Source: a virus. From it: a stretch of DNA of 37,329 nt. The position numbers were made by a program, and so were the translations under genes. Below, piece by piece: positions 1 to 37,329 of the stretch. The notes beneath the pieces are model-generated. The model saw only the letters and a list, made by a program, of their open reading frames with translations, made no database searches and was not told the origin of the DNA. Within the stretch, counting starts at the first letter, position 1. The number at the start of each line of letters is the position of its first letter. The DNA lies in IMG/VR virus record IMGVR_UViG_3300012138_000002, positions 1 through 37,329 of that record; one strand, given 5' to 3'.

Positions 1-123
1 GATATACTGAATTACCAGTCGATACAGCTGCGTATTGTGAATAAGATACCGCCGGATATCATTACATCGGGAAACCTGCTGGCAAACTACTGGTATCTGG
101 TAGAGCATGACAGCGACCAGACC
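1..123. repeat. Direct terminal repeat, copy 1 (123 nt)
   Basis: I compared the strings by eye and 1-123 equals 37207-37329 with no mismatch. Confidence 0.95.
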
Positions 124-537
124 AATACGACCGACTATGTAACTTACGATGGTGTGAACCATAAGGTAGGCGATTCGATTTTGGTACAGGCCGGTACGCT
201 TACATTTACAAAATCCGGCAACGTACATTTGCGCCGTTGCTGGCATAAGGATTTTGATTTTGATACGGAAGTAACAGACAAAGCCTTTTGGACGAATGAA
301 CAAAGGCCTGAATGGTGTGATGTGTTGCCGGAAGATACAAGGTGCCTGATGCAAAACAATCACCCTTTGTCAATTGAGATGATGAGAGGTGAAGACGGCA
401 AATATATCACCACAGGGCATCCCGAATACTATAACAGGATACTGGGTGCCTCTGGGGTACAATCGCCTGATGATATCTTTATAAGCGGCACATATATGCA
501 GCTTCGTTTAACAATATCAACTATAAATCCAATGTAA
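1..537 (+). CDS. C-terminal part (178 aa) of the junction-spanning putative tail fibre/tailspike ORF
   Basis: Reading phase 1 is open from position 1 to TAA 535-537 and continues the ORF that is open from 35809 to 37329. The track ORF 37-537 is only the part after an internal GTG. Confidence 0.85.
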   Translation, partial: DILNYQSIQLRIVNKIPPDIITSGNLLANYWYLVEHDSDQTNTTDYVTYDGVNHKVGDSILVQAGTLTFTKSGNVHLRRCWHKDFDFDTEVTDKAFWTNEQRPEWCDVLPEDTRCLMQNNHPLSIEMMRGEDGKYITTGHPEYYNRILGASGVQSPDDIFISGTYMQLRLTISTINPM

Positions 538-538
538 T

Positions 539-709
539 ATGGCAGATTTTGATAATGGCTTACCTCCTGCAGGTACGGATGTAACAGATAGCAGTGTAAA
601 TGCTGTGGATTACAGTACAGGCGAAGCGGAAACCGGAATAGAAAACAGGATAGCCGGTGCAACTTATAGTAAGGAAGATGCCGGGCAGAACTGGGCAACG
701 TTTTTATAG
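539..709 (+). CDS. Small hypothetical protein (56 aa, MADFDNGLPPAGTDV...)
   Basis: ATG 539 lies 1 nt after the upstream stop and TAG is at 707-709. The ORF is below the track length cutoff. It fits the tight plus-strand packing of the operon. Confidence 0.4.
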   Translation: MADFDNGLPPAGTDVTDSSVNAVDYSTGEAETGIENRIAGATYSKEDAGQNWATFL

Positions 710-735
710 TTATGTATTATGAATGATATTTATAT

Positions 736-1347
736 ATGAAAGATATTTTTGAACAGTTCCAATTTATAAAACCTATGCTTGATACAAGCTCATCAAAAGT
801 GCAGGATTCGGCTTTCTGGAGTGGTATAGGAACGACAGTTTGCTATTTTGTTACTCATGGGTTCAGCTACGTTGCTGATACGATCTTAGGAATATCCCTA
901 TATATGTTGGTAGCCTTTTTCTCAATAATGATAGTTGATTATGTGACTGGCTACCGGGCATCGAGAAAAGAGGGAGATAAACCCCGATCAAAGAAAGGGC
1001 TAAGGTGGGTTGTTAAACTGTTTGCCTATTTATTTTCATTATATATTATAAATGCTCTTGTAATAGATGCTAGACGCCTCAATTCGGTTTTTCCTCTTCA
1101 TGAATATATCCCTTTTGTATTGGAGGTTTTCAAATACCTGATCCTCTTTTTCATTGTCCGCTGGGAAACGAAAAGCATTGATGAGAATTTTAATCGCTTA
1201 GGCTATAATTTTAAAATATTTGGAATGTTCGACATAATTTTCGATGGTGTAATTGGTATATTCAACAAAACGATAAAAGAAAAAACAGGAGTTGATAATG
1301 TAATAAAAGAAAAGGAGGAAAAAGAAGATGGCAACACAATTAACTAA
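736..1347 (+). CDS. Holin (Phage_holin_4_1-like multi-TM protein)
   Basis: Several hydrophobic helices are present. IMIVDYVTGY..SKKGLRWVVK and WETKSIDENFNRLG resemble the D-Y-x-T-G and E-x-x-S-I-x-E-N motifs of the toxin-secretion/phage-lysis holin family (recalled). The gene overlaps the endolysin start by 20 nt. Confidence 0.75.
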   Translation: MKDIFEQFQFIKPMLDTSSSKVQDSAFWSGIGTTVCYFVTHGFSYVADTILGISLYMLVAFFSIMIVDYVTGYRASRKEGDKPRSKKGLRWVVKLFAYLFSLYIINALVIDARRLNSVFPLHEYIPFVLEVFKYLILFFIVRWETKSIDENFNRLGYNFKIFGMFDIIFDGVIGIFNKTIKEKTGVDNVIKEKEEKEDGNTIN

Positions 1348-1753
1348 AAATTTCACGATGGAGGAACTCTCCCACTCGAATACAGCCGTTTTAAAGGGCT
1401 TAAAAAACTCTCCTGAAGAATGGCAGCAAATCAACCTGAAAAAGCTTGCCATGCGCTTGCTGCAACCCCTAAGGGATATTTACGGGGAACCGTTCATTAT
1501 CAACAGCGGGTACCGTTCGCAGGAAGTGAATGAGGCTGTCGGAGGAATACCAAGCTCACAGCATACAAAGGGACAGGCCGCCGATGTTCAGGTTAAAGAT
1601 CCGCGAAAGCTACTAGCAGCTCTTTTAAAAAGTGGCTTAGACTTCGATCAGGCTATTTTATATCAGGATGGAAGAAATAACTTTCTGCATATGTCTTATA
1701 ATTCAGGGCATAACAGAAAACAAGTGTTGTATTCTAAAGGAACAAAGCCATGA
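1328..1753 (+). CDS. Endolysin, peptidase M15A/M15_3 family (zinc D-Ala-D-Ala carboxypeptidase-like)
   Basis: SGYRS...SSQHTKGQAADV...FLHMSY matches the S-x-H-x-x-G-x-A-x-D plus distal His zinc-binding layout of M15 cell-wall peptidases. The gene sits between the holin and the spanin candidate. Confidence 0.85.
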   Translation: MATQLTKNFTMEELSHSNTAVLKGLKNSPEEWQQINLKKLAMRLLQPLRDIYGEPFIINSGYRSQEVNEAVGGIPSSQHTKGQAADVQVKDPRKLLAALLKSGLDFDQAILYQDGRNNFLHMSYNSGHNRKQVLYSKGTKP

Positions 1754-2166
1754 AACTACGATTTCCAAAAGACGATGCCGACAGGTTTTTGATTATTGCC
1801 GTTGCAGTAGTCATGTTGTTCCTTTTGCTGCTGTGTGCGGGATGCAAACCCCAGTATATACCGGTAGAAAGTATCAAAACTGAATACAGGGATAGATATA
1901 TACATGATTCGATATTCGAAAAAGAATACATCAATACTTACCAGAAAGGGGATACGGTGTTCAAAGACAGGTTTGTTTATGTATACAAGGATAAACTTAT
2001 GAAAGATACGGTAAACATAACCGATACTATCCGGGTGCCCTATCCTGTCTCTGAATATATAGAGGTAAACAAGCAAGCCTGGTATCAGAGCATATTACAA
2101 TGGATAGGTTTGTTCGCCTTATTCTTCATTGTGGGATTTATATCATATAAGATAAAAAGAAAATAG
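1750..2166 (+). CDS. Unimolecular spanin candidate (N-terminal lipoprotein signal plus C-terminal TM anchor)
   Basis: ATGA overlap with the endolysin stop. The N-terminus MKLRFPKDDADRFLIIAVAVVMLFLLLLCAGC has a lipobox-like LCAGC. The C-terminus WIGLFALFFIVGFISYKIKRK is a TM helix followed by basic residues. The middle is rich in beta-prone residues. Confidence 0.6.
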   Translation: MKLRFPKDDADRFLIIAVAVVMLFLLLLCAGCKPQYIPVESIKTEYRDRYIHDSIFEKEYINTYQKGDTVFKDRFVYVYKDKLMKDTVNITDTIRVPYPVSEYIEVNKQAWYQSILQWIGLFALFFIVGFISYKIKRK

Positions 2167-2316
2167 ACTTTAAGCCCCGGTTCAGGCTTAAAAAGAACCT
2201 CCCGACCCTCCCACAGAAGGTAGTAACTTCCGGGGGATTGGGACACGAAAAGAAGGCTTTCGCATCTTGGCCGAGAGGCAAAATCAACTAAATGATTTAC
2301 TAATTGATGCAAAAGT

Positions 2317-2535
2317 ATGAAAAAGAATTACATTGCAAAGCGAAAAAGCACAATTGTACGCAACAATCAGGTTCACACTATCTACAATGAACTGAAAAAC
2401 CAATACGGAAACACTGTTTTTAATAACCTGTCCCGCTCGTTTATCTATCAGGAGATAAGCCGGAGGACAGGTTTATGTGTAAAGACAATAAGTAATATAT
2501 TGAATCATTGTACACTCGGGGATGAGGTGTTATAA
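2317..2535 (+). CDS. Small basic protein with a possible helix-turn-helix (72 aa)
   Basis: IYQEISRRTGLCVKTISNILNH looks like an HTH. The gene is followed by a hairpin terminator. Confidence 0.5.
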   Translation: MKKNYIAKRKSTIVRNNQVHTIYNELKNQYGNTVFNNLSRSFIYQEISRRTGLCVKTISNILNHCTLGDEVL

Positions 2536-2552
2536 AATATGTTTTAGAGCAT

Positions 2553-2590
2553 AAAAAAGCCTACTGATGAAAGAGTAGGCTTAAAATCTT
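2553..2590. terminator. Bidirectional hairpin terminator between convergent genes
   Basis: A 9-bp stem AAGCCTACT (2557-2565) pairs with AGTAGGCTT (2574-2582) around an 8-nt loop. An A-run on the left side gives a U-run for the minus-strand transcript. AAAATCTTT lies on the right side. Confidence 0.7.
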
Positions 2591-2614
2591 TACGGTGTGG
2601 CACCTCCGCAATAT

Positions 2615-3178
2615 TCATATTTTATCTTCATTCTTTTTCTGATTTTTCAGATCCTCCCGATCCAATTCCTTTTGATAAAAATGCCCTCTTAATACGATCA
2701 ATCCCAGACCTATAATATTTATAGTTGTCGTAGATAGAAGAACTATTGTTACTTGATAACCGATAGTTAGCTTGATATTCCATTTATCAAAAAGGCCTCC
2801 CTCTAACAGTAAAATGGCAAGGACAATCATTAAATATACAGATATTACATATTTAGCCCATTTCTCTAATCTTTTTCGGGCAGATGTATTTTCCATATGT
2901 CTATGCAGAGAAATAAACTGGGCGCATTTTTCTATTGTTTCTTTATTGTAAGACTGATCCGTTTGCAATAAAATCTCAACTTGACTTATTAAGTTTAAAT
3001 CTTTTTTAGGACGCACAGATCTTAGAGGAGAGCAAAAAAATCTTTTGATATTATACCAAACTTTAAAAGCGCCATGTCTCCAGGATATATTTATATCATT
3101 TTTCTTTGATTCAAAAAAATTGGTAAGACTGACATTTTCACTTATCCCAGGTTTAATATCTCCCGTGTCATTGTTCAT
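2615..3178 (-). CDS. Two-TM membrane protein, candidate toxin/effector partner of the Panacea-domain protein
   Basis: About 105 aa of soluble N-terminus is followed by the helices YVISVYLMIVLAILLLEGGL and VTIVLLSTTTINIIGLGLIVL and then a charged tail. The start overlaps the upstream gene by 11 nt. I recognised no family. Confidence 0.7.
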   Translation of the reverse strand: MNNDTGDIKPGISENVSLTNFFESKKNDINISWRHGAFKVWYNIKRFFCSPLRSVRPKKDLNLISQVEILLQTDQSYNKETIEKCAQFISLHRHMENTSARKRLEKWAKYVISVYLMIVLAILLLEGGLFDKWNIKLTIGYQVTIVLLSTTTINIIGLGLIVLRGHFYQKELDREDLKNQKKNEDKI

Positions 3179-3641
3179 ATTTGGGAAAATAGTTTTTTAT
3201 TAGATCGTCTGATATTTCTTTATTCCACTTCGCCTCTCCTTCTTCATATACCGTTTTATGCCATGGGCCGCCTTCCTGATGAGACCATTCACTCAGGCTC
3301 ATTGCTGATTTATTATGAAATTTTTTAACAACATCATTTATGATATTAAAAGCTATCCGGTCAGCTTCAAATTTATAAATAGGAAGACATGTCACATCGG
3401 GTATAACTCCCGGGGAAAAATATTTATTTACTCGTGGAAAAACCGGACCAAAGGGCCATGCTTTAGGTGAATCATCTGTGAAAAGTTTATTGTCAGTTGT
3501 GGAAAGATATGTGCCATATGCCATATATAGCAACTTTTGCATTTGAGTTTTATTCAGAGCGACTCCATGCTTATTGTATGCTATCCAATTTATCAGATCG
3601 GAGCATTCTAAGCTTGTAAGAGATAGAGTATTATTGCTCAT
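3168..3641 (-). CDS. panA: Panacea (DUF4065, SocA/GepA-like) domain protein, PanA-type antitoxin candidate
   Basis: TQMQKLLYMAYGTYLSTTDNKLFTDDSPKAWPFGPVFPRV matches the conserved L-Q-K-L-L-Y ... f-x-A-W-x-x-G-P-V core of DUF4065 (recalled). Confidence 0.8.
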   Translation of the reverse strand: MSNNTLSLTSLECSDLINWIAYNKHGVALNKTQMQKLLYMAYGTYLSTTDNKLFTDDSPKAWPFGPVFPRVNKYFSPGVIPDVTCLPIYKFEADRIAFNIINDVVKKFHNKSAMSLSEWSHQEGGPWHKTVYEEGEAKWNKEISDDLIKNYFPKYEQ

Positions 3642-3658
3642 ATAAAATATTGTTTCTG

Positions 3659-3689
3659 CAAAAATACATTTTAATTATTATAATACAAA
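3659..3689 (-). promoter_or_regulatory. Bacteroidota-type promoter for the panA operon
   Basis: On the minus strand, TATTTTTG (plus strand CAAAAATA, 3659-3666) is the -7 box and TTTG (plus strand CAAA, 3686-3689) is the -33 box. They are 19 nt apart. The -7 box lies 18 nt upstream of ATG 3641. Confidence 0.55.
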
Positions 3690-3849
3690 TACTTAACTCT
3701 CTTTTTTATTTTACATACTATCTGCAATTCTTTCCTTTTTCCCTGCAAATCCTGCCTTTTTATAGAAAAGTATCTTTTCCCAGACCTCCTTTGTTTATCG
3801 AATTTTGCAGTAACCGCGCTATTGCGGGTAACTAATAAATCTTATCGAT

Positions 3850-4713
3850 ATGGTAGAAACAAGAAATGAATCGATCGGCGGATACTACCCGGGAGCAGTG
3901 GGCGGTTACGGCGGCGGATTCGGTCATGACGGTATCCTGGGGCTTATCGCTCTATTGGCATTATTCAGAGGGAACCTTTTCGGAGGCAACCACGAAGGAG
4001 CGGGGGCGAACCTTGCCGAAATACAGAACCAGCTGAGCAATATCCGCGCTGATATCGGAGACGCCAAGTATGACAATCTTTCCGGCACATTGCAGCAGAC
4101 TATCGGCCTGTTAGGGGAGATAAACGCCGGGCGTCTGGAAAACATGAGCGCATTGCTGTCACAGACCAATGTCCTTCAGGGCGGTTTGTTCGGGTTGCAG
4201 AAAGATATTCTTCAATCGGCAAACGGCACCAATATGGCAATCGCTCAATCCACATTCGGACTTTCACGCCAGTTGGACGCCAACGCCGCTGCTGCGGCTG
4301 CCTGTTGCTGCGAGACTAACCTGAACCTGACCAAGCTAGGATATGAAAATATCATAGCTAACCTGAACCAGACAAACCAGCTTCAACGTCAGATGGATGC
4401 CAATGCTGCGGCCGCTGCCGCCTGTTGCTGCGAAACGAACCTGAATATCGAACGTACCGCGTTTGCTACCCAGCTTCGTGACCTGGAGAATAAATGTGAT
4501 ACCGACCGTCAGCTTGCCGAGATCAAGTGCCTTATCAAAGATACGGCTAAGGATCAGGAGTTAGCCCGTCTTTCAAGATTGGAAAGCGAAGCATTTATTG
4601 CTAACCAGATCAACAAGTCTATCAGCACTACCGTAGGCAGCTGGTCTGCCGCCGCGCAGTTCAACGGTGTGACTTACCCGAGCCCTCCGTTCCCGTTCTC
4701 CGGTGCATTTTGA
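3850..4713 (+). CDS. Hypothetical Gly-rich, membrane-anchored, coiled-coil-like protein with two DANAAAAAACCCETNLN motifs
   Basis: 287 aa. The N-terminus GGYGGGFGHDGILGLIALLALF is followed by Q/N/L-rich heptad-like sequence. A 19-codon motif occurs twice (4270-4326 and 4390-4446). I recognised no family. Confidence 0.8.
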   Translation: MVETRNESIGGYYPGAVGGYGGGFGHDGILGLIALLALFRGNLFGGNHEGAGANLAEIQNQLSNIRADIGDAKYDNLSGTLQQTIGLLGEINAGRLENMSALLSQTNVLQGGLFGLQKDILQSANGTNMAIAQSTFGLSRQLDANAAAAAACCCETNLNLTKLGYENIIANLNQTNQLQRQMDANAAAAAACCCETNLNIERTAFATQLRDLENKCDTDRQLAEIKCLIKDTAKDQELARLSRLESEAFIANQINKSISTTVGSWSAAAQFNGVTYPSPPFPFSGAF

Positions 4714-4734
4714 TTTGAAAGTTTTTCAGGTATG

Positions 4735-4761
4735 GGGGAGATTATTCTCCCCTGTTTTATT
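4735..4761 (+). terminator. Intrinsic terminator after the CCC-motif gene
   Basis: GGGGAGA (4735-4741) pairs with TCTCCCC (4746-4752) around a 4-nt loop, followed by TGTTTTATT. Confidence 0.75.
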
Positions 4762-4780
4762 AAACATTAAAAATTAAATT

Positions 4781-5188
4781 ATGTATCAATATAACAATCC
4801 GTTGCTATCCCAATACCAGGCGCAATTAAATTCGCTGAGGAATAAGTATAATGAGGAACTGAAGAATATACAGGAAGGTATACGCCGGGAAGAATCCAAC
4901 ATCAGGGGGCAATTCCAGGGAGCACCCGCCCCGCAGCCATCACCTGTGCAACAACCCGTGCCGGAACAACCTGCAACAGAAATGCAGCCTGTAATCATTC
5001 CGAACGATATAAAGATACTGGCCGTGCTGGGGGACATAAAAGGAATATTGGAGCGGGCTTTTCCGAAAGCGGAAGCCGCCGGCGAAACTGTTATCCAGCC
5101 GGAACCCGCTAAGGCTGATGTCCCCGAAGCAGCCGATGATGTAAAACCAGAACCTAAATTAAAGAAAAATGAAGGAACTAAAGGATAA
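4781..5188 (+). CDS. Hypothetical protein with a Pro/Gln-rich centre (135 aa)
   Basis: ATG ORF with a coiled-coil-like N-terminus followed by APAPQPSPVQQPVPEQP. No family recognised. Confidence 0.6.
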   Translation: MYQYNNPLLSQYQAQLNSLRNKYNEELKNIQEGIRREESNIRGQFQGAPAPQPSPVQQPVPEQPATEMQPVIIPNDIKILAVLGDIKGILERAFPKAEAAGETVIQPEPAKADVPEAADDVKPEPKLKKNEGTKG

Positions 5189-5339
5189 ACTCGAAACCGA
5201 ACTCAAGCAGCTGGAAGCGGAGATCCTCAAAGAAGGATTGACCGACAAGCGGCTGGATCTGCTTATCAGACTCGAAAAGGCAATACACCATCTCCCGGAG
5301 ATGAAAGGACATAACCCCTCAATGTTTGAAATGCCATGA
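5169..5339 (+). CDS. Small coiled-coil protein (56 aa, MKELKDKLETELKQLEAEILKEG...)
   Basis: ATG 5169 and TGA 5337-5339, which forms an ATGA overlap with the next gene. Below the track cutoff. Confidence 0.45.
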   Translation: MKELKDKLETELKQLEAEILKEGLTDKRLDLLIRLEKAIHHLPEMKGHNPSMFEMP

Positions 5340-5869
5340 ATAAGCAGGAAATAAAATCATTATTGCAGCAGGCTATGGATGCTATCAGTATGGCCCAATG
5401 CCTGGAAGAAGACCTGATGTGCAAGGCACAAAGGATAGGGCTTCAGGGGGAGAAACGCAGGCAACGCTATGAGAGCGCCAAATCGTACAACCTTATCAAG
5501 TACCTCAAATGTGATGCTTTCGACGCCTACGGGATAGAACTGGAGCATAAGGCCGGTACGGCTCCCGCACAGCAGATAGGAGGTATGAAGGGATATTTCG
5601 ACGTATTCCTGAATAAGCAGGAGCAGCTATACGATGTACTGCATACCATCGCTAACAAGCTGGTAGCGGTTAACTGCCAGTATTACGCCAAATTGCTGTA
5701 TGACAAATGCGCCTGTATCGTTGAGGATATAAAATATGCAAGGCGGACAATTCTTGAGGGCAACCTTGTGAACTGGGCTCCTGAGTTTATCCTGCTGCAT
5801 CAGACCACCTTAGAGAATGTGCATGACCATTTCGAGGAAAAAGAAAAGGAAGTCGGCTACAACTATTAG
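5336..5869 (+). CDS. Hypothetical protein (177 aa)
   Basis: ATG ORF coupled to both neighbours. No motif recognised. Confidence 0.65.
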   Translation: MNKQEIKSLLQQAMDAISMAQCLEEDLMCKAQRIGLQGEKRRQRYESAKSYNLIKYLKCDAFDAYGIELEHKAGTAPAQQIGGMKGYFDVFLNKQEQLYDVLHTIANKLVAVNCQYYAKLLYDKCACIVEDIKYARRTILEGNLVNWAPEFILLHQTTLENVHDHFEEKEKEVGYNY

Positions 5870-6134
5870 CTGGGAGCGGTGCAAGGCTTTTTTCGGGTAC
5901 CGCTGCGCTTATTGCGGTAAAGCCGGCAAAATGACAAAAGACCATATCATACCCCGCTATCATGGCGGCGGGGATATGGTCTTGAATCTTATCCCGGCCT
6001 GCCAGTCCTGCAATTCATCCAAGGGTAAAAAGAATGTAGACAGCTGGTACCGGGGACAGCCCTTTTACTCACCCTTCAGGGAGCAGCTGATCCGGCAATA
6101 TTTAATTGAAATCTCTTTAAAACTTATAAGATGA
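5817..6134 (+). CDS. HNH endonuclease
   Basis: CAYCGK...DHIIPRYHGGGDMVLNLIPACQSCNSSKG is the C-x-x-C ... D-H ... N ... C-x-x-C-N HNH layout. The gene overlaps the upstream gene by 53 nt if ATG 5817 is used. Confidence 0.85.
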   Translation: MCMTISRKKKRKSATTISWERCKAFFGYRCAYCGKAGKMTKDHIIPRYHGGGDMVLNLIPACQSCNSSKGKKNVDSWYRGQPFYSPFREQLIRQYLIEISLKLIR

Positions 6135-6460
6135 TACATACATTAGCATTACATTTATTGTTTACCGTGATAATAAGCCTGTCCTGTATCGGGATAAACG
6201 CTACCACATGGCGGGATATGGTATTTGCCGGACTGGCTGACAGGATAGAGAAGTATATTACCGGGCTGATAGGGCTTGAGGCGGGTTGCGCCCTGTGTAA
6301 ACCTTTGTTCCGTTGCCCTATGTGCATGGCCAGTTTCTGGACGCTCCTGTTCTGGCTCATCTGCGGGATGGTATTTAATCCGGTGTTGATGATGCTGACC
6401 GTGTGCGGCCTGAATGTGGTACTGGTGAGTTTTATTGTAAATATTATGCCCGATGAATAA
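6131..6460 (+). CDS. Small multi-TM membrane protein with paired CxxC motifs (DUF1360-like?)
   Basis: Hydrophobic helices flank GCALCKPLFRCPMCMASFW. ATGA overlap with the HNH gene. The DUF1360 resemblance is a weak recollection. Confidence 0.65.
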   Translation: MIHTLALHLLFTVIISLSCIGINATTWRDMVFAGLADRIEKYITGLIGLEAGCALCKPLFRCPMCMASFWTLLFWLICGMVFNPVLMMLTVCGLNVVLVSFIVNIMPDE

Positions 6461-6572
6461 GGAAGATATATTAAAAGAAATAAACGCCCTGATCGACCGT
6501 CTGGAGGATGCATGCGGGGCGGATATTAATCAGATGATAGAACGGTTGAAAAAACTGGTGGGGATGTTGTAG
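6453..6572 (+). CDS. Possible very small protein (39 aa, MNKEDILKEINALIDRLEDA...)
   Basis: ATG 6453 overlaps the upstream stop and TAG is at 6570-6572. Helical and charged composition. Confidence 0.3.
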   Translation: MNKEDILKEINALIDRLEDACGADINQMIERLKKLVGML

Positions 6573-6684
6573 GAAAGTGAGGAAAATTTTCTTGAAATAT
6601 CGCAGTATCGTACTGTTTACGTTGAAAAATGTGGTAAATTTACCTTAATAATTTACAGAGAGGTAAACGAAAAAGCATTTAACC

Positions 6685-6945
6685 ATGGATGTCAAAGATA
6701 TTATTAGAGAAGAATCTGAAAAAGGAAATATAGTTATACTGACAGAGGAAGGCTTGAAAATAGGCAATGTGCAAGAATTTATCAAGCAGCCTGCAAGCGG
6801 TATTCTGTACGACCTGAACAGACTCGAAGGGGTTACAATGATGTTTATTGACGACCAAAAACGCATAAATGATTATGCTTGCGCTATGGTTATCAGAGCA
6901 TTGAAAGATAGAATAGAAGAATTGGAGACCAATTTTAAAGTATAA
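6685..6945 (+). CDS. Hypothetical protein (86 aa)
   Basis: ATG ORF with ordinary protein-like composition, followed immediately by a strong plus-strand terminator. The antisense ORFs 6645-6866 and 6679-7026 look non-protein-like. Confidence 0.6.
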   Translation: MDVKDIIREESEKGNIVILTEEGLKIGNVQEFIKQPASGILYDLNRLEGVTMMFIDDQKRINDYACAMVIRALKDRIEELETNFKV

Positions 6946-6950
6946 GTTTT

Positions 6951-6990
6951 TATCATCCCCAGAATTCTGGGTATGATAATTTTCCTTTTC
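6951..6990 (+). terminator. Intrinsic terminator ending the 3850-6945 block
   Basis: A 12-bp stem TATCATCCCCAG (6951-6962) pairs with CTGGGTATGATA (6967-6978) with one mismatch around an AATT loop, followed by ATTTTCCTTTTC. Confidence 0.8.
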
Positions 6991-7278
6991 GGTACATCGT
7001 GTTTTGCGGCATCCTATAAAAACCAAAATACCTTATCATAAATATCACATTAACATTTCACATCATTTTATAATTGTAGAAGCGGATTCTATAAGCATCT
7101 TATTGTATAAACAATAGTTGCGATAGCAATTATCTATATCTGATTTCGAAACTTATATAACCGGTCATTGTTATACGGTTAATATTCTGTTAAGAAAATA
7201 TGCTGAACAACATAGTTGTTTGAGAAACTTTTTTAAGCAAAATAGTTAATTTTATGATGTTTACGAAAGTGTTTAAGC

Positions 7279-7315
7279 TACACTTATAAATTACACTTAT
7301 TAAAATTACACTTAT
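7279..7315. repeat. Three direct copies of TACACTTAT
   Basis: Copies lie at 7279-7287, 7292-7300 and 7307-7315. The last overlaps the stop codon of the repressor gene. Confidence 0.8.
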
Positions 7316-7917
7316 TTCGGTTCGATGTTTCTCATTAAATATTGTATCATTTCGTCTTTGGCGATAATATTGTTTTTCAAGGCCTCAATAGTTTCGTCCT
7401 TAGACTTAATGATACCCTCCAGCCGGGCAATTTCCGTTTTCAGGCTGGTGACTTCCTGTAGGAGTAATTCTTCTGCATTAGAGTTCTGTTTTATTACGAT
7501 TTCCTCCGGCCGGATTATTTTTTTGCCCTCTAAATCACCTACATTGACGATATGACCGTGTTTTCCGGTTTTAAAATCAGGGCTGTTATTCCTTCCGTTA
7601 TTAATACCAATAGATGTACCATTGTTATTCTTTATATCTGTATTAACCATATCCCTACCTGCGTTATATTCTGCTTTCAACATATTGCCTTCGCCCGTTA
7701 GGAGCCAATCAATATTAAAGATGTTTTCAAAAGCTACATTAAATCTTTTTATAAAATTGTCCGTTAAATATTTACTATCACCATTTAAAGCTGCATTTGT
7801 ATTATTATAATTAGCTCCTACTTTTTTTGCAATATCCTTTTGTATAGAATATCTATTTATATATTCTTTTTCAATTAAATACAATATCGCTTTATTAATT
7901 CTGTTAATCTTTTCCAT
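7312..7917 (-). CDS. CI-like phage repressor (Phage_CI_repr-type HTH plus C-terminal coiled coil, no S24 peptidase domain)
   Basis: The N-terminal HTH region ends in the hallmark NIDWLLTGEGNML. The C-terminus EELLLQEVTSLKTEIARLEGIIKSKDETIEALKNNIIAKDEMI is heptad-like. The gene lies on the opposite strand to the early genes. Confidence 0.7.
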   Translation of the reverse strand: MEKINRINKAILYLIEKEYINRYSIQKDIAKKVGANYNNTNAALNGDSKYLTDNFIKRFNVAFENIFNIDWLLTGEGNMLKAEYNAGRDMVNTDIKNNNGTSIGINNGRNNSPDFKTGKHGHIVNVGDLEGKKIIRPEEIVIKQNSNAEELLLQEVTSLKTEIARLEGIIKSKDETIEALKNNIIAKDEMIQYLMRNIEPK

Positions 7918-7945
7918 AAATATAGTATTACACGTATTATGTTAG

Positions 7946-7953
7946 TATATTTG
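7946..7953 (+). promoter_or_regulatory. Possible -7 box TATATTTG
   Basis: Matches TAnnTTTG. No TTTG lies at the -33 distance. Confidence 0.3.
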
Positions 7954-8060
7954 CAAAGTAATCAATCGTGGCGATTACGTTAAAGATATAAGGTTTAAAC
8001 CTAAAGAGCGATGTACAGCCACGATCTGTGCGTTGCTCTTGTTTTTATATTTAAACTATT

Positions 8061-8276
8061 ATGAGATTCATTAAATTTAAATTCTCTGAATATCGTAGGA
8101 GAAAGCTTCGAAAAAAAATCATTTTAGCTATTTTACAAAATCCAGAACATGGTGCTAATAAAAATTTGGAGCCTGTAGATGACGATGGTATATGCCCTAT
8201 AACCGGACTTTCAGCACAACTGGAATTATTTATAGAAGACGGAATACAACCTTTTTTATCTCGCCATAGCAAATAG
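8061..8276 (+). CDS. Doubtful small ORF (71 aa) between minus-strand genes
   Basis: ATG ORF about 100 nt downstream of the 7946 box. It is convergent with 8288-8758 with only an 11-nt gap. No motif recognised. Confidence 0.3.
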   Translation: MRFIKFKFSEYRRRKLRKKIILAILQNPEHGANKNLEPVDDDGICPITGLSAQLELFIEDGIQPFLSRHSK

Positions 8277-8287
8277 ATAAAGAACTG

Positions 8288-8758
8288 TTACATCGTCACA
8301 TAATGGTCTGATGACAGCTTTGATATCCTAGGCGGTTTACTTGTTGTTTTTGTCTCAATAGAAGGCCAAACAACAGAAATATCAAACTTAACGCTGGTAA
8401 CCGATATATTTTGTGTATCGGTTTCTTTTTGCCCGCCAATACCAAAGCTTCCGAATAAAACACCGATTCCCGCTTTATCTGCCGTTCCGTCACTCGAAGT
8501 AAGAGCAACTTCAAACAATATTTTACTTACAACCCGGTTAACCCCGTCTACTTTTGTTTTTCCCTTATCTGCGTTATCTATCCAACTTGGATTTATCACT
8601 GCGTTCAGGCTTTTACAACTATTCTGCGCCGATACAATACCCTCCGATATTTGCACTAAAGTTTCTTTTATAAATTCTTTCAATTCCACGATAATAATTT
8701 TAGTTAATGTTAGCCGTTTATATATGCCTGGCAATTTTACTCGTTCGACAAAATACAA
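8288..8758 (-). CDS. Trypco2-like small protein (effector-associated domain family)
   Basis: ELKEFIKETLVQISEGIVSAQ is a helix. ILFEVALTSSDGTADKAGIGVL...GGQKETDTQNISVTSVKFDISVVWP then resembles the helix plus beta-meander pattern of trypco2 proteins (recalled). The likelier start is GTG 8689, which would leave a 47-nt gap to the upstream gene. Confidence 0.55.
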   Translation of the reverse strand: MYFVERVKLPGIYKRLTLTKIIIVELKEFIKETLVQISEGIVSAQNSCKSLNAVINPSWIDNADKGKTKVDGVNRVVSKILFEVALTSSDGTADKAGIGVLFGSFGIGGQKETDTQNISVTSVKFDISVVWPSIETKTTSKPPRISKLSSDHYVTM

Positions 8759-9252
8759 TTAATATACTTTGCCATTCTTTTATTATCCTTGTCTTTTACT
8801 TCTTTTTCGTAATCACCCTTATTCGTAGACATCCTTATTTTATTCATTCCTATAGATGATATTTTTATAAAAATATCATTATCTACATAATATATAGGTG
8901 TAGTTGTTGATACTGTACCTATGGAATTAATTTCTGAAAATTTAGATTCGTTAGGATATAATTTAATTGTTTCATCGTTATTTAATTTGATATACAAAGG
9001 GTCTTCTTTTCTAACAGTTAAAACATCATGGCTGGTAAGCTTTAGGAATATAGCTTTTTGTTCATCTATACTTGCGAAAAATATAGTAAATATATGTTTG
9101 TCAGTGAATTTATAATTAATATTAAACGATTCCGTTGCAACCGATTTTATTCCGGTAAACTCATCTACTTCATTCTTTAAAAATTTACATTGTGCATTAA
9201 GGTTTAAAGTTGTGAATGCTACTAGCATTAATACGAACAGCAGTTTCTTCAT
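8737..9252 (-). CDS. Secreted protein with a Bacteroidota-type signal peptide (171 aa)
   Basis: MKKLLFVLMLVAFTTLNLNAQ is followed by a beta-rich mature part. The gene is very AT-rich. It is the first gene of the leftward unit. Confidence 0.75.
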   Translation of the reverse strand: MKKLLFVLMLVAFTTLNLNAQCKFLKNEVDEFTGIKSVATESFNINYKFTDKHIFTIFFASIDEQKAIFLKLTSHDVLTVRKEDPLYIKLNNDETIKLYPNESKFSEINSIGTVSTTTPIYYVDNDIFIKISSIGMNKIRMSTNKGDYEKEVKDKDNKRMAKYINCILSNE

Positions 9253-9325
9253 AATTGTAGTTTTAGTTGTTAATAATCTATTTTCTTAATTAAAGTTAAT
9301 ATACGGATATTATACGTGTTTTATT

Positions 9326-9356
9326 TTTGATACGTGAAATATTCGTATTACGTTTG
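9326..9356 (+). promoter_or_regulatory. Rightward early promoter
   Basis: TTTG (9326-9329) and TACGTTTG (9349-9356) are 19 nt apart, the canonical Bacteroides -33/-7 arrangement. The first early ORF starts at 9527. Confidence 0.55.
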
Positions 9357-9438
9357 CAAAACCAATCAAACATGCAAGCAATAAAAAAGCAGTCACGATG
9401 TGAACCGTGAATATACATTTTTCATTTTTTGCTAACGG

Positions 9439-9446
9439 CAAATATA
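9439..9446 (-). promoter_or_regulatory. Leftward -7 box facing the early promoter
   Basis: Plus-strand CAAATATA is TATATTTG on the minus strand. No clean -33 box is present. Confidence 0.35.
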
Positions 9447-9526
9447 CGGACTGCTTTCTTTATTACCAAGTGTTTGTGGCAATTTATTAATTATTCAATT
9501 ATAAAACCATTCAAACATTAAAGATT

Positions 9527-9742
9527 ATGAGTCTTATATCGAGAGAAGAGTTGAAGGGAATGAAGCCGGGGGATAATATTATCCTTAAATGGTCTCACCC
9601 GAGTGAAGCAGTGAGCACGCAGTCGCTATGCAGCCACATTTCTATGAATTGTCCTGAACTTAATTTAAGGCTTCGGACAAAAAAGAACCGTCAGAAACAA
9701 ACTATTACCATAACAGCCGAAAGAAAGGAGGATAAGTTATGA
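9527..9742 (+). CDS. Hypothetical early protein (71 aa)
   Basis: ATG ORF. It is the first gene after the early promoter and has an ATGA overlap with the next gene. Confidence 0.55.
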   Translation: MSLISREELKGMKPGDNIILKWSHPSEAVSTQSLCSHISMNCPELNLRLRTKKNRQKQTITITAERKEDKL

Positions 9743-10289
9743 AAGAATTAGTTTACGACAACGGAAGCGGCCAGCCGGTAACCGATAGCTTGCGGGTGGC
9801 AATGAAATTTAGGAAAGAACATAAAAATGTAATCAGGGATATCAGAGAATTATTGAGGACGGCTCAAAATTGCGCCGTCCTCGAAAAGAGAGAAGCAGTA
9901 AAGGCTATGTTCGTGGAATCCACTTATTTAAATGAGCAGAATAAAGAACAACCTATGTTCATCATGACCGATCCGGCTTTTCTCTCTTAGCTATGGGTTT
10001 TACCGGTCAGAAAGCTTTTGAGTTTAAGACTGATTTTCTGTTTGCATTCCAGCGACAGAATAAACTTCTGAACGACCTTATCAACAACCAGCTCAAATTA
10101 GCCCGTGAGAGTGCGGAACAAAGGCTATTGATATCTAACCGGATTCTGGAAATAGATAAAACGGTAAAAAGTGTAATGAAGGAGCGCGGTGATTTGGTAA
10201 AGGCTCTTAATAAGATAGACCGCTCCGACTTCTTGCAATTGAGTATTCCTCTGATATTGGAAAGCGAATCTAAAAAGCAGAAAAAATGA
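9739..10289 (+). pseudogene. Rha-family phage regulatory protein split by a 1-nt frameshift (track ORFs 9739-9990 and 9993-10289)
   Basis: VTDSLRVAMKFRKEHKNVIRDIREL is the Phage_pRha N-terminal motif. The conserved MT-R-x-GF-x-LLAMGFTGxKA block is divided between frame 1 (..PMFIMT) and frame 0 (RSGFSLLAMGFTGQKAFEFK, read from 9969). Confidence 0.65.
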
Positions 10290-10528
10290 AACAAATCATA
10301 GGTAATACATACGGATATAGGCTATGCAATATAGTGTATGTAGTGGTCATTCAGTCATTCGAGCCGGAGGGTGAAAGGGTAGACGCTGACAGCTACATGG
10401 GCAAACAAACTCTAATATTCCAGAATGGGGAGAGTTTAACGCAAGATTGGTGTCGCGTGAAAGAACACGTGGAAAGAAATATACAATCAGGGGAGTATAA
10501 ATTATTGAGAGGAGAATATAAACTATGA
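10286..10528 (+). CDS. Hypothetical protein (80 aa)
   Basis: ATG ORF overlapping both neighbours. Confidence 0.55.
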   Translation: MKQIIGNTYGYRLCNIVYVVVIQSFEPEGERVDADSYMGKQTLIFQNGESLTQDWCRVKEHVERNIQSGEYKLLRGEYKL

Positions 10529-10824
10529 ATCATTCTACAACATTAACACGAGAGGTAAAAACAAGTAGCTGTGTAGCGATTATTACTCGTTCGCAAATAG
10601 AGACCGGGATACAAATAAACGAATATGTCCGGGTAAAAGTAGATATTGATGATAATAACAAATTGCGTTATTGCATCATAAATACCAAATCGAAGAGCCA
10701 TGTATGGCTTTATGAAGAAACAGCCCGCAAAGTAGTCGAAGGCCTGTTGAATCTATTCAAAGTAAAGCCTGAACCCCGTATGTGTAAAAGAGTAAAAATG
10801 AATATTGATTTTTTAAATAAGTAG
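10525..10824 (+). CDS. Hypothetical protein (99 aa)
   Basis: ATG ORF with an ATGA overlap upstream. Confidence 0.55.
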   Translation: MNHSTTLTREVKTSSCVAIITRSQIETGIQINEYVRVKVDIDDNNKLRYCIINTKSKSHVWLYEETARKVVEGLLNLFKVKPEPRMCKRVKMNIDFLNK

Positions 10825-10829
10825 AGGCT

Positions 10830-11573
10830 ATGAATCAATTACAATTATTTAACCCGGACAACGGGAAAAAGACTATGAGTAGCCGTGAGATAGCGGAGTA
10901 TACAGAGAAAAATCATCAACATGTGTTGAGAGATTGCGATACATTGAATGAATATTACGAGAAAATGTCACTGTCCACAATTGGACAGTCGCACTACAAA
11001 GCTGATAATGGGCAATTTTACCGGGAGTATCTTCTCACCAAGATGCAGACCATGGATTTAATGACCGGCTACCGTATCGATTTGCGCATAAAGGTAAATC
11101 GCCGATGGGAAGAACTGGAGACAGCCAGTAACTCGCCGGAGCTGCAAATGGCACAAGGTTTAATCGCTGCTCAAAAGATTATTGAGAATAAGACTCAACA
11201 ATTGCAGATGCTACAAGGCGAGAACCAACACCTGACAAATGAAGTAAAAGTGTTAGCTCCCAAAGCTGCCTATACAGATGAGGTGTTACAATCGACCACT
11301 ACTTATACAATGACGCAGTTGGCTAAGGAACTGGATATGACAGAGTGTAAGTTAAAGAAAATCCTAATAGCGAAGAGGATTGTCTACAATCAGTCAGGAC
11401 AATGGATGCTGCATGCTAAATATACAGGAAACGAATACACCAAGCCCCGCACGCATAAATATTATAATTACAAGACTGAAAAGACTGAATCCAGCACTAT
11501 AACCGTATGGACGGAGAAAGGGCGTCAGTTCATTCATTCACTGTTTGATAATAAAACTTTATTCAACCAATGA
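10830..11573 (+). CDS. Antirepressor-type regulator (Rha-like N-terminus plus KilAC/ANT C-terminal domain)
   Basis: MSSREIAEYTEKNHQHVLRDCDTL is Rha/Bro-like. AYTDEVLQSTTTYTMTQLAKELDM...WMLHAKYTGNEYTKPRTH...VWTEKGRQFI is KilAC-like (recalled). Confidence 0.75.
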   Translation: MNQLQLFNPDNGKKTMSSREIAEYTEKNHQHVLRDCDTLNEYYEKMSLSTIGQSHYKADNGQFYREYLLTKMQTMDLMTGYRIDLRIKVNRRWEELETASNSPELQMAQGLIAAQKIIENKTQQLQMLQGENQHLTNEVKVLAPKAAYTDEVLQSTTTYTMTQLAKELDMTECKLKKILIAKRIVYNQSGQWMLHAKYTGNEYTKPRTHKYYNYKTEKTESSTITVWTEKGRQFIHSLFDNKTLFNQ

Positions 11574-11905
11574 AAATAATAGAAGCATATCATTGCGATT
11601 ACTGCAAGAAATACAGCAAATCGAAAGGGGTAATAACCCGTCACGAAAAAGAGTGTTATCACAATCCGGTAACAAAGGCCTGCGCAACCTGTAAGCATTT
11701 ACGGCAAGAGGATTATAAACATCCTTACTGGAGTGGAGCGCAGGGCGTTGAAATGGAGTCTACATGGGCAAGACCCATGTGCGCGGAAGGAGTTGAAATA
11801 TCATTCCGGAATAAGCCGGAAGATGCGATAGGTCACAGAATAGACCTAAAAAATAATTGCCCTCTCTGGGAGCAACGCGAAGAAACAGAAGAGGAGGAGG
11901 GTTAA
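11570..11905 (+). CDS. Cys-rich zinc-ribbon protein with an acidic tail (111 aa)
   Basis: CDYCKK..HEKEC and CATCKH..C motifs are present. The C-terminus is REETEEEEG. Confidence 0.6.
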   Translation: MKIIEAYHCDYCKKYSKSKGVITRHEKECYHNPVTKACATCKHLRQEDYKHPYWSGAQGVEMESTWARPMCAEGVEISFRNKPEDAIGHRIDLKNNCPLWEQREETEEEEG

Positions 11906-11908
11906 CCA

Positions 11909-12061
11909 ATGAAAAAGGACAGAACAAAAACACACGGCTATTCCTCTGCCGAAATAATCATCGCTTTGGCCTTTATCCTGCTGGCTTTACTGATAGCCGG
12001 CACGCTGGACTACCAAGACGCTAAAGAGACGGCCGAATATAGGAAAGAACAAACTAAATAA
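11909..12061 (+). CDS. Small single-TM protein (50 aa)
   Basis: ATG 11909 and TAA 12059-12061. AEIIIALAFILLALLIAG is a TM helix. Below the track cutoff. Confidence 0.4.
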   Translation: MKKDRTKTHGYSSAEIIIALAFILLALLIAGTLDYQDAKETAEYRKEQTK

Positions 12062-12092
12062 CAACTATGGAAGAATTGAAATCATTTGAACT

Positions 12093-12440
12093 ATGTTGCG
12101 CCTATTGGGCATTGAACCGAATTTGCCTGATGTATCACAATTATCTAATGATTTTGCGAAAGCATTAGTAAGTAATTACAAGCTGTGGGTAATTGCCAAA
12201 GCCTGGAATAAAAAAGATGGCTTTGTTCCGGATTATGACAACTGGAATCAGCCAAAGTATTATCCATATTTCGAAAAACGCCCTTCCGGCTTCGCTTTCT
12301 GGTTCTCGGGTTACGATACTACGCGCTCGGTTGCGGGCTCGTGTTCCCGCCTTCCGTTTGAAACGATATCGCGTGCGAAAGAATTTGGAGAGATGTTCAT
12401 AGATCTGCACAATGATGTATTGCTGATTGATATCAAATAA
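12093..12440 (+). CDS. Hypothetical protein (115 aa), possibly truncated at the N-terminus
   Basis: The ATG ORF is LLGIEPNLPDVS...WNQPKYYPYF. A short ORF in another frame (12067, MEELKSFELCC..) looks like its missing N-terminus. Confidence 0.6.
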   Translation: MLRLLGIEPNLPDVSQLSNDFAKALVSNYKLWVIAKAWNKKDGFVPDYDNWNQPKYYPYFEKRPSGFAFWFSGYDTTRSVAGSCSRLPFETISRAKEFGEMFIDLHNDVLLIDIK

Positions 12441-12462
12441 CCATCAAATAAGAAATAAATAT

Positions 12463-12684
12463 ATGAAAATAAAGAGGCGTGAAAGGCTTTTTCTGGTGAG
12501 CTATGTCGGTCATAAGCATAAGAATACTTTATGTTTCGGCGATTCGGTAGTAGGTACAGACGGCTCGTATGTAAACAGGGCAAAGTTCTGCTCTGATATA
12601 GAAGAAGACTCCGGCGTTAAGCAGGTATGCATAATAGGCATACAGGAAATCACCGAGCAGAATTACAAAGATTTTATTGAATAA
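12463..12684 (+). CDS. Hypothetical protein (73 aa)
   Basis: The track start 12427 is TTG. The first ATG, 12463, avoids overlap with the upstream gene. Confidence 0.5.
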   Translation: MKIKRRERLFLVSYVGHKHKNTLCFGDSVVGTDGSYVNRAKFCSDIEEDSGVKQVCIIGIQEITEQNYKDFIE

Positions 12685-12688
12685 GGAT

Positions 12689-12982
12689 ATGAAAGATATG
12701 GATATTATACTGCATTCTATGTCTACCAGCGAATTTAAAAACATTATCGCTGAGGCAGTAAAAGAAGAACTATCTGCACACTTCAAAGATGAGATGCCGG
12801 ATGACTATACGCTGACCAAAAAGGACGTATGCAGGATGTTGAAAATTACCTGTCCCACATTGGATAAAAGGACTAGGGAGGGGAAAATAACCGCTTCAAG
12901 AACTGAAGGGCACATCAGGTATAAATATGCGGATATTAAGAAATATATGGAAGATAATAAAATGAAGTTTACCAAAGGATAA
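12689..12982 (+). CDS. Excisionase-like HTH_17/MerR-type DNA-binding protein
   Basis: LTKKDVCRMLKITCPTLDKRTREGKITASRTEGHIRYKYADIKKYM fits the excisionase-family HTH pattern. The track start 12677 is TTG and the first ATG is 12689. Confidence 0.55.
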   Translation: MKDMDIILHSMSTSEFKNIIAEAVKEELSAHFKDEMPDDYTLTKKDVCRMLKITCPTLDKRTREGKITASRTEGHIRYKYADIKKYMEDNKMKFTKG

Positions 12983-12994
12983 CAACCAGCGGGC

Positions 12995-13327
12995 ATGTAT
13001 CAAGGCGCAACCGAAATAACATACCCGAATAAAGAAAGGACAATAGAAATGGATACAGGTACAAATTTAAACAAAAAAACGGAGAATAGTGAAGCTATTC
13101 AAAAGCATTACTACGCCAATCAAATAATAGAAGCGGTCAAAAACTTCACGAATAACAATGATATAGGCGTTATTTTAAAGGCAATAAATGACGCTTGTTA
13201 TGCAGTGGATGAATGCAGAGAGGATGCAGAAAAGGCGAATGTGTATTTAATCTTCATCAATCTTCTATCGGATTTGACGATATTATACCAATGTTATCAT
13301 GACTACAAAGAATACGACAAAGCATAA
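12995..13327 (+). CDS. Hypothetical protein (110 aa)
   Basis: ATG ORF on the same strand and in the same operon context as its neighbours. Confidence 0.55.
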   Translation: MYQGATEITYPNKERTIEMDTGTNLNKKTENSEAIQKHYYANQIIEAVKNFTNNNDIGVILKAINDACYAVDECREDAEKANVYLIFINLLSDLTILYQCYHDYKEYDKA

Positions 13328-13331
13328 AATA

Positions 13332-13700
13332 ATGAAAATATATATTGAAAAAACAAAACAGGAAGCCGTACATTCAGAGCTAATGGAAGTTATGTGTATC
13401 GCTACGGCATTAAGGGATAAAATACACCTTGTCAAAGATAGTGAAGAATTGAAATATGATGACTGGCCGGATATACTTGACGCCATGCAAACCGAACTGA
13501 ACGAATTTAAAGCGAAGATTAGCGAAATGATTGGCAATTTAATGATAACCGCAGTTGATAAGATTATGGATCCTGACAATAAAATAAGGTTACACTGTCA
13601 AGATGAACAACATCTAGAGATATCAAATAAGGAAGATAAAATATATAGGGATAGGATTCTATATATAAAACTTATAACAATTTATAATTATGGAATTTAA
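13332..13700 (+). CDS. Hypothetical protein (122 aa; the alternative start 13299 gives 133 aa)
   Basis: ATG 13332 lies 5 nt after the upstream stop. ATG 13299 would overlap the upstream gene by 29 nt. Confidence 0.55.
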   Translation: MKIYIEKTKQEAVHSELMEVMCIATALRDKIHLVKDSEELKYDDWPDILDAMQTELNEFKAKISEMIGNLMITAVDKIMDPDNKIRLHCQDEQHLEISNKEDKIYRDRILYIKLITIYNYGI

Positions 13701-14400
13701 CGAATTAAAAGACGAATTATTGAAGCGTGCCAAGAGTAGAAATGCTTGCGAAAAAGGTTATGCTATGGGACTTAGATCGAACAGTAAAGCTGATTTACTA
13801 AAGACTATTACGGATAACTGGTTTTGGGTATTTCGTAATGCTAAGATAGTAGATGCTCAATTTTTAGAGGAACATTTCACGCAGGAAGAGCTTAATCAAG
13901 CCGGGATATTTACGCAAAAAGTACATGTGGTTACTTCTATGAACGCATTTGCTTGCGGTTCATCCACTGTCGAGGCTTACGGTTCATCCACTATCACGGC
14001 TTACGATTCATCCACTGTCACGGCTTGCGATTCATCCACTATCACGGCTTACGATTCATCCACTGTCACGGCTTGCGATTCATCCACTATCACGGCTTAC
14101 GATTCATCTACTGTTAAGGCTTGCGGTTCATCCACTATCAAGGCTTGCGATTCATCCACTATCACGGCTTACGGTTCATCCACTGTTAAGGCTTGCGGTT
14201 CATCCACTGTCACGGCTTACGATTCATCTACTGTTAAGGCTTGCGATTCATCCACTGTCGAGGCTTACTCTAATTCTTATGTGGAGAACCGCACCGGAAA
14301 GGAAATCTTACCTCAGTCTGATTATGCAATAGTGAAAGATTATCATAAGCATAAGATATATATCAAGAAGTCTAAGTTTGAAATAGTTGAGGTCGAATGA
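13690..14400 (+). CDS. Repeat protein: about 87-aa N-terminal domain plus 13 tandem octapeptides A-[CY]-[GD]-S-S-T-[VI]-x
   Basis: ATG ORF. The repeats are in frame (13951 is codon phase 1). The likely fold is a beta-solenoid. Function unknown. Confidence 0.75.
   Translation: MEFNELKDELLKRAKSRNACEKGYAMGLRSNSKADLLKTITDNWFWVFRNAKIVDAQFLEEHFTQEELNQAGIFTQKVHVVTSMNAFACGSSTVEAYGSSTITAYDSSTVTACDSSTITAYDSSTVTACDSSTITAYDSSTVKACGSSTIKACDSSTITAYGSSTVKACGSSTVTAYDSSTVKACDSSTVEAYSNSYVENRTGKEILPQSDYAIVKDYHKHKIYIKKSKFEIVEVE
13951..14286 (+). repeat. 13 tandem 24-nt repeats plus one degenerate unit
   Basis: The unit is GCTTRCGRTTCATCYACTRTYRNG. Units 3-4 (13999-14046) are identical to units 5-6 (14047-14094). 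Confidence 0.95.
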
Positions 14401-14524
14401 AACTCAAATTAAACATATGTAACCTGGTCCGGTTGATCGTGTATTATCCGATCCTCCGGATCATGGGTTATTCTCATAAGGTGAGTATGTGGAGTATAAT
14501 AATCAAAAGAAATAAAAAGTAGAT

Positions 14525-14791
14525 ATGATAAAAAGAGAAGCGATTCTTGTCTCAAAAAAGCCCGTCAGCATATGGATGCTTTCAGGCAAAATAACAACTC
14601 ATATATTAACACTTGTGTATGAGTATAGGTTCTTCTATTTTAAATGGTATCGCATAAAACAAATAGTACCGTATATAGAGAAACCTTTTTACGACGGCGA
14701 ATACAGTTCGAATGAAAAGCTTATGCTTATTGCTAAAGATGAAATAAATTTAGCTAAGGAGTGGCTTATTGATTATAAAAAATTAAAATAG
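14525..14791 (+). CDS. Hypothetical protein (88 aa)
   Basis: ATG ORF whose stop abuts the next start. Confidence 0.5.
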   Translation: MIKREAILVSKKPVSIWMLSGKITTHILTLVYEYRFFYFKWYRIKQIVPYIEKPFYDGEYSSNEKLMLIAKDEINLAKEWLIDYKKLK

Positions 14792-15661
14792 ATGGCTTTA
14801 AGAGATCAACCGTATATCCCTCTTTATATACAGGACTTTTTGACGGACGAAAAGCTAATAGAATGCACGGCGTCCGCTACCGGCGTTTATATTCGATTAA
14901 TGTGCCTTATGCACAAGTCAGATCAATACGGCAAAATTTTGCTTAAGCAAAAGGACAAGCAAAACACTGAGCAAAACACTGAGCAAAACACTGAGCAAAA
15001 CACTGAGCAAAACATCAGACAAGTAAAAAATTTTGCTCGTAAAATTGCTAAAAACATGCCGTATAAAATTGATGAAATTGAAAGTGCGTTAACCGAGCTG
15101 ATAGAGGAAAAAGTCCTGTATATCGAAGGAGACAGTTTATGTCAAAAAAGAATGATAAAAGATAATGATATTAGCGAAAAGCGTTCTAAATCAGGCAAAA
15201 AAGGAAGAGTTTCAAGCTTATCAAAAGATAGCGGAGTTAATTTTGCTCAAGCAAAACCTCAAGCAAAACCTCAAGCAAAACCTCAAGCAAAACCTCAAGC
15301 AAATACTGAATATGAAAATGAATATGAAAATGAATATGAAAATAAAAGGATAGAAAAAGGGGGTATGGGGGAAAAGGAAAGGAAAGATGTTTATCCCGAT
15401 GATTTTGAAAATTTCTTTGTCGCCTATCACAAAGTAACAGGCTTAAGCAAATCGGATAAGAAGCCGGCTTTCAACCACTGGAAGAAATTGACCAAGGCGG
15501 AAAAGCAAAAAGCAGCGGATAATATACAGCCGTTTTATGATTCCCTGAAAAACAAAGAGTATTGCAAGAAATGCAGGACGTACCTGTCTGACAAGAGTTT
15601 CAATGATGAATTCAAGATTAATCCGGCGGACGATCCGTCAAAACCAAGATTCATGTGCTAA
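14792..15661 (+). CDS. Replication initiator/organiser-like protein (DUF1376-like N-terminus) with three low-complexity arrays
   Basis: PYIPLYIQDFLTDEKLIECTASATGVYIRLMCLM resembles the DUF1376 N-terminus. The C-terminus FENFFVAYHKVTGLSKSDKKPAFNHWKKL is typical of phage replication organisers (recalled). The gene lies directly upstream of the primase-helicase. Confidence 0.55.
   Translation: MALRDQPYIPLYIQDFLTDEKLIECTASATGVYIRLMCLMHKSDQYGKILLKQKDKQNTEQNTEQNTEQNTEQNIRQVKNFARKIAKNMPYKIDEIESALTELIEEKVLYIEGDSLCQKRMIKDNDISEKRSKSGKKGRVSSLSKDSGVNFAQAKPQAKPQAKPQAKPQANTEYENEYENEYENKRIEKGGMGEKERKDVYPDDFENFFVAYHKVTGLSKSDKKPAFNHWKKLTKAEKQKAADNIQPFYDSLKNKEYCKKCRTYLSDKSFNDEFKINPADDPSKPRFMC
14959..15018 (+). 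repeat. Five tandem 12-nt units GCAAAACACTGA (last unit degenerate)
   Basis: Units start at 14959, 14971, 14983, 14995 and 15007. They encode (QNTE)n. Confidence 0.95.
15251..15346 (+). repeat. Four to five tandem GCAAAACCTCAA units followed by three TATGAAAATGAA units
   Basis: GCAAAACCTCAA units start at 15251, 15263, 15275 and 15287, with a degenerate one at 15299. TATGAAAATGAA units start at 15311, 15323 and 15335. They encode (AKPQ)n and (YENE)n. Confidence 0.95.
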
Positions 15662-17466
15662 TGAGTAACTGGAGCGATTTGGGTATACATATCCCCTACG
15701 GCCGTACATCCGGCAAAGTAAAGACTATTTGTCCCGAGTGCCAGAAAGGAGCGCGAAGGCATAAAAAAGACAGGTCATTGTCCGTTAACCTGGACGATGG
15801 CCTGTATAAGTGCCACTATTGCGGTTTTAGCGGCGTTGCGAACGAAAAGAAAGATTATTTCAATTATACCAGGATGGAGAAAAAGGTTTACAAAAAACCG
15901 CAATGGAGCAATAAAACGGATTTATCGGACGCTGTGGTTAAATGGTTCGAAGATGAAAGGGGAATATCGCAGGGTACGTTAAAGGCGATGAGGATAACGG
16001 AAGGCCTGGGGTATTCACGCACAGAGAACCGGACGGTAAAAGCGATGCAGTTCAATTACTTCAGGGATGGCGAGCTTGTCAACATCAAATCACGGACCCG
16101 GGATAAATCGTTTTCCTTTGTGGCCGATTGCGAGCTTATCCTTTACAACATCGATTCGCTGAAAGGGGAAACGGAAGTTATAATCACCGAGGGGGAGATA
16201 GACGCGCTGTCGTATGTCGAATGCGGATACAAAGCCGTCGTGTCGGTACCTAACGGAGCGAACGGCACGGAATACCTGGACGATTACATAGAGCTCTTTG
16301 ATGACAAGGAAACGATCTACATAGCAGTGGATACCGACAAAAAGGGAATTATCCTGCGGGATGAACTGATACGCCGTTTCGGCCCCGAGAAATGCAAGAT
16401 TGTTTCTTACGGCCCGGAGTGCAAGGATGCTAACGAACACCTGAAAAAATACAAGAAAGAATCCCTGAAGCTGACCATTGCCAACGCGGAGGACATCAGG
16501 ATAGAGGGTGTATTCTCTTTGTCGGACATCAAACAGCAGGTAGACCTGTTATTCCGGAAAGGGCTGGTCAAAGGATATACCACCGGCCATTATCAGTTAG
16601 ACAACCTGATATCCTTTGAGACAGGCAGGCTGTGTATTGTTACCGGAATACCCGGGCACGGAAAGAGTGAGTTTGTGGATGAAATAATTGTCCGCCTGAA
16701 TCTTCGTTACGGGTTGAAGTTCGGACTTTTTACCCCGGAGAATCACCCGCTGTCATACCATGTCGCCAAACTGGTATCCAAGTTCACAGGTAAGCGATTT
16801 GAAGAAAACAGTCTGACGCAGAGTGATTATGAGCAGGCATGTACCCATATCGATAACAATTTCTTCTATATCTGTCCTGAAGATAATTTTCTGGTGGATA
16901 CCATTCTCGCAAAAGCCGAATACCTTGTAAAGAAACGGGGGATAAAAGGACTGGTCATAGACCCGTACAATACGATAGAACACCAGATACCGCACGGGGT
17001 GAGTGAAACGAATTACATATCCGAGCTCTTGAGCAAGCTTGTAACCTTCGCCCGTAAAAGGGATGTGCTGGTATTCCTGGTAGCGCATCCCCGGAAGATG
17101 GAAGTAAAGCAGGGTGTAGTTGTTGCACCGAACCTTTACGATGTGAACGGTTCGGCAAACTTTTACAACAAAGCCGATTTCGGATTGACCGTATACCGGA
17201 ATGGGGCGGTTGTGAGGATAGATGTTCACAAAGTCAAGTTCAAACACCTGGGGCACTCCGGTTCTTCCGATTTCAGCTACGATACGGATACAGGGCGATA
17301 TACCCCCTACTGGGGTCAAGCCGATGTTGTGTTTGATAAATCAAACTATCTGGACTTTTACAAAGACACACAGGCAAGTATAGACTTCGCAGCATCCAAA
17401 ACACCGGAAGAGATGGAAGCCGAATTTATCGCCGATGTGACAGAACCGGGTGATTTGCCTTTTTAA
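15661..17466 (+). CDS. Bifunctional DNA primase-helicase (zinc finger plus TOPRIM plus RecA/DnaB-like helicase, T7 gp4-like layout)
   Basis: Zinc motif CPECQ...CHYCGF. TOPRIM motifs ITEGEIDALS and AVDTDKKG. Walker A GIPGHGKSEF, Walker B GLVIDPY, and VAHPRK. The track start 15655 is GTG. ATG 15661 overlaps the upstream TAA. Confidence 0.9.
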   Translation: MSNWSDLGIHIPYGRTSGKVKTICPECQKGARRHKKDRSLSVNLDDGLYKCHYCGFSGVANEKKDYFNYTRMEKKVYKKPQWSNKTDLSDAVVKWFEDERGISQGTLKAMRITEGLGYSRTENRTVKAMQFNYFRDGELVNIKSRTRDKSFSFVADCELILYNIDSLKGETEVIITEGEIDALSYVECGYKAVVSVPNGANGTEYLDDYIELFDDKETIYIAVDTDKKGIILRDELIRRFGPEKCKIVSYGPECKDANEHLKKYKKESLKLTIANAEDIRIEGVFSLSDIKQQVDLLFRKGLVKGYTTGHYQLDNLISFETGRLCIVTGIPGHGKSEFVDEIIVRLNLRYGLKFGLFTPENHPLSYHVAKLVSKFTGKRFEENSLTQSDYEQACTHIDNNFFYICPEDNFLVDTILAKAEYLVKKRGIKGLVIDPYNTIEHQIPHGVSETNYISELLSKLVTFARKRDVLVFLVAHPRKMEVKQGVVVAPNLYDVNGSANFYNKADFGLTVYRNGAVVRIDVHKVKFKHLGHSGSSDFSYDTDTGRYTPYWGQADVVFDKSNYLDFYKDTQASIDFAASKTPEEMEAEFIADVTEPGDLPF

Positions 17467-17547
17467 GAATCCTGACCGGATGAATAAATAGTCGAATTAC
17501 CTATCTGGGATGTCCGTCATGCGATTTTCGCTACGAAATGATATACT

Positions 17548-17570
17548 TACCAAAAAGAAAAAATAATTGA
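17548..17570 (+). repeat. 23-nt direct repeat TACCAAAAAGAAAAAATAATTGA, copy 1
   Basis: Identical to 18017-18039. It ends 41 nt upstream of ATG 17612. Confidence 0.9.
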
Positions 17571-17611
17571 GACGTAAACGCTAAAAACAAGTAATTTTTA
17601 AAAATAAGAAA

Positions 17612-17947
17612 ATGGAAACAATAACAGAAGTACGGGAACTTGAAAAGAAGTTCACTAAGAACGGAGAAACATTTACACAGGTAGCATACAATCCCGATAC
17701 GCAGATTTATATCTACAAGCGGGAACATCCTGCCGGCATGGTGGCGTATGAGGTGTTTAAACGAAGAGTAGAAAAACATTTCAAAATGCAGGGTAGTTAT
17801 GTAGCGTATCCCAGTGATAACGCTTTTGGGAATTGGGCTTTGTACATCGTGAAGTATGAAGAGGCTGTTAAGCATATGAACAAGGGTATAAAATACGATG
17901 TGAAATATTTTCAGGAGCAATCACGTAAAAGACGGCTGAATGAATAG
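17612..17947 (+). CDS. Hypothetical protein (111 aa)
   Basis: ATG ORF with ordinary composition. The overlapping minus-strand ORF 17531-17920 is hydrophobic and low-complexity. Confidence 0.6.
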   Translation: METITEVRELEKKFTKNGETFTQVAYNPDTQIYIYKREHPAGMVAYEVFKRRVEKHFKMQGSYVAYPSDNAFGNWALYIVKYEEAVKHMNKGIKYDVKYFQEQSRKRRLNE

Positions 17948-18016
17948 ACGTAAAGTGTCGTTTGGGGCTATTTTTGATGCTTGGTAAAAAATATAACCCC
18001 CCAAACAATACACGAG

Positions 18017-18039
18017 TACCAAAAAGAAAAAATAATTGA
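18017..18039 (+). repeat. 23-nt direct repeat, copy 2
   Basis: Identical to 17548-17570. It ends 15 nt upstream of ATG 18055. Confidence 0.9.
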
Positions 18040-18054
18040 AATACGGGCTTTAAA

Positions 18055-18258
18055 ATGCGTAAAATAAAAACCATCAAAAATGAAATGGAACTCATAACTG
18101 ATTTTGAAAAGGCATTGGATTATCTCGAAGTGATGAATAGAGACATAGGCAATATCACTTTGAATTATTTCATACTGAAAATGAGAAAGAAATATAAACT
18201 AAAATCGGAATTAAAAATGACCGAAAACAAAGCGTTAGGAAAGGAGGAAGAAAGATGA
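18055..18258 (+). CDS. Hypothetical protein (67 aa)
   Basis: ATG ORF preceded by the 23-nt repeat. Confidence 0.45.
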   Translation: MRKIKTIKNEMELITDFEKALDYLEVMNRDIGNITLNYFILKMRKKYKLKSELKMTENKALGKEEER

Positions 18259-18488
18259 AAGCAAAATTTTCTTGACTTTTGCAATGTTTTGATTATCAAT
18301 CGTTAAACCGAAATGTCTCCAAAAAAAGACATTATGAATGTGGAAAAATCCCACATTATAAAATCCGCACCAGCAAAGACAATGAAGCTCATTTTCGCAT
18401 CTATGCGCGCGCGTGAAAGAATTTTTCAGATTTGTTCATAATAATTAGATTGGCTTTGTCGGGAGATAAGGCCTTTTTTATATTCGTT

Positions 18489-18728
18489 TATAAAATTATT
18501 TCGTGACTTAATTCGTGACCTTTATAAAATTATCCGAATGAATGTTATTGATTATAAGATATTTATAAATATCATATATAGTCCTACATAGACTAAAACC
18601 TTTTTATTTTATTTTCTAAACTTTTTGTTAAAACACGCTTCAAATAAGGCGTTAACAGTATGTTTTAAGAAAATGAGAAAAAAAGATTATAAAGAATTAT
18701 AAAATAATTTCGTGACCTATTTCGTGAC
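18489..18728. other. Candidate attP region: two pairs of TTCGTGAC arm-type repeats flanking an AT-rich core
   Basis: TTCGTGAC lies at 18500-18507 and 18512-18519, and again at 18709-18716 and 18721-18728. All four are in the same orientation with 12-nt spacing inside each pair. Each pair is preceded by TTATAAAAT(T/A)ATT. The region is directly upstream of int. Confidence 0.5.
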
Positions 18729-18743
18729 CTCTGGATTTATTTG

Positions 18744-18751
18744 TACTTTTG
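18744..18751 (+). promoter_or_regulatory. -7 box TACTTTTG of the integrase promoter
   Basis: Matches TAnnTTTG 22 nt upstream of ATG 18773. The expected -33 position is occupied by the TTCGTGAC repeat. Confidence 0.45.
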
Positions 18752-18772
18752 AAAAAAATAATTCCAAATCTT

Positions 18773-20038
18773 ATGATAAGCGTCAAATTCTATTTGAAAA
18801 ATCCAAAGGCTGACACTTCATCAATTTTCTTTCGCTTCCATTACGGAGCTTTTAAGATGGTAGGCGGAAAGAAAAAGTATTTGCCTATGCAGTACCATAC
18901 CGATGAGGCTATAAACCCGGCATTCTGGAATAAAAAGAAAGGAGAAGCTAAGCAGGTTAGCAAATTTCCCCAGCATCCGGAGTTCAATGCCCGGTTAAGT
19001 AACATCCGGGATAAAGTACTGACAATTTACCGGAGGCTATTAAATGATGATGCGGAGATATCGAATGATATACTAAGCAATGAATTTGATTTGATATTCC
19101 GAAAACACCGGAACCGGACGGTAAGCAGGCATGAGCTGATGCAGTTCATACCCTACTTTATAGAGACCAGCAATAAGACACAAAGCACAAAGAAAAGCTA
19201 CAGGCAACTACTTAACGACCTGCAGGAGTATGAGCAAAGTAAGAACATAGTTCTGACATTCGGCCGCATAGATATCGATTTTCATGATAATTTCGTCCAG
19301 TTCCTGCAATCTAAGAAGTATGCGCCCAATACGATAGGCACACGAATAAAGGTACTCAAAACGTTTATGAACGTAGCATATGAACGAAACTTACATACGA
19401 ATTTAGATTTCAAGAAAAGAGCTTTTGACAAGCCGAAAGAAGAGACAACGGCCGTTTACCTCAACGAGAAAGAATTAGATGCGATCCATCGGCTGGATTA
19501 TTCGAATAATAAGGCATATGATCGTGTCCGGGACTGGTTTCTGATTGCTGCATATACCGGGCTTCGTTTCTCCGATTTACAGCGTCTTACACGGGACGAT
19601 ATTCAGGACGGGGCGATAACATCTAAAACAGTCAAAACCGGCACTATGGTTTCTATTCCGCTTCATACGATAGTCAAAAGCATACTGGAGAAATACGATT
19701 ATACTTTACCGAAACTGATAAATAACCATAAATTTAACGAGTATATCAAAGAGGTTGCGAAAGATGCGGGCATAGACGAACCTGTAATCATAGAGGAAAC
19801 TAAAGGGCATTTAAAAAGCAAAACCACAGAAAAGAAGTATAATCTAATCTCGGCACACACCGCCCGGCGTTCATTTGCAACAAATGCATATATCGCAGGT
19901 GTGCCTGCCATTCAGATAATGAAAATGACAGGACATAAGACCGAAAAGGCATTTCTAGGCTATATCAAGATATCTGCCAGCGAGAACGCCAAGAAATTAC
20001 AACTACATCCGTTCTTTAATAAAATGATCGTGAAATAA
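18773..20038 (+). CDS. int: Tyrosine recombinase / phage integrase (Bacteroidota type)
   Basis: The catalytic signature is GLRFSDL (R), HTARRSFAT (H-x-x-R) and MTGHKTEKAFLGYIKI (H...Y). The N-terminus MISVKFYLK is typical of the arm-binding domain. The track start 18749 is a TTG lying inside the promoter box. Confidence 0.9.
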   Translation: MISVKFYLKNPKADTSSIFFRFHYGAFKMVGGKKKYLPMQYHTDEAINPAFWNKKKGEAKQVSKFPQHPEFNARLSNIRDKVLTIYRRLLNDDAEISNDILSNEFDLIFRKHRNRTVSRHELMQFIPYFIETSNKTQSTKKSYRQLLNDLQEYEQSKNIVLTFGRIDIDFHDNFVQFLQSKKYAPNTIGTRIKVLKTFMNVAYERNLHTNLDFKKRAFDKPKEETTAVYLNEKELDAIHRLDYSNNKAYDRVRDWFLIAAYTGLRFSDLQRLTRDDIQDGAITSKTVKTGTMVSIPLHTIVKSILEKYDYTLPKLINNHKFNEYIKEVAKDAGIDEPVIIEETKGHLKSKTTEKKYNLISAHTARRSFATNAYIAGVPAIQIMKMTGHKTEKAFLGYIKISASENAKKLQLHPFFNKMIVK

Positions 20039-20067
20039 TAACAAGCGAGATATATTGTGAATTACCG

Positions 20068-20095
20068 GGACGGCTAAGGCTGTCCTTTTTTATTT
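20068..20095 (+). terminator. Intrinsic terminator after int
   Basis: GGACGGC (20068-20074) pairs with GCTGTCC (20079-20085) with one G-T pair, followed by TTTTTTATTT. Confidence 0.7.
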
Positions 20096-20127
20096 ATTCA
20101 ATCGCCATTTTTATTTATTTAAAATGT

Positions 20128-20135
20128 TATATTTG
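20128..20135 (+). promoter_or_regulatory. -7 box TATATTTG in front of the packaging operon
   Basis: Matches TAnnTTTG 30 nt upstream of ATG 20166. This makes the track start 20124 unlikely. Confidence 0.45.
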
Positions 20136-20165
20136 CAGTACATATGTATAAATATTTTAATAACA

Positions 20166-20669
20166 ATGGCGGCTCCTAAAAAAAATACATATTGGAAACT
20201 TGCGAAAGGTTTCGCAGTGGGTAAAGACAAAAAGTATACTCCCGCTGAATTATGGAAACTTGCTCTTAGTTATTTCAATTGGGTGGATAGCACACCTTTG
20301 AAGGAAGAAAAAGTATTCGGTACCGGGATAAGGATGGAAGTAAATAAAATGCGCGCGATGACCATCAGAGGCTTTTGCCTGCATGCCGGAATATCCTCTC
20401 AAACATTTGATAATTATAATAATCAGGATGAATACCGGGATGTTACAACTCGTATAAAGGATATTATCTATGTTTATAAATTCGAAGGAGCGGCGGCCGG
20501 CTTGCTGGATGTGAATATTATAGCTAGGGAATTGGGATTATCCGATAAAGTAGAATCTCAAATAACCGGTAAAGACGGCAAAGATTTACGGCTTAATCTC
20601 ATGATAAAACCTACGTCTCTGCCTTGTAAGACTACTTTAATCAATAGTGAGAATGAAATCGAATTATGA
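20166..20669 (+). CDS. terS: Terminase small subunit
   Basis: MAAPKKNTYW...YTPAELWKLALSYFNW...MTIRGFCLHAGISSQTFDNY is an HTH-like N-terminal pattern typical of small terminases. The gene is immediately upstream of and overlapping terL. Confidence 0.7.
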   Translation: MAAPKKNTYWKLAKGFAVGKDKKYTPAELWKLALSYFNWVDSTPLKEEKVFGTGIRMEVNKMRAMTIRGFCLHAGISSQTFDNYNNQDEYRDVTTRIKDIIYVYKFEGAAAGLLDVNIIARELGLSDKVESQITGKDGKDLRLNLMIKPTSLPCKTTLINSENEIEL

Positions 20670-21849
20670 CATATCAGAAAAGGATCCTTTGTTTTTTGCC
20701 AATCATGAAGCAAAAGAAAGGGTAATTGTAAATCAGGGAGGCACTTCAAGTGGCAAAACCTATACCATCCTTGATTTGCTTTTTATAATAGCCACATCAG
20801 AACCGGATCAGGTTATTACTGTTGTTGGCCAAGACATACCGAACCTTAAAAAAGGAGCTTACAGGGATGCAAAAATGATATATGAAAAATCTGAAATTTA
20901 TCAACAATGGTTCTATAAGCCAAATGAAACGGACAGGCGCTTTACCTGCATCAATAGGTCTATTATTGAATTTACAAGCTATTCGGATGAGCAGGACGCG
21001 AAAAGCGGTAAACGCGATTATCTTTTTGTAAACGAGGCTAACGGTATCCCATATAACATATATCAGAGACTGGAGGAAAGGACATATAAAAAAATATACC
21101 TCGATTATAATCCGTCTGCCCGTTTCTGGGTGCATGAGGAATTGATAGGTAAGCCTGATGTTAAGCTTATCATATCGGATCATAGAAACAACCCTCATTT
21201 ATCTGAAGATACACATCAACGCATAGAGTCATATACGGGTGAACGTTTTAAAGTCTATTCCCGCGGATTAACGGGTAAAATGGACGGTCTTATTTACTCT
21301 AATTGGGTGTTATGTGAATCAATGCCGGAAATATATAAGATGCGTTATATCGGCCTGGACTTCGGATTTACGAATGATCCTACGGCGATTATTGATGTGC
21401 GAGTGTCAAATGGCGAGTTGTGGTTAGATGAGTTATGCTATCGAACAGGGCTTACCAATCCCGATATATCAGACGTATTAAAAGAAAACGGAATATACGG
21501 TAATGTTAATATAGTGGCTGATAGCGCGGAGCCTAAGAGTATAGCAGAACTTCAAAATCTGGGGCATCGCGTAGAGGGGGCTAACAAGGGGCCTGATAGC
21601 ATAAAAAACGGGATCGATATCTTGCAACGTTACAAATTGAATGTTACACGCCGGAGCCTGGGCATCCGAAAGGAATTAGGAGCTTATGAATGGAAAAAGA
21701 ATAAAAACGGAATTTTCGTAAATGAGCCTATCGGTGAATTCAATCATGCGTTAGATGCTATCCGATATGTCGCATTGAATAAATTGAGGAAACAACGTAA
21801 AGGTAAATATCCTAAAGTATCAACATCTGAATATTATACAACGATATGA
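20653..21849 (+). CDS. terL: Terminase large subunit (PBSX/Terminase_3-like)
   Basis: Walker A GGTSSGKTY and Walker B-like LFVNEA. Nuclease motifs GLDFGFTNDPTA, VADSAEPKSI and HALDAIRY. The track start 20647 is GTG and the first ATG is 20653. Confidence 0.9.
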   Translation: MKSNYDISEKDPLFFANHEAKERVIVNQGGTSSGKTYTILDLLFIIATSEPDQVITVVGQDIPNLKKGAYRDAKMIYEKSEIYQQWFYKPNETDRRFTCINRSIIEFTSYSDEQDAKSGKRDYLFVNEANGIPYNIYQRLEERTYKKIYLDYNPSARFWVHEELIGKPDVKLIISDHRNNPHLSEDTHQRIESYTGERFKVYSRGLTGKMDGLIYSNWVLCESMPEIYKMRYIGLDFGFTNDPTAIIDVRVSNGELWLDELCYRTGLTNPDISDVLKENGIYGNVNIVADSAEPKSIAELQNLGHRVEGANKGPDSIKNGIDILQRYKLNVTRRSLGIRKELGAYEWKKNKNGIFVNEPIGEFNHALDAIRYVALNKLRKQRKGKYPKVSTSEYYTTI

Positions 21850-22448
21850 AATTATATACATCGACAAAATATAAAGATTTCCTGCTATGCATAAATGCTT
21901 TCGGAATTAGCGAACAGCAGCTAAAAGAATTATTTGATAAAGCTGCAAAAAATGCAATACCCGAGAGGTTTAAGGTAAACTATAATAACCTTATATTCGG
22001 CAAATTATGCCAATTGCAGGCAATAGAAAACAATGCAGATTTTTTTACGGTTGCCCCTTTTGTCATTTTGGAACCGGTTACCGGGTGGCGTTCAAAAAAA
22101 TATATAAAAAAAATAATAGGATACTGGTACCGGTACAAGTTCCTCAATGGGCGTATGCTTCATGCATTGAGTTTTATCGTGAATATGCAAAAAGAATTAG
22201 AGCGTATTACCAATGCGTTTAAAAGTATTGAATATAAGCCTACCAGGGAAGAAATAAAAGCCGGAGTAAAAGAAGCCAATAACAGCATGCATAATATTGC
22301 GGATTGGTATGCGTTGCGCATGGGTATCACTGATGTCGGCAGTGTGTATTTTATCCCCTGGTCCATCATATGGAAAGCTATGCAAATCGATAATAATAAC
22401 AATGAGATAAAACGAAGGTTATATGAAATTCAATCAAAAAAGAAATGA
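21846..22448 (+). CDS. Hypothetical morphogenesis-region protein (200 aa)
   Basis: ATGA-coupled to terL. No motif recognised. Confidence 0.6.
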   Translation: MKLYTSTKYKDFLLCINAFGISEQQLKELFDKAAKNAIPERFKVNYNNLIFGKLCQLQAIENNADFFTVAPFVILEPVTGWRSKKYIKKIIGYWYRYKFLNGRMLHALSFIVNMQKELERITNAFKSIEYKPTREEIKAGVKEANNSMHNIADWYALRMGITDVGSVYFIPWSIIWKAMQIDNNNNEIKRRLYEIQSKKK

Positions 22449-22921
22449 GCGTAATTGAAAAAATCAAAATAATTGTTGATAAGGTAGGCGGGTTAGAATT
22501 CATGTATGATGACTGGAATAGAGTAGATAAACGCGTCAGCAACATGGCCCGGAGCATCGAGACGCCGGAAGAACTAAAGGAGCCGGCTCGCGAAGGTAAA
22601 CTCCCGGGCTGCTTTGTCATCATTCCCTCACAAGGTGCAATAGATACTTCATTCTCGATATATAAGGACACTCCGTTGTTATTTATCAATTTCTGTATTG
22701 ATACGGAATTTGATTTTGATGGGCTTAGGAATGAATCGCTGATTAACCGAATGAAAGATAAAGCAATGGATTTTATATATCATTACAATACAAGCGGATT
22801 ATTTGAGCCGTTGCCTCAAATAGTAGAATACATGCCATTATACAACATTCTGGCTGATAATCTGACGGGTATACAGATAAAAATAAGGGCAAAGGAAATA
22901 GAGGGTAAATGCTATATTTAA
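22445..22921 (+). CDS. Hypothetical structural-region protein (158 aa)
   Basis: ATGA-coupled ORF. No motif recognised. Confidence 0.6.
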   Translation: MSVIEKIKIIVDKVGGLEFMYDDWNRVDKRVSNMARSIETPEELKEPAREGKLPGCFVIIPSQGAIDTSFSIYKDTPLLFINFCIDTEFDFDGLRNESLINRMKDKAMDFIYHYNTSGLFEPLPQIVEYMPLYNILADNLTGIQIKIRAKEIEGKCYI

Positions 22922-23428
22922 ATGGGAAGCTATAATGACTATATACAGGAAAAGATATATTCTACACTTACAAAGGTAAAAGACGAAATAACCGAGAATA
23001 TATATACTCATGGGCTCCATGCGTCAGGAAAGACCGCGAGCTCCATGTCTATAGAAATGTATGAGAACGGAGGCAGACTTACCGGACGGTTCGCATTTGG
23101 CACATTAGAGACAGGACGCAAACCCGGGCGCATTCCGCGCAATATGACTGAAATCATAAAAGAATGGGCGATAGCCAAAGGTATCAATGTATCGCAAATG
23201 CCATATAAAAGAACACCTTCCGATAAATGGCAGCCTAAATATTCCGTACCTGAAAGGAGCCTGAATGCGTTTGCCGGAGCCGTAGCATACAATATAAAAA
23301 ATAAAGGTACTAAACTATATCAATCGGGAGGGGCTGAAATTATCTATACGCCAGTTATTAACGATGCAATAAAATCGTTATCCAAGGATATATTATTAAT
23401 TGTAACCAATGCAATAAAAAACAAATGA
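22922..23428 (+). CDS. Possible HK97 gp10-like head-tail/tail-completion protein (168 aa)
   Basis: ASGKTASSMSIEMYENGGRLTGRFAFGTLETGRKPG loosely resembles the gp10 family pattern (weak recollection). Confidence 0.4.
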   Translation: MGSYNDYIQEKIYSTLTKVKDEITENIYTHGLHASGKTASSMSIEMYENGGRLTGRFAFGTLETGRKPGRIPRNMTEIIKEWAIAKGINVSQMPYKRTPSDKWQPKYSVPERSLNAFAGAVAYNIKNKGTKLYQSGGAEIIYTPVINDAIKSLSKDILLIVTNAIKNK

Positions 23429-24888
23429 CAACATTAATAAAAAATAATATTGCAATAACAATACCTGAATCCGGTTATGCTTTCAATCCTATTATAGCCG
23501 AATGTATTAATCCTGATAATAAAAAAATAAATGCTATAGTTGGAGAAACTGCTTTTATAGATGGAGATTATTACAGTTATACAAATTCTGATGCTACACT
23601 AACGTCTGCGGGCTATTACCAAAACGTTAACGGAAGCTCTGTGTTTGTAGCAGACAGCAACTATTTTACAGGTTTTATACCTTTTTCTACAGATAAGGGT
23701 CAAAAGTTGAGATTTAACGGACTGATAGATAAAAATGTTTTTTTTGCGATTCGTCTGTCTACCGGGGATGGCCAACTTGTCGAAGTGAACGGGGCTACAA
23801 GTCCAATAACTAATTTAGATTTATCACTGCCGGAAAATGCTAACGGGATAAGGGTAACAACAAAAGTTACTGTTCCGTTCACATTAAATATCGGCACATT
23901 CGAAAGTGTTGAAATATCTGACATAGCCGTTCAAATCTCCAGTGTTGGATATAACGGTAAAAATTATTTTGATTTATCCGGATTATCCCGATTACTATTC
24001 AATCGTGATGAATTTTATAATGTACAAATGGTAGACAACATTCTCCATAAGATAATGAGGGTGTTTTTTTCATATGATTTAATTCCTATAGGATATGCCG
24101 ATATTAATATCATTTGGGGCGCAAAACAAATAGCGGGAATAGGCGAAAAGATATATAAAGAACTGATATATTTTCCTTCATACCCGTATACAATACCTGT
24201 TATGCGTGACGCGGACAGCAAATTGCGTATGCGTATTGATTCCGGCAATTATTTGGATGAGGTACAGATCTTAGCCGGGGTGAAGTATAATATTCCGGTA
24301 AATCACCCGGAAGCAAATAAAAGTGTAACCATCCGGATAGATAATACTGATGATATTCTCAATGACCAATCCATATTTACGGATGAATTCGACCACACAT
24401 TTAGAGACACGTATGATTCAACCGGAATAACAGTATTGAAAGTAGGGTGTGAACCTTCAGGCGGTATTTATTTAAGATGGATAAACATGCTCGGGGAATG
24501 GTGTTATTTCCTTTTTCGTCCGCAATCGGATGAATTGAAATCTGAAAGTTCGGACATCAGCTTTAAAGAAATATATAATACTGTCAAACCTACGGATCCT
24601 CTGAATGCGGGAAATGTATTATATCATGCCGGCACAGGTCAGTCTATTGCTAAATCAGGTATAAAAACGATGAATATAGCGGCTGTTTTTTTAGATCAGG
24701 ATATATTCGATTATGTTTTATCTATAACATTATCCCCTATTGTCGATTTATATTTAGGTAAGAATAATGATAAAGATACATGGGTGCGTATATCTGTTGT
24801 TGATTCGGAAATAATTAAGTCAAAAGAGGTATTACAAAATATTCAGCTTGAAATCCAATTACCTGATATTTTAAATCAATCGTTATGA
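23425..24888 (+). CDS. Beta-rich virion/tail structural protein (487 aa)
   Basis: Long ATGA-coupled ORF rich in beta-prone residues. It lies upstream of the tape measure gene. Confidence 0.65.
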   Translation: MTTLIKNNIAITIPESGYAFNPIIAECINPDNKKINAIVGETAFIDGDYYSYTNSDATLTSAGYYQNVNGSSVFVADSNYFTGFIPFSTDKGQKLRFNGLIDKNVFFAIRLSTGDGQLVEVNGATSPITNLDLSLPENANGIRVTTKVTVPFTLNIGTFESVEISDIAVQISSVGYNGKNYFDLSGLSRLLFNRDEFYNVQMVDNILHKIMRVFFSYDLIPIGYADINIIWGAKQIAGIGEKIYKELIYFPSYPYTIPVMRDADSKLRMRIDSGNYLDEVQILAGVKYNIPVNHPEANKSVTIRIDNTDDILNDQSIFTDEFDHTFRDTYDSTGITVLKVGCEPSGGIYLRWINMLGEWCYFLFRPQSDELKSESSDISFKEIYNTVKPTDPLNAGNVLYHAGTGQSIAKSGIKTMNIAAVFLDQDIFDYVLSITLSPIVDLYLGKNNDKDTWVRISVVDSEIIKSKEVLQNIQLEIQLPDILNQSL

Positions 24889-26756
24889 GAAGAGAGATTA
24901 CAATAAATGGCTATAATGTTGATGCCGGCAGTTCGGATATACCCAGTATTGTATTTAACAACCCGGCATTGCAGGATATATCCGGTGTTAAACTCAACCG
25001 GACTACAACATATAAAATTCCGTTGACAGATAAGAATAGGAAGATAATAGAACTTATAGATAATGTAAATGCATCATCGGCATTTGCAAGACGGTTTCAC
25101 GCCTTGAATGAACTTCGCGATGGTATTCCTGTTATTGATAACGGGCGAATGCGGATTATTTCAACCGGTTCCGAAAACCTGGAGGCCTCTGTTACATGGG
25201 GAGCCTTGGGTACAATTAGCGATGAGATAGGAAAGGGTAATATAAATGATCTGCCTTCATATATGATACCTTGGGACGATACAGCATATTTTACCACGGA
25301 TGAATTTGAAGTCGGATTTCTTTGGTTTATGAGTATATCCAATATTGATGCCGGCAATGCAAAATTGCAAAGATCTGTACAATGGATTTTACCTAGTGTA
25401 CGTGTGGATTATATCCTGGATAAAATACTAGAGAACGTATCTACTTCCATTTCCATATCAACGAAGTTGCGCGAAGAACTTAAGCAATATTACATACCAT
25501 GTATAACTACTAACGGAACTCAAGAGATACCGACAACTAAAAAAATTGTATTGATGCCAGATAGGAGCGACACTCGATGGCGTTGGGGATATCAGCCGTA
25601 TGACAGGACTACCAGAAATTATAATTATGATATGGACGAGGCCTATTTTGATGTTGTTTATCAGATGCTATCCCTAGCAAGAGATAACGATTATTTTGTA
25701 AATATAAATGTGACGATTACACACCCCGATGCTAGAACCGGAGATACTCTTGAGTTTCGTATCGGGTATAATACCGGTAGTCAAATTGCTTGGGATTACA
25801 AGCATGTTGTGTATTTTAAGGATACAACGGCTATAATAGATCATACAGGCTCATTCAAGATTGATAGCACTCATGAAAAAGCGGAGATATTTACTCAATT
25901 AGTATGGATACATTCAGGATATCAAACACGTTTAGAGTTTGGAAATCCGGGTAATACAGTAACTTGCACGGGCACATTTACATACTGGAAAAAAGAAGGA
26001 GACGGGGCTATATATGGACAGGATTATGACGCGATGTTGAATCTGCCGGAAATCAGCCAACTAGATTTTCTAAAAAATATAATGAGCATTACGGGTTCAT
26101 ACGCACGATTCGTCAACGGCATAATTCATTTTGATTTTGTAGATACTATTTTAGAATCAAAGCCTCTAAATATCGAAAAATTGATATTAACGCCCAAACC
26201 CGACAAATACGAATATGCATGCTCCGATTACGCGCAAACTAATCATTATAAATACGCGGAAGATGACACTGTTAGATTAAACGCAAATGGAATTATATCC
26301 ATTGCGGATGAAACGTTATCCAAAGAAAAAAATGCCGTAGAATTAAAACTCGGAGCCTCTGATCCGGTATTTTATGAAATAGCGTCTGTCCCGGTTTTTG
26401 ATCAACCGGCTGATTTAAACGAAAATCCTATATTAGCATCAAGCGTAAAGACCAGAATATTGAAATCCCGGATATCTCGCGATGAGGAAAATCCGGAAGG
26501 TTTTTATCCTCGGCGTGTTGGTGTGTTTGATGAAAGTATGCTCTGGTCAAACATACTCGAAAACAGATACCGCCTTATCCGCTCACTATTAAACGAACCT
26601 AAAGTAATAGAAGTAGACATGATGTTTTCTGTTGTTGATTTATACAGATTCAACGACGCCGGTTTATATTACTTCTGGGGAGCTTACTGGGTACAGATAG
26701 AAACTACGGTTAATGGTGACGGTACCGCTAAAGGTAAATTTATAATGTTAAACTAA
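24885..26756 (+). CDS. Large tail/baseplate structural protein (623 aa)
   Basis: Long ATGA-coupled ORF. No enzymatic motif recognised. Confidence 0.65.
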   Translation: MRREITINGYNVDAGSSDIPSIVFNNPALQDISGVKLNRTTTYKIPLTDKNRKIIELIDNVNASSAFARRFHALNELRDGIPVIDNGRMRIISTGSENLEASVTWGALGTISDEIGKGNINDLPSYMIPWDDTAYFTTDEFEVGFLWFMSISNIDAGNAKLQRSVQWILPSVRVDYILDKILENVSTSISISTKLREELKQYYIPCITTNGTQEIPTTKKIVLMPDRSDTRWRWGYQPYDRTTRNYNYDMDEAYFDVVYQMLSLARDNDYFVNINVTITHPDARTGDTLEFRIGYNTGSQIAWDYKHVVYFKDTTAIIDHTGSFKIDSTHEKAEIFTQLVWIHSGYQTRLEFGNPGNTVTCTGTFTYWKKEGDGAIYGQDYDAMLNLPEISQLDFLKNIMSITGSYARFVNGIIHFDFVDTILESKPLNIEKLILTPKPDKYEYACSDYAQTNHYKYAEDDTVRLNANGIISIADETLSKEKNAVELKLGASDPVFYEIASVPVFDQPADLNENPILASSVKTRILKSRISRDEENPEGFYPRRVGVFDESMLWSNILENRYRLIRSLLNEPKVIEVDMMFSVVDLYRFNDAGLYYFWGAYWVQIETTVNGDGTAKGKFIMLN

Positions 26757-26762
26757 TGAATT

Positions 26763-29441
26763 ATGGCAGAAAATACAAATACGACAACCGAAGTAGTAGA
26801 TGTTAAGGCAAACTATGAAGAGGCTCTTAGTGGAATAGCCAAATTCAATAGGGAAATTGAACTGTTACAAGCCCATCAGGCTAAATTAAAAGAAGAGCTT
26901 AAGAAAGGAGCGATAAATTCTACAGAATACGGCCAAGCGATGGCAAGGGCGAAGGTTGATATAATCAGTGCGAAGGATAGTGTCCGCTTACTCGAAAAAG
27001 AGATTCGGAACAATATAAAAATAGAACGGGAACAGGAAGGCAGTTTAAAACAGTTAGAGGCTCGATTATCGAAGGCAACAGCAGAATACCGAAATATGTC
27101 AAAGGCCGTAAGAGAATCGGCAGAAGGTAAGGATTTGGCACGGAGTATTAATGAAATTACAACTGAACTAAGCAAGGCAGAACAGGGAATACAGCTATTT
27201 TACAGAAATGTCGGGAATTATAAAGAATCAATTACAAGTGCATTGGCAGGTAATAATCAGTTTGCAGCATCGATATTACAGACAGCAGCATCAGCGGGTA
27301 CAGCCGGCGGAGCATTCAAGGCGCTAGGGTCACAAGTTGCGGCATTCGGAAAGACATTGATGAGTTTGTTGATGAATCCTATTGTTTTAATGATAGCTGC
27401 GATTGTGGCAGTAGTAGTATCATTATCAAAAGCTTTCTCAACGAATGAAGAGAATACAAATAAGCTCTCAATAGTAATGAGTAAGATATCCAGCGTATTT
27501 AGTTATTTATTGAAAGTATTAGAGCCTATAGCCGGCTTCATATTTGACGTACTTATCAAATCGTTTGAGCAATTGACAGCAATAGCAGAAACTGCATTGA
27601 CCGTTCTTTCTAACACTTTGGGGGCTCTTGGCTTTGACAAGGCATCAAAAGCAGTAAGTGATTTCACCTCCGGATTAAAAGAGCAATCTAAAGCAGCTAC
27701 TGATTTAGTCAAGACACAACAACTGTTGATTAAACTGAACAGGGAACAAGTGACTAGGAATGCCGAAATAGAATCAGCATTGCAGAATGTTACTAATGCT
27801 ATGAATAAAGAAGGGATATCAACCTCTGAAAAGATAAAACTTCTCAAACAGGAAGCCGAGTTAAACAAAGAGAAAGCGAGGATGGCTTTAAAAATAGCCC
27901 TTGCAACGAAACAAGCCGCTGAACTTGAAATACAAGTGCATGGCAGAACAAAAGAAGCTCTGGACGCTTTAGCTCAAGCAACGGCAGGGGTAACATTGGC
28001 AACGGCTGCATTAGGTGAGGCATATCATAAAGAAAATGCTAATATAGCGGCTGCCAATAAAGAGGCTATTGCAAAAGCCAAAGAAAGAAGTGAAGCCGAA
28101 TTAAAGGCACACAGAGACCTTGAAGATAGTTTATTAAGGCTTCTGAAAGATGAAGGAGCCAAACAGATCGCAGCTACCGAACAGAATTATAACAGGCAAA
28201 TCGAAGATTTAAAAAAACGATTGAAGGAAGAGAAGAATTTAACTGAAAAAGCCCGCAAGGATATAAACGCAACAATTGTAAATCTCGAAAAGGAGAGAGA
28301 TAATGCGACGGCCGATCTGTGGGAAAAATTTTCGAGCGATGCATTAAAGAAACAGGCCGATATAGAATTGACCAATCTGAACAACAGGCTGGCCGCTATT
28401 AAAACCGAAGGTGAAGAAAGTCTTAAACTAAGGCTGGATATCTTAACCAGACAGCACGATGCGGAAATCAGGGAAGCAGAAAAGACCGGGATTGATGTAG
28501 CCGCTATCCGTGCCAAATACGCTAAACTGGCAGCTGATGAAGAAAAGAAGATAAATGATGCCGCTCTAAATCAGGCTAAATCCGAGAGGGAATTAAAACT
28601 TCAAAATGACATAGCTGCATTACAATTAGCCAATAAACAAACTTTTGATGTCAGGATTGCTGCCAAGCAAAAAGAAATAGACAGCTTACAGCAAAAAGAA
28701 GGCGAGAGTGACGCCATGTTCTTGGAAAGAACGCGTAGTCTGAATATTGAAATAGCCGCCCTTCAGAAAGAAAGGACGGACTATGCAAAAGCGCAAATGG
28801 AGGCAAATGTATTGGCTACAGCTAATATGTTCGGGGCTTTCTCCGATCTATTGGAACAATTCGCTGAACAAAACGAGGCTATGGCTGTATTTTCCAAAGC
28901 GACGGCACTCTTTGAAATATTATTGTCTACCGGGGTTGCGATATCCAAGGGGATAGCAGCGGCACAAGCAGCGGGACCTTTCCCGGCTAATATAGCGGCT
29001 ATAGCTACCACGGTAGCGGCTATTGTATCAGGTATAGCCAGTGCCACACAAATAGTAAAGAAAGCGAAAGAGCCTACGGCTACAGGTACATCGTCTGTGT
29101 CGTCCGGAGGAAGTGTGAGCTATTTCAGTGAGGGCGGCCTTGTGGATGGTCCCGGTACCGGAACCTCCGATAGCGTTCCCGCCATGCTATCCAACGGGGA
29201 ATATGTAATGACGGCGCGGGCGACAAATATGTTTGCTCCTTTACTATCAGCATTGAATCAAATAGGAGCAGGTGTACCCATAAGTACATCCGGAGCGCTG
29301 GGACAAGCATATGATACAACAGCGATAGGTAAAATAATTGCAAAGGAAATGGGGAACATGCCTACTCCTGTTGTTCGTGTTACGGAGATCAATAATGTAC
29401 AAAACCGGGTGAAAGTGCTGGAGTCAGATGCCACAGTTTAA
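26763..29441 (+). CDS. Tail tape measure protein
   Basis: 892 aa with long coiled-coil stretches and Gly/Ala-rich hydrophobic segments (AGTAGGAFKALG..., IVLMIAAIVAVVVSL). The C-terminal GPGTGTSDSVPAMLSNGEYVMTA motif is common in tape measure proteins. Confidence 0.8.
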   Translation: MAENTNTTTEVVDVKANYEEALSGIAKFNREIELLQAHQAKLKEELKKGAINSTEYGQAMARAKVDIISAKDSVRLLEKEIRNNIKIEREQEGSLKQLEARLSKATAEYRNMSKAVRESAEGKDLARSINEITTELSKAEQGIQLFYRNVGNYKESITSALAGNNQFAASILQTAASAGTAGGAFKALGSQVAAFGKTLMSLLMNPIVLMIAAIVAVVVSLSKAFSTNEENTNKLSIVMSKISSVFSYLLKVLEPIAGFIFDVLIKSFEQLTAIAETALTVLSNTLGALGFDKASKAVSDFTSGLKEQSKAATDLVKTQQLLIKLNREQVTRNAEIESALQNVTNAMNKEGISTSEKIKLLKQEAELNKEKARMALKIALATKQAAELEIQVHGRTKEALDALAQATAGVTLATAALGEAYHKENANIAAANKEAIAKAKERSEAELKAHRDLEDSLLRLLKDEGAKQIAATEQNYNRQIEDLKKRLKEEKNLTEKARKDINATIVNLEKERDNATADLWEKFSSDALKKQADIELTNLNNRLAAIKTEGEESLKLRLDILTRQHDAEIREAEKTGIDVAAIRAKYAKLAADEEKKINDAALNQAKSERELKLQNDIAALQLANKQTFDVRIAAKQKEIDSLQQKEGESDAMFLERTRSLNIEIAALQKERTDYAKAQMEANVLATANMFGAFSDLLEQFAEQNEAMAVFSKATALFEILLSTGVAISKGIAAAQAAGPFPANIAAIATTVAAIVSGIASATQIVKKAKEPTATGTSSVSSGGSVSYFSEGGLVDGPGTGTSDSVPAMLSNGEYVMTARATNMFAPLLSALNQIGAGVPISTSGALGQAYDTTAIGKIIAKEMGNMPTPVVRVTEINNVQNRVKVLESDATV

Positions 29442-29458
29442 ACTACGCGTATAAAGAA

Positions 29459-29483
29459 AGGCCTGTTTATCGCAAACAGGCCT
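29459..29483 (+). terminator. Strong hairpin terminator after the tape measure gene
   Basis: A 10-bp perfect stem AGGCCTGTTT (29459-29468) pairs with AAACAGGCCT (29474-29483) around the loop ATCGC, followed by CTTCTATTCT. Confidence 0.75.
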
Positions 29484-29598
29484 CTTCTATTCTATGAATC
29501 ACACACATATTAGCACAAATAAAATTCAAAGTGAAACGTATCGCAAATATAAGTATAAATATTTTAATCTTAAATTGAATTATTGATTATTATTTTTA

Positions 29599-29606
29599 TA
29601 TATTTG
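29599..29606 (+). promoter_or_regulatory. -7 box TATATTTG in front of the head operon
   Basis: Matches TAnnTTTG 34 nt upstream of ATG 29641, inside a 199-nt AT-rich gap. Confidence 0.45.
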
Positions 29607-29640
29607 CTTTGTATTTCAAAGTACTTTAATATAAAAAGTT

Positions 29641-30744
29641 ATGGTAAACATAAAGGGCATAATAGGTAAGGATATTACATATGTCGGCTTTCTCGCCCAG
29701 TTGGAAAGTGAAAAGAAATCCTCTGATAGAACAATAGAAATTGAGATTCAAAGTGTCGGCGGTTATGCTGATGACGGCCTTTCTATGTATTACCATCTGT
29801 TGGAATTAAAAAACGAAGGATATAATATCATTACCCGGTGCATAAAGGAATGTGCCAGTATAGCCAGTATTGTATTCCTTGCCGGGGATAAACGTATATG
29901 CATGTGTCCTATAATGATTCATAACCCCTGGACAACCGCAGAGGGGGATTCAAACTTCTTGAACGAGCGGACAAAAGAACTGCAGGCCGTAGAGAAGGAA
30001 CTGGAGGAGATATATCAGACATGCAGCCCGTTAAGCGCGAAAGTCATTTCCGATCTAATGGACCGTGAAACCTACATATCACCCACGGAAGCCGTATCAC
30101 TGGGACTCGCTACCGAATCCGGTTCCGAAGTTATGGCGATGTGCAGAAATAATATAAACGTGAATATTAATTTAAAATCAAGAAAAATGAGTAAAAGTAA
30201 AACGACTTGGAAATCATTGAAAGAAAAGCTTGGTCTGGCACTTGCTAAAAATGTTATAAAGGCAATGCAACTGGAAACTATCAGCGGAACAATGCTTGAA
30301 GTAGACAGGGAGGACGGCGTTCCGCAAGTAGGCGACGCTGCCAGTCCGGTAGGTGTGCATGAACTGCCGGAAGGCCTTATTATCACCGTGGAGGAAATAG
30401 ACGGAGTTTCTCAAATCACTAACATTACGGAAGTAGCTCCTGAAGATACTCCTATACCCGAAGAGGTTACACAGCTTATCGAAGAGTTGATACAGGAAAA
30501 TGTCGCTTTGAAAGCAAATGCGAAGAGCGATGAAGATAAGCGCATACTGAATGCCGTATCATTGGCCGGGGGTATTGAAAAACTGATTGCCGGTACCGGG
30601 AAAGTTCAATCGGCTTATACTGCGGCCCGGCGCACGACTATCACGCCAAATTCACAGGGAGCGTCAGGCTCTTCTTTGCTGGCGTCTAAACTGGAAGAGG
30701 CACGGTCTAAAGCGATGGAAAAGAGTAAAAAAGTTAAAAAATAA
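29641..30744 (+). CDS. ClpP/S14-like prohead protease with a C-terminal scaffold-like extension
   Basis: IQSVGGYADDGLSMYYHL...CASIASIVFLAGDKR...MIHNPW is the ClpP-family layout. The C-terminal half is acidic, Ala-rich and helical. Confidence 0.8.
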   Translation: MVNIKGIIGKDITYVGFLAQLESEKKSSDRTIEIEIQSVGGYADDGLSMYYHLLELKNEGYNIITRCIKECASIASIVFLAGDKRICMCPIMIHNPWTTAEGDSNFLNERTKELQAVEKELEEIYQTCSPLSAKVISDLMDRETYISPTEAVSLGLATESGSEVMAMCRNNINVNINLKSRKMSKSKTTWKSLKEKLGLALAKNVIKAMQLETISGTMLEVDREDGVPQVGDAASPVGVHELPEGLIITVEEIDGVSQITNITEVAPEDTPIPEEVTQLIEELIQENVALKANAKSDEDKRILNAVSLAGGIEKLIAGTGKVQSAYTAARRTTITPNSQGASGSSLLASKLEEARSKAMEKSKKVKK

Positions 30745-30749
30745 AAGAT

Positions 30750-31832
30750 ATGGGAAGTACAGCACTAAACTATATTAATAATTTCACTGTAAGCAACCAG
30801 GGAATAACCGATCTGCGGGAACTTCTGATGCTGTCAGTGCTTAAGACCGGTTCTCTTCCGGAAGTCTTAAATATGAATTACGGCGTGCGTAACGGGAAGA
30901 GGATCGGCGGCGTAGGTGAATTCGGCCTTGTCGGTAAGAGCGCCCCGATGTGTAATCCGCAGTTCAACAATACCAATCTTGCGACACAGGAGAAAGTGTG
31001 GGAACTGGGTAATGTATCGATTCTTGAAAGGCTTTGTGCCGATGATTTTGTTGATACAATGGTAAAATTCAGTATGGGCACAGGTAATGATAAGGCTGAT
31101 ATGACAGGTGATGACCTGATGAGCATAGTTATTGAGCCCCGCCTTGCTTTAGCCCTTGAAAGAACTCTCTGGCGTGTATTCTGGTTTGGGGATAAGAATG
31201 CAGCGAATATCGGTGCCGGCGGAATTATAACAACGGGAATTGATGTTGATTTTTTCAACATGACAGACGGGTTGTTTAAACGCCTGTTCGCTATTGCACC
31301 GACCGGAAGTAAGCAGCATGTATCCATTGCCGCCAATGCGCAGGCAACATACCGGCTTCAGCATGATTCTATGTTCACACAGGGGGCGGCTACTTCCGTG
31401 GTGGATGAACTTATTTACAATGCAGATATGCGTTTGCGCCAGTCATCCGATAAATTTGTTTTGTGTACGCAATCTTTTGCAGATGCATTAGCATCCGATA
31501 TAAAGAAAAGCAACAAAGGAAGTGACCTGCAATGGGAATCATTGTTCGATGGTCTTGTATACGCTACCCGCTATAACGGTGAGACAATTATAGCCCTGCC
31601 GGTGTGGGATGAGATGATACGGGCATTTGAGGACGACGGTACAAAATGGAACAACCCTCACCGTGCCGTATATGCATCCAAGAATACGTTAATGGCCGGG
31701 ATTGAATCCTCTGATTTACTGGGAGCCTTGAAAATATGGTTCTCCGATGATGACCAGGATGTCAAAATTATTGCCCGAGACGATGTAGGAACAATGATCT
31801 GGGAGGACGATCTTATAATGATGGCTTATTAA
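30750..31832 (+). CDS. Major capsid protein (putative)
   Basis: A 360-aa ORF directly after the protease/scaffold gene and followed by a hairpin. The assignment rests on position and size only. Confidence 0.6.
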   Translation: MGSTALNYINNFTVSNQGITDLRELLMLSVLKTGSLPEVLNMNYGVRNGKRIGGVGEFGLVGKSAPMCNPQFNNTNLATQEKVWELGNVSILERLCADDFVDTMVKFSMGTGNDKADMTGDDLMSIVIEPRLALALERTLWRVFWFGDKNAANIGAGGIITTGIDVDFFNMTDGLFKRLFAIAPTGSKQHVSIAANAQATYRLQHDSMFTQGAATSVVDELIYNADMRLRQSSDKFVLCTQSFADALASDIKKSNKGSDLQWESLFDGLVYATRYNGETIIALPVWDEMIRAFEDDGTKWNNPHRAVYASKNTLMAGIESSDLLGALKIWFSDDDQDVKIIARDDVGTMIWEDDLIMMAY

Positions 31833-31845
31833 TTACAAATAACAA

Positions 31846-31869
31846 GGCAGCGCATTCATTTGTGCTGCC
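31846..31869 (+). terminator. Hairpin after the capsid gene (attenuator or mRNA stabiliser)
   Basis: GGCAGCGCA (31846-31854) pairs with TGTGCTGCC (31861-31869) with one G-T pair. No U-tract follows. Confidence 0.45.
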
Positions 31870-31887
31870 TGTAAAATAAAAAGGAAT

Positions 31888-32490
31888 ATGAATACAAATT
31901 ATTGCGATGCAATTATTTCAAAAGATATAGCCGCCGATTGTAAAAATCTCATAACAAGAGGCGTTGAAAGCCGGGGAGTTATTATGAACCGCTCCGATAT
32001 TGATTTCGACCAGCTGAAATATAATGCTATCCGTGGAAATGTTGTTGAGGATTTGGTACTCAATGCCGATAGTAAAGGATTCCAGATAATAATTCCCGGA
32101 GCAGAGCCTTTTTCGGGTACGGGATCAACTTTGGGGGAAGGCATCCTCAATACAATGACCAATACGGTAGGTATTATCATATTGGCTAACGATCCGGATG
32201 TCTGCGGACAGATCATAGACGGGCTGATGAACGGTTCATTTGTAGTTATTGTCGAAAACAGGTATAAGAATATAAATAAAGATTCGAATAAAGGCGATGG
32301 TATTTATCAAATATATGGTTTATCGACAGGTTTACGGGCGACTACCCTTGAACATGATAAATACAGTACGGACACTAATGGGGGATGGAATGTTGTATTG
32401 ACCGAAGAGGGAGCGCCGGCATCAGGTATATTTTTATATGCTACCGATTTAGCTACAACCCGTGCCTTGTTTGAATCATTGACGGCATAA
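31888..32490 (+). CDS. Virion structural-region protein (200 aa)
   Basis: ATG ORF after the capsid gene. No motif recognised. Confidence 0.6.
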   Translation: MNTNYCDAIISKDIAADCKNLITRGVESRGVIMNRSDIDFDQLKYNAIRGNVVEDLVLNADSKGFQIIIPGAEPFSGTGSTLGEGILNTMTNTVGIIILANDPDVCGQIIDGLMNGSFVVIVENRYKNINKDSNKGDGIYQIYGLSTGLRATTLEHDKYSTDTNGGWNVVLTEEGAPASGIFLYATDLATTRALFESLTA

Positions 32491-32987
32491 TGATGAATAT
32501 ACCTGATTTTGAAAATACCCTGAATAGGCTTGTAACTAACAATGTCAAAAATAATACGGGTTTTTCAAGTGAAGAGAAGGTATTTATTGAAGATGCCTGT
32601 AAATGGGTACTCGGGCGTATTTTTAATAAAACATCATGCGGAAGTTGCTATATGGATACGCTTATAGAGGTTAATGTTAGATATTCGAAAACAAAACAAA
32701 TCAACATGATAGACAGCAGCTTTAAATTAAAAAACGGGGCTATTCTCAGGTCTGAAAAAATAAGGGATATCGTCAGTTTCAAAAATATAACAGATGAAGT
32801 GTGCGTAAAATTTCTTTACCATCATCCCGAGTTGATAAATAAGTTCAGCCAGGTTCCCGACAATTTGAACCAATTGATTGCCGATTATGGGAACTCGATT
32901 GAAAAAGAGCCAATAACCGGCAAAGAACCCGATAAAGTCATTCAAGGAACCAAGGTTATAAAGAAACCGGCAAAAAAAGACAGATAA
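32490..32987 (+). CDS. Hypothetical structural-region protein (165 aa)
   Basis: TAATG overlap with the upstream gene. Confidence 0.6.
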   Translation: MMNIPDFENTLNRLVTNNVKNNTGFSSEEKVFIEDACKWVLGRIFNKTSCGSCYMDTLIEVNVRYSKTKQINMIDSSFKLKNGAILRSEKIRDIVSFKNITDEVCVKFLYHHPELINKFSQVPDNLNQLIADYGNSIEKEPITGKEPDKVIQGTKVIKKPAKKDR

Positions 32988-32990
32988 AAC

Positions 32991-34175
32991 GTGAGGGTAA
33001 GCACATTAAAAGGCCTCGAACCGAGGTTCAGCGCGCCGAATATCAAAAATCTGGGTATTCAGGCCTGGGGAGATGATAATTTATACCCCCAGAATATTTC
33101 AAAAGTCATCTCATCAAGTGATTCAGGCGTGTTGTGTCTTAACCGATATATCGATTTTATTGCCGGGAACGGATTTGAGAATGAAGTATTTTCCGGTATG
33201 GATGTGAATTTTTTCGGAGACACCGCGGATGACCTGTTACAGATGCTGGCTTATGATGTCGCAAACTATAACGGTTTAGCTATCCATGTCAATTACAACA
33301 TACTTGGCAAAATAGTATCTATGCAGCACGTCCCGTTTGAAAACTGTAGGCTCGGAGAGCTGGATGAGTTTGGAGGTATTTCCAAAATAGCCGTATTTCC
33401 TGATTGGGAAGGTGTAAAAACCTATGCAGGCAAAAAGATGCGTCCTACCCCCGAAAATGTAGACTATATTGATATTTTCAACCCGGAACCCGAATTTGTA
33501 AAAGCGCAGATCGAATTAGCCGGAGGGATAGATAAATATAACGGTCAGATTCTTTGGGTCAGTGCAGCCGGAAGGCACGTATATCCGGCTGCAAAATATG
33601 ATACTGTCGTAAGCTATTTAAGTTGTGAGGATGCATTGGGTAATATCTCTAACAGGAATTTAAAATATGGCCTTTTTTCAGCGGGTATGCTTTTGGTTCG
33701 AAAAGGTTCTGATACTCCGGAAGCCGGGGATTCATTCAGTGATATAGAAGAGGCTGTAAAAAGGCTGCAAGGAGATCAAAAATGCCAGAATATAGCAGTT
33801 GCTGAATATGAGCAGGAGGAAGACAAGCCTGAATTTGTCTCTTTCAGGGGTGAAAACTATGATAAAGAATTCACTGTGACCAGCCAGAACGCGACAGAAC
33901 GCATTTATGCCGCATTCTCCCAGGAATCATTTTATCGGATACGGCAAGGGTCAGTAGGTTTTAATTCGGAGATGATCGCGGATGCTTTTGAATTATACAG
34001 TACCACAACATCCACGCAAAGGCGGATGATAGAACGGGCGTTAGATAAAATTGTTGTAAACTGGCATATTCCTATAAGCGAAAACAATACAGCTATATCT
34101 CCATTGAAATATGAATCGATAAATAAAGATAAAAATGAAATATTATCTACTAACAATGCCGGAATTAAGGGATAA
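32991..34175 (+). CDS. Putative portal protein (394 aa, GTG start)
   Basis: The size and the N-terminal QAWGDDNLYPQNISKVISSSDSGVLCLNRYIDFIAGNGF resemble small portal proteins (weak recollection). No other portal candidate is evident. Confidence 0.4.
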   Translation: MRVSTLKGLEPRFSAPNIKNLGIQAWGDDNLYPQNISKVISSSDSGVLCLNRYIDFIAGNGFENEVFSGMDVNFFGDTADDLLQMLAYDVANYNGLAIHVNYNILGKIVSMQHVPFENCRLGELDEFGGISKIAVFPDWEGVKTYAGKKMRPTPENVDYIDIFNPEPEFVKAQIELAGGIDKYNGQILWVSAAGRHVYPAAKYDTVVSYLSCEDALGNISNRNLKYGLFSAGMLLVRKGSDTPEAGDSFSDIEEAVKRLQGDQKCQNIAVAEYEQEEDKPEFVSFRGENYDKEFTVTSQNATERIYAAFSQESFYRIRQGSVGFNSEMIADAFELYSTTTSTQRRMIERALDKIVVNWHIPISENNTAISPLKYESINKDKNEILSTNNAGIKG

Positions 34176-34668
34176 GACAAAAAGCATTGCCCGGACGCTG
34201 GTATGGGAGGATGTGGAGCCTTATTTATTGGAAGCTCAGAACTTGGATATAAAGCCGAAGATTACAGACGCTTTATTGATAGAGCTGCTTACCTATCTGG
34301 ATGTAGAGACACAGGACGATCTTGTTTTTAATATGTTGCTGGATGGTGGAGTGTATACAATCAAAGGCAAGCGATTTGTTTTTTCCGGATTAAAAGCGAG
34401 CCTATCCTATTACACCTATGCACGGTTAACAAATAACCTGAATTATGATTTGAACCGTTCGGGGTTGACTGAGCACAACGATCAATATTCTTTAAAAACG
34501 GAGATTGTTCAGCGGAAAACAATGAGGATGGATGCTGTTTCAACGGCAGACGCATATATGTCCGAATGCCTTCATTTTATAAAGGCGAATGTTGACCGGT
34601 TCAAGATGTTTGAATGCAGTCCCGTACGCATGAAAAACAATATACGACTTAGAACCATAGGGGATTGA
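34135..34668 (+). CDS. Possible head-tail connector protein (177 aa; the alternative start 34156 reduces the overlap)
   Basis: VEPYLLEAQNLDIKPKITDALLIELL resembles gp6-like connector N-termini (weak). The gene lies after the portal candidate. Confidence 0.4.
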   Translation: MKYYLLTMPELRDKTKSIARTLVWEDVEPYLLEAQNLDIKPKITDALLIELLTYLDVETQDDLVFNMLLDGGVYTIKGKRFVFSGLKASLSYYTYARLTNNLNYDLNRSGLTEHNDQYSLKTEIVQRKTMRMDAVSTADAYMSECLHFIKANVDRFKMFECSPVRMKNNIRLRTIGD

Positions 34669-35153
34669 TGGCTATAGATAAATATATATTACTGGAGCAA
34701 GCTATTGACATCCGTGATACTAATGTCAAAGATAAGAATAGCAGTACACGCATAGGACAATGGTGTATTGATGTATTATCATTTATGGCTTATATAAATT
34801 ATCCTACAGGATCCGATTTTGACGCTTTATCAAGCCTCGCAAAAAGTATTCATGATGAGGATGCGGTATCTCAAAATACTGCTTTGAGAATCGGAACATT
34901 TTGCTTTGATGTACTCGAATATGCGGGAATTGAATATACAAAGAGAATTGAGTATTATTCGTTAAGGATAAGGGCGCTAAGAATAAAGAATGAATATAAG
35001 GACGGGTATAACATACGGAGATTAGGCATATGGTTTGTTGATTTTCTAAAATATATAGATCGTATTATACTGCTTGTCACGGAAGATCATAACTATTATA
35101 TAACTACGGAAGATAATTATCAAATACGATTAGAAAATGGCTACAGCGAATAA
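34665..35153 (+). CDS. Hypothetical protein with a threefold internal motif (162 aa)
   Basis: TRIGQWCIDVLSFMAY, LRIGTFCFDVLEYAGI and RRLGIWFVDFLKYIDR are related motifs. ATGA overlap upstream. Confidence 0.6.
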   Translation: MMAIDKYILLEQAIDIRDTNVKDKNSSTRIGQWCIDVLSFMAYINYPTGSDFDALSSLAKSIHDEDAVSQNTALRIGTFCFDVLEYAGIEYTKRIEYYSLRIRALRIKNEYKDGYNIRRLGIWFVDFLKYIDRIILLVTEDHNYYITTEDNYQIRLENGYSE

Positions 35154-35577
35154 ATCAATATTAGAATTACCCGAAATAACAGACCCGGGTGATTATTGGG
35201 TTTTGGGAACTATGCAAGGAGATACTCCGGATAAAATATACTCCGGAAAATTCTTATTATACAGCTTAAAGGCACAAGTAGCTTTACAACTTGAACGCCG
35301 CATTCCCCTGACCCTGGAAACATCGAAACATACGATGCTGTTAACCGAACAGACGACAATGTACAGGGTGGATGCTGTGAATACTGCGACAATTTCCATT
35401 AGTGGAGTAGATGCTGATACCGGACAAGCGAATATGCCGGTATATGATGTAACCCCTAACAGTGATACGGATATACTTATTCCTTCAGGGCGCACCTTGG
35501 TTACTTTCAGTGTAACCCGCACCTTAACCGATTCAACCGCTTATTTATTCATTTACGCTAAAGCTATACTGTCATGA
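35137..35577 (+). CDS. Hypothetical tail-region protein (146 aa)
   Basis: ATG ORF overlapping both neighbours. Confidence 0.6.
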   Translation: MATANKSILELPEITDPGDYWVLGTMQGDTPDKIYSGKFLLYSLKAQVALQLERRIPLTLETSKHTMLLTEQTTMYRVDAVNTATISISGVDADTGQANMPVYDVTPNSDTDILIPSGRTLVTFSVTRTLTDSTAYLFIYAKAILS

Positions 35578-35822
35578 TATACGAAGTAAAGAAAGACAGC
35601 AAAACGTTGAAGATAGACGACAATATATTCTTCGACAAACAGCCGAAGGGGTTCAGGCAGATGTATGATAATGCCCGGATGGTCGAGATAAAAGATGCTG
35701 ACGGTAATGTAACCGATACAATCCAAACCAATAACGCCGAATTTGATAACTGCTTTGTAGAAGTATACGAGAATGGGCGGGTAATAATCACTTTAAAACA
35801 GGACGAAGATGACACAATTTAA
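35574..35822 (+). CDS. Hypothetical protein (82 aa)
   Basis: ATGA-coupled ORF. Confidence 0.55.
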   Translation: MIYEVKKDSKTLKIDDNIFFDKQPKGFRQMYDNARMVEIKDADGNVTDTIQTNNAEFDNCFVEVYENGRVIITLKQDEDDTI

Positions 35823-37329
35823 TTTCAAAGATAGGTACTTTTCAGCCAGTGGAGCTGATTTGCTTAGAACGATGAATTATGTCTACTTCTTTTCACCATC
35901 GTATATTGGTGGCGACGGCTCAAGATTAGCTCCATATAGAAGTAATTATTATTACGCTCCCAGAGGTACCACCGGGTTACAAGCGACATCCGCGCTTATA
36001 TTCAGCGGTGGTGTACATAAAGGAACTTTTGATTTGGGTAGTACCGTTTCTACATACAGGCATTTTACCGGTAATGGGATGGGTGTAACAATATTAGGCC
36101 TTTCTATAAACCAACAAGCTCCAATATCCGGTGGAAATAGTTCTACAGCATATTTTAGAGATGTAACGTTGTCTGAATTAATACATTATATTTCAGGATA
36201 TAATGGTATTAACCATTATATTTATTTTTATAATTGTGAGTTTTTAACAGCTCCCGCTATAACTACAACTGCACTTAGTACTGTATATAGTTATGTTACC
36301 AGATCTAAAATAAAAGAATTATTATCCGGCGGAACTATAACTTATCAGAATAATAATTCATTTATAGGCATAAGTACTACAATAAGTTCAATAGCGGGCA
36401 ACCTGCATACATTTGAAAGATGTAACCTTATAATTAATCAGGCTTCACTCGACAGTTACAAGAACAATTACTATGCGTTCGATAACTGCAACTTCCGTAT
36501 AGGCACGGAAACGGAATATACACCGCTTATTGGCGCAACGGCCGAAGTACTAAGGGAAACTTTTGTAAACAGATGCATAGCTGCCGGGCTGACAGTGCCT
36601 GCCGATATTACGGACTATAATATCACATTACCCCTGGGTCGCTGGATTTTTACCACAAACCAGATATTCGAGGGTATTACATGGCATGGCTCGGAAATTA
36701 ATCTGTTTGAGATACCCCGTTTTATCTCATTTGGTTATTCGACTACCAGGGGCACTAAGATACCGATTGTTGCAGGCAACAATACTCCTGCAAGTATTTT
36801 CCCCAACGCTCAAGGTAGCGTTGGATTGATATTTGGAGATGATTCTTTATCTATTGCTTCGAATATCGATATCACGCAAAGGCACGAATTAGTTACAGAG
36901 TCCAAAATAATATGGCTGGGTGGTAAAAAGAAGCTGACCAACATCGACGTGCCGAACAATATGTCGCAATTGTACGGCGTACTGATAGACAGCCTGCCCA
37001 ACCTCGTCGATAAAGAAGCGAATAATATTGTCGAAGCAGGTGAGATGTATATGGTGCGCTCTTTAAATGAAAATGCGGCGTCCATTATCTATAACGGAAA
37101 TACCTATTCTTCCGAGCTAAGTACAAGGAACAATATTTTCAAAGGTGTGGCCGGTGTGAATTCATATACTTTTGCATCAGGCAGTCCGGCAGTCTATAAG
37201 ATAAATGATATACTGAATTACCAGTCGATACAGCTGCGTATTGTGAATAAGATACCGCCGGATATCATTACATCGGGAAACCTGCTGGCAAACTACTGGT
37301 ATCTGGTAGAGCATGACAGCGACCAGACC
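35809..37329 (+). CDS. N-terminal part of the junction-spanning putative tail fibre/tailspike (full length 644 aa = 35809-37206 plus 1-537)
   Basis: ATG 35809. I translated phase 1 by eye to the window end and saw no stop. It is absent from the track because no stop lies inside the window. The short repeats YFYNCEF, FERCNLII and FDNCNFRI suggest a beta-helix. Confidence 0.8.
   Translation, partial: MTQFNFKDRYFSASGADLLRTMNYVYFFSPSYIGGDGSRLAPYRSNYYYAPRGTTGLQATSALIFSGGVHKGTFDLGSTVSTYRHFTGNGMGVTILGLSINQQAPISGGNSSTAYFRDVTLSELIHYISGYNGINHYIYFYNCEFLTAPAITTTALSTVYSYVTRSKIKELLSGGTITYQNNNSFIGISTTISSIAGNLHTFERCNLIINQASLDSYKNNYYAFDNCNFRIGTETEYTPLIGATAEVLRETFVNRCIAAGLTVPADITDYNITLPLGRWIFTTNQIFEGITWHGSEINLFEIPRFISFGYSTTRGTKIPIVAGNNTPASIFPNAQGSVGLIFGDDSLSIASNIDITQRHELVTESKIIWLGGKKKLTNIDVPNNMSQLYGVLIDSLPNLVDKEANNIVEAGEMYMVRSLNENAASIIYNGNTYSSELSTRNNIFKGVAGVNSYTFASGSPAVYKINDILNYQSIQLRIVNKIPPDIITSGNLLANYWYLVEHDSDQT
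37207..37329. repeat. Direct terminal repeat, copy 2 (123 nt)
   Basis: Exact copy of 1-123. It is either an assembly overlap of a circular molecule or a true short DTR. Confidence 0.95.

Follow-up and report, generated by a model that had tools for sequence, protein, structure and literature searches.

Two overlapping genes on the minus strand make up the locus described here, which lies in the window (the whole 37,329-nucleotide stretch of DNA analysed, IMG/VR record IMGVR_UViG_3300012138_000002). The upstream gene, panA, encodes a 157-aa antitoxin-type protein and the downstream gene, panT, a 187-aa protein. The open reading frame list and the sequence agree on this arrangement, which had been proposed in an earlier reading made from the letters alone (hereafter the sequence-only reading), and the same two genes were called by an independent gene caller on another contig. 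The features of the cassette and of the phage genes that concern us are as follows:

3168-3641, minus strand: panA, 157 aa (open reading frame list)
2615-3178, minus strand: panT, 187 aa (open reading frame list)
3168-3178, minus strand: 11-nt overlap of panA and panT, ATGAACAATGA, read from the sequence
3659-3689, minus strand: Bacteroides-type promoter motif with the -33 element TTTG at 3689-3686, a 19-nt spacer and the -7 element TATTTTTG at 3666-3659
2547-2582, minus strand: intrinsic-terminator-like hairpin with a 9-bp stem (2582-2557) followed by a T-run
736-1347: holin (Phage_holin_4_1) of the same phage
1328-1753: M15 endolysin of the same phage
1750-2166: protein with a lipobox and a transmembrane (TM) segment, resembling a unimolecular spanin
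18749-20038: integrase

In the reverse-strand context of the overlap (AAATATGAACAATGA), the ATG of panT occupies 3178-3176 and thus falls within the last 11 nt of panA, a layout expected to permit translational coupling of the two genes. The Bacteroides promoter consensus has -33 and -7 elements, and the promoter that the pair had been said to own was recovered as an exact match to TTTG-N19-21-TAnnTTTG, ending 18 nt upstream of the panA ATG. The window contains two occurrences of this pattern where 0.84 are expected, and two or more were obtained in 23 of 100 shuffles; the motif count alone is therefore not significant and the support comes from the position of the motif. We infer that the motif serves as a promoter. 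A hairpin terminator downstream of the pair had also been claimed and is present, the 9-bp stem with its T-run having a minimum free energy of -19 kcal/mol and a folding z-score of -2.66. The cassette is AT-richer than its surroundings, with a GC content of 0.331 for 2553-3689 compared to a genome value of 0.393, and ranks within the lowest 8% of segments of the same size. Two further islands, around 6600-9300 and 17500-18100, are as AT-rich as the cassette. A search for flanking inverted repeats that would mark a mobile or invertible cassette returned just short chance matches.

Bases 1-123 of the window recur exactly at 37207-37329, and this 123-nt terminal repeat indicates that the genome is complete. 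The complete temperate phage genome amounts to 37.2 kb. Besides the genes listed above, it contains genes for an ANT/Rha antirepressor, a primase-helicase, and the large and small terminase subunits. The integrase, antirepressor, holin and endolysin bear out the earlier description of a temperate phage in which the cassette follows the lysis genes, as panA-panT adjoins the holin, the endolysin and the spanin-like gene. The closest relatives of both the cassette and the spanin-like gene were found on contigs encoding a Dysgonomonas capnocytophagoides protein, which points to a host that is probably a Dysgonomonas-like member of the Bacteroidales. Megablast of positions 1-8000 against the GenBank phages gave no match.

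The assignment of the upstream product to the DUF4065/Panacea family was confirmed by a match to PF13274 (SocA_Panacea/DUF4065) over residues 35-128, with a score of 46.4 bits and an E value of 8.7e-12 (cutoff 25.7 bits). PanA also matches phrog_1281 (3e-27), PF13274 is present in all of the 120 listed PanA homologues, and the NCBI name for these homologues is "Panacea domain-containing protein". The GPV signature, located at G65-P66-V67 within AWPFGPVFP, is invariant both in a set of 17 and in a set of 41 homologues, and the motifs WP.GPVFP and WSH..PW are likewise invariant. The GPV motif has been described as critical for neutralisation (Kurata et al. 2022, PMC8832971). PanA is a standalone Panacea domain, carrying no additional DNA-binding, PAD1 or zinc-binding domain. 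In its AF2 model (pLDDT 94.9, pTM 0.90) the protein is compact and consists of eight helices with a predicted beta-hairpin at residues 60-67 (strands 60-62 and 65-67). The Panacea fold has been described as alpha1-7 with beta1-2 (PMC10440598), and the predicted fold of PanA, compact and helical with a two-strand beta element, agrees with that description. No solved relative was found in the PDB by sequence search, profile search or Foldseek. Some pipelines call shorter versions of PanA (118 aa and 124 aa); the 157-aa form was used here because conservation extends through the first 33 residues (S10, L29, T32 and Q33).

The downstream protein shows the two TM segments and the charged tail that had been described for it. 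Its segments, together with the corresponding DNA positions, are given below:

2921-3178, minus strand: panT residues 1-86, the N-terminal extension of the long forms from Bacteroidales, with a disordered stretch up to about residue 28 and then two predicted helices
2855-2920, minus strand: panT residues 87-108, the invariant basic pre-TM helix HR..ENT.ARKRLEKW, from the alignment
2801-2854, minus strand: panT residues 109-126, TM1, with a Kyte-Doolittle peak of 2.43 at residue 120 (19-residue window), inside the AF2 helix 79-126
2690-2758, minus strand: panT residues 141-163, TM2, with a Kyte-Doolittle peak of 2.25 at residue 154
2618-2689, minus strand: panT residues 164-187, charged C-terminal tail with 7 K/R and 6 D/E, predicted to be cytoplasmic

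Two hydrophobic peaks, centred on residues 115-123 and 152-155, were observed in the hydropathy profile of PanT. Residues 1-108 have a pI of 9.55. Each of the two TM helices has basic residues next to its outer end, which suggests that the protein adopts an N-in/C-in hairpin topology. The AF2 model is moderately confident (pLDDT 70) with helices at residues 33-48, 59-73, 79-126 and 141-186; the first two of these belong to the N-terminal extension, where W33, F48 and P51 are conserved. Nine positions of the pre-TM helix are invariant (R93, E96, T98, A100, R101, R103, L104, E105 and W107), and this helix is also conserved in the short forms of the family that are described below. TM2, separated from TM1 by a short loop, bears an invariant polar stripe in the alignment, LSTTTxNxxGLG, followed by RGHF. 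The invariant residues within TM2 are L148, T150, T151, T152, G157 and I161, and in the tail G165 and F167 are invariant while R164 and H166 are nearly so.

PanT gave no match in Pfam, PADLOC or NCBIfam, and its PHROGs matches were noise only (E>0.1). PADLOC-DB v2 contained no model matching either PanA or PanT at E<=1. In the PDB, no relative of PanT was found by profile search or by Foldseek, Foldseek of the PanT model against BFVD gave noise only, and the GenBank phages yielded no tblastn match to the 187-aa protein. The sequence-only reading had suggested comparing this protein with SLATT, DUF4231 and the known PanT families, and these comparisons came out differently. A membrane effector of the SLATT/DUF4231 kind was rejected, as no PanT match to these families was obtained at E<=1 in Pfam and none of 42 family members matches; in the Pfam check of these 42 members, 25 families were listed at E<=0.1 and neither SLATT nor DUF4231 was among them. 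The comparison with the PanT families, on the other hand, placed the protein in cluster T3.

The T3 placement starts from the homologue in Prevotella multiformis DSM 16608 (locus L011 of the genome scan), which was identified as WP_040554249.1 by exact-sequence look-up. PanT is 45% identical to this protein over residues 24-171 (E 2e-40). WP_040554249.1 is listed as PanT cluster T3 with the partner PanA WP_007367283.1, the order A|T, a gap of 1 and the label 'notest' (Kurata et al. 2022 Dataset S1, PMC8832971); the panA-panT gap that we measured at L011 is the same 1 nt. Many of the proteins matched by the PanT profile are only about 110-125 aa long and align to the C-terminal module alone. 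One of these short forms (P0294) is WP_109831389.1 of Reichenbachiella versicolor by exact-sequence look-up, which is likewise listed in cluster T3, with a gap of 0 (Dataset S1, PMC8832971) that was reproduced by our measurement. PanT is 36% identical to WP_109831389.1 (E 2e-6), and hhalign of the long-form against the short-form profiles gave a probability of 99.9% (E 4e-31) over PanT residues 87-179. Residues 1-86 are missing from the short forms examined, the hhalign match beginning at residue 87. These matches indicate that the 187-aa protein is the long Bacteroidales form of the published PanT cluster T3. The identity to a listed T3 member and the profile match thus do not bear out the proposal of an unrecognised protein and a new membrane effector.

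Cluster T3 also includes the E. coli STEC O31 PanT WP_000019185.1, which is marked 'TA' in Dataset S1 (PMC8832971). This toxin halted replication, transcription and translation simultaneously and strongly depolarised the cells, which also took up SYTOX Green; its own PanA neutralised it (PMC8832971). The link of the phage PanT to this toxic protein is indirect, running through the clustering of Kurata et al. and through the matches to two other T3 members. The T3 accessions are not listed in the NetFlax supplements, and no match was obtained when phages and plasmids were searched by tblastn with a short-form protein. The family is large: a word-indexed search gave 139 matches and the full profile search at least 1144 clusters (50% identity). 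It has no Pfam, NCBIfam or PADLOC model. A phage gene left as "hypothetical" by standard databases is now placed in a toxin family that is experimentally anchored.

A survey of gene neighbourhoods, which had been recommended for the homologues, was carried out for 100 panT loci, comprising 31 from genomes and metagenomes, 67 from IMG/VR viral contigs and two of the short form, and representing 48 clusters at 90% PanT identity. A panA gene is located directly upstream of panT on the same strand in 97 of them. Two of the three exceptions are at contig edges and the third has a 411-bp inverted segment inside panA; among the 31 genome and metagenome loci, panA is found directly upstream wherever upstream sequence exists. 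The gaps between the two genes are mostly -14 to +3 nt, and a few larger apparent overlaps probably reflect automatic start-codon choice. The long form of PanT is common in Bacteroidales genomes, metagenomes and (pro)phages, with homologues encoded on the 67 IMG/VR viral contigs and in the genomes of 22 species.

The arrangement around the pair is variable. At a homologous locus (L001) that shares the spanin-like gene, the cassette faces the other way with respect to this gene. We also followed the 287-aa gene of the window, whose IMG/VR relatives are all distant (at most 47% identity over short segments); 35 phage loci of distant relationship with a homologue of this gene lack panA-panT, and about 18 of them have an M15 endolysin approximately 3 kb upstream. 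Out of the 48 clusters of PanT homologues, 11 are near integrases and around ten have lysis genes no more than about 5 kb away. Known defence-type genes, namely Abi_2, AAA_15/21 and HsdR, were observed near some of the panA-panT loci. With its low GC, its inversion compared to L001, its absence from the 35 loci, and its integrase, lysis and defence-type neighbours, panA-panT behaves as an accessory module. The conserved upstream position of panA in the surveyed loci and the low GC also uphold the earlier view of the pair as a tightly coupled, self-contained, AT-rich accessory cassette.

Among the systems already described, the closest comparison is with the E. coli STEC O31 pair, which belongs to the same published cluster, the link passing through WP_040554249.1 and WP_109831389.1. 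Both pairs have the antitoxin-then-toxin order and a standalone Panacea protein ('noNTD'), and in both toxins a charged N-region is followed by C-terminal TM helices. However, the phage PanT has an N-terminal extension of about 86 residues that is missing in the short T3 forms examined, the phage genes overlap by 11 nt whereas the E. coli genes are 22 nt apart, and the E. coli locus bears the mark 'NotPhage', in contrast to the phage-borne cassette. The Prevotella multiformis DSM 16608 pair shares both the long toxin form and the gene order, and its PanA (WP_007367283.1) matches the phage protein with an E value of 7e-40; this pair is chromosomal and has a 1-nt gap, whereas the phage pair overlaps.

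Other membrane-acting PanTs resemble the phage protein from outside its cluster. The Bartonella choladocola (apis) PanT (T12/D11) is a depolarising two-TM toxin that is neutralised directly by a standalone Panacea protein through contact with the region before its TM segments. T12 is a cluster separate from T3 and is likened to it here by description, although the authors of the Bartonella study regard T12 as possibly homologous to T3 (PMC10440598). Like the phage PanT, that of Helicobacter sp. 13S00482-2 (T4) has a soluble, helical N-terminal portion and TM helices towards its C-terminus, and its gene has the same -11 overlap with panA; it is a depolarising toxin. It differs in belonging to another cluster, in having a coiled-coil (SCP-1-like) N-terminal domain and in depolarising without SYTOX uptake. 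The antitoxin of the Caulobacter type VI system SocA-SocB likewise has a Panacea domain; unlike in the phage pair, however, SocA is a ClpXP adaptor and SocB a soluble replication inhibitor.

We consider it likely that the cassette is a type II PanA-PanT toxin-antitoxin module, accessory to a temperate Bacteroidales phage. The pair is a well-supported but ordinary member of the PanAT kind already described, and it reveals no new mechanism. With a promoter-like motif, a terminator and overlapping reading frames, the pair could be transcribed as a single mRNA from which PanA and PanT are translated in a coupled manner. Going by homology and the literature, the C-terminal module of free PanT would form a helical hairpin of N-in/C-in topology in the cytoplasmic membrane, the inserting part consisting of the basic amphipathic helix and the two TM helices, the second of which carries the invariant Thr/Asn stripe. 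Oligomerisation through the Thr/Asn-lined TM2 may then abolish the membrane potential or permeabilise the membrane, as for the E. coli T3 member. PanA would neutralise PanT by direct protein-protein binding, and its likely contact is the conserved cytoplasmic segment of PanT that precedes TM1 and extends up to W107. The Bartonella work provides the analogy, as the standalone Panacea protein contacts the region before the TM segments there and the substitutions Y56A and H120E abolish neutralisation (PMC10440598). From this work we infer that the pre-TM helix (residues 87-108) is the PanA-binding segment of the phage PanT. Pull-downs have yielded complexes for five other PanAT pairs, none of them with a membrane toxin, and ClpXP and Lon were dispensable for neutralisation by the PanAs tested (PMC8832971).

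The last of these results bears on a SocA-like (type VI) mode of action, in which PanA would do more than bind its toxin and would pass it on to a protease of the host, in the manner of SocA with SocB. PanA does have a weak similarity to the NCBIfam SocA_antitoxin equivalog model NF047745, and the two mechanisms need not exclude each other (Kurata et al., PMC8832971). The score of 65 bits is far under the cutoff of 190, however, and PanT, a membrane protein with two TM helices, has no relation to SocB, on which grounds a SocAB type VI system was rejected. The tested PanAs, moreover, formed stable complexes and neutralised their toxins without ClpXP and Lon (PMC8832971), and we regard protease delivery in the phage pair as highly improbable.

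The position of the cassette right after the holin, the endolysin and the spanin-like gene raises a different prospect, namely that the two-TM protein is a holin-like or pinholin-like pore tuning the timing of lysis, with PanA as a soluble antiholin. A predicted N-in/C-in two-TM protein with a charged tail resembles class II holins, although this likeness is not diagnostic, and lysis genes are close by in the minority of homologue clusters mentioned above (for example L033, L005 and L008). Nearby lysis genes are nevertheless missing at most loci, the orientation of the pair with respect to the spanin-like gene flips between elements, and T3 pairs also occur in non-phage chromosomes such as that of E. 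coli ('NotPhage') and L032. In the phage itself the pair lies on the strand opposite the lysis cassette with a promoter motif and a terminator of its own, and a Phage_holin_4_1 holin is already encoded. PanT matched no holin family in Pfam or PHROGs, and this result, together with its placement on the strand opposite the endolysin, led us to reject PanT as a phage holin; a role as a lysis accessory appears very improbable overall. It is somewhat easier to suppose that PanT is harmless, for instance an inner-membrane protein of the lysogen that excludes superinfecting phages by blocking DNA entry, with PanA as its chaperone, regulator or sensor. Eight PanTs were not toxic in E. coli (Kurata et al., PMC8832971), a sensory role for Panacea is favoured by Ernits et al. 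(PMC10440598), and the long N-terminal extension could have a separate function. The C-terminal module, however, is probably the same as in the validated toxic T3 protein, and the retention of panA upstream in nearly all surveyed loci is as expected for a PanT that is harmful alone, so that this reading too is improbable.

Under the preferred reading of the cassette as a type II toxin-antitoxin module, we assume that the module is expressed in lysogeny. Loss or displacement of PanA might then free the toxin and lead to addiction or to abortive infection or superinfection exclusion. A prophage role of the toxin-antitoxin, abortive-infection or superinfection-exclusion type, as proposed in the sequence-only reading, is plausible, and a specific function in addiction, abortive infection or exclusion is speculative. 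In the PanAT literature, no paper was found that shows phage defence by any PanAT. A bolder proposal would take the long T3 form with its extension of about 86 residues as an adaptation of Bacteroidales phages, in which PanA senses an incoming phage or the loss of the prophage and the extension gates pore insertion, making the cassette part of a widespread, uncatalogued abortive-infection or exclusion system of gut Bacteroidales; we consider this unlikely. As a self-contained, phage-borne unit with a host-type promoter motif, the cassette would be a handy system in which to tell prophage addiction from phage defence in the gut microbiota.

The PanA entries P0392 and P0396 carry shorter start calls, in which the window protein (3168-3641, minus strand) is 118 aa long according to JGI and the Dysgonomonas orthologue is 124 aa long according to NCBI, both starting at an internal methionine. 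We favour the 157-aa form of PanA over these calls, because its N-terminal 33 residues are conserved and because of the position of the promoter motif (3659-3689, minus strand), 18 nt 5' of its ATG.

Among the homologous PanA-PanT loci, the panA gene of L024 (2493-2954; Hoylesella saccharolytica JCM 17484) is disrupted by frameshifts that remove the WP.GPVFP region and contains an in-frame TAG, while its panT is intact; the damage is either a draft-sequencing error or the mark of a natural orphan toxin. A 411-bp segment within panA of L074 (5488-5898) is inverted relative to L073, the two contigs being otherwise 99% identical. The inversion could be genuine or could have arisen during assembly; the segment is flanked only by GGTTC/GAACC, and a recombinase gene lies 265 nt 3' of panT. 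L016, whose contig bears the label of an Escherichia coli MAG, has a Bacteroidales-type pair whose PanT is 45% identical to that of the window; this contig was probably mis-binned.

Elsewhere in the window, the following features were annotated.

1750-2166, plus strand: 138-aa product combining a lipobox (LLLCAGC) with a C-terminal TM helix; the gene lies immediately 3' of that for the endolysin
3850-4713, plus strand: 287-aa protein with a Gly-rich N-terminus, DANAAAAAACCCETNLN being present twice
6600-9300, mostly minus strand: second AT-rich block of the window (GC 0.315), with minus-strand ORFs
13903-14316: 24-nt unit in about 17 tandem copies, within ORF 13690-14400
14946-15014 and 15250-15306: 12-nt units repeated in two runs, of AGCAAAACACTG and AGCAAAACCTCA types, within ORF 14792-15661

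The lipobox, terminal helix and location of the 138-aa protein make it look like a unimolecular spanin. Its gene shares 72% nucleotide identity with the gene adjoining the PanAT pair in the homologous loci L001 and L002, in which the cassette runs the other way relative to this spanin-like gene.

The two DANAAAAAACCCETNLN copies of the 287-aa protein are encoded by a 65-nt repeat (4261-4325 and 4381-4445), and the GC content of the gene is about 0.50 compared to 0.39 genome-wide. Matches to this protein were limited to PHROGs without assigned function. Distant homologues occur on 35 IMG/VR contigs, where an M15 endolysin is often found about 3 kb upstream.

ORF 13690-14400 matched the C-terminal trimerisation (beta-helix) domain of T4 gp5 weakly, at a score below threshold, and a search for family matches to ORF 14792-15661 returned none. 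The ORFs of the AT-rich block gave no Pfam matches above threshold; this block may house lysogeny or accessory genes.

Finally, an exact direct repeat of 123 nt is present at both termini of the window (1-123 = 37207-37329), and the phage genome is complete and circularly closed at 37,206 bp.

Follow-up and report, generated by a model that had tools for sequence, protein, structure and literature searches.

The i-spanins of the lambda Rz type are built from a transmembrane domain at the N-terminus and coiled coils, and need disulfides between their chains in order to function (PMC6139136); they are among the described phage proteins closest to the product of g1, a gene encoding 287 residues at 3850..4713 (plus strand) of a 37,329-nt stretch of viral DNA, IMG/VR record IMGVR_UViG_3300012138_000002 (which we will call the window). 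As in Rz, the g1 protein combines a putative N-terminal hydrophobic anchor with a predicted coiled coil and cysteines suited to inter-chain disulfides, and its gene is often found close to lysis genes. Unlike lambda Rz, it has no o-spanin partner, is twice as long, follows a hendecad pattern and contains triple cysteines, while its gene is accessory, sits alongside a u-spanin-like gene and in T1-like phages lies far from the lysis genes. The head fibres gp8.5 of phi29 and gp21/gp29 of crAss001 share with it a helical, fibre-like character and non-essentiality, gp8.5 also a similar length (~280 aa), and in some crass-type genomes a neighbourhood near head-fibre and lysis genes. However, there is no sequence or fold similarity between the two, and the hydrophobic N-terminal segment of the g1 family is kept across phages with unrelated capsids.

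At the level of gene organisation, the g1 unit resembles classical morons (bor and lom of lambda) in its promoter-like element, probable terminator, atypical composition, presence or absence among close relatives and position at the edge of a late operon. In contrast to them it is a multi-gene operon and is also carried by strictly virulent phages (T1-like and crass-like), therefore it is not simply a lysogenic-conversion gene. Designed TRI-type peptides, with their metal-binding Cys layer, and tetrabrachion, a right-handed hendecad coiled coil, offer an analogy only, not homology, for the core-facing Cys layer, the parallel bundle and the 11-residue periodicity proposed here. The same architecture as in g1, including the CCCETN block, is found in phrog_9288, phrog_16490 and phrog_8119, but these clusters are unannotated rather than described families. 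The g1 protein represents a divergent two-rung Bacteroidota branch, and its partners g2-g4 differ from the enterobacterial ones (phrog_9157/8329/7239).

A large phage-only superfamily

The g1 protein belongs to a large superfamily, found only in phages, that comprises phrog_9288 and phrog_16490. It has 63 close homologues, and the family profile recovers 886 clusters at E<=1e-3 from a representative library (50% identity). In hmmscan it matches phrog_9288 (E 1.1e-8, residues 15-164) and also phrog_16490 (4.5e-5) and phrog_8119 (1.5e-3). Most distant relatives (93/107) map to phrog_16490, the enterobacterial relatives correspond to phrog_9288 (E 2.5e-124), and hhalign of the g1-family alignment against the enterobacterial one gave a probability of 97.4% and an E of 9e-12 over the CCCETN block. 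The family, labelled “hypothetical”, is carried by crass-like phages and by over 230 cultured phages of enterobacteria (T1-like, 9g-like and PY100), and so the restriction to Bacteroidota prophages implied by a previous sequence-only reading of this DNA has to be given up. Carriers span siphoviruses, the myovirus PY100 and crass-type podoviruses. Against cultured phages, tblastn with the window protein and with P0041 gave no match, whereas the more distant relatives P0063 and P0057 gave matches in crass-like and enterobacterial phages; the structural half of the window had no megablast match among phages.

The gene is present or absent among related phages. In cr116_1 the module lies between homologues of crAss001 gp30 and gp31, and crAss001 itself is without it. 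KarlJaspers has the gene between ssb and the lateral tail fibre, and vB_EcoS-95 does not have it; mass spectrometry of vB_EcoS-95 virions (PMC6340994) is uninformative on g1 for this reason. In PY100, ORF29-32 make up an island that points rightward amid non-structural genes pointing leftward, and the module order of this phage places the operon outside the structural module (PMC3391216). Partner genes are non-homologous between lineages, those of the enterobacterial operons being phrog_9157, phrog_8329 and phrog_7239. Homology of g2 or g3 to phrog_7239, considered in view of a shared AVLG motif, was rejected (hhalign probability <1%).

Searches for a known identity of g1 gave nothing significant in Pfam, NCBIfam or PADLOC, and for 107 distant relatives Pfam gave no more than scattered coiled-coil noise. 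A PDB profile search yielded only weak Mce and TrwJ coiled-coil matches, while Foldseek with the g1 model against PDB and BFVD retrieved generic helical bundles, none at E<=1e-3. The PADLOC anti-phage models matched neither g1, g2, g3, g4 and g6 nor their neighbours, no characterised relative was found that would make g1 an ordinary known virion component, and our literature search found nothing on these PHROG ids or on triple-cysteine coiled coils in phages. A holin can be dismissed, as g1 matches no holin family signature and a Phage_holin_4_1 protein is already encoded at 736-1347.

Cysteine rungs on a hendecad helix

The family has one fixed architecture, namely a Gly-rich N-terminal tail, a hydrophobic helix of 12-16 residues and a hendecad helix of ~180 residues ending in an aromatic/Pro-rich or Cys-rich C-terminal tail. 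The g1 product begins with MVETRNESIGGYYPGAVGGYGGGFGHDGILGLIALLALF. Its Gly/Tyr-rich tail (codons 1-27, 3850..3930; all g1 features are on the plus strand) is slightly acidic, with a net charge of -1 to -3 across the family, and is predicted to be disordered (pLDDT <50 for residues 1-26). The short hydrophobic helix GILGLIALLALF (codons 28-40, 3931..3969), a putative membrane anchor modelled by AlphaFold2 at residues 29-44, comes next, with a nearly invariant Arg40 after it; A34, L35, L36 and R40 are at least 90% conserved, and the whole segment varies very little between phages whose capsids are unrelated. The hydrophobic helix noticed in the sequence-only reading is thus there, following the Gly-rich tail, but its hydrophobic stretch is only ~12 residues long and its maximum Kyte-Doolittle 19-residue mean of 1.63 makes it a borderline membrane span.

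Codons 96-272 (4135..4665) are predicted by AlphaFold2 to form one unbroken helix of ~177 residues (~26 nm) with pLDDT 70-87. This body had been taken as heptad-like; its hydrophobic periodicity, however, peaks at 3.63-3.67 residues per turn and not at 3.5, which corresponds to a hendecad (11/3). Averaged over 128 proteins, the periodicity power is 35-38 at 3.64-3.67 residues per turn compared to 2.3 at 3.5. The conserved aromatic/Pro-rich tail AAQFNGVTYPSPPFPFSGAF closes the protein (codons 268-287, 4651..4710), and 45 of 198 relatives have it extended by CGCGC or CCCC.

The g1 ORF is a real gene under selection, differing from its 82%-identical orthologue P0002 by 145 synonymous and 39 non-synonymous codons. 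It contains two 19-codon copies of Q(L/M)DANAAAAAACCCETNLN exactly 120 nt apart, just as originally described. Copy 1, QLDANAAAAAACCCETNLN (4270..4326), has its Cys triplet C152-C154 at 4303-4311 and forms a lineage-variable rung, present in a subset of relatives (P0002, P0003, P0014, P0020 and P0044/45). Copy 2, QMDANAAAAAACCCETNLN (4390..4446), has the triplet C192-C194 at 4423-4431; this is the family-wide rung, and it opens the conserved block CCCETNLNIERTAFATQLRDLENKC...C. Over 57 nt the copies differ at 11 positions: 10 lie at third codon positions and are synonymous, and the remaining one, at a first position, replaces L by M. Their synonymous divergence (10/19 codons) equals that of g1 and P0002 over the entire gene (145/287 codons), so the copies are old and have been held by selection on the peptide rather than on the DNA, as the first reading had argued.

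How much of the motif is the signature of the family? The full 19-residue twin with Ala6 in both copies is limited to the window/P0001/P0002 clade, outside which Q-I-x-D precedes the second rung, and only the core CCC-E-T-N-x-N-I-E-R is family-wide. The Cys triplet itself is the mark of the family, in line with the first reading, being found in 190 of 198 relatives (62/63 close homologues and 128/135 distant ones); C194 is invariant and C192 and C193 are at least 90% conserved, and when the distant members are aligned just four columns are nearly invariant, two of the three Cys columns among them. Proteins of the family have from one to five rungs, at CCC spacings of 22, 29, 33, 40 and 44 residues, which are whole helical turns; the two rungs of the window protein are 40 residues, or 11 turns, apart. 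Among 115 pairs of Cys clusters, 47 are separated by multiples of 11 and two by multiples of 7, with most of the others at n x 11 + 7. The middle Cys falls on a narrow hydrophobic stripe, 21 degrees from the hydrophobic moment (a phase-coherence test over all Cys was uninformative, as triplets blur the phase). Cys content in the family has a median of 3.0% and a maximum of 9%, and in some members His/Asp patches adjoin the Cys clusters, e.g. HDGHTGHHGGDCCC.

The g1-g6 operon and its neighbours

g1 had been described as a stand-alone gene, but it heads the cassette g1-g2-g3-g4-HNH-g6 (3850-6460), and the operon g1-g2-g3-g4, with or without HNH and g6, recurs in other loci. The g1-g2-g3-g4 order is kept in seven of them (L001, L002, L004, L005, L010, L014 and L015). 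The only window genes that match these cassette loci are g1, g2, g4, HNH and g6, while the TerL, portal, capsid and tail proteins of the window do not match those of the cassette loci. With a GC content of 0.525 and a GC3 of 0.58, g1 is indeed richer in G+C than its surroundings (0.39 for the whole window), as was stated, but the island is a block of six genes (3800-6500) and not g1 alone: GC3 is 0.56-0.58 in g1, g3, g4, HNH and g6 and 0.24-0.47 in almost all other measured genes. The suggested moron-like layout is right as to accessory character, atypical composition and presence/absence, and wrong in that the unit is multi-genic; g1 leads a horizontally mobile accessory operon extending to g6.

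g1 is preceded by an AT-rich divergent intergenic region of 208 nt (3642..3849, plus strand), which holds a -7-like box, GAATTTTG, at 3800-3807. Compared with the Bacteroidetes -7 consensus TAnnTTTG, all but the first T agree (5/6 match), and a TAnnTTTG box is also found ~44-45 nt before the ATG in L001 and L004. The gap and its near-consensus box are thus as first reported, but no -33 TTTG at proper spacing was found in 3642-3849, and we regard the element as promoter-like, on consensus-level evidence. A weak 4-bp GC hairpin at 3814-3827, in the 5' UTR, was discounted as a feature. Directly 3' of the g1 stop lies a GC-rich hairpin with a T-run (4732..4761, plus strand; 10-bp stem at 4732-4755, then TTTATT), probably an intrinsic terminator or attenuator, in agreement with the terminator noted before. 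A hairpin and T-run follow the g1 stop in six of the seven loci compared (the window, L001, L002, L004, L005 and L006, with no equivalent in L007), the position being kept and the stem sequences non-homologous. Rfam and tRNA scans of the whole window showed no RNA features.

The genes after g1 (all on the plus strand) are small. g2 (135 aa, 4781..5188) has a predicted N-terminal coiled-coil segment, which a linker rich in P/Q joins to an amphipathic helix (ILAVLGDIKG) and a tail rich in Lys/Glu, an architecture kept in nine loci, with no signal peptide; no family match was found for it. g3 (56 aa, 5169..5339), a small helical protein also kept in nine loci, starts 20 nt before the end of g2, and the same overlap is seen in seven (the window, L001, L002, L004, L005, L009 and L010); L014 lacks it, and in L015 it extends to 59 nt. 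The product of g4 (177 aa, 5336..5869) is modelled by AlphaFold2 as a four-helix bundle (pLDDT 88.5, pTM 0.83). Its top PDB matches listed by Foldseek are almost all ferritins, with TM-scores up to 0.77-0.83 and a probability of 1.00, and the long crossover loop and short fifth helix of the model suggest a ferritin fold, although it has no sequence match in Pfam or PDB. Invariant polar residues are E39, R41, R42, Y45, D60, D63, H103, N107, R137, E141, H163, D164, E167 and E170, and there is no ExxH pair of the canonical E/ExxH di-iron ligands, as judged from sequence and not from coordinates. The HNH endonuclease gene (5817..6134; PF01844, E 1.8e-12) overlaps the end of g4 by 53 nt; L002, L014 and L015 have it, L001 and L004 do not. 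Last, g6 (109 aa, 6131..6460) codes for a small protein that crosses the membrane several times and carries GCALC...CPMC at the edge of the membrane; L002, L004 and L015 have it together with the cassette, and its homologues form a tiny family without annotation.

Elsewhere a small helix-turn-helix gene directly precedes g1, DnaA_C-like in L002, L004 and C3_41T2LP, of the HTH_17 type in L005 and cr116_1 and sigma70 region-4-like in L009. The likely cognate in the window is the 72-aa gene at 2317..2535 (plus strand; weak HTH_Mga match), which is separated from g1 by a reverse-strand toxin-antitoxin pair. Upstream, at 736-2166, the window has a holin/endolysin/u-spanin-like set of lysis genes, where the Phage_holin_4_1 protein adjoins an M15 endolysin and the u-spanin-like gene (1750-2166) has homologues in L004 and cr116_1. 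In general g1 is often found beside tail-fibre or lysis genes.

Possible roles of the rod

What might such a protein do? The narrow hydrophobic stripe would be buried only through self-association, we infer, and if the chains formed a parallel bundle in register, stacking of the rungs would give thiol rings, which may clamp the chains via inter-chain disulfides or a shared metal ion. Since the anchor hardly changes between phages whose capsids and tails are unrelated, its target is probably a universal partner, the host cytoplasmic membrane, and not the virion. With low confidence, we thus see g1 as a non-virion, membrane-targeted, self-associating rod clamped by thiol rungs. Lineage-specific small partners (g2-g4 here) may assemble or regulate the rod, and the terminator after g1 could set a high ratio of g1 to its partners. 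In the most speculative step, the oligomeric, membrane-inserted rod would change the envelope of the infected or lysogenic cell, perhaps to compete with other phages, by superinfection exclusion or by blocking entry, or else to permeabilise the membrane. The complete proposal of a self-associating, thiol-clamped rod that inserts into the membrane and alters the host-cell envelope is tentative, and we consider it possible, though more likely wrong than right. The helix is short, without flanking basic clusters and with prolines in some relatives, and so a true membrane span is not certain. Topology cues conflict, as Arg40 and the acidic N-tail suggest N-out/C-in and the 45-60-residue N-tails of crass-type members fit N-in better. 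Nor is a single operon mechanism proven, given that partner genes are non-homologous between lineages, and the neighbourhood of tail-fibre and lysis genes would also fit a virion or lysis role.

The conservation of the N-terminal segment bears directly on the reading of g1 as a virion fibre or decoration protein, whose Gly-rich N-terminus would dock to the capsid or tail, with the coiled coil projecting outward and covalently stabilised by the Cys rungs once outside the cell. GenBank labels of crass-type homologues (“outer capsid protein/viral fiber” or “spike protein/glycoprotein”) point this way, but they are similarity-derived and without experimental support. g1 often follows tail-fibre genes and in L006 a gp21/gp8.5-like head-fibre gene lies directly upstream of its homologue, the terminator after g1 hints at strong expression of the kind seen for structural proteins, accessory status is typical of decoration proteins, and crAss001 virions do hold disulfide-reinforced proteins (PMC10172136). 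Against this, the segment that would dock is near-identical although capsid, portal and tail proteins share no detectable similarity, the family extends over siphoviruses, a myovirus and crass-type podoviruses, and the PY100 operon is outside the structural module (PMC3391216). Moreover, a LIALLALF-type helix is unusual for a soluble fibre, and neither Foldseek (PDB/BFVD) nor the PDB profile search gave a fold or sequence match to any fibre. On balance we find a fibre unlikely.

Somewhat more doubtful still is a scaffold facing the cytoplasm (N-out/C-in), where Cys3 rings, His/Asp patches and CGCGC tails would bind metal or an Fe-S-type cluster together with g4 and g6. The positive-inside rule favours C-in, with a nearly invariant Arg40 and an acidic N-tail, and g2, g3 and g4 are without signal peptides. 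The predicted ferritin fold of g4, GCALC...CPMC in g6, Cys contents of up to 9%, metallothionein-like C-terminal tails in 45/198 relatives, patches such as HDGHTGHHGGDCCC and the His-rich phrog_9157 partner in JenP2 would all suit metal chemistry. However, g4 lacks the canonical ferroxidase E/ExxH pattern and is missing from L009 and from the crass-type and enterobacterial operons, L004 does not keep the second CxxC of g6, and no metal-binding family matched these proteins.

The least probable reading is an i-spanin/TolA-type lysis accessory (N-in/C-out) with a periplasm-spanning coiled coil, inter-chain disulfides and an aromatic/Pro C-terminus that would touch the outer membrane and so help to disrupt the envelope: in the window, L004, L009 and cr116_1 g1 comes shortly after lysis genes, and a rod of ~26 nm is close to the width of the periplasm, but the same genomes already encode a complete holin/endolysin/u-spanin-like set, there is no lipoprotein partner (g2 and g3 have no signal peptide or lipobox, and no lipoprotein signal is seen in the ORFs embedded in g1 at 3866-4036 and 4169-4324), i-spanins are only about half as large, the operon of T1-like phages and PY100 lies well away from the lysis cassette, and g1 is accessory among close relatives, which spanins are not. 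As to the N-in/C-out topology, the hydrophobic stretch spans only ~12 residues and the charges favour C-in, if anything.

Returning to the membrane-inserted, thiol-clamped rod, a bolder version would make g1 an undescribed class of phage effector, i.e. hendecad coiled coils laddered with thiols, from which a glycine-rich bundle of helices would enter the host membrane, with assembly or gating controlled by the redox or metal state of the Cys3 rings, on a mobile operon exchanged between phages of Enterobacteria and Bacteroidota, including crass-like ones. Taken as a whole, this version is improbable, though worth stating. A triple Cys that is near-universal and falls on the core stripe of an 11/3 helix makes an unusual and precisely defined hallmark, and the rung pattern points to a specific thiol chemistry in this accessory protein of phages, with either a disulfide clamp or a metal site. 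With 886 clusters the family is abundant, yet every copy is labelled hypothetical or by misleading similarity. Its carriers are close to model systems (T1-like BASEL phages of E. coli K-12, 9g-like phages, PY100 and crass-like phages), and as some infect E. coli K-12 the function is directly testable. The result would annotate hundreds of phage genomes and could reveal a new way for phages to manipulate the host envelope or to compete in the gut.

The g1 gene and its Cys-triplet signature

The g1 gene (3850–4713, + strand) encodes a protein of 287 aa in which the motif Q(L/M)DANAAAAAACCCETNLN is found twice, at 4270–4326 and 4390–4446, with a spacing of 120 nt. As described in the sequence-only reading, the two copies are separated almost entirely by silent changes: 11 of 57 nucleotides differ, ten at synonymous third positions and one at a first position (Leu to Met). 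This silent divergence (10 of 19 codons) is on a par with that seen along the entire gene between g1 and its 82%-identical orthologue P0002 (silent differences in 145 of 287 codons, with 39 replacements), so that the duplication is old and the peptide is kept by purifying selection, as had been argued against a recent DNA duplication. Since the two copies in P0002 itself show only five silent differences, occasional conversion between copies may also take place. The flanking signals noted in the same reading are present as well: the 208-nt gap upstream with its GAATTTTG box (3800–3807), the terminator-like hairpin (stem 4732–4755, followed by a T-run) and the raised G+C content.

The 63 homologues obtained with the g1 protein in a word-indexed search are all unnamed and free of Pfam domains. 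A profile search over 1.84 billion representatives brought the family to 886 clusters at E ≤ 1e-3, of which 224 pass E ≤ 1e-10; with few exceptions these proteins measure 240–340 aa. The triplet is carried by 62/63 close and 128/135 distant relatives. C194 is invariant in the close members, with C192 and C193 conserved at 90% or more, and an alignment of 107 distant members retains just four nearly invariant columns, namely Met1, a Gly and two of the triplet Cys. The core common to the whole family is CCC-(E/D/Q)-T-(N/Q)-x-x-(I/V)-x-x-x-(G/A)-(F/Y/H). The proposed conservation of the motif holds for the triplet but not for the Ala6 run in both copies, which is specific to the clade of the window protein, P0001 and P0002. 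By sequence, the protein belongs to PHROG clusters that are catalogued yet undescribed. No family match was found in Pfam, NCBIfam, PADLOC or PDB, nothing beyond generic helices matched the fold among solved or predicted structures, and literature searches turned up neither the motif nor the operon.

Predicted rod and register of the Cys rungs

In the AlphaFold2 model, built with 42 homologues (mean pLDDT 72.7), residues 1–26 form a Gly-rich disordered tail, a helix at 29–44 spans GILGLIALLALF-R, two short helices follow, and residues 96–272 form a single unbroken helix, ~26 nm long if straight. The N-terminal tail is acidic, the hydrophobic stretch is short (maximum Kyte-Doolittle 19-residue mean of 1.63) and a nearly invariant Arg sits just past the hydrophobic helix. 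The body had been read as heptad-like, but its periodicity is different: hydrophobic power in the window protein is maximal at 3.63 residues per turn, and in the family profile, averaged over 128 members anchored on the conserved CCC, it reaches 35–38 at 3.64–3.67 residues per turn versus 2.3 at 3.5. Relative to this anchor, the core stripe runs through positions -7, -3, +1, +4, +8, +12, +15, +19 and so on, the 4-4-3 pattern of a hendecad. The stripe carries the middle Cys of the triplet, flanked by the other two.

Family proteins contain from zero to five triplets (one in 138/198, two in 31/198, none in 8/198). The Cys clusters are spaced by 22, 29, 33, 40, 44, 66 or 73 residues; 47 of 115 pairs fall on multiples of 11 and two on multiples of 7, the remainder being mostly n x 11 + 7, and although these counts take in related sequences rather than independent events, all seven spacing classes fit the rule. 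Since both kinds of spacing amount to whole helical turns, all rungs lie on one face of the helix. The window protein's rungs (C152–C154 and C192–C194) are 40 residues apart, that is 33 + 7, or 11 turns. Cys content in the family has a median of 3.0% and a maximum of 9%, 45/198 proteins end in a CGCGC- or CCCC-type tail, and some members have His/Asp patches adjoining the Cys clusters.

The g1 cassette and its distribution among phages

Far from being the stand-alone gene initially suggested, g1 heads a cassette (3850–6460 in the window): a homologue followed by g2, g3 and g4 is found in seven other loci (L001, L002, L004, L005, L010, L014 and L015), often joined by an HNH gene and by g6, the gene of a small membrane protein. 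Across loci the g2 product (94–154 aa) combines a coiled-coil segment with a P/Q linker and an ILAVLGDIKG helix. The start of g3 (56–135 aa) overlaps the end of g2 in most loci, and g4 (177–184 aa) comes after g3. GC3 is 0.56–0.58 in five of the six window cassette genes (0.46 in g2) and 0.24–0.47 in almost all other genes measured. The window TerL, portal, protease, capsid and tail proteins have no match in the cassette-bearing loci, several of which hold head or tail genes, so that the cassette is exchanged among otherwise unrelated phages. The HNH gene (5817–6134, +) shares 53 nt with the 3' end of g4, as it does in L002, and has no copy in L001 and L004; it looks like a homing-endonuclease insertion, which could aid cassette spread. 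The g6 gene (6131–6460, +) encodes a polytopic membrane protein of 109 aa in which GCALC-x6-CPMC falls at a membrane boundary; its family is very small (six homologues), and CxxCxSxW is the sole part conserved in L004.

A GC hairpin with a T-run lies past the g1 stop codon in 6/7 loci, with unrelated stem sequences, and we read it as a conserved attenuator that would lift g1 expression above that of its partners. In most loci g1 is immediately preceded by a small helix-turn-helix (HTH) gene, whose family differs between loci. The window candidate (2317–2535) is parted from g1 by a reverse-strand, low-GC (0.32–0.36) gene pair at 2615–3641, seemingly inserted, which comprises a SocA/Panacea-domain (PanA) antitoxin gene (3168–3641) and an overlapping gene for a putative toxin of 187 aa with C-terminal membrane helices (2615–3178), a putative PanA-PanT module. 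In three otherwise different phages (L002, L005 and L010) a near-identical 12-nt palindrome (GTCGATATTGAC, GTCAATATTGAC and GTCAATAATGAC) is found ~30 nt upstream of the start codon of the g1 homologue; it is absent from the window and may act as an operator bound by the upstream HTH protein.

As for the window as a whole, bases 1–123 are identical to 37207–37329, so that it is a complete phage genome of ~37.2 kb, either circular or circularly permuted. Its late-gene order (20647–34175) is unusual, with the large terminase (20647–21849, only 400 aa) ~11 kb away from the portal (32991–34175); between them are a protease, a probable capsid gene and an 892-aa protein with tape-measure-like and endolysin-like matches (26763–29441).

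The relative P0057, in which AAAACCCETNLNIERQG is shared, gave a route to enterobacterial phages, at least 230 of which, all cultured, carry relatives (phrog_9288). They include Hanrivervirus (KarlJaspers/Bas06, pSf-1), Nonagvirus (JenP2, JenK1), Sashavirus, Yersinia PY100 and Edwardsiella eiAU. Homology of the two families is supported twice at the sequence level, by hmmscan of the g1 protein against phrog_9288 (E 1e-8, residues 15–164) and, for the CCCETN block, by an hhalign comparison with a probability of 97.4% (E 9e-12); the operon partner proteins have no detectable homology between the two lineages. The enterobacterial operon is phrog_9288-9157-8329-7239, with the g1 relative first and all four functions unassigned in PHROG. 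In the myovirus PY100 it forms a rightward island (ORF29–32) amid leftward non-structural genes, and in KarlJaspers it sits between ssb and the lateral tail fibre locus, while in the related vB_EcoS-95 it is absent and ssb adjoins the fibre gene directly. T5-like Epseptimavirus have decayed remnants: the g1-like gene appears truncated, in two pieces or unannotated in Salmonella phage polluks (4791–5426) and many T5-like records, which suggests cassette decay in this lineage. The second operon gene of JenP2 (phrog_9157, L019 6564–6929) encodes a His/Glu-rich patch, GEHHTEEHHEHDKLHARDHE, which hints at metal binding.

Distant members are phrog_16490 in 93/107 scanned. Many Crassvirales genomes carry such relatives, as do Bacteroides phage C3_41T2LP and records labelled Methanomassiliicoccales viruses. 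In the crass-like cr116_1 the g1-like gene is part of a module between homologues of crAss001 gp30 (endolysin) and gp31, together with an HTH gene, one for a small HExxH protein and four further small genes; crAss001 lacks the g1-like block. Comparison of cr116_1 5969–9236 with crAss001 16405–18271 delimits an insert of ~3.3 kb, which on this count holds two small HExxH metallopeptidase-like proteins, with small beta-rich and coiled-coil proteins beside the HTH and g1-like genes. In a T1-like metagenomic contig (L006), the gene immediately upstream of the g1-like gene (9501–9791) encodes a 96-aa protein with a YVLPAAT..GGVKKA motif, common to crAss001 head-fibre gp21 and phi29 gp8.5.

Possible roles of the g1 protein

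It is firmly supported that g1 is a genuine gene under selection, its product being a phage protein that is widespread but uncharacterised, that it leads a mobile accessory operon, that the protein has a fixed anchor-rod-tail architecture with a hendecad rod, and that the copies of its Cys-triplet signature are in helical register. What is the role of such a protein then? Since the hydrophobic stripe is narrow, the rod would self-associate, and the rungs could stack as thiol rings, clamping the chains via a metal or disulfides. Its place would be at the membrane rather than in the virion, because phages whose capsids and tails are unrelated have almost the same N-terminal segment, the family is found in three virion morphotypes and the PY100 operon is outside the structural module. 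The membrane-inserted oligomer might then exclude other phages or permeabilise the membrane, which is a weak guess, and the proposal as a whole, from self-association to exclusion or permeabilisation, is tentative.

A dispensable virion fibre would agree with the database labels of distant members ("spike protein/glycoprotein", "outer capsid protein/viral fiber"), which are similarity-derived; given the constant N-terminal segment, we consider this unlikely. Somewhat more doubtful is a metal or redox scaffold facing the cytoplasm and acting with g4 (5336–5869, +). The AlphaFold2 model of g4 is a four-helix bundle (pTM 0.83) for which almost all Foldseek matches listed are ferritins (TM-scores up to 0.83), so that the predicted fold can be assigned confidently as ferritin. 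By sequence, g4 matched no ferritin family, and the canonical di-iron/ferroxidase pattern is missing from its invariant residues; g4 may represent an unrecognised ferritin-like clade peculiar to the cassette. An i-spanin/TolA-like lysis accessory is improbable on two defining points: the lipoprotein partner is absent, and the window already has a u-spanin-like gene. This gene (1750–2166, +), directly downstream of the holin (736–1347) and M15 endolysin (1328–1753) genes, encodes 138 aa that begin with a lipoprotein-like signal (LLLLCAGC), continue through a beta-rich middle and close with a transmembrane helix, a predicted unimolecular spanin architecture; L004 has a homologue near lysis-type genes, and in cr116_1 one immediately precedes the holin.

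We regard g1 as encoding a membrane or coiled-coil protein of the accessory, moron-like kind known from phages. That thiol-laddered membrane effectors of this sort form a class new in kind is unlikely. The worth of the family lies in its abundance, its sharply defined chemistry and the fact that it is directly testable in BASEL-collection phages of E. coli K-12.
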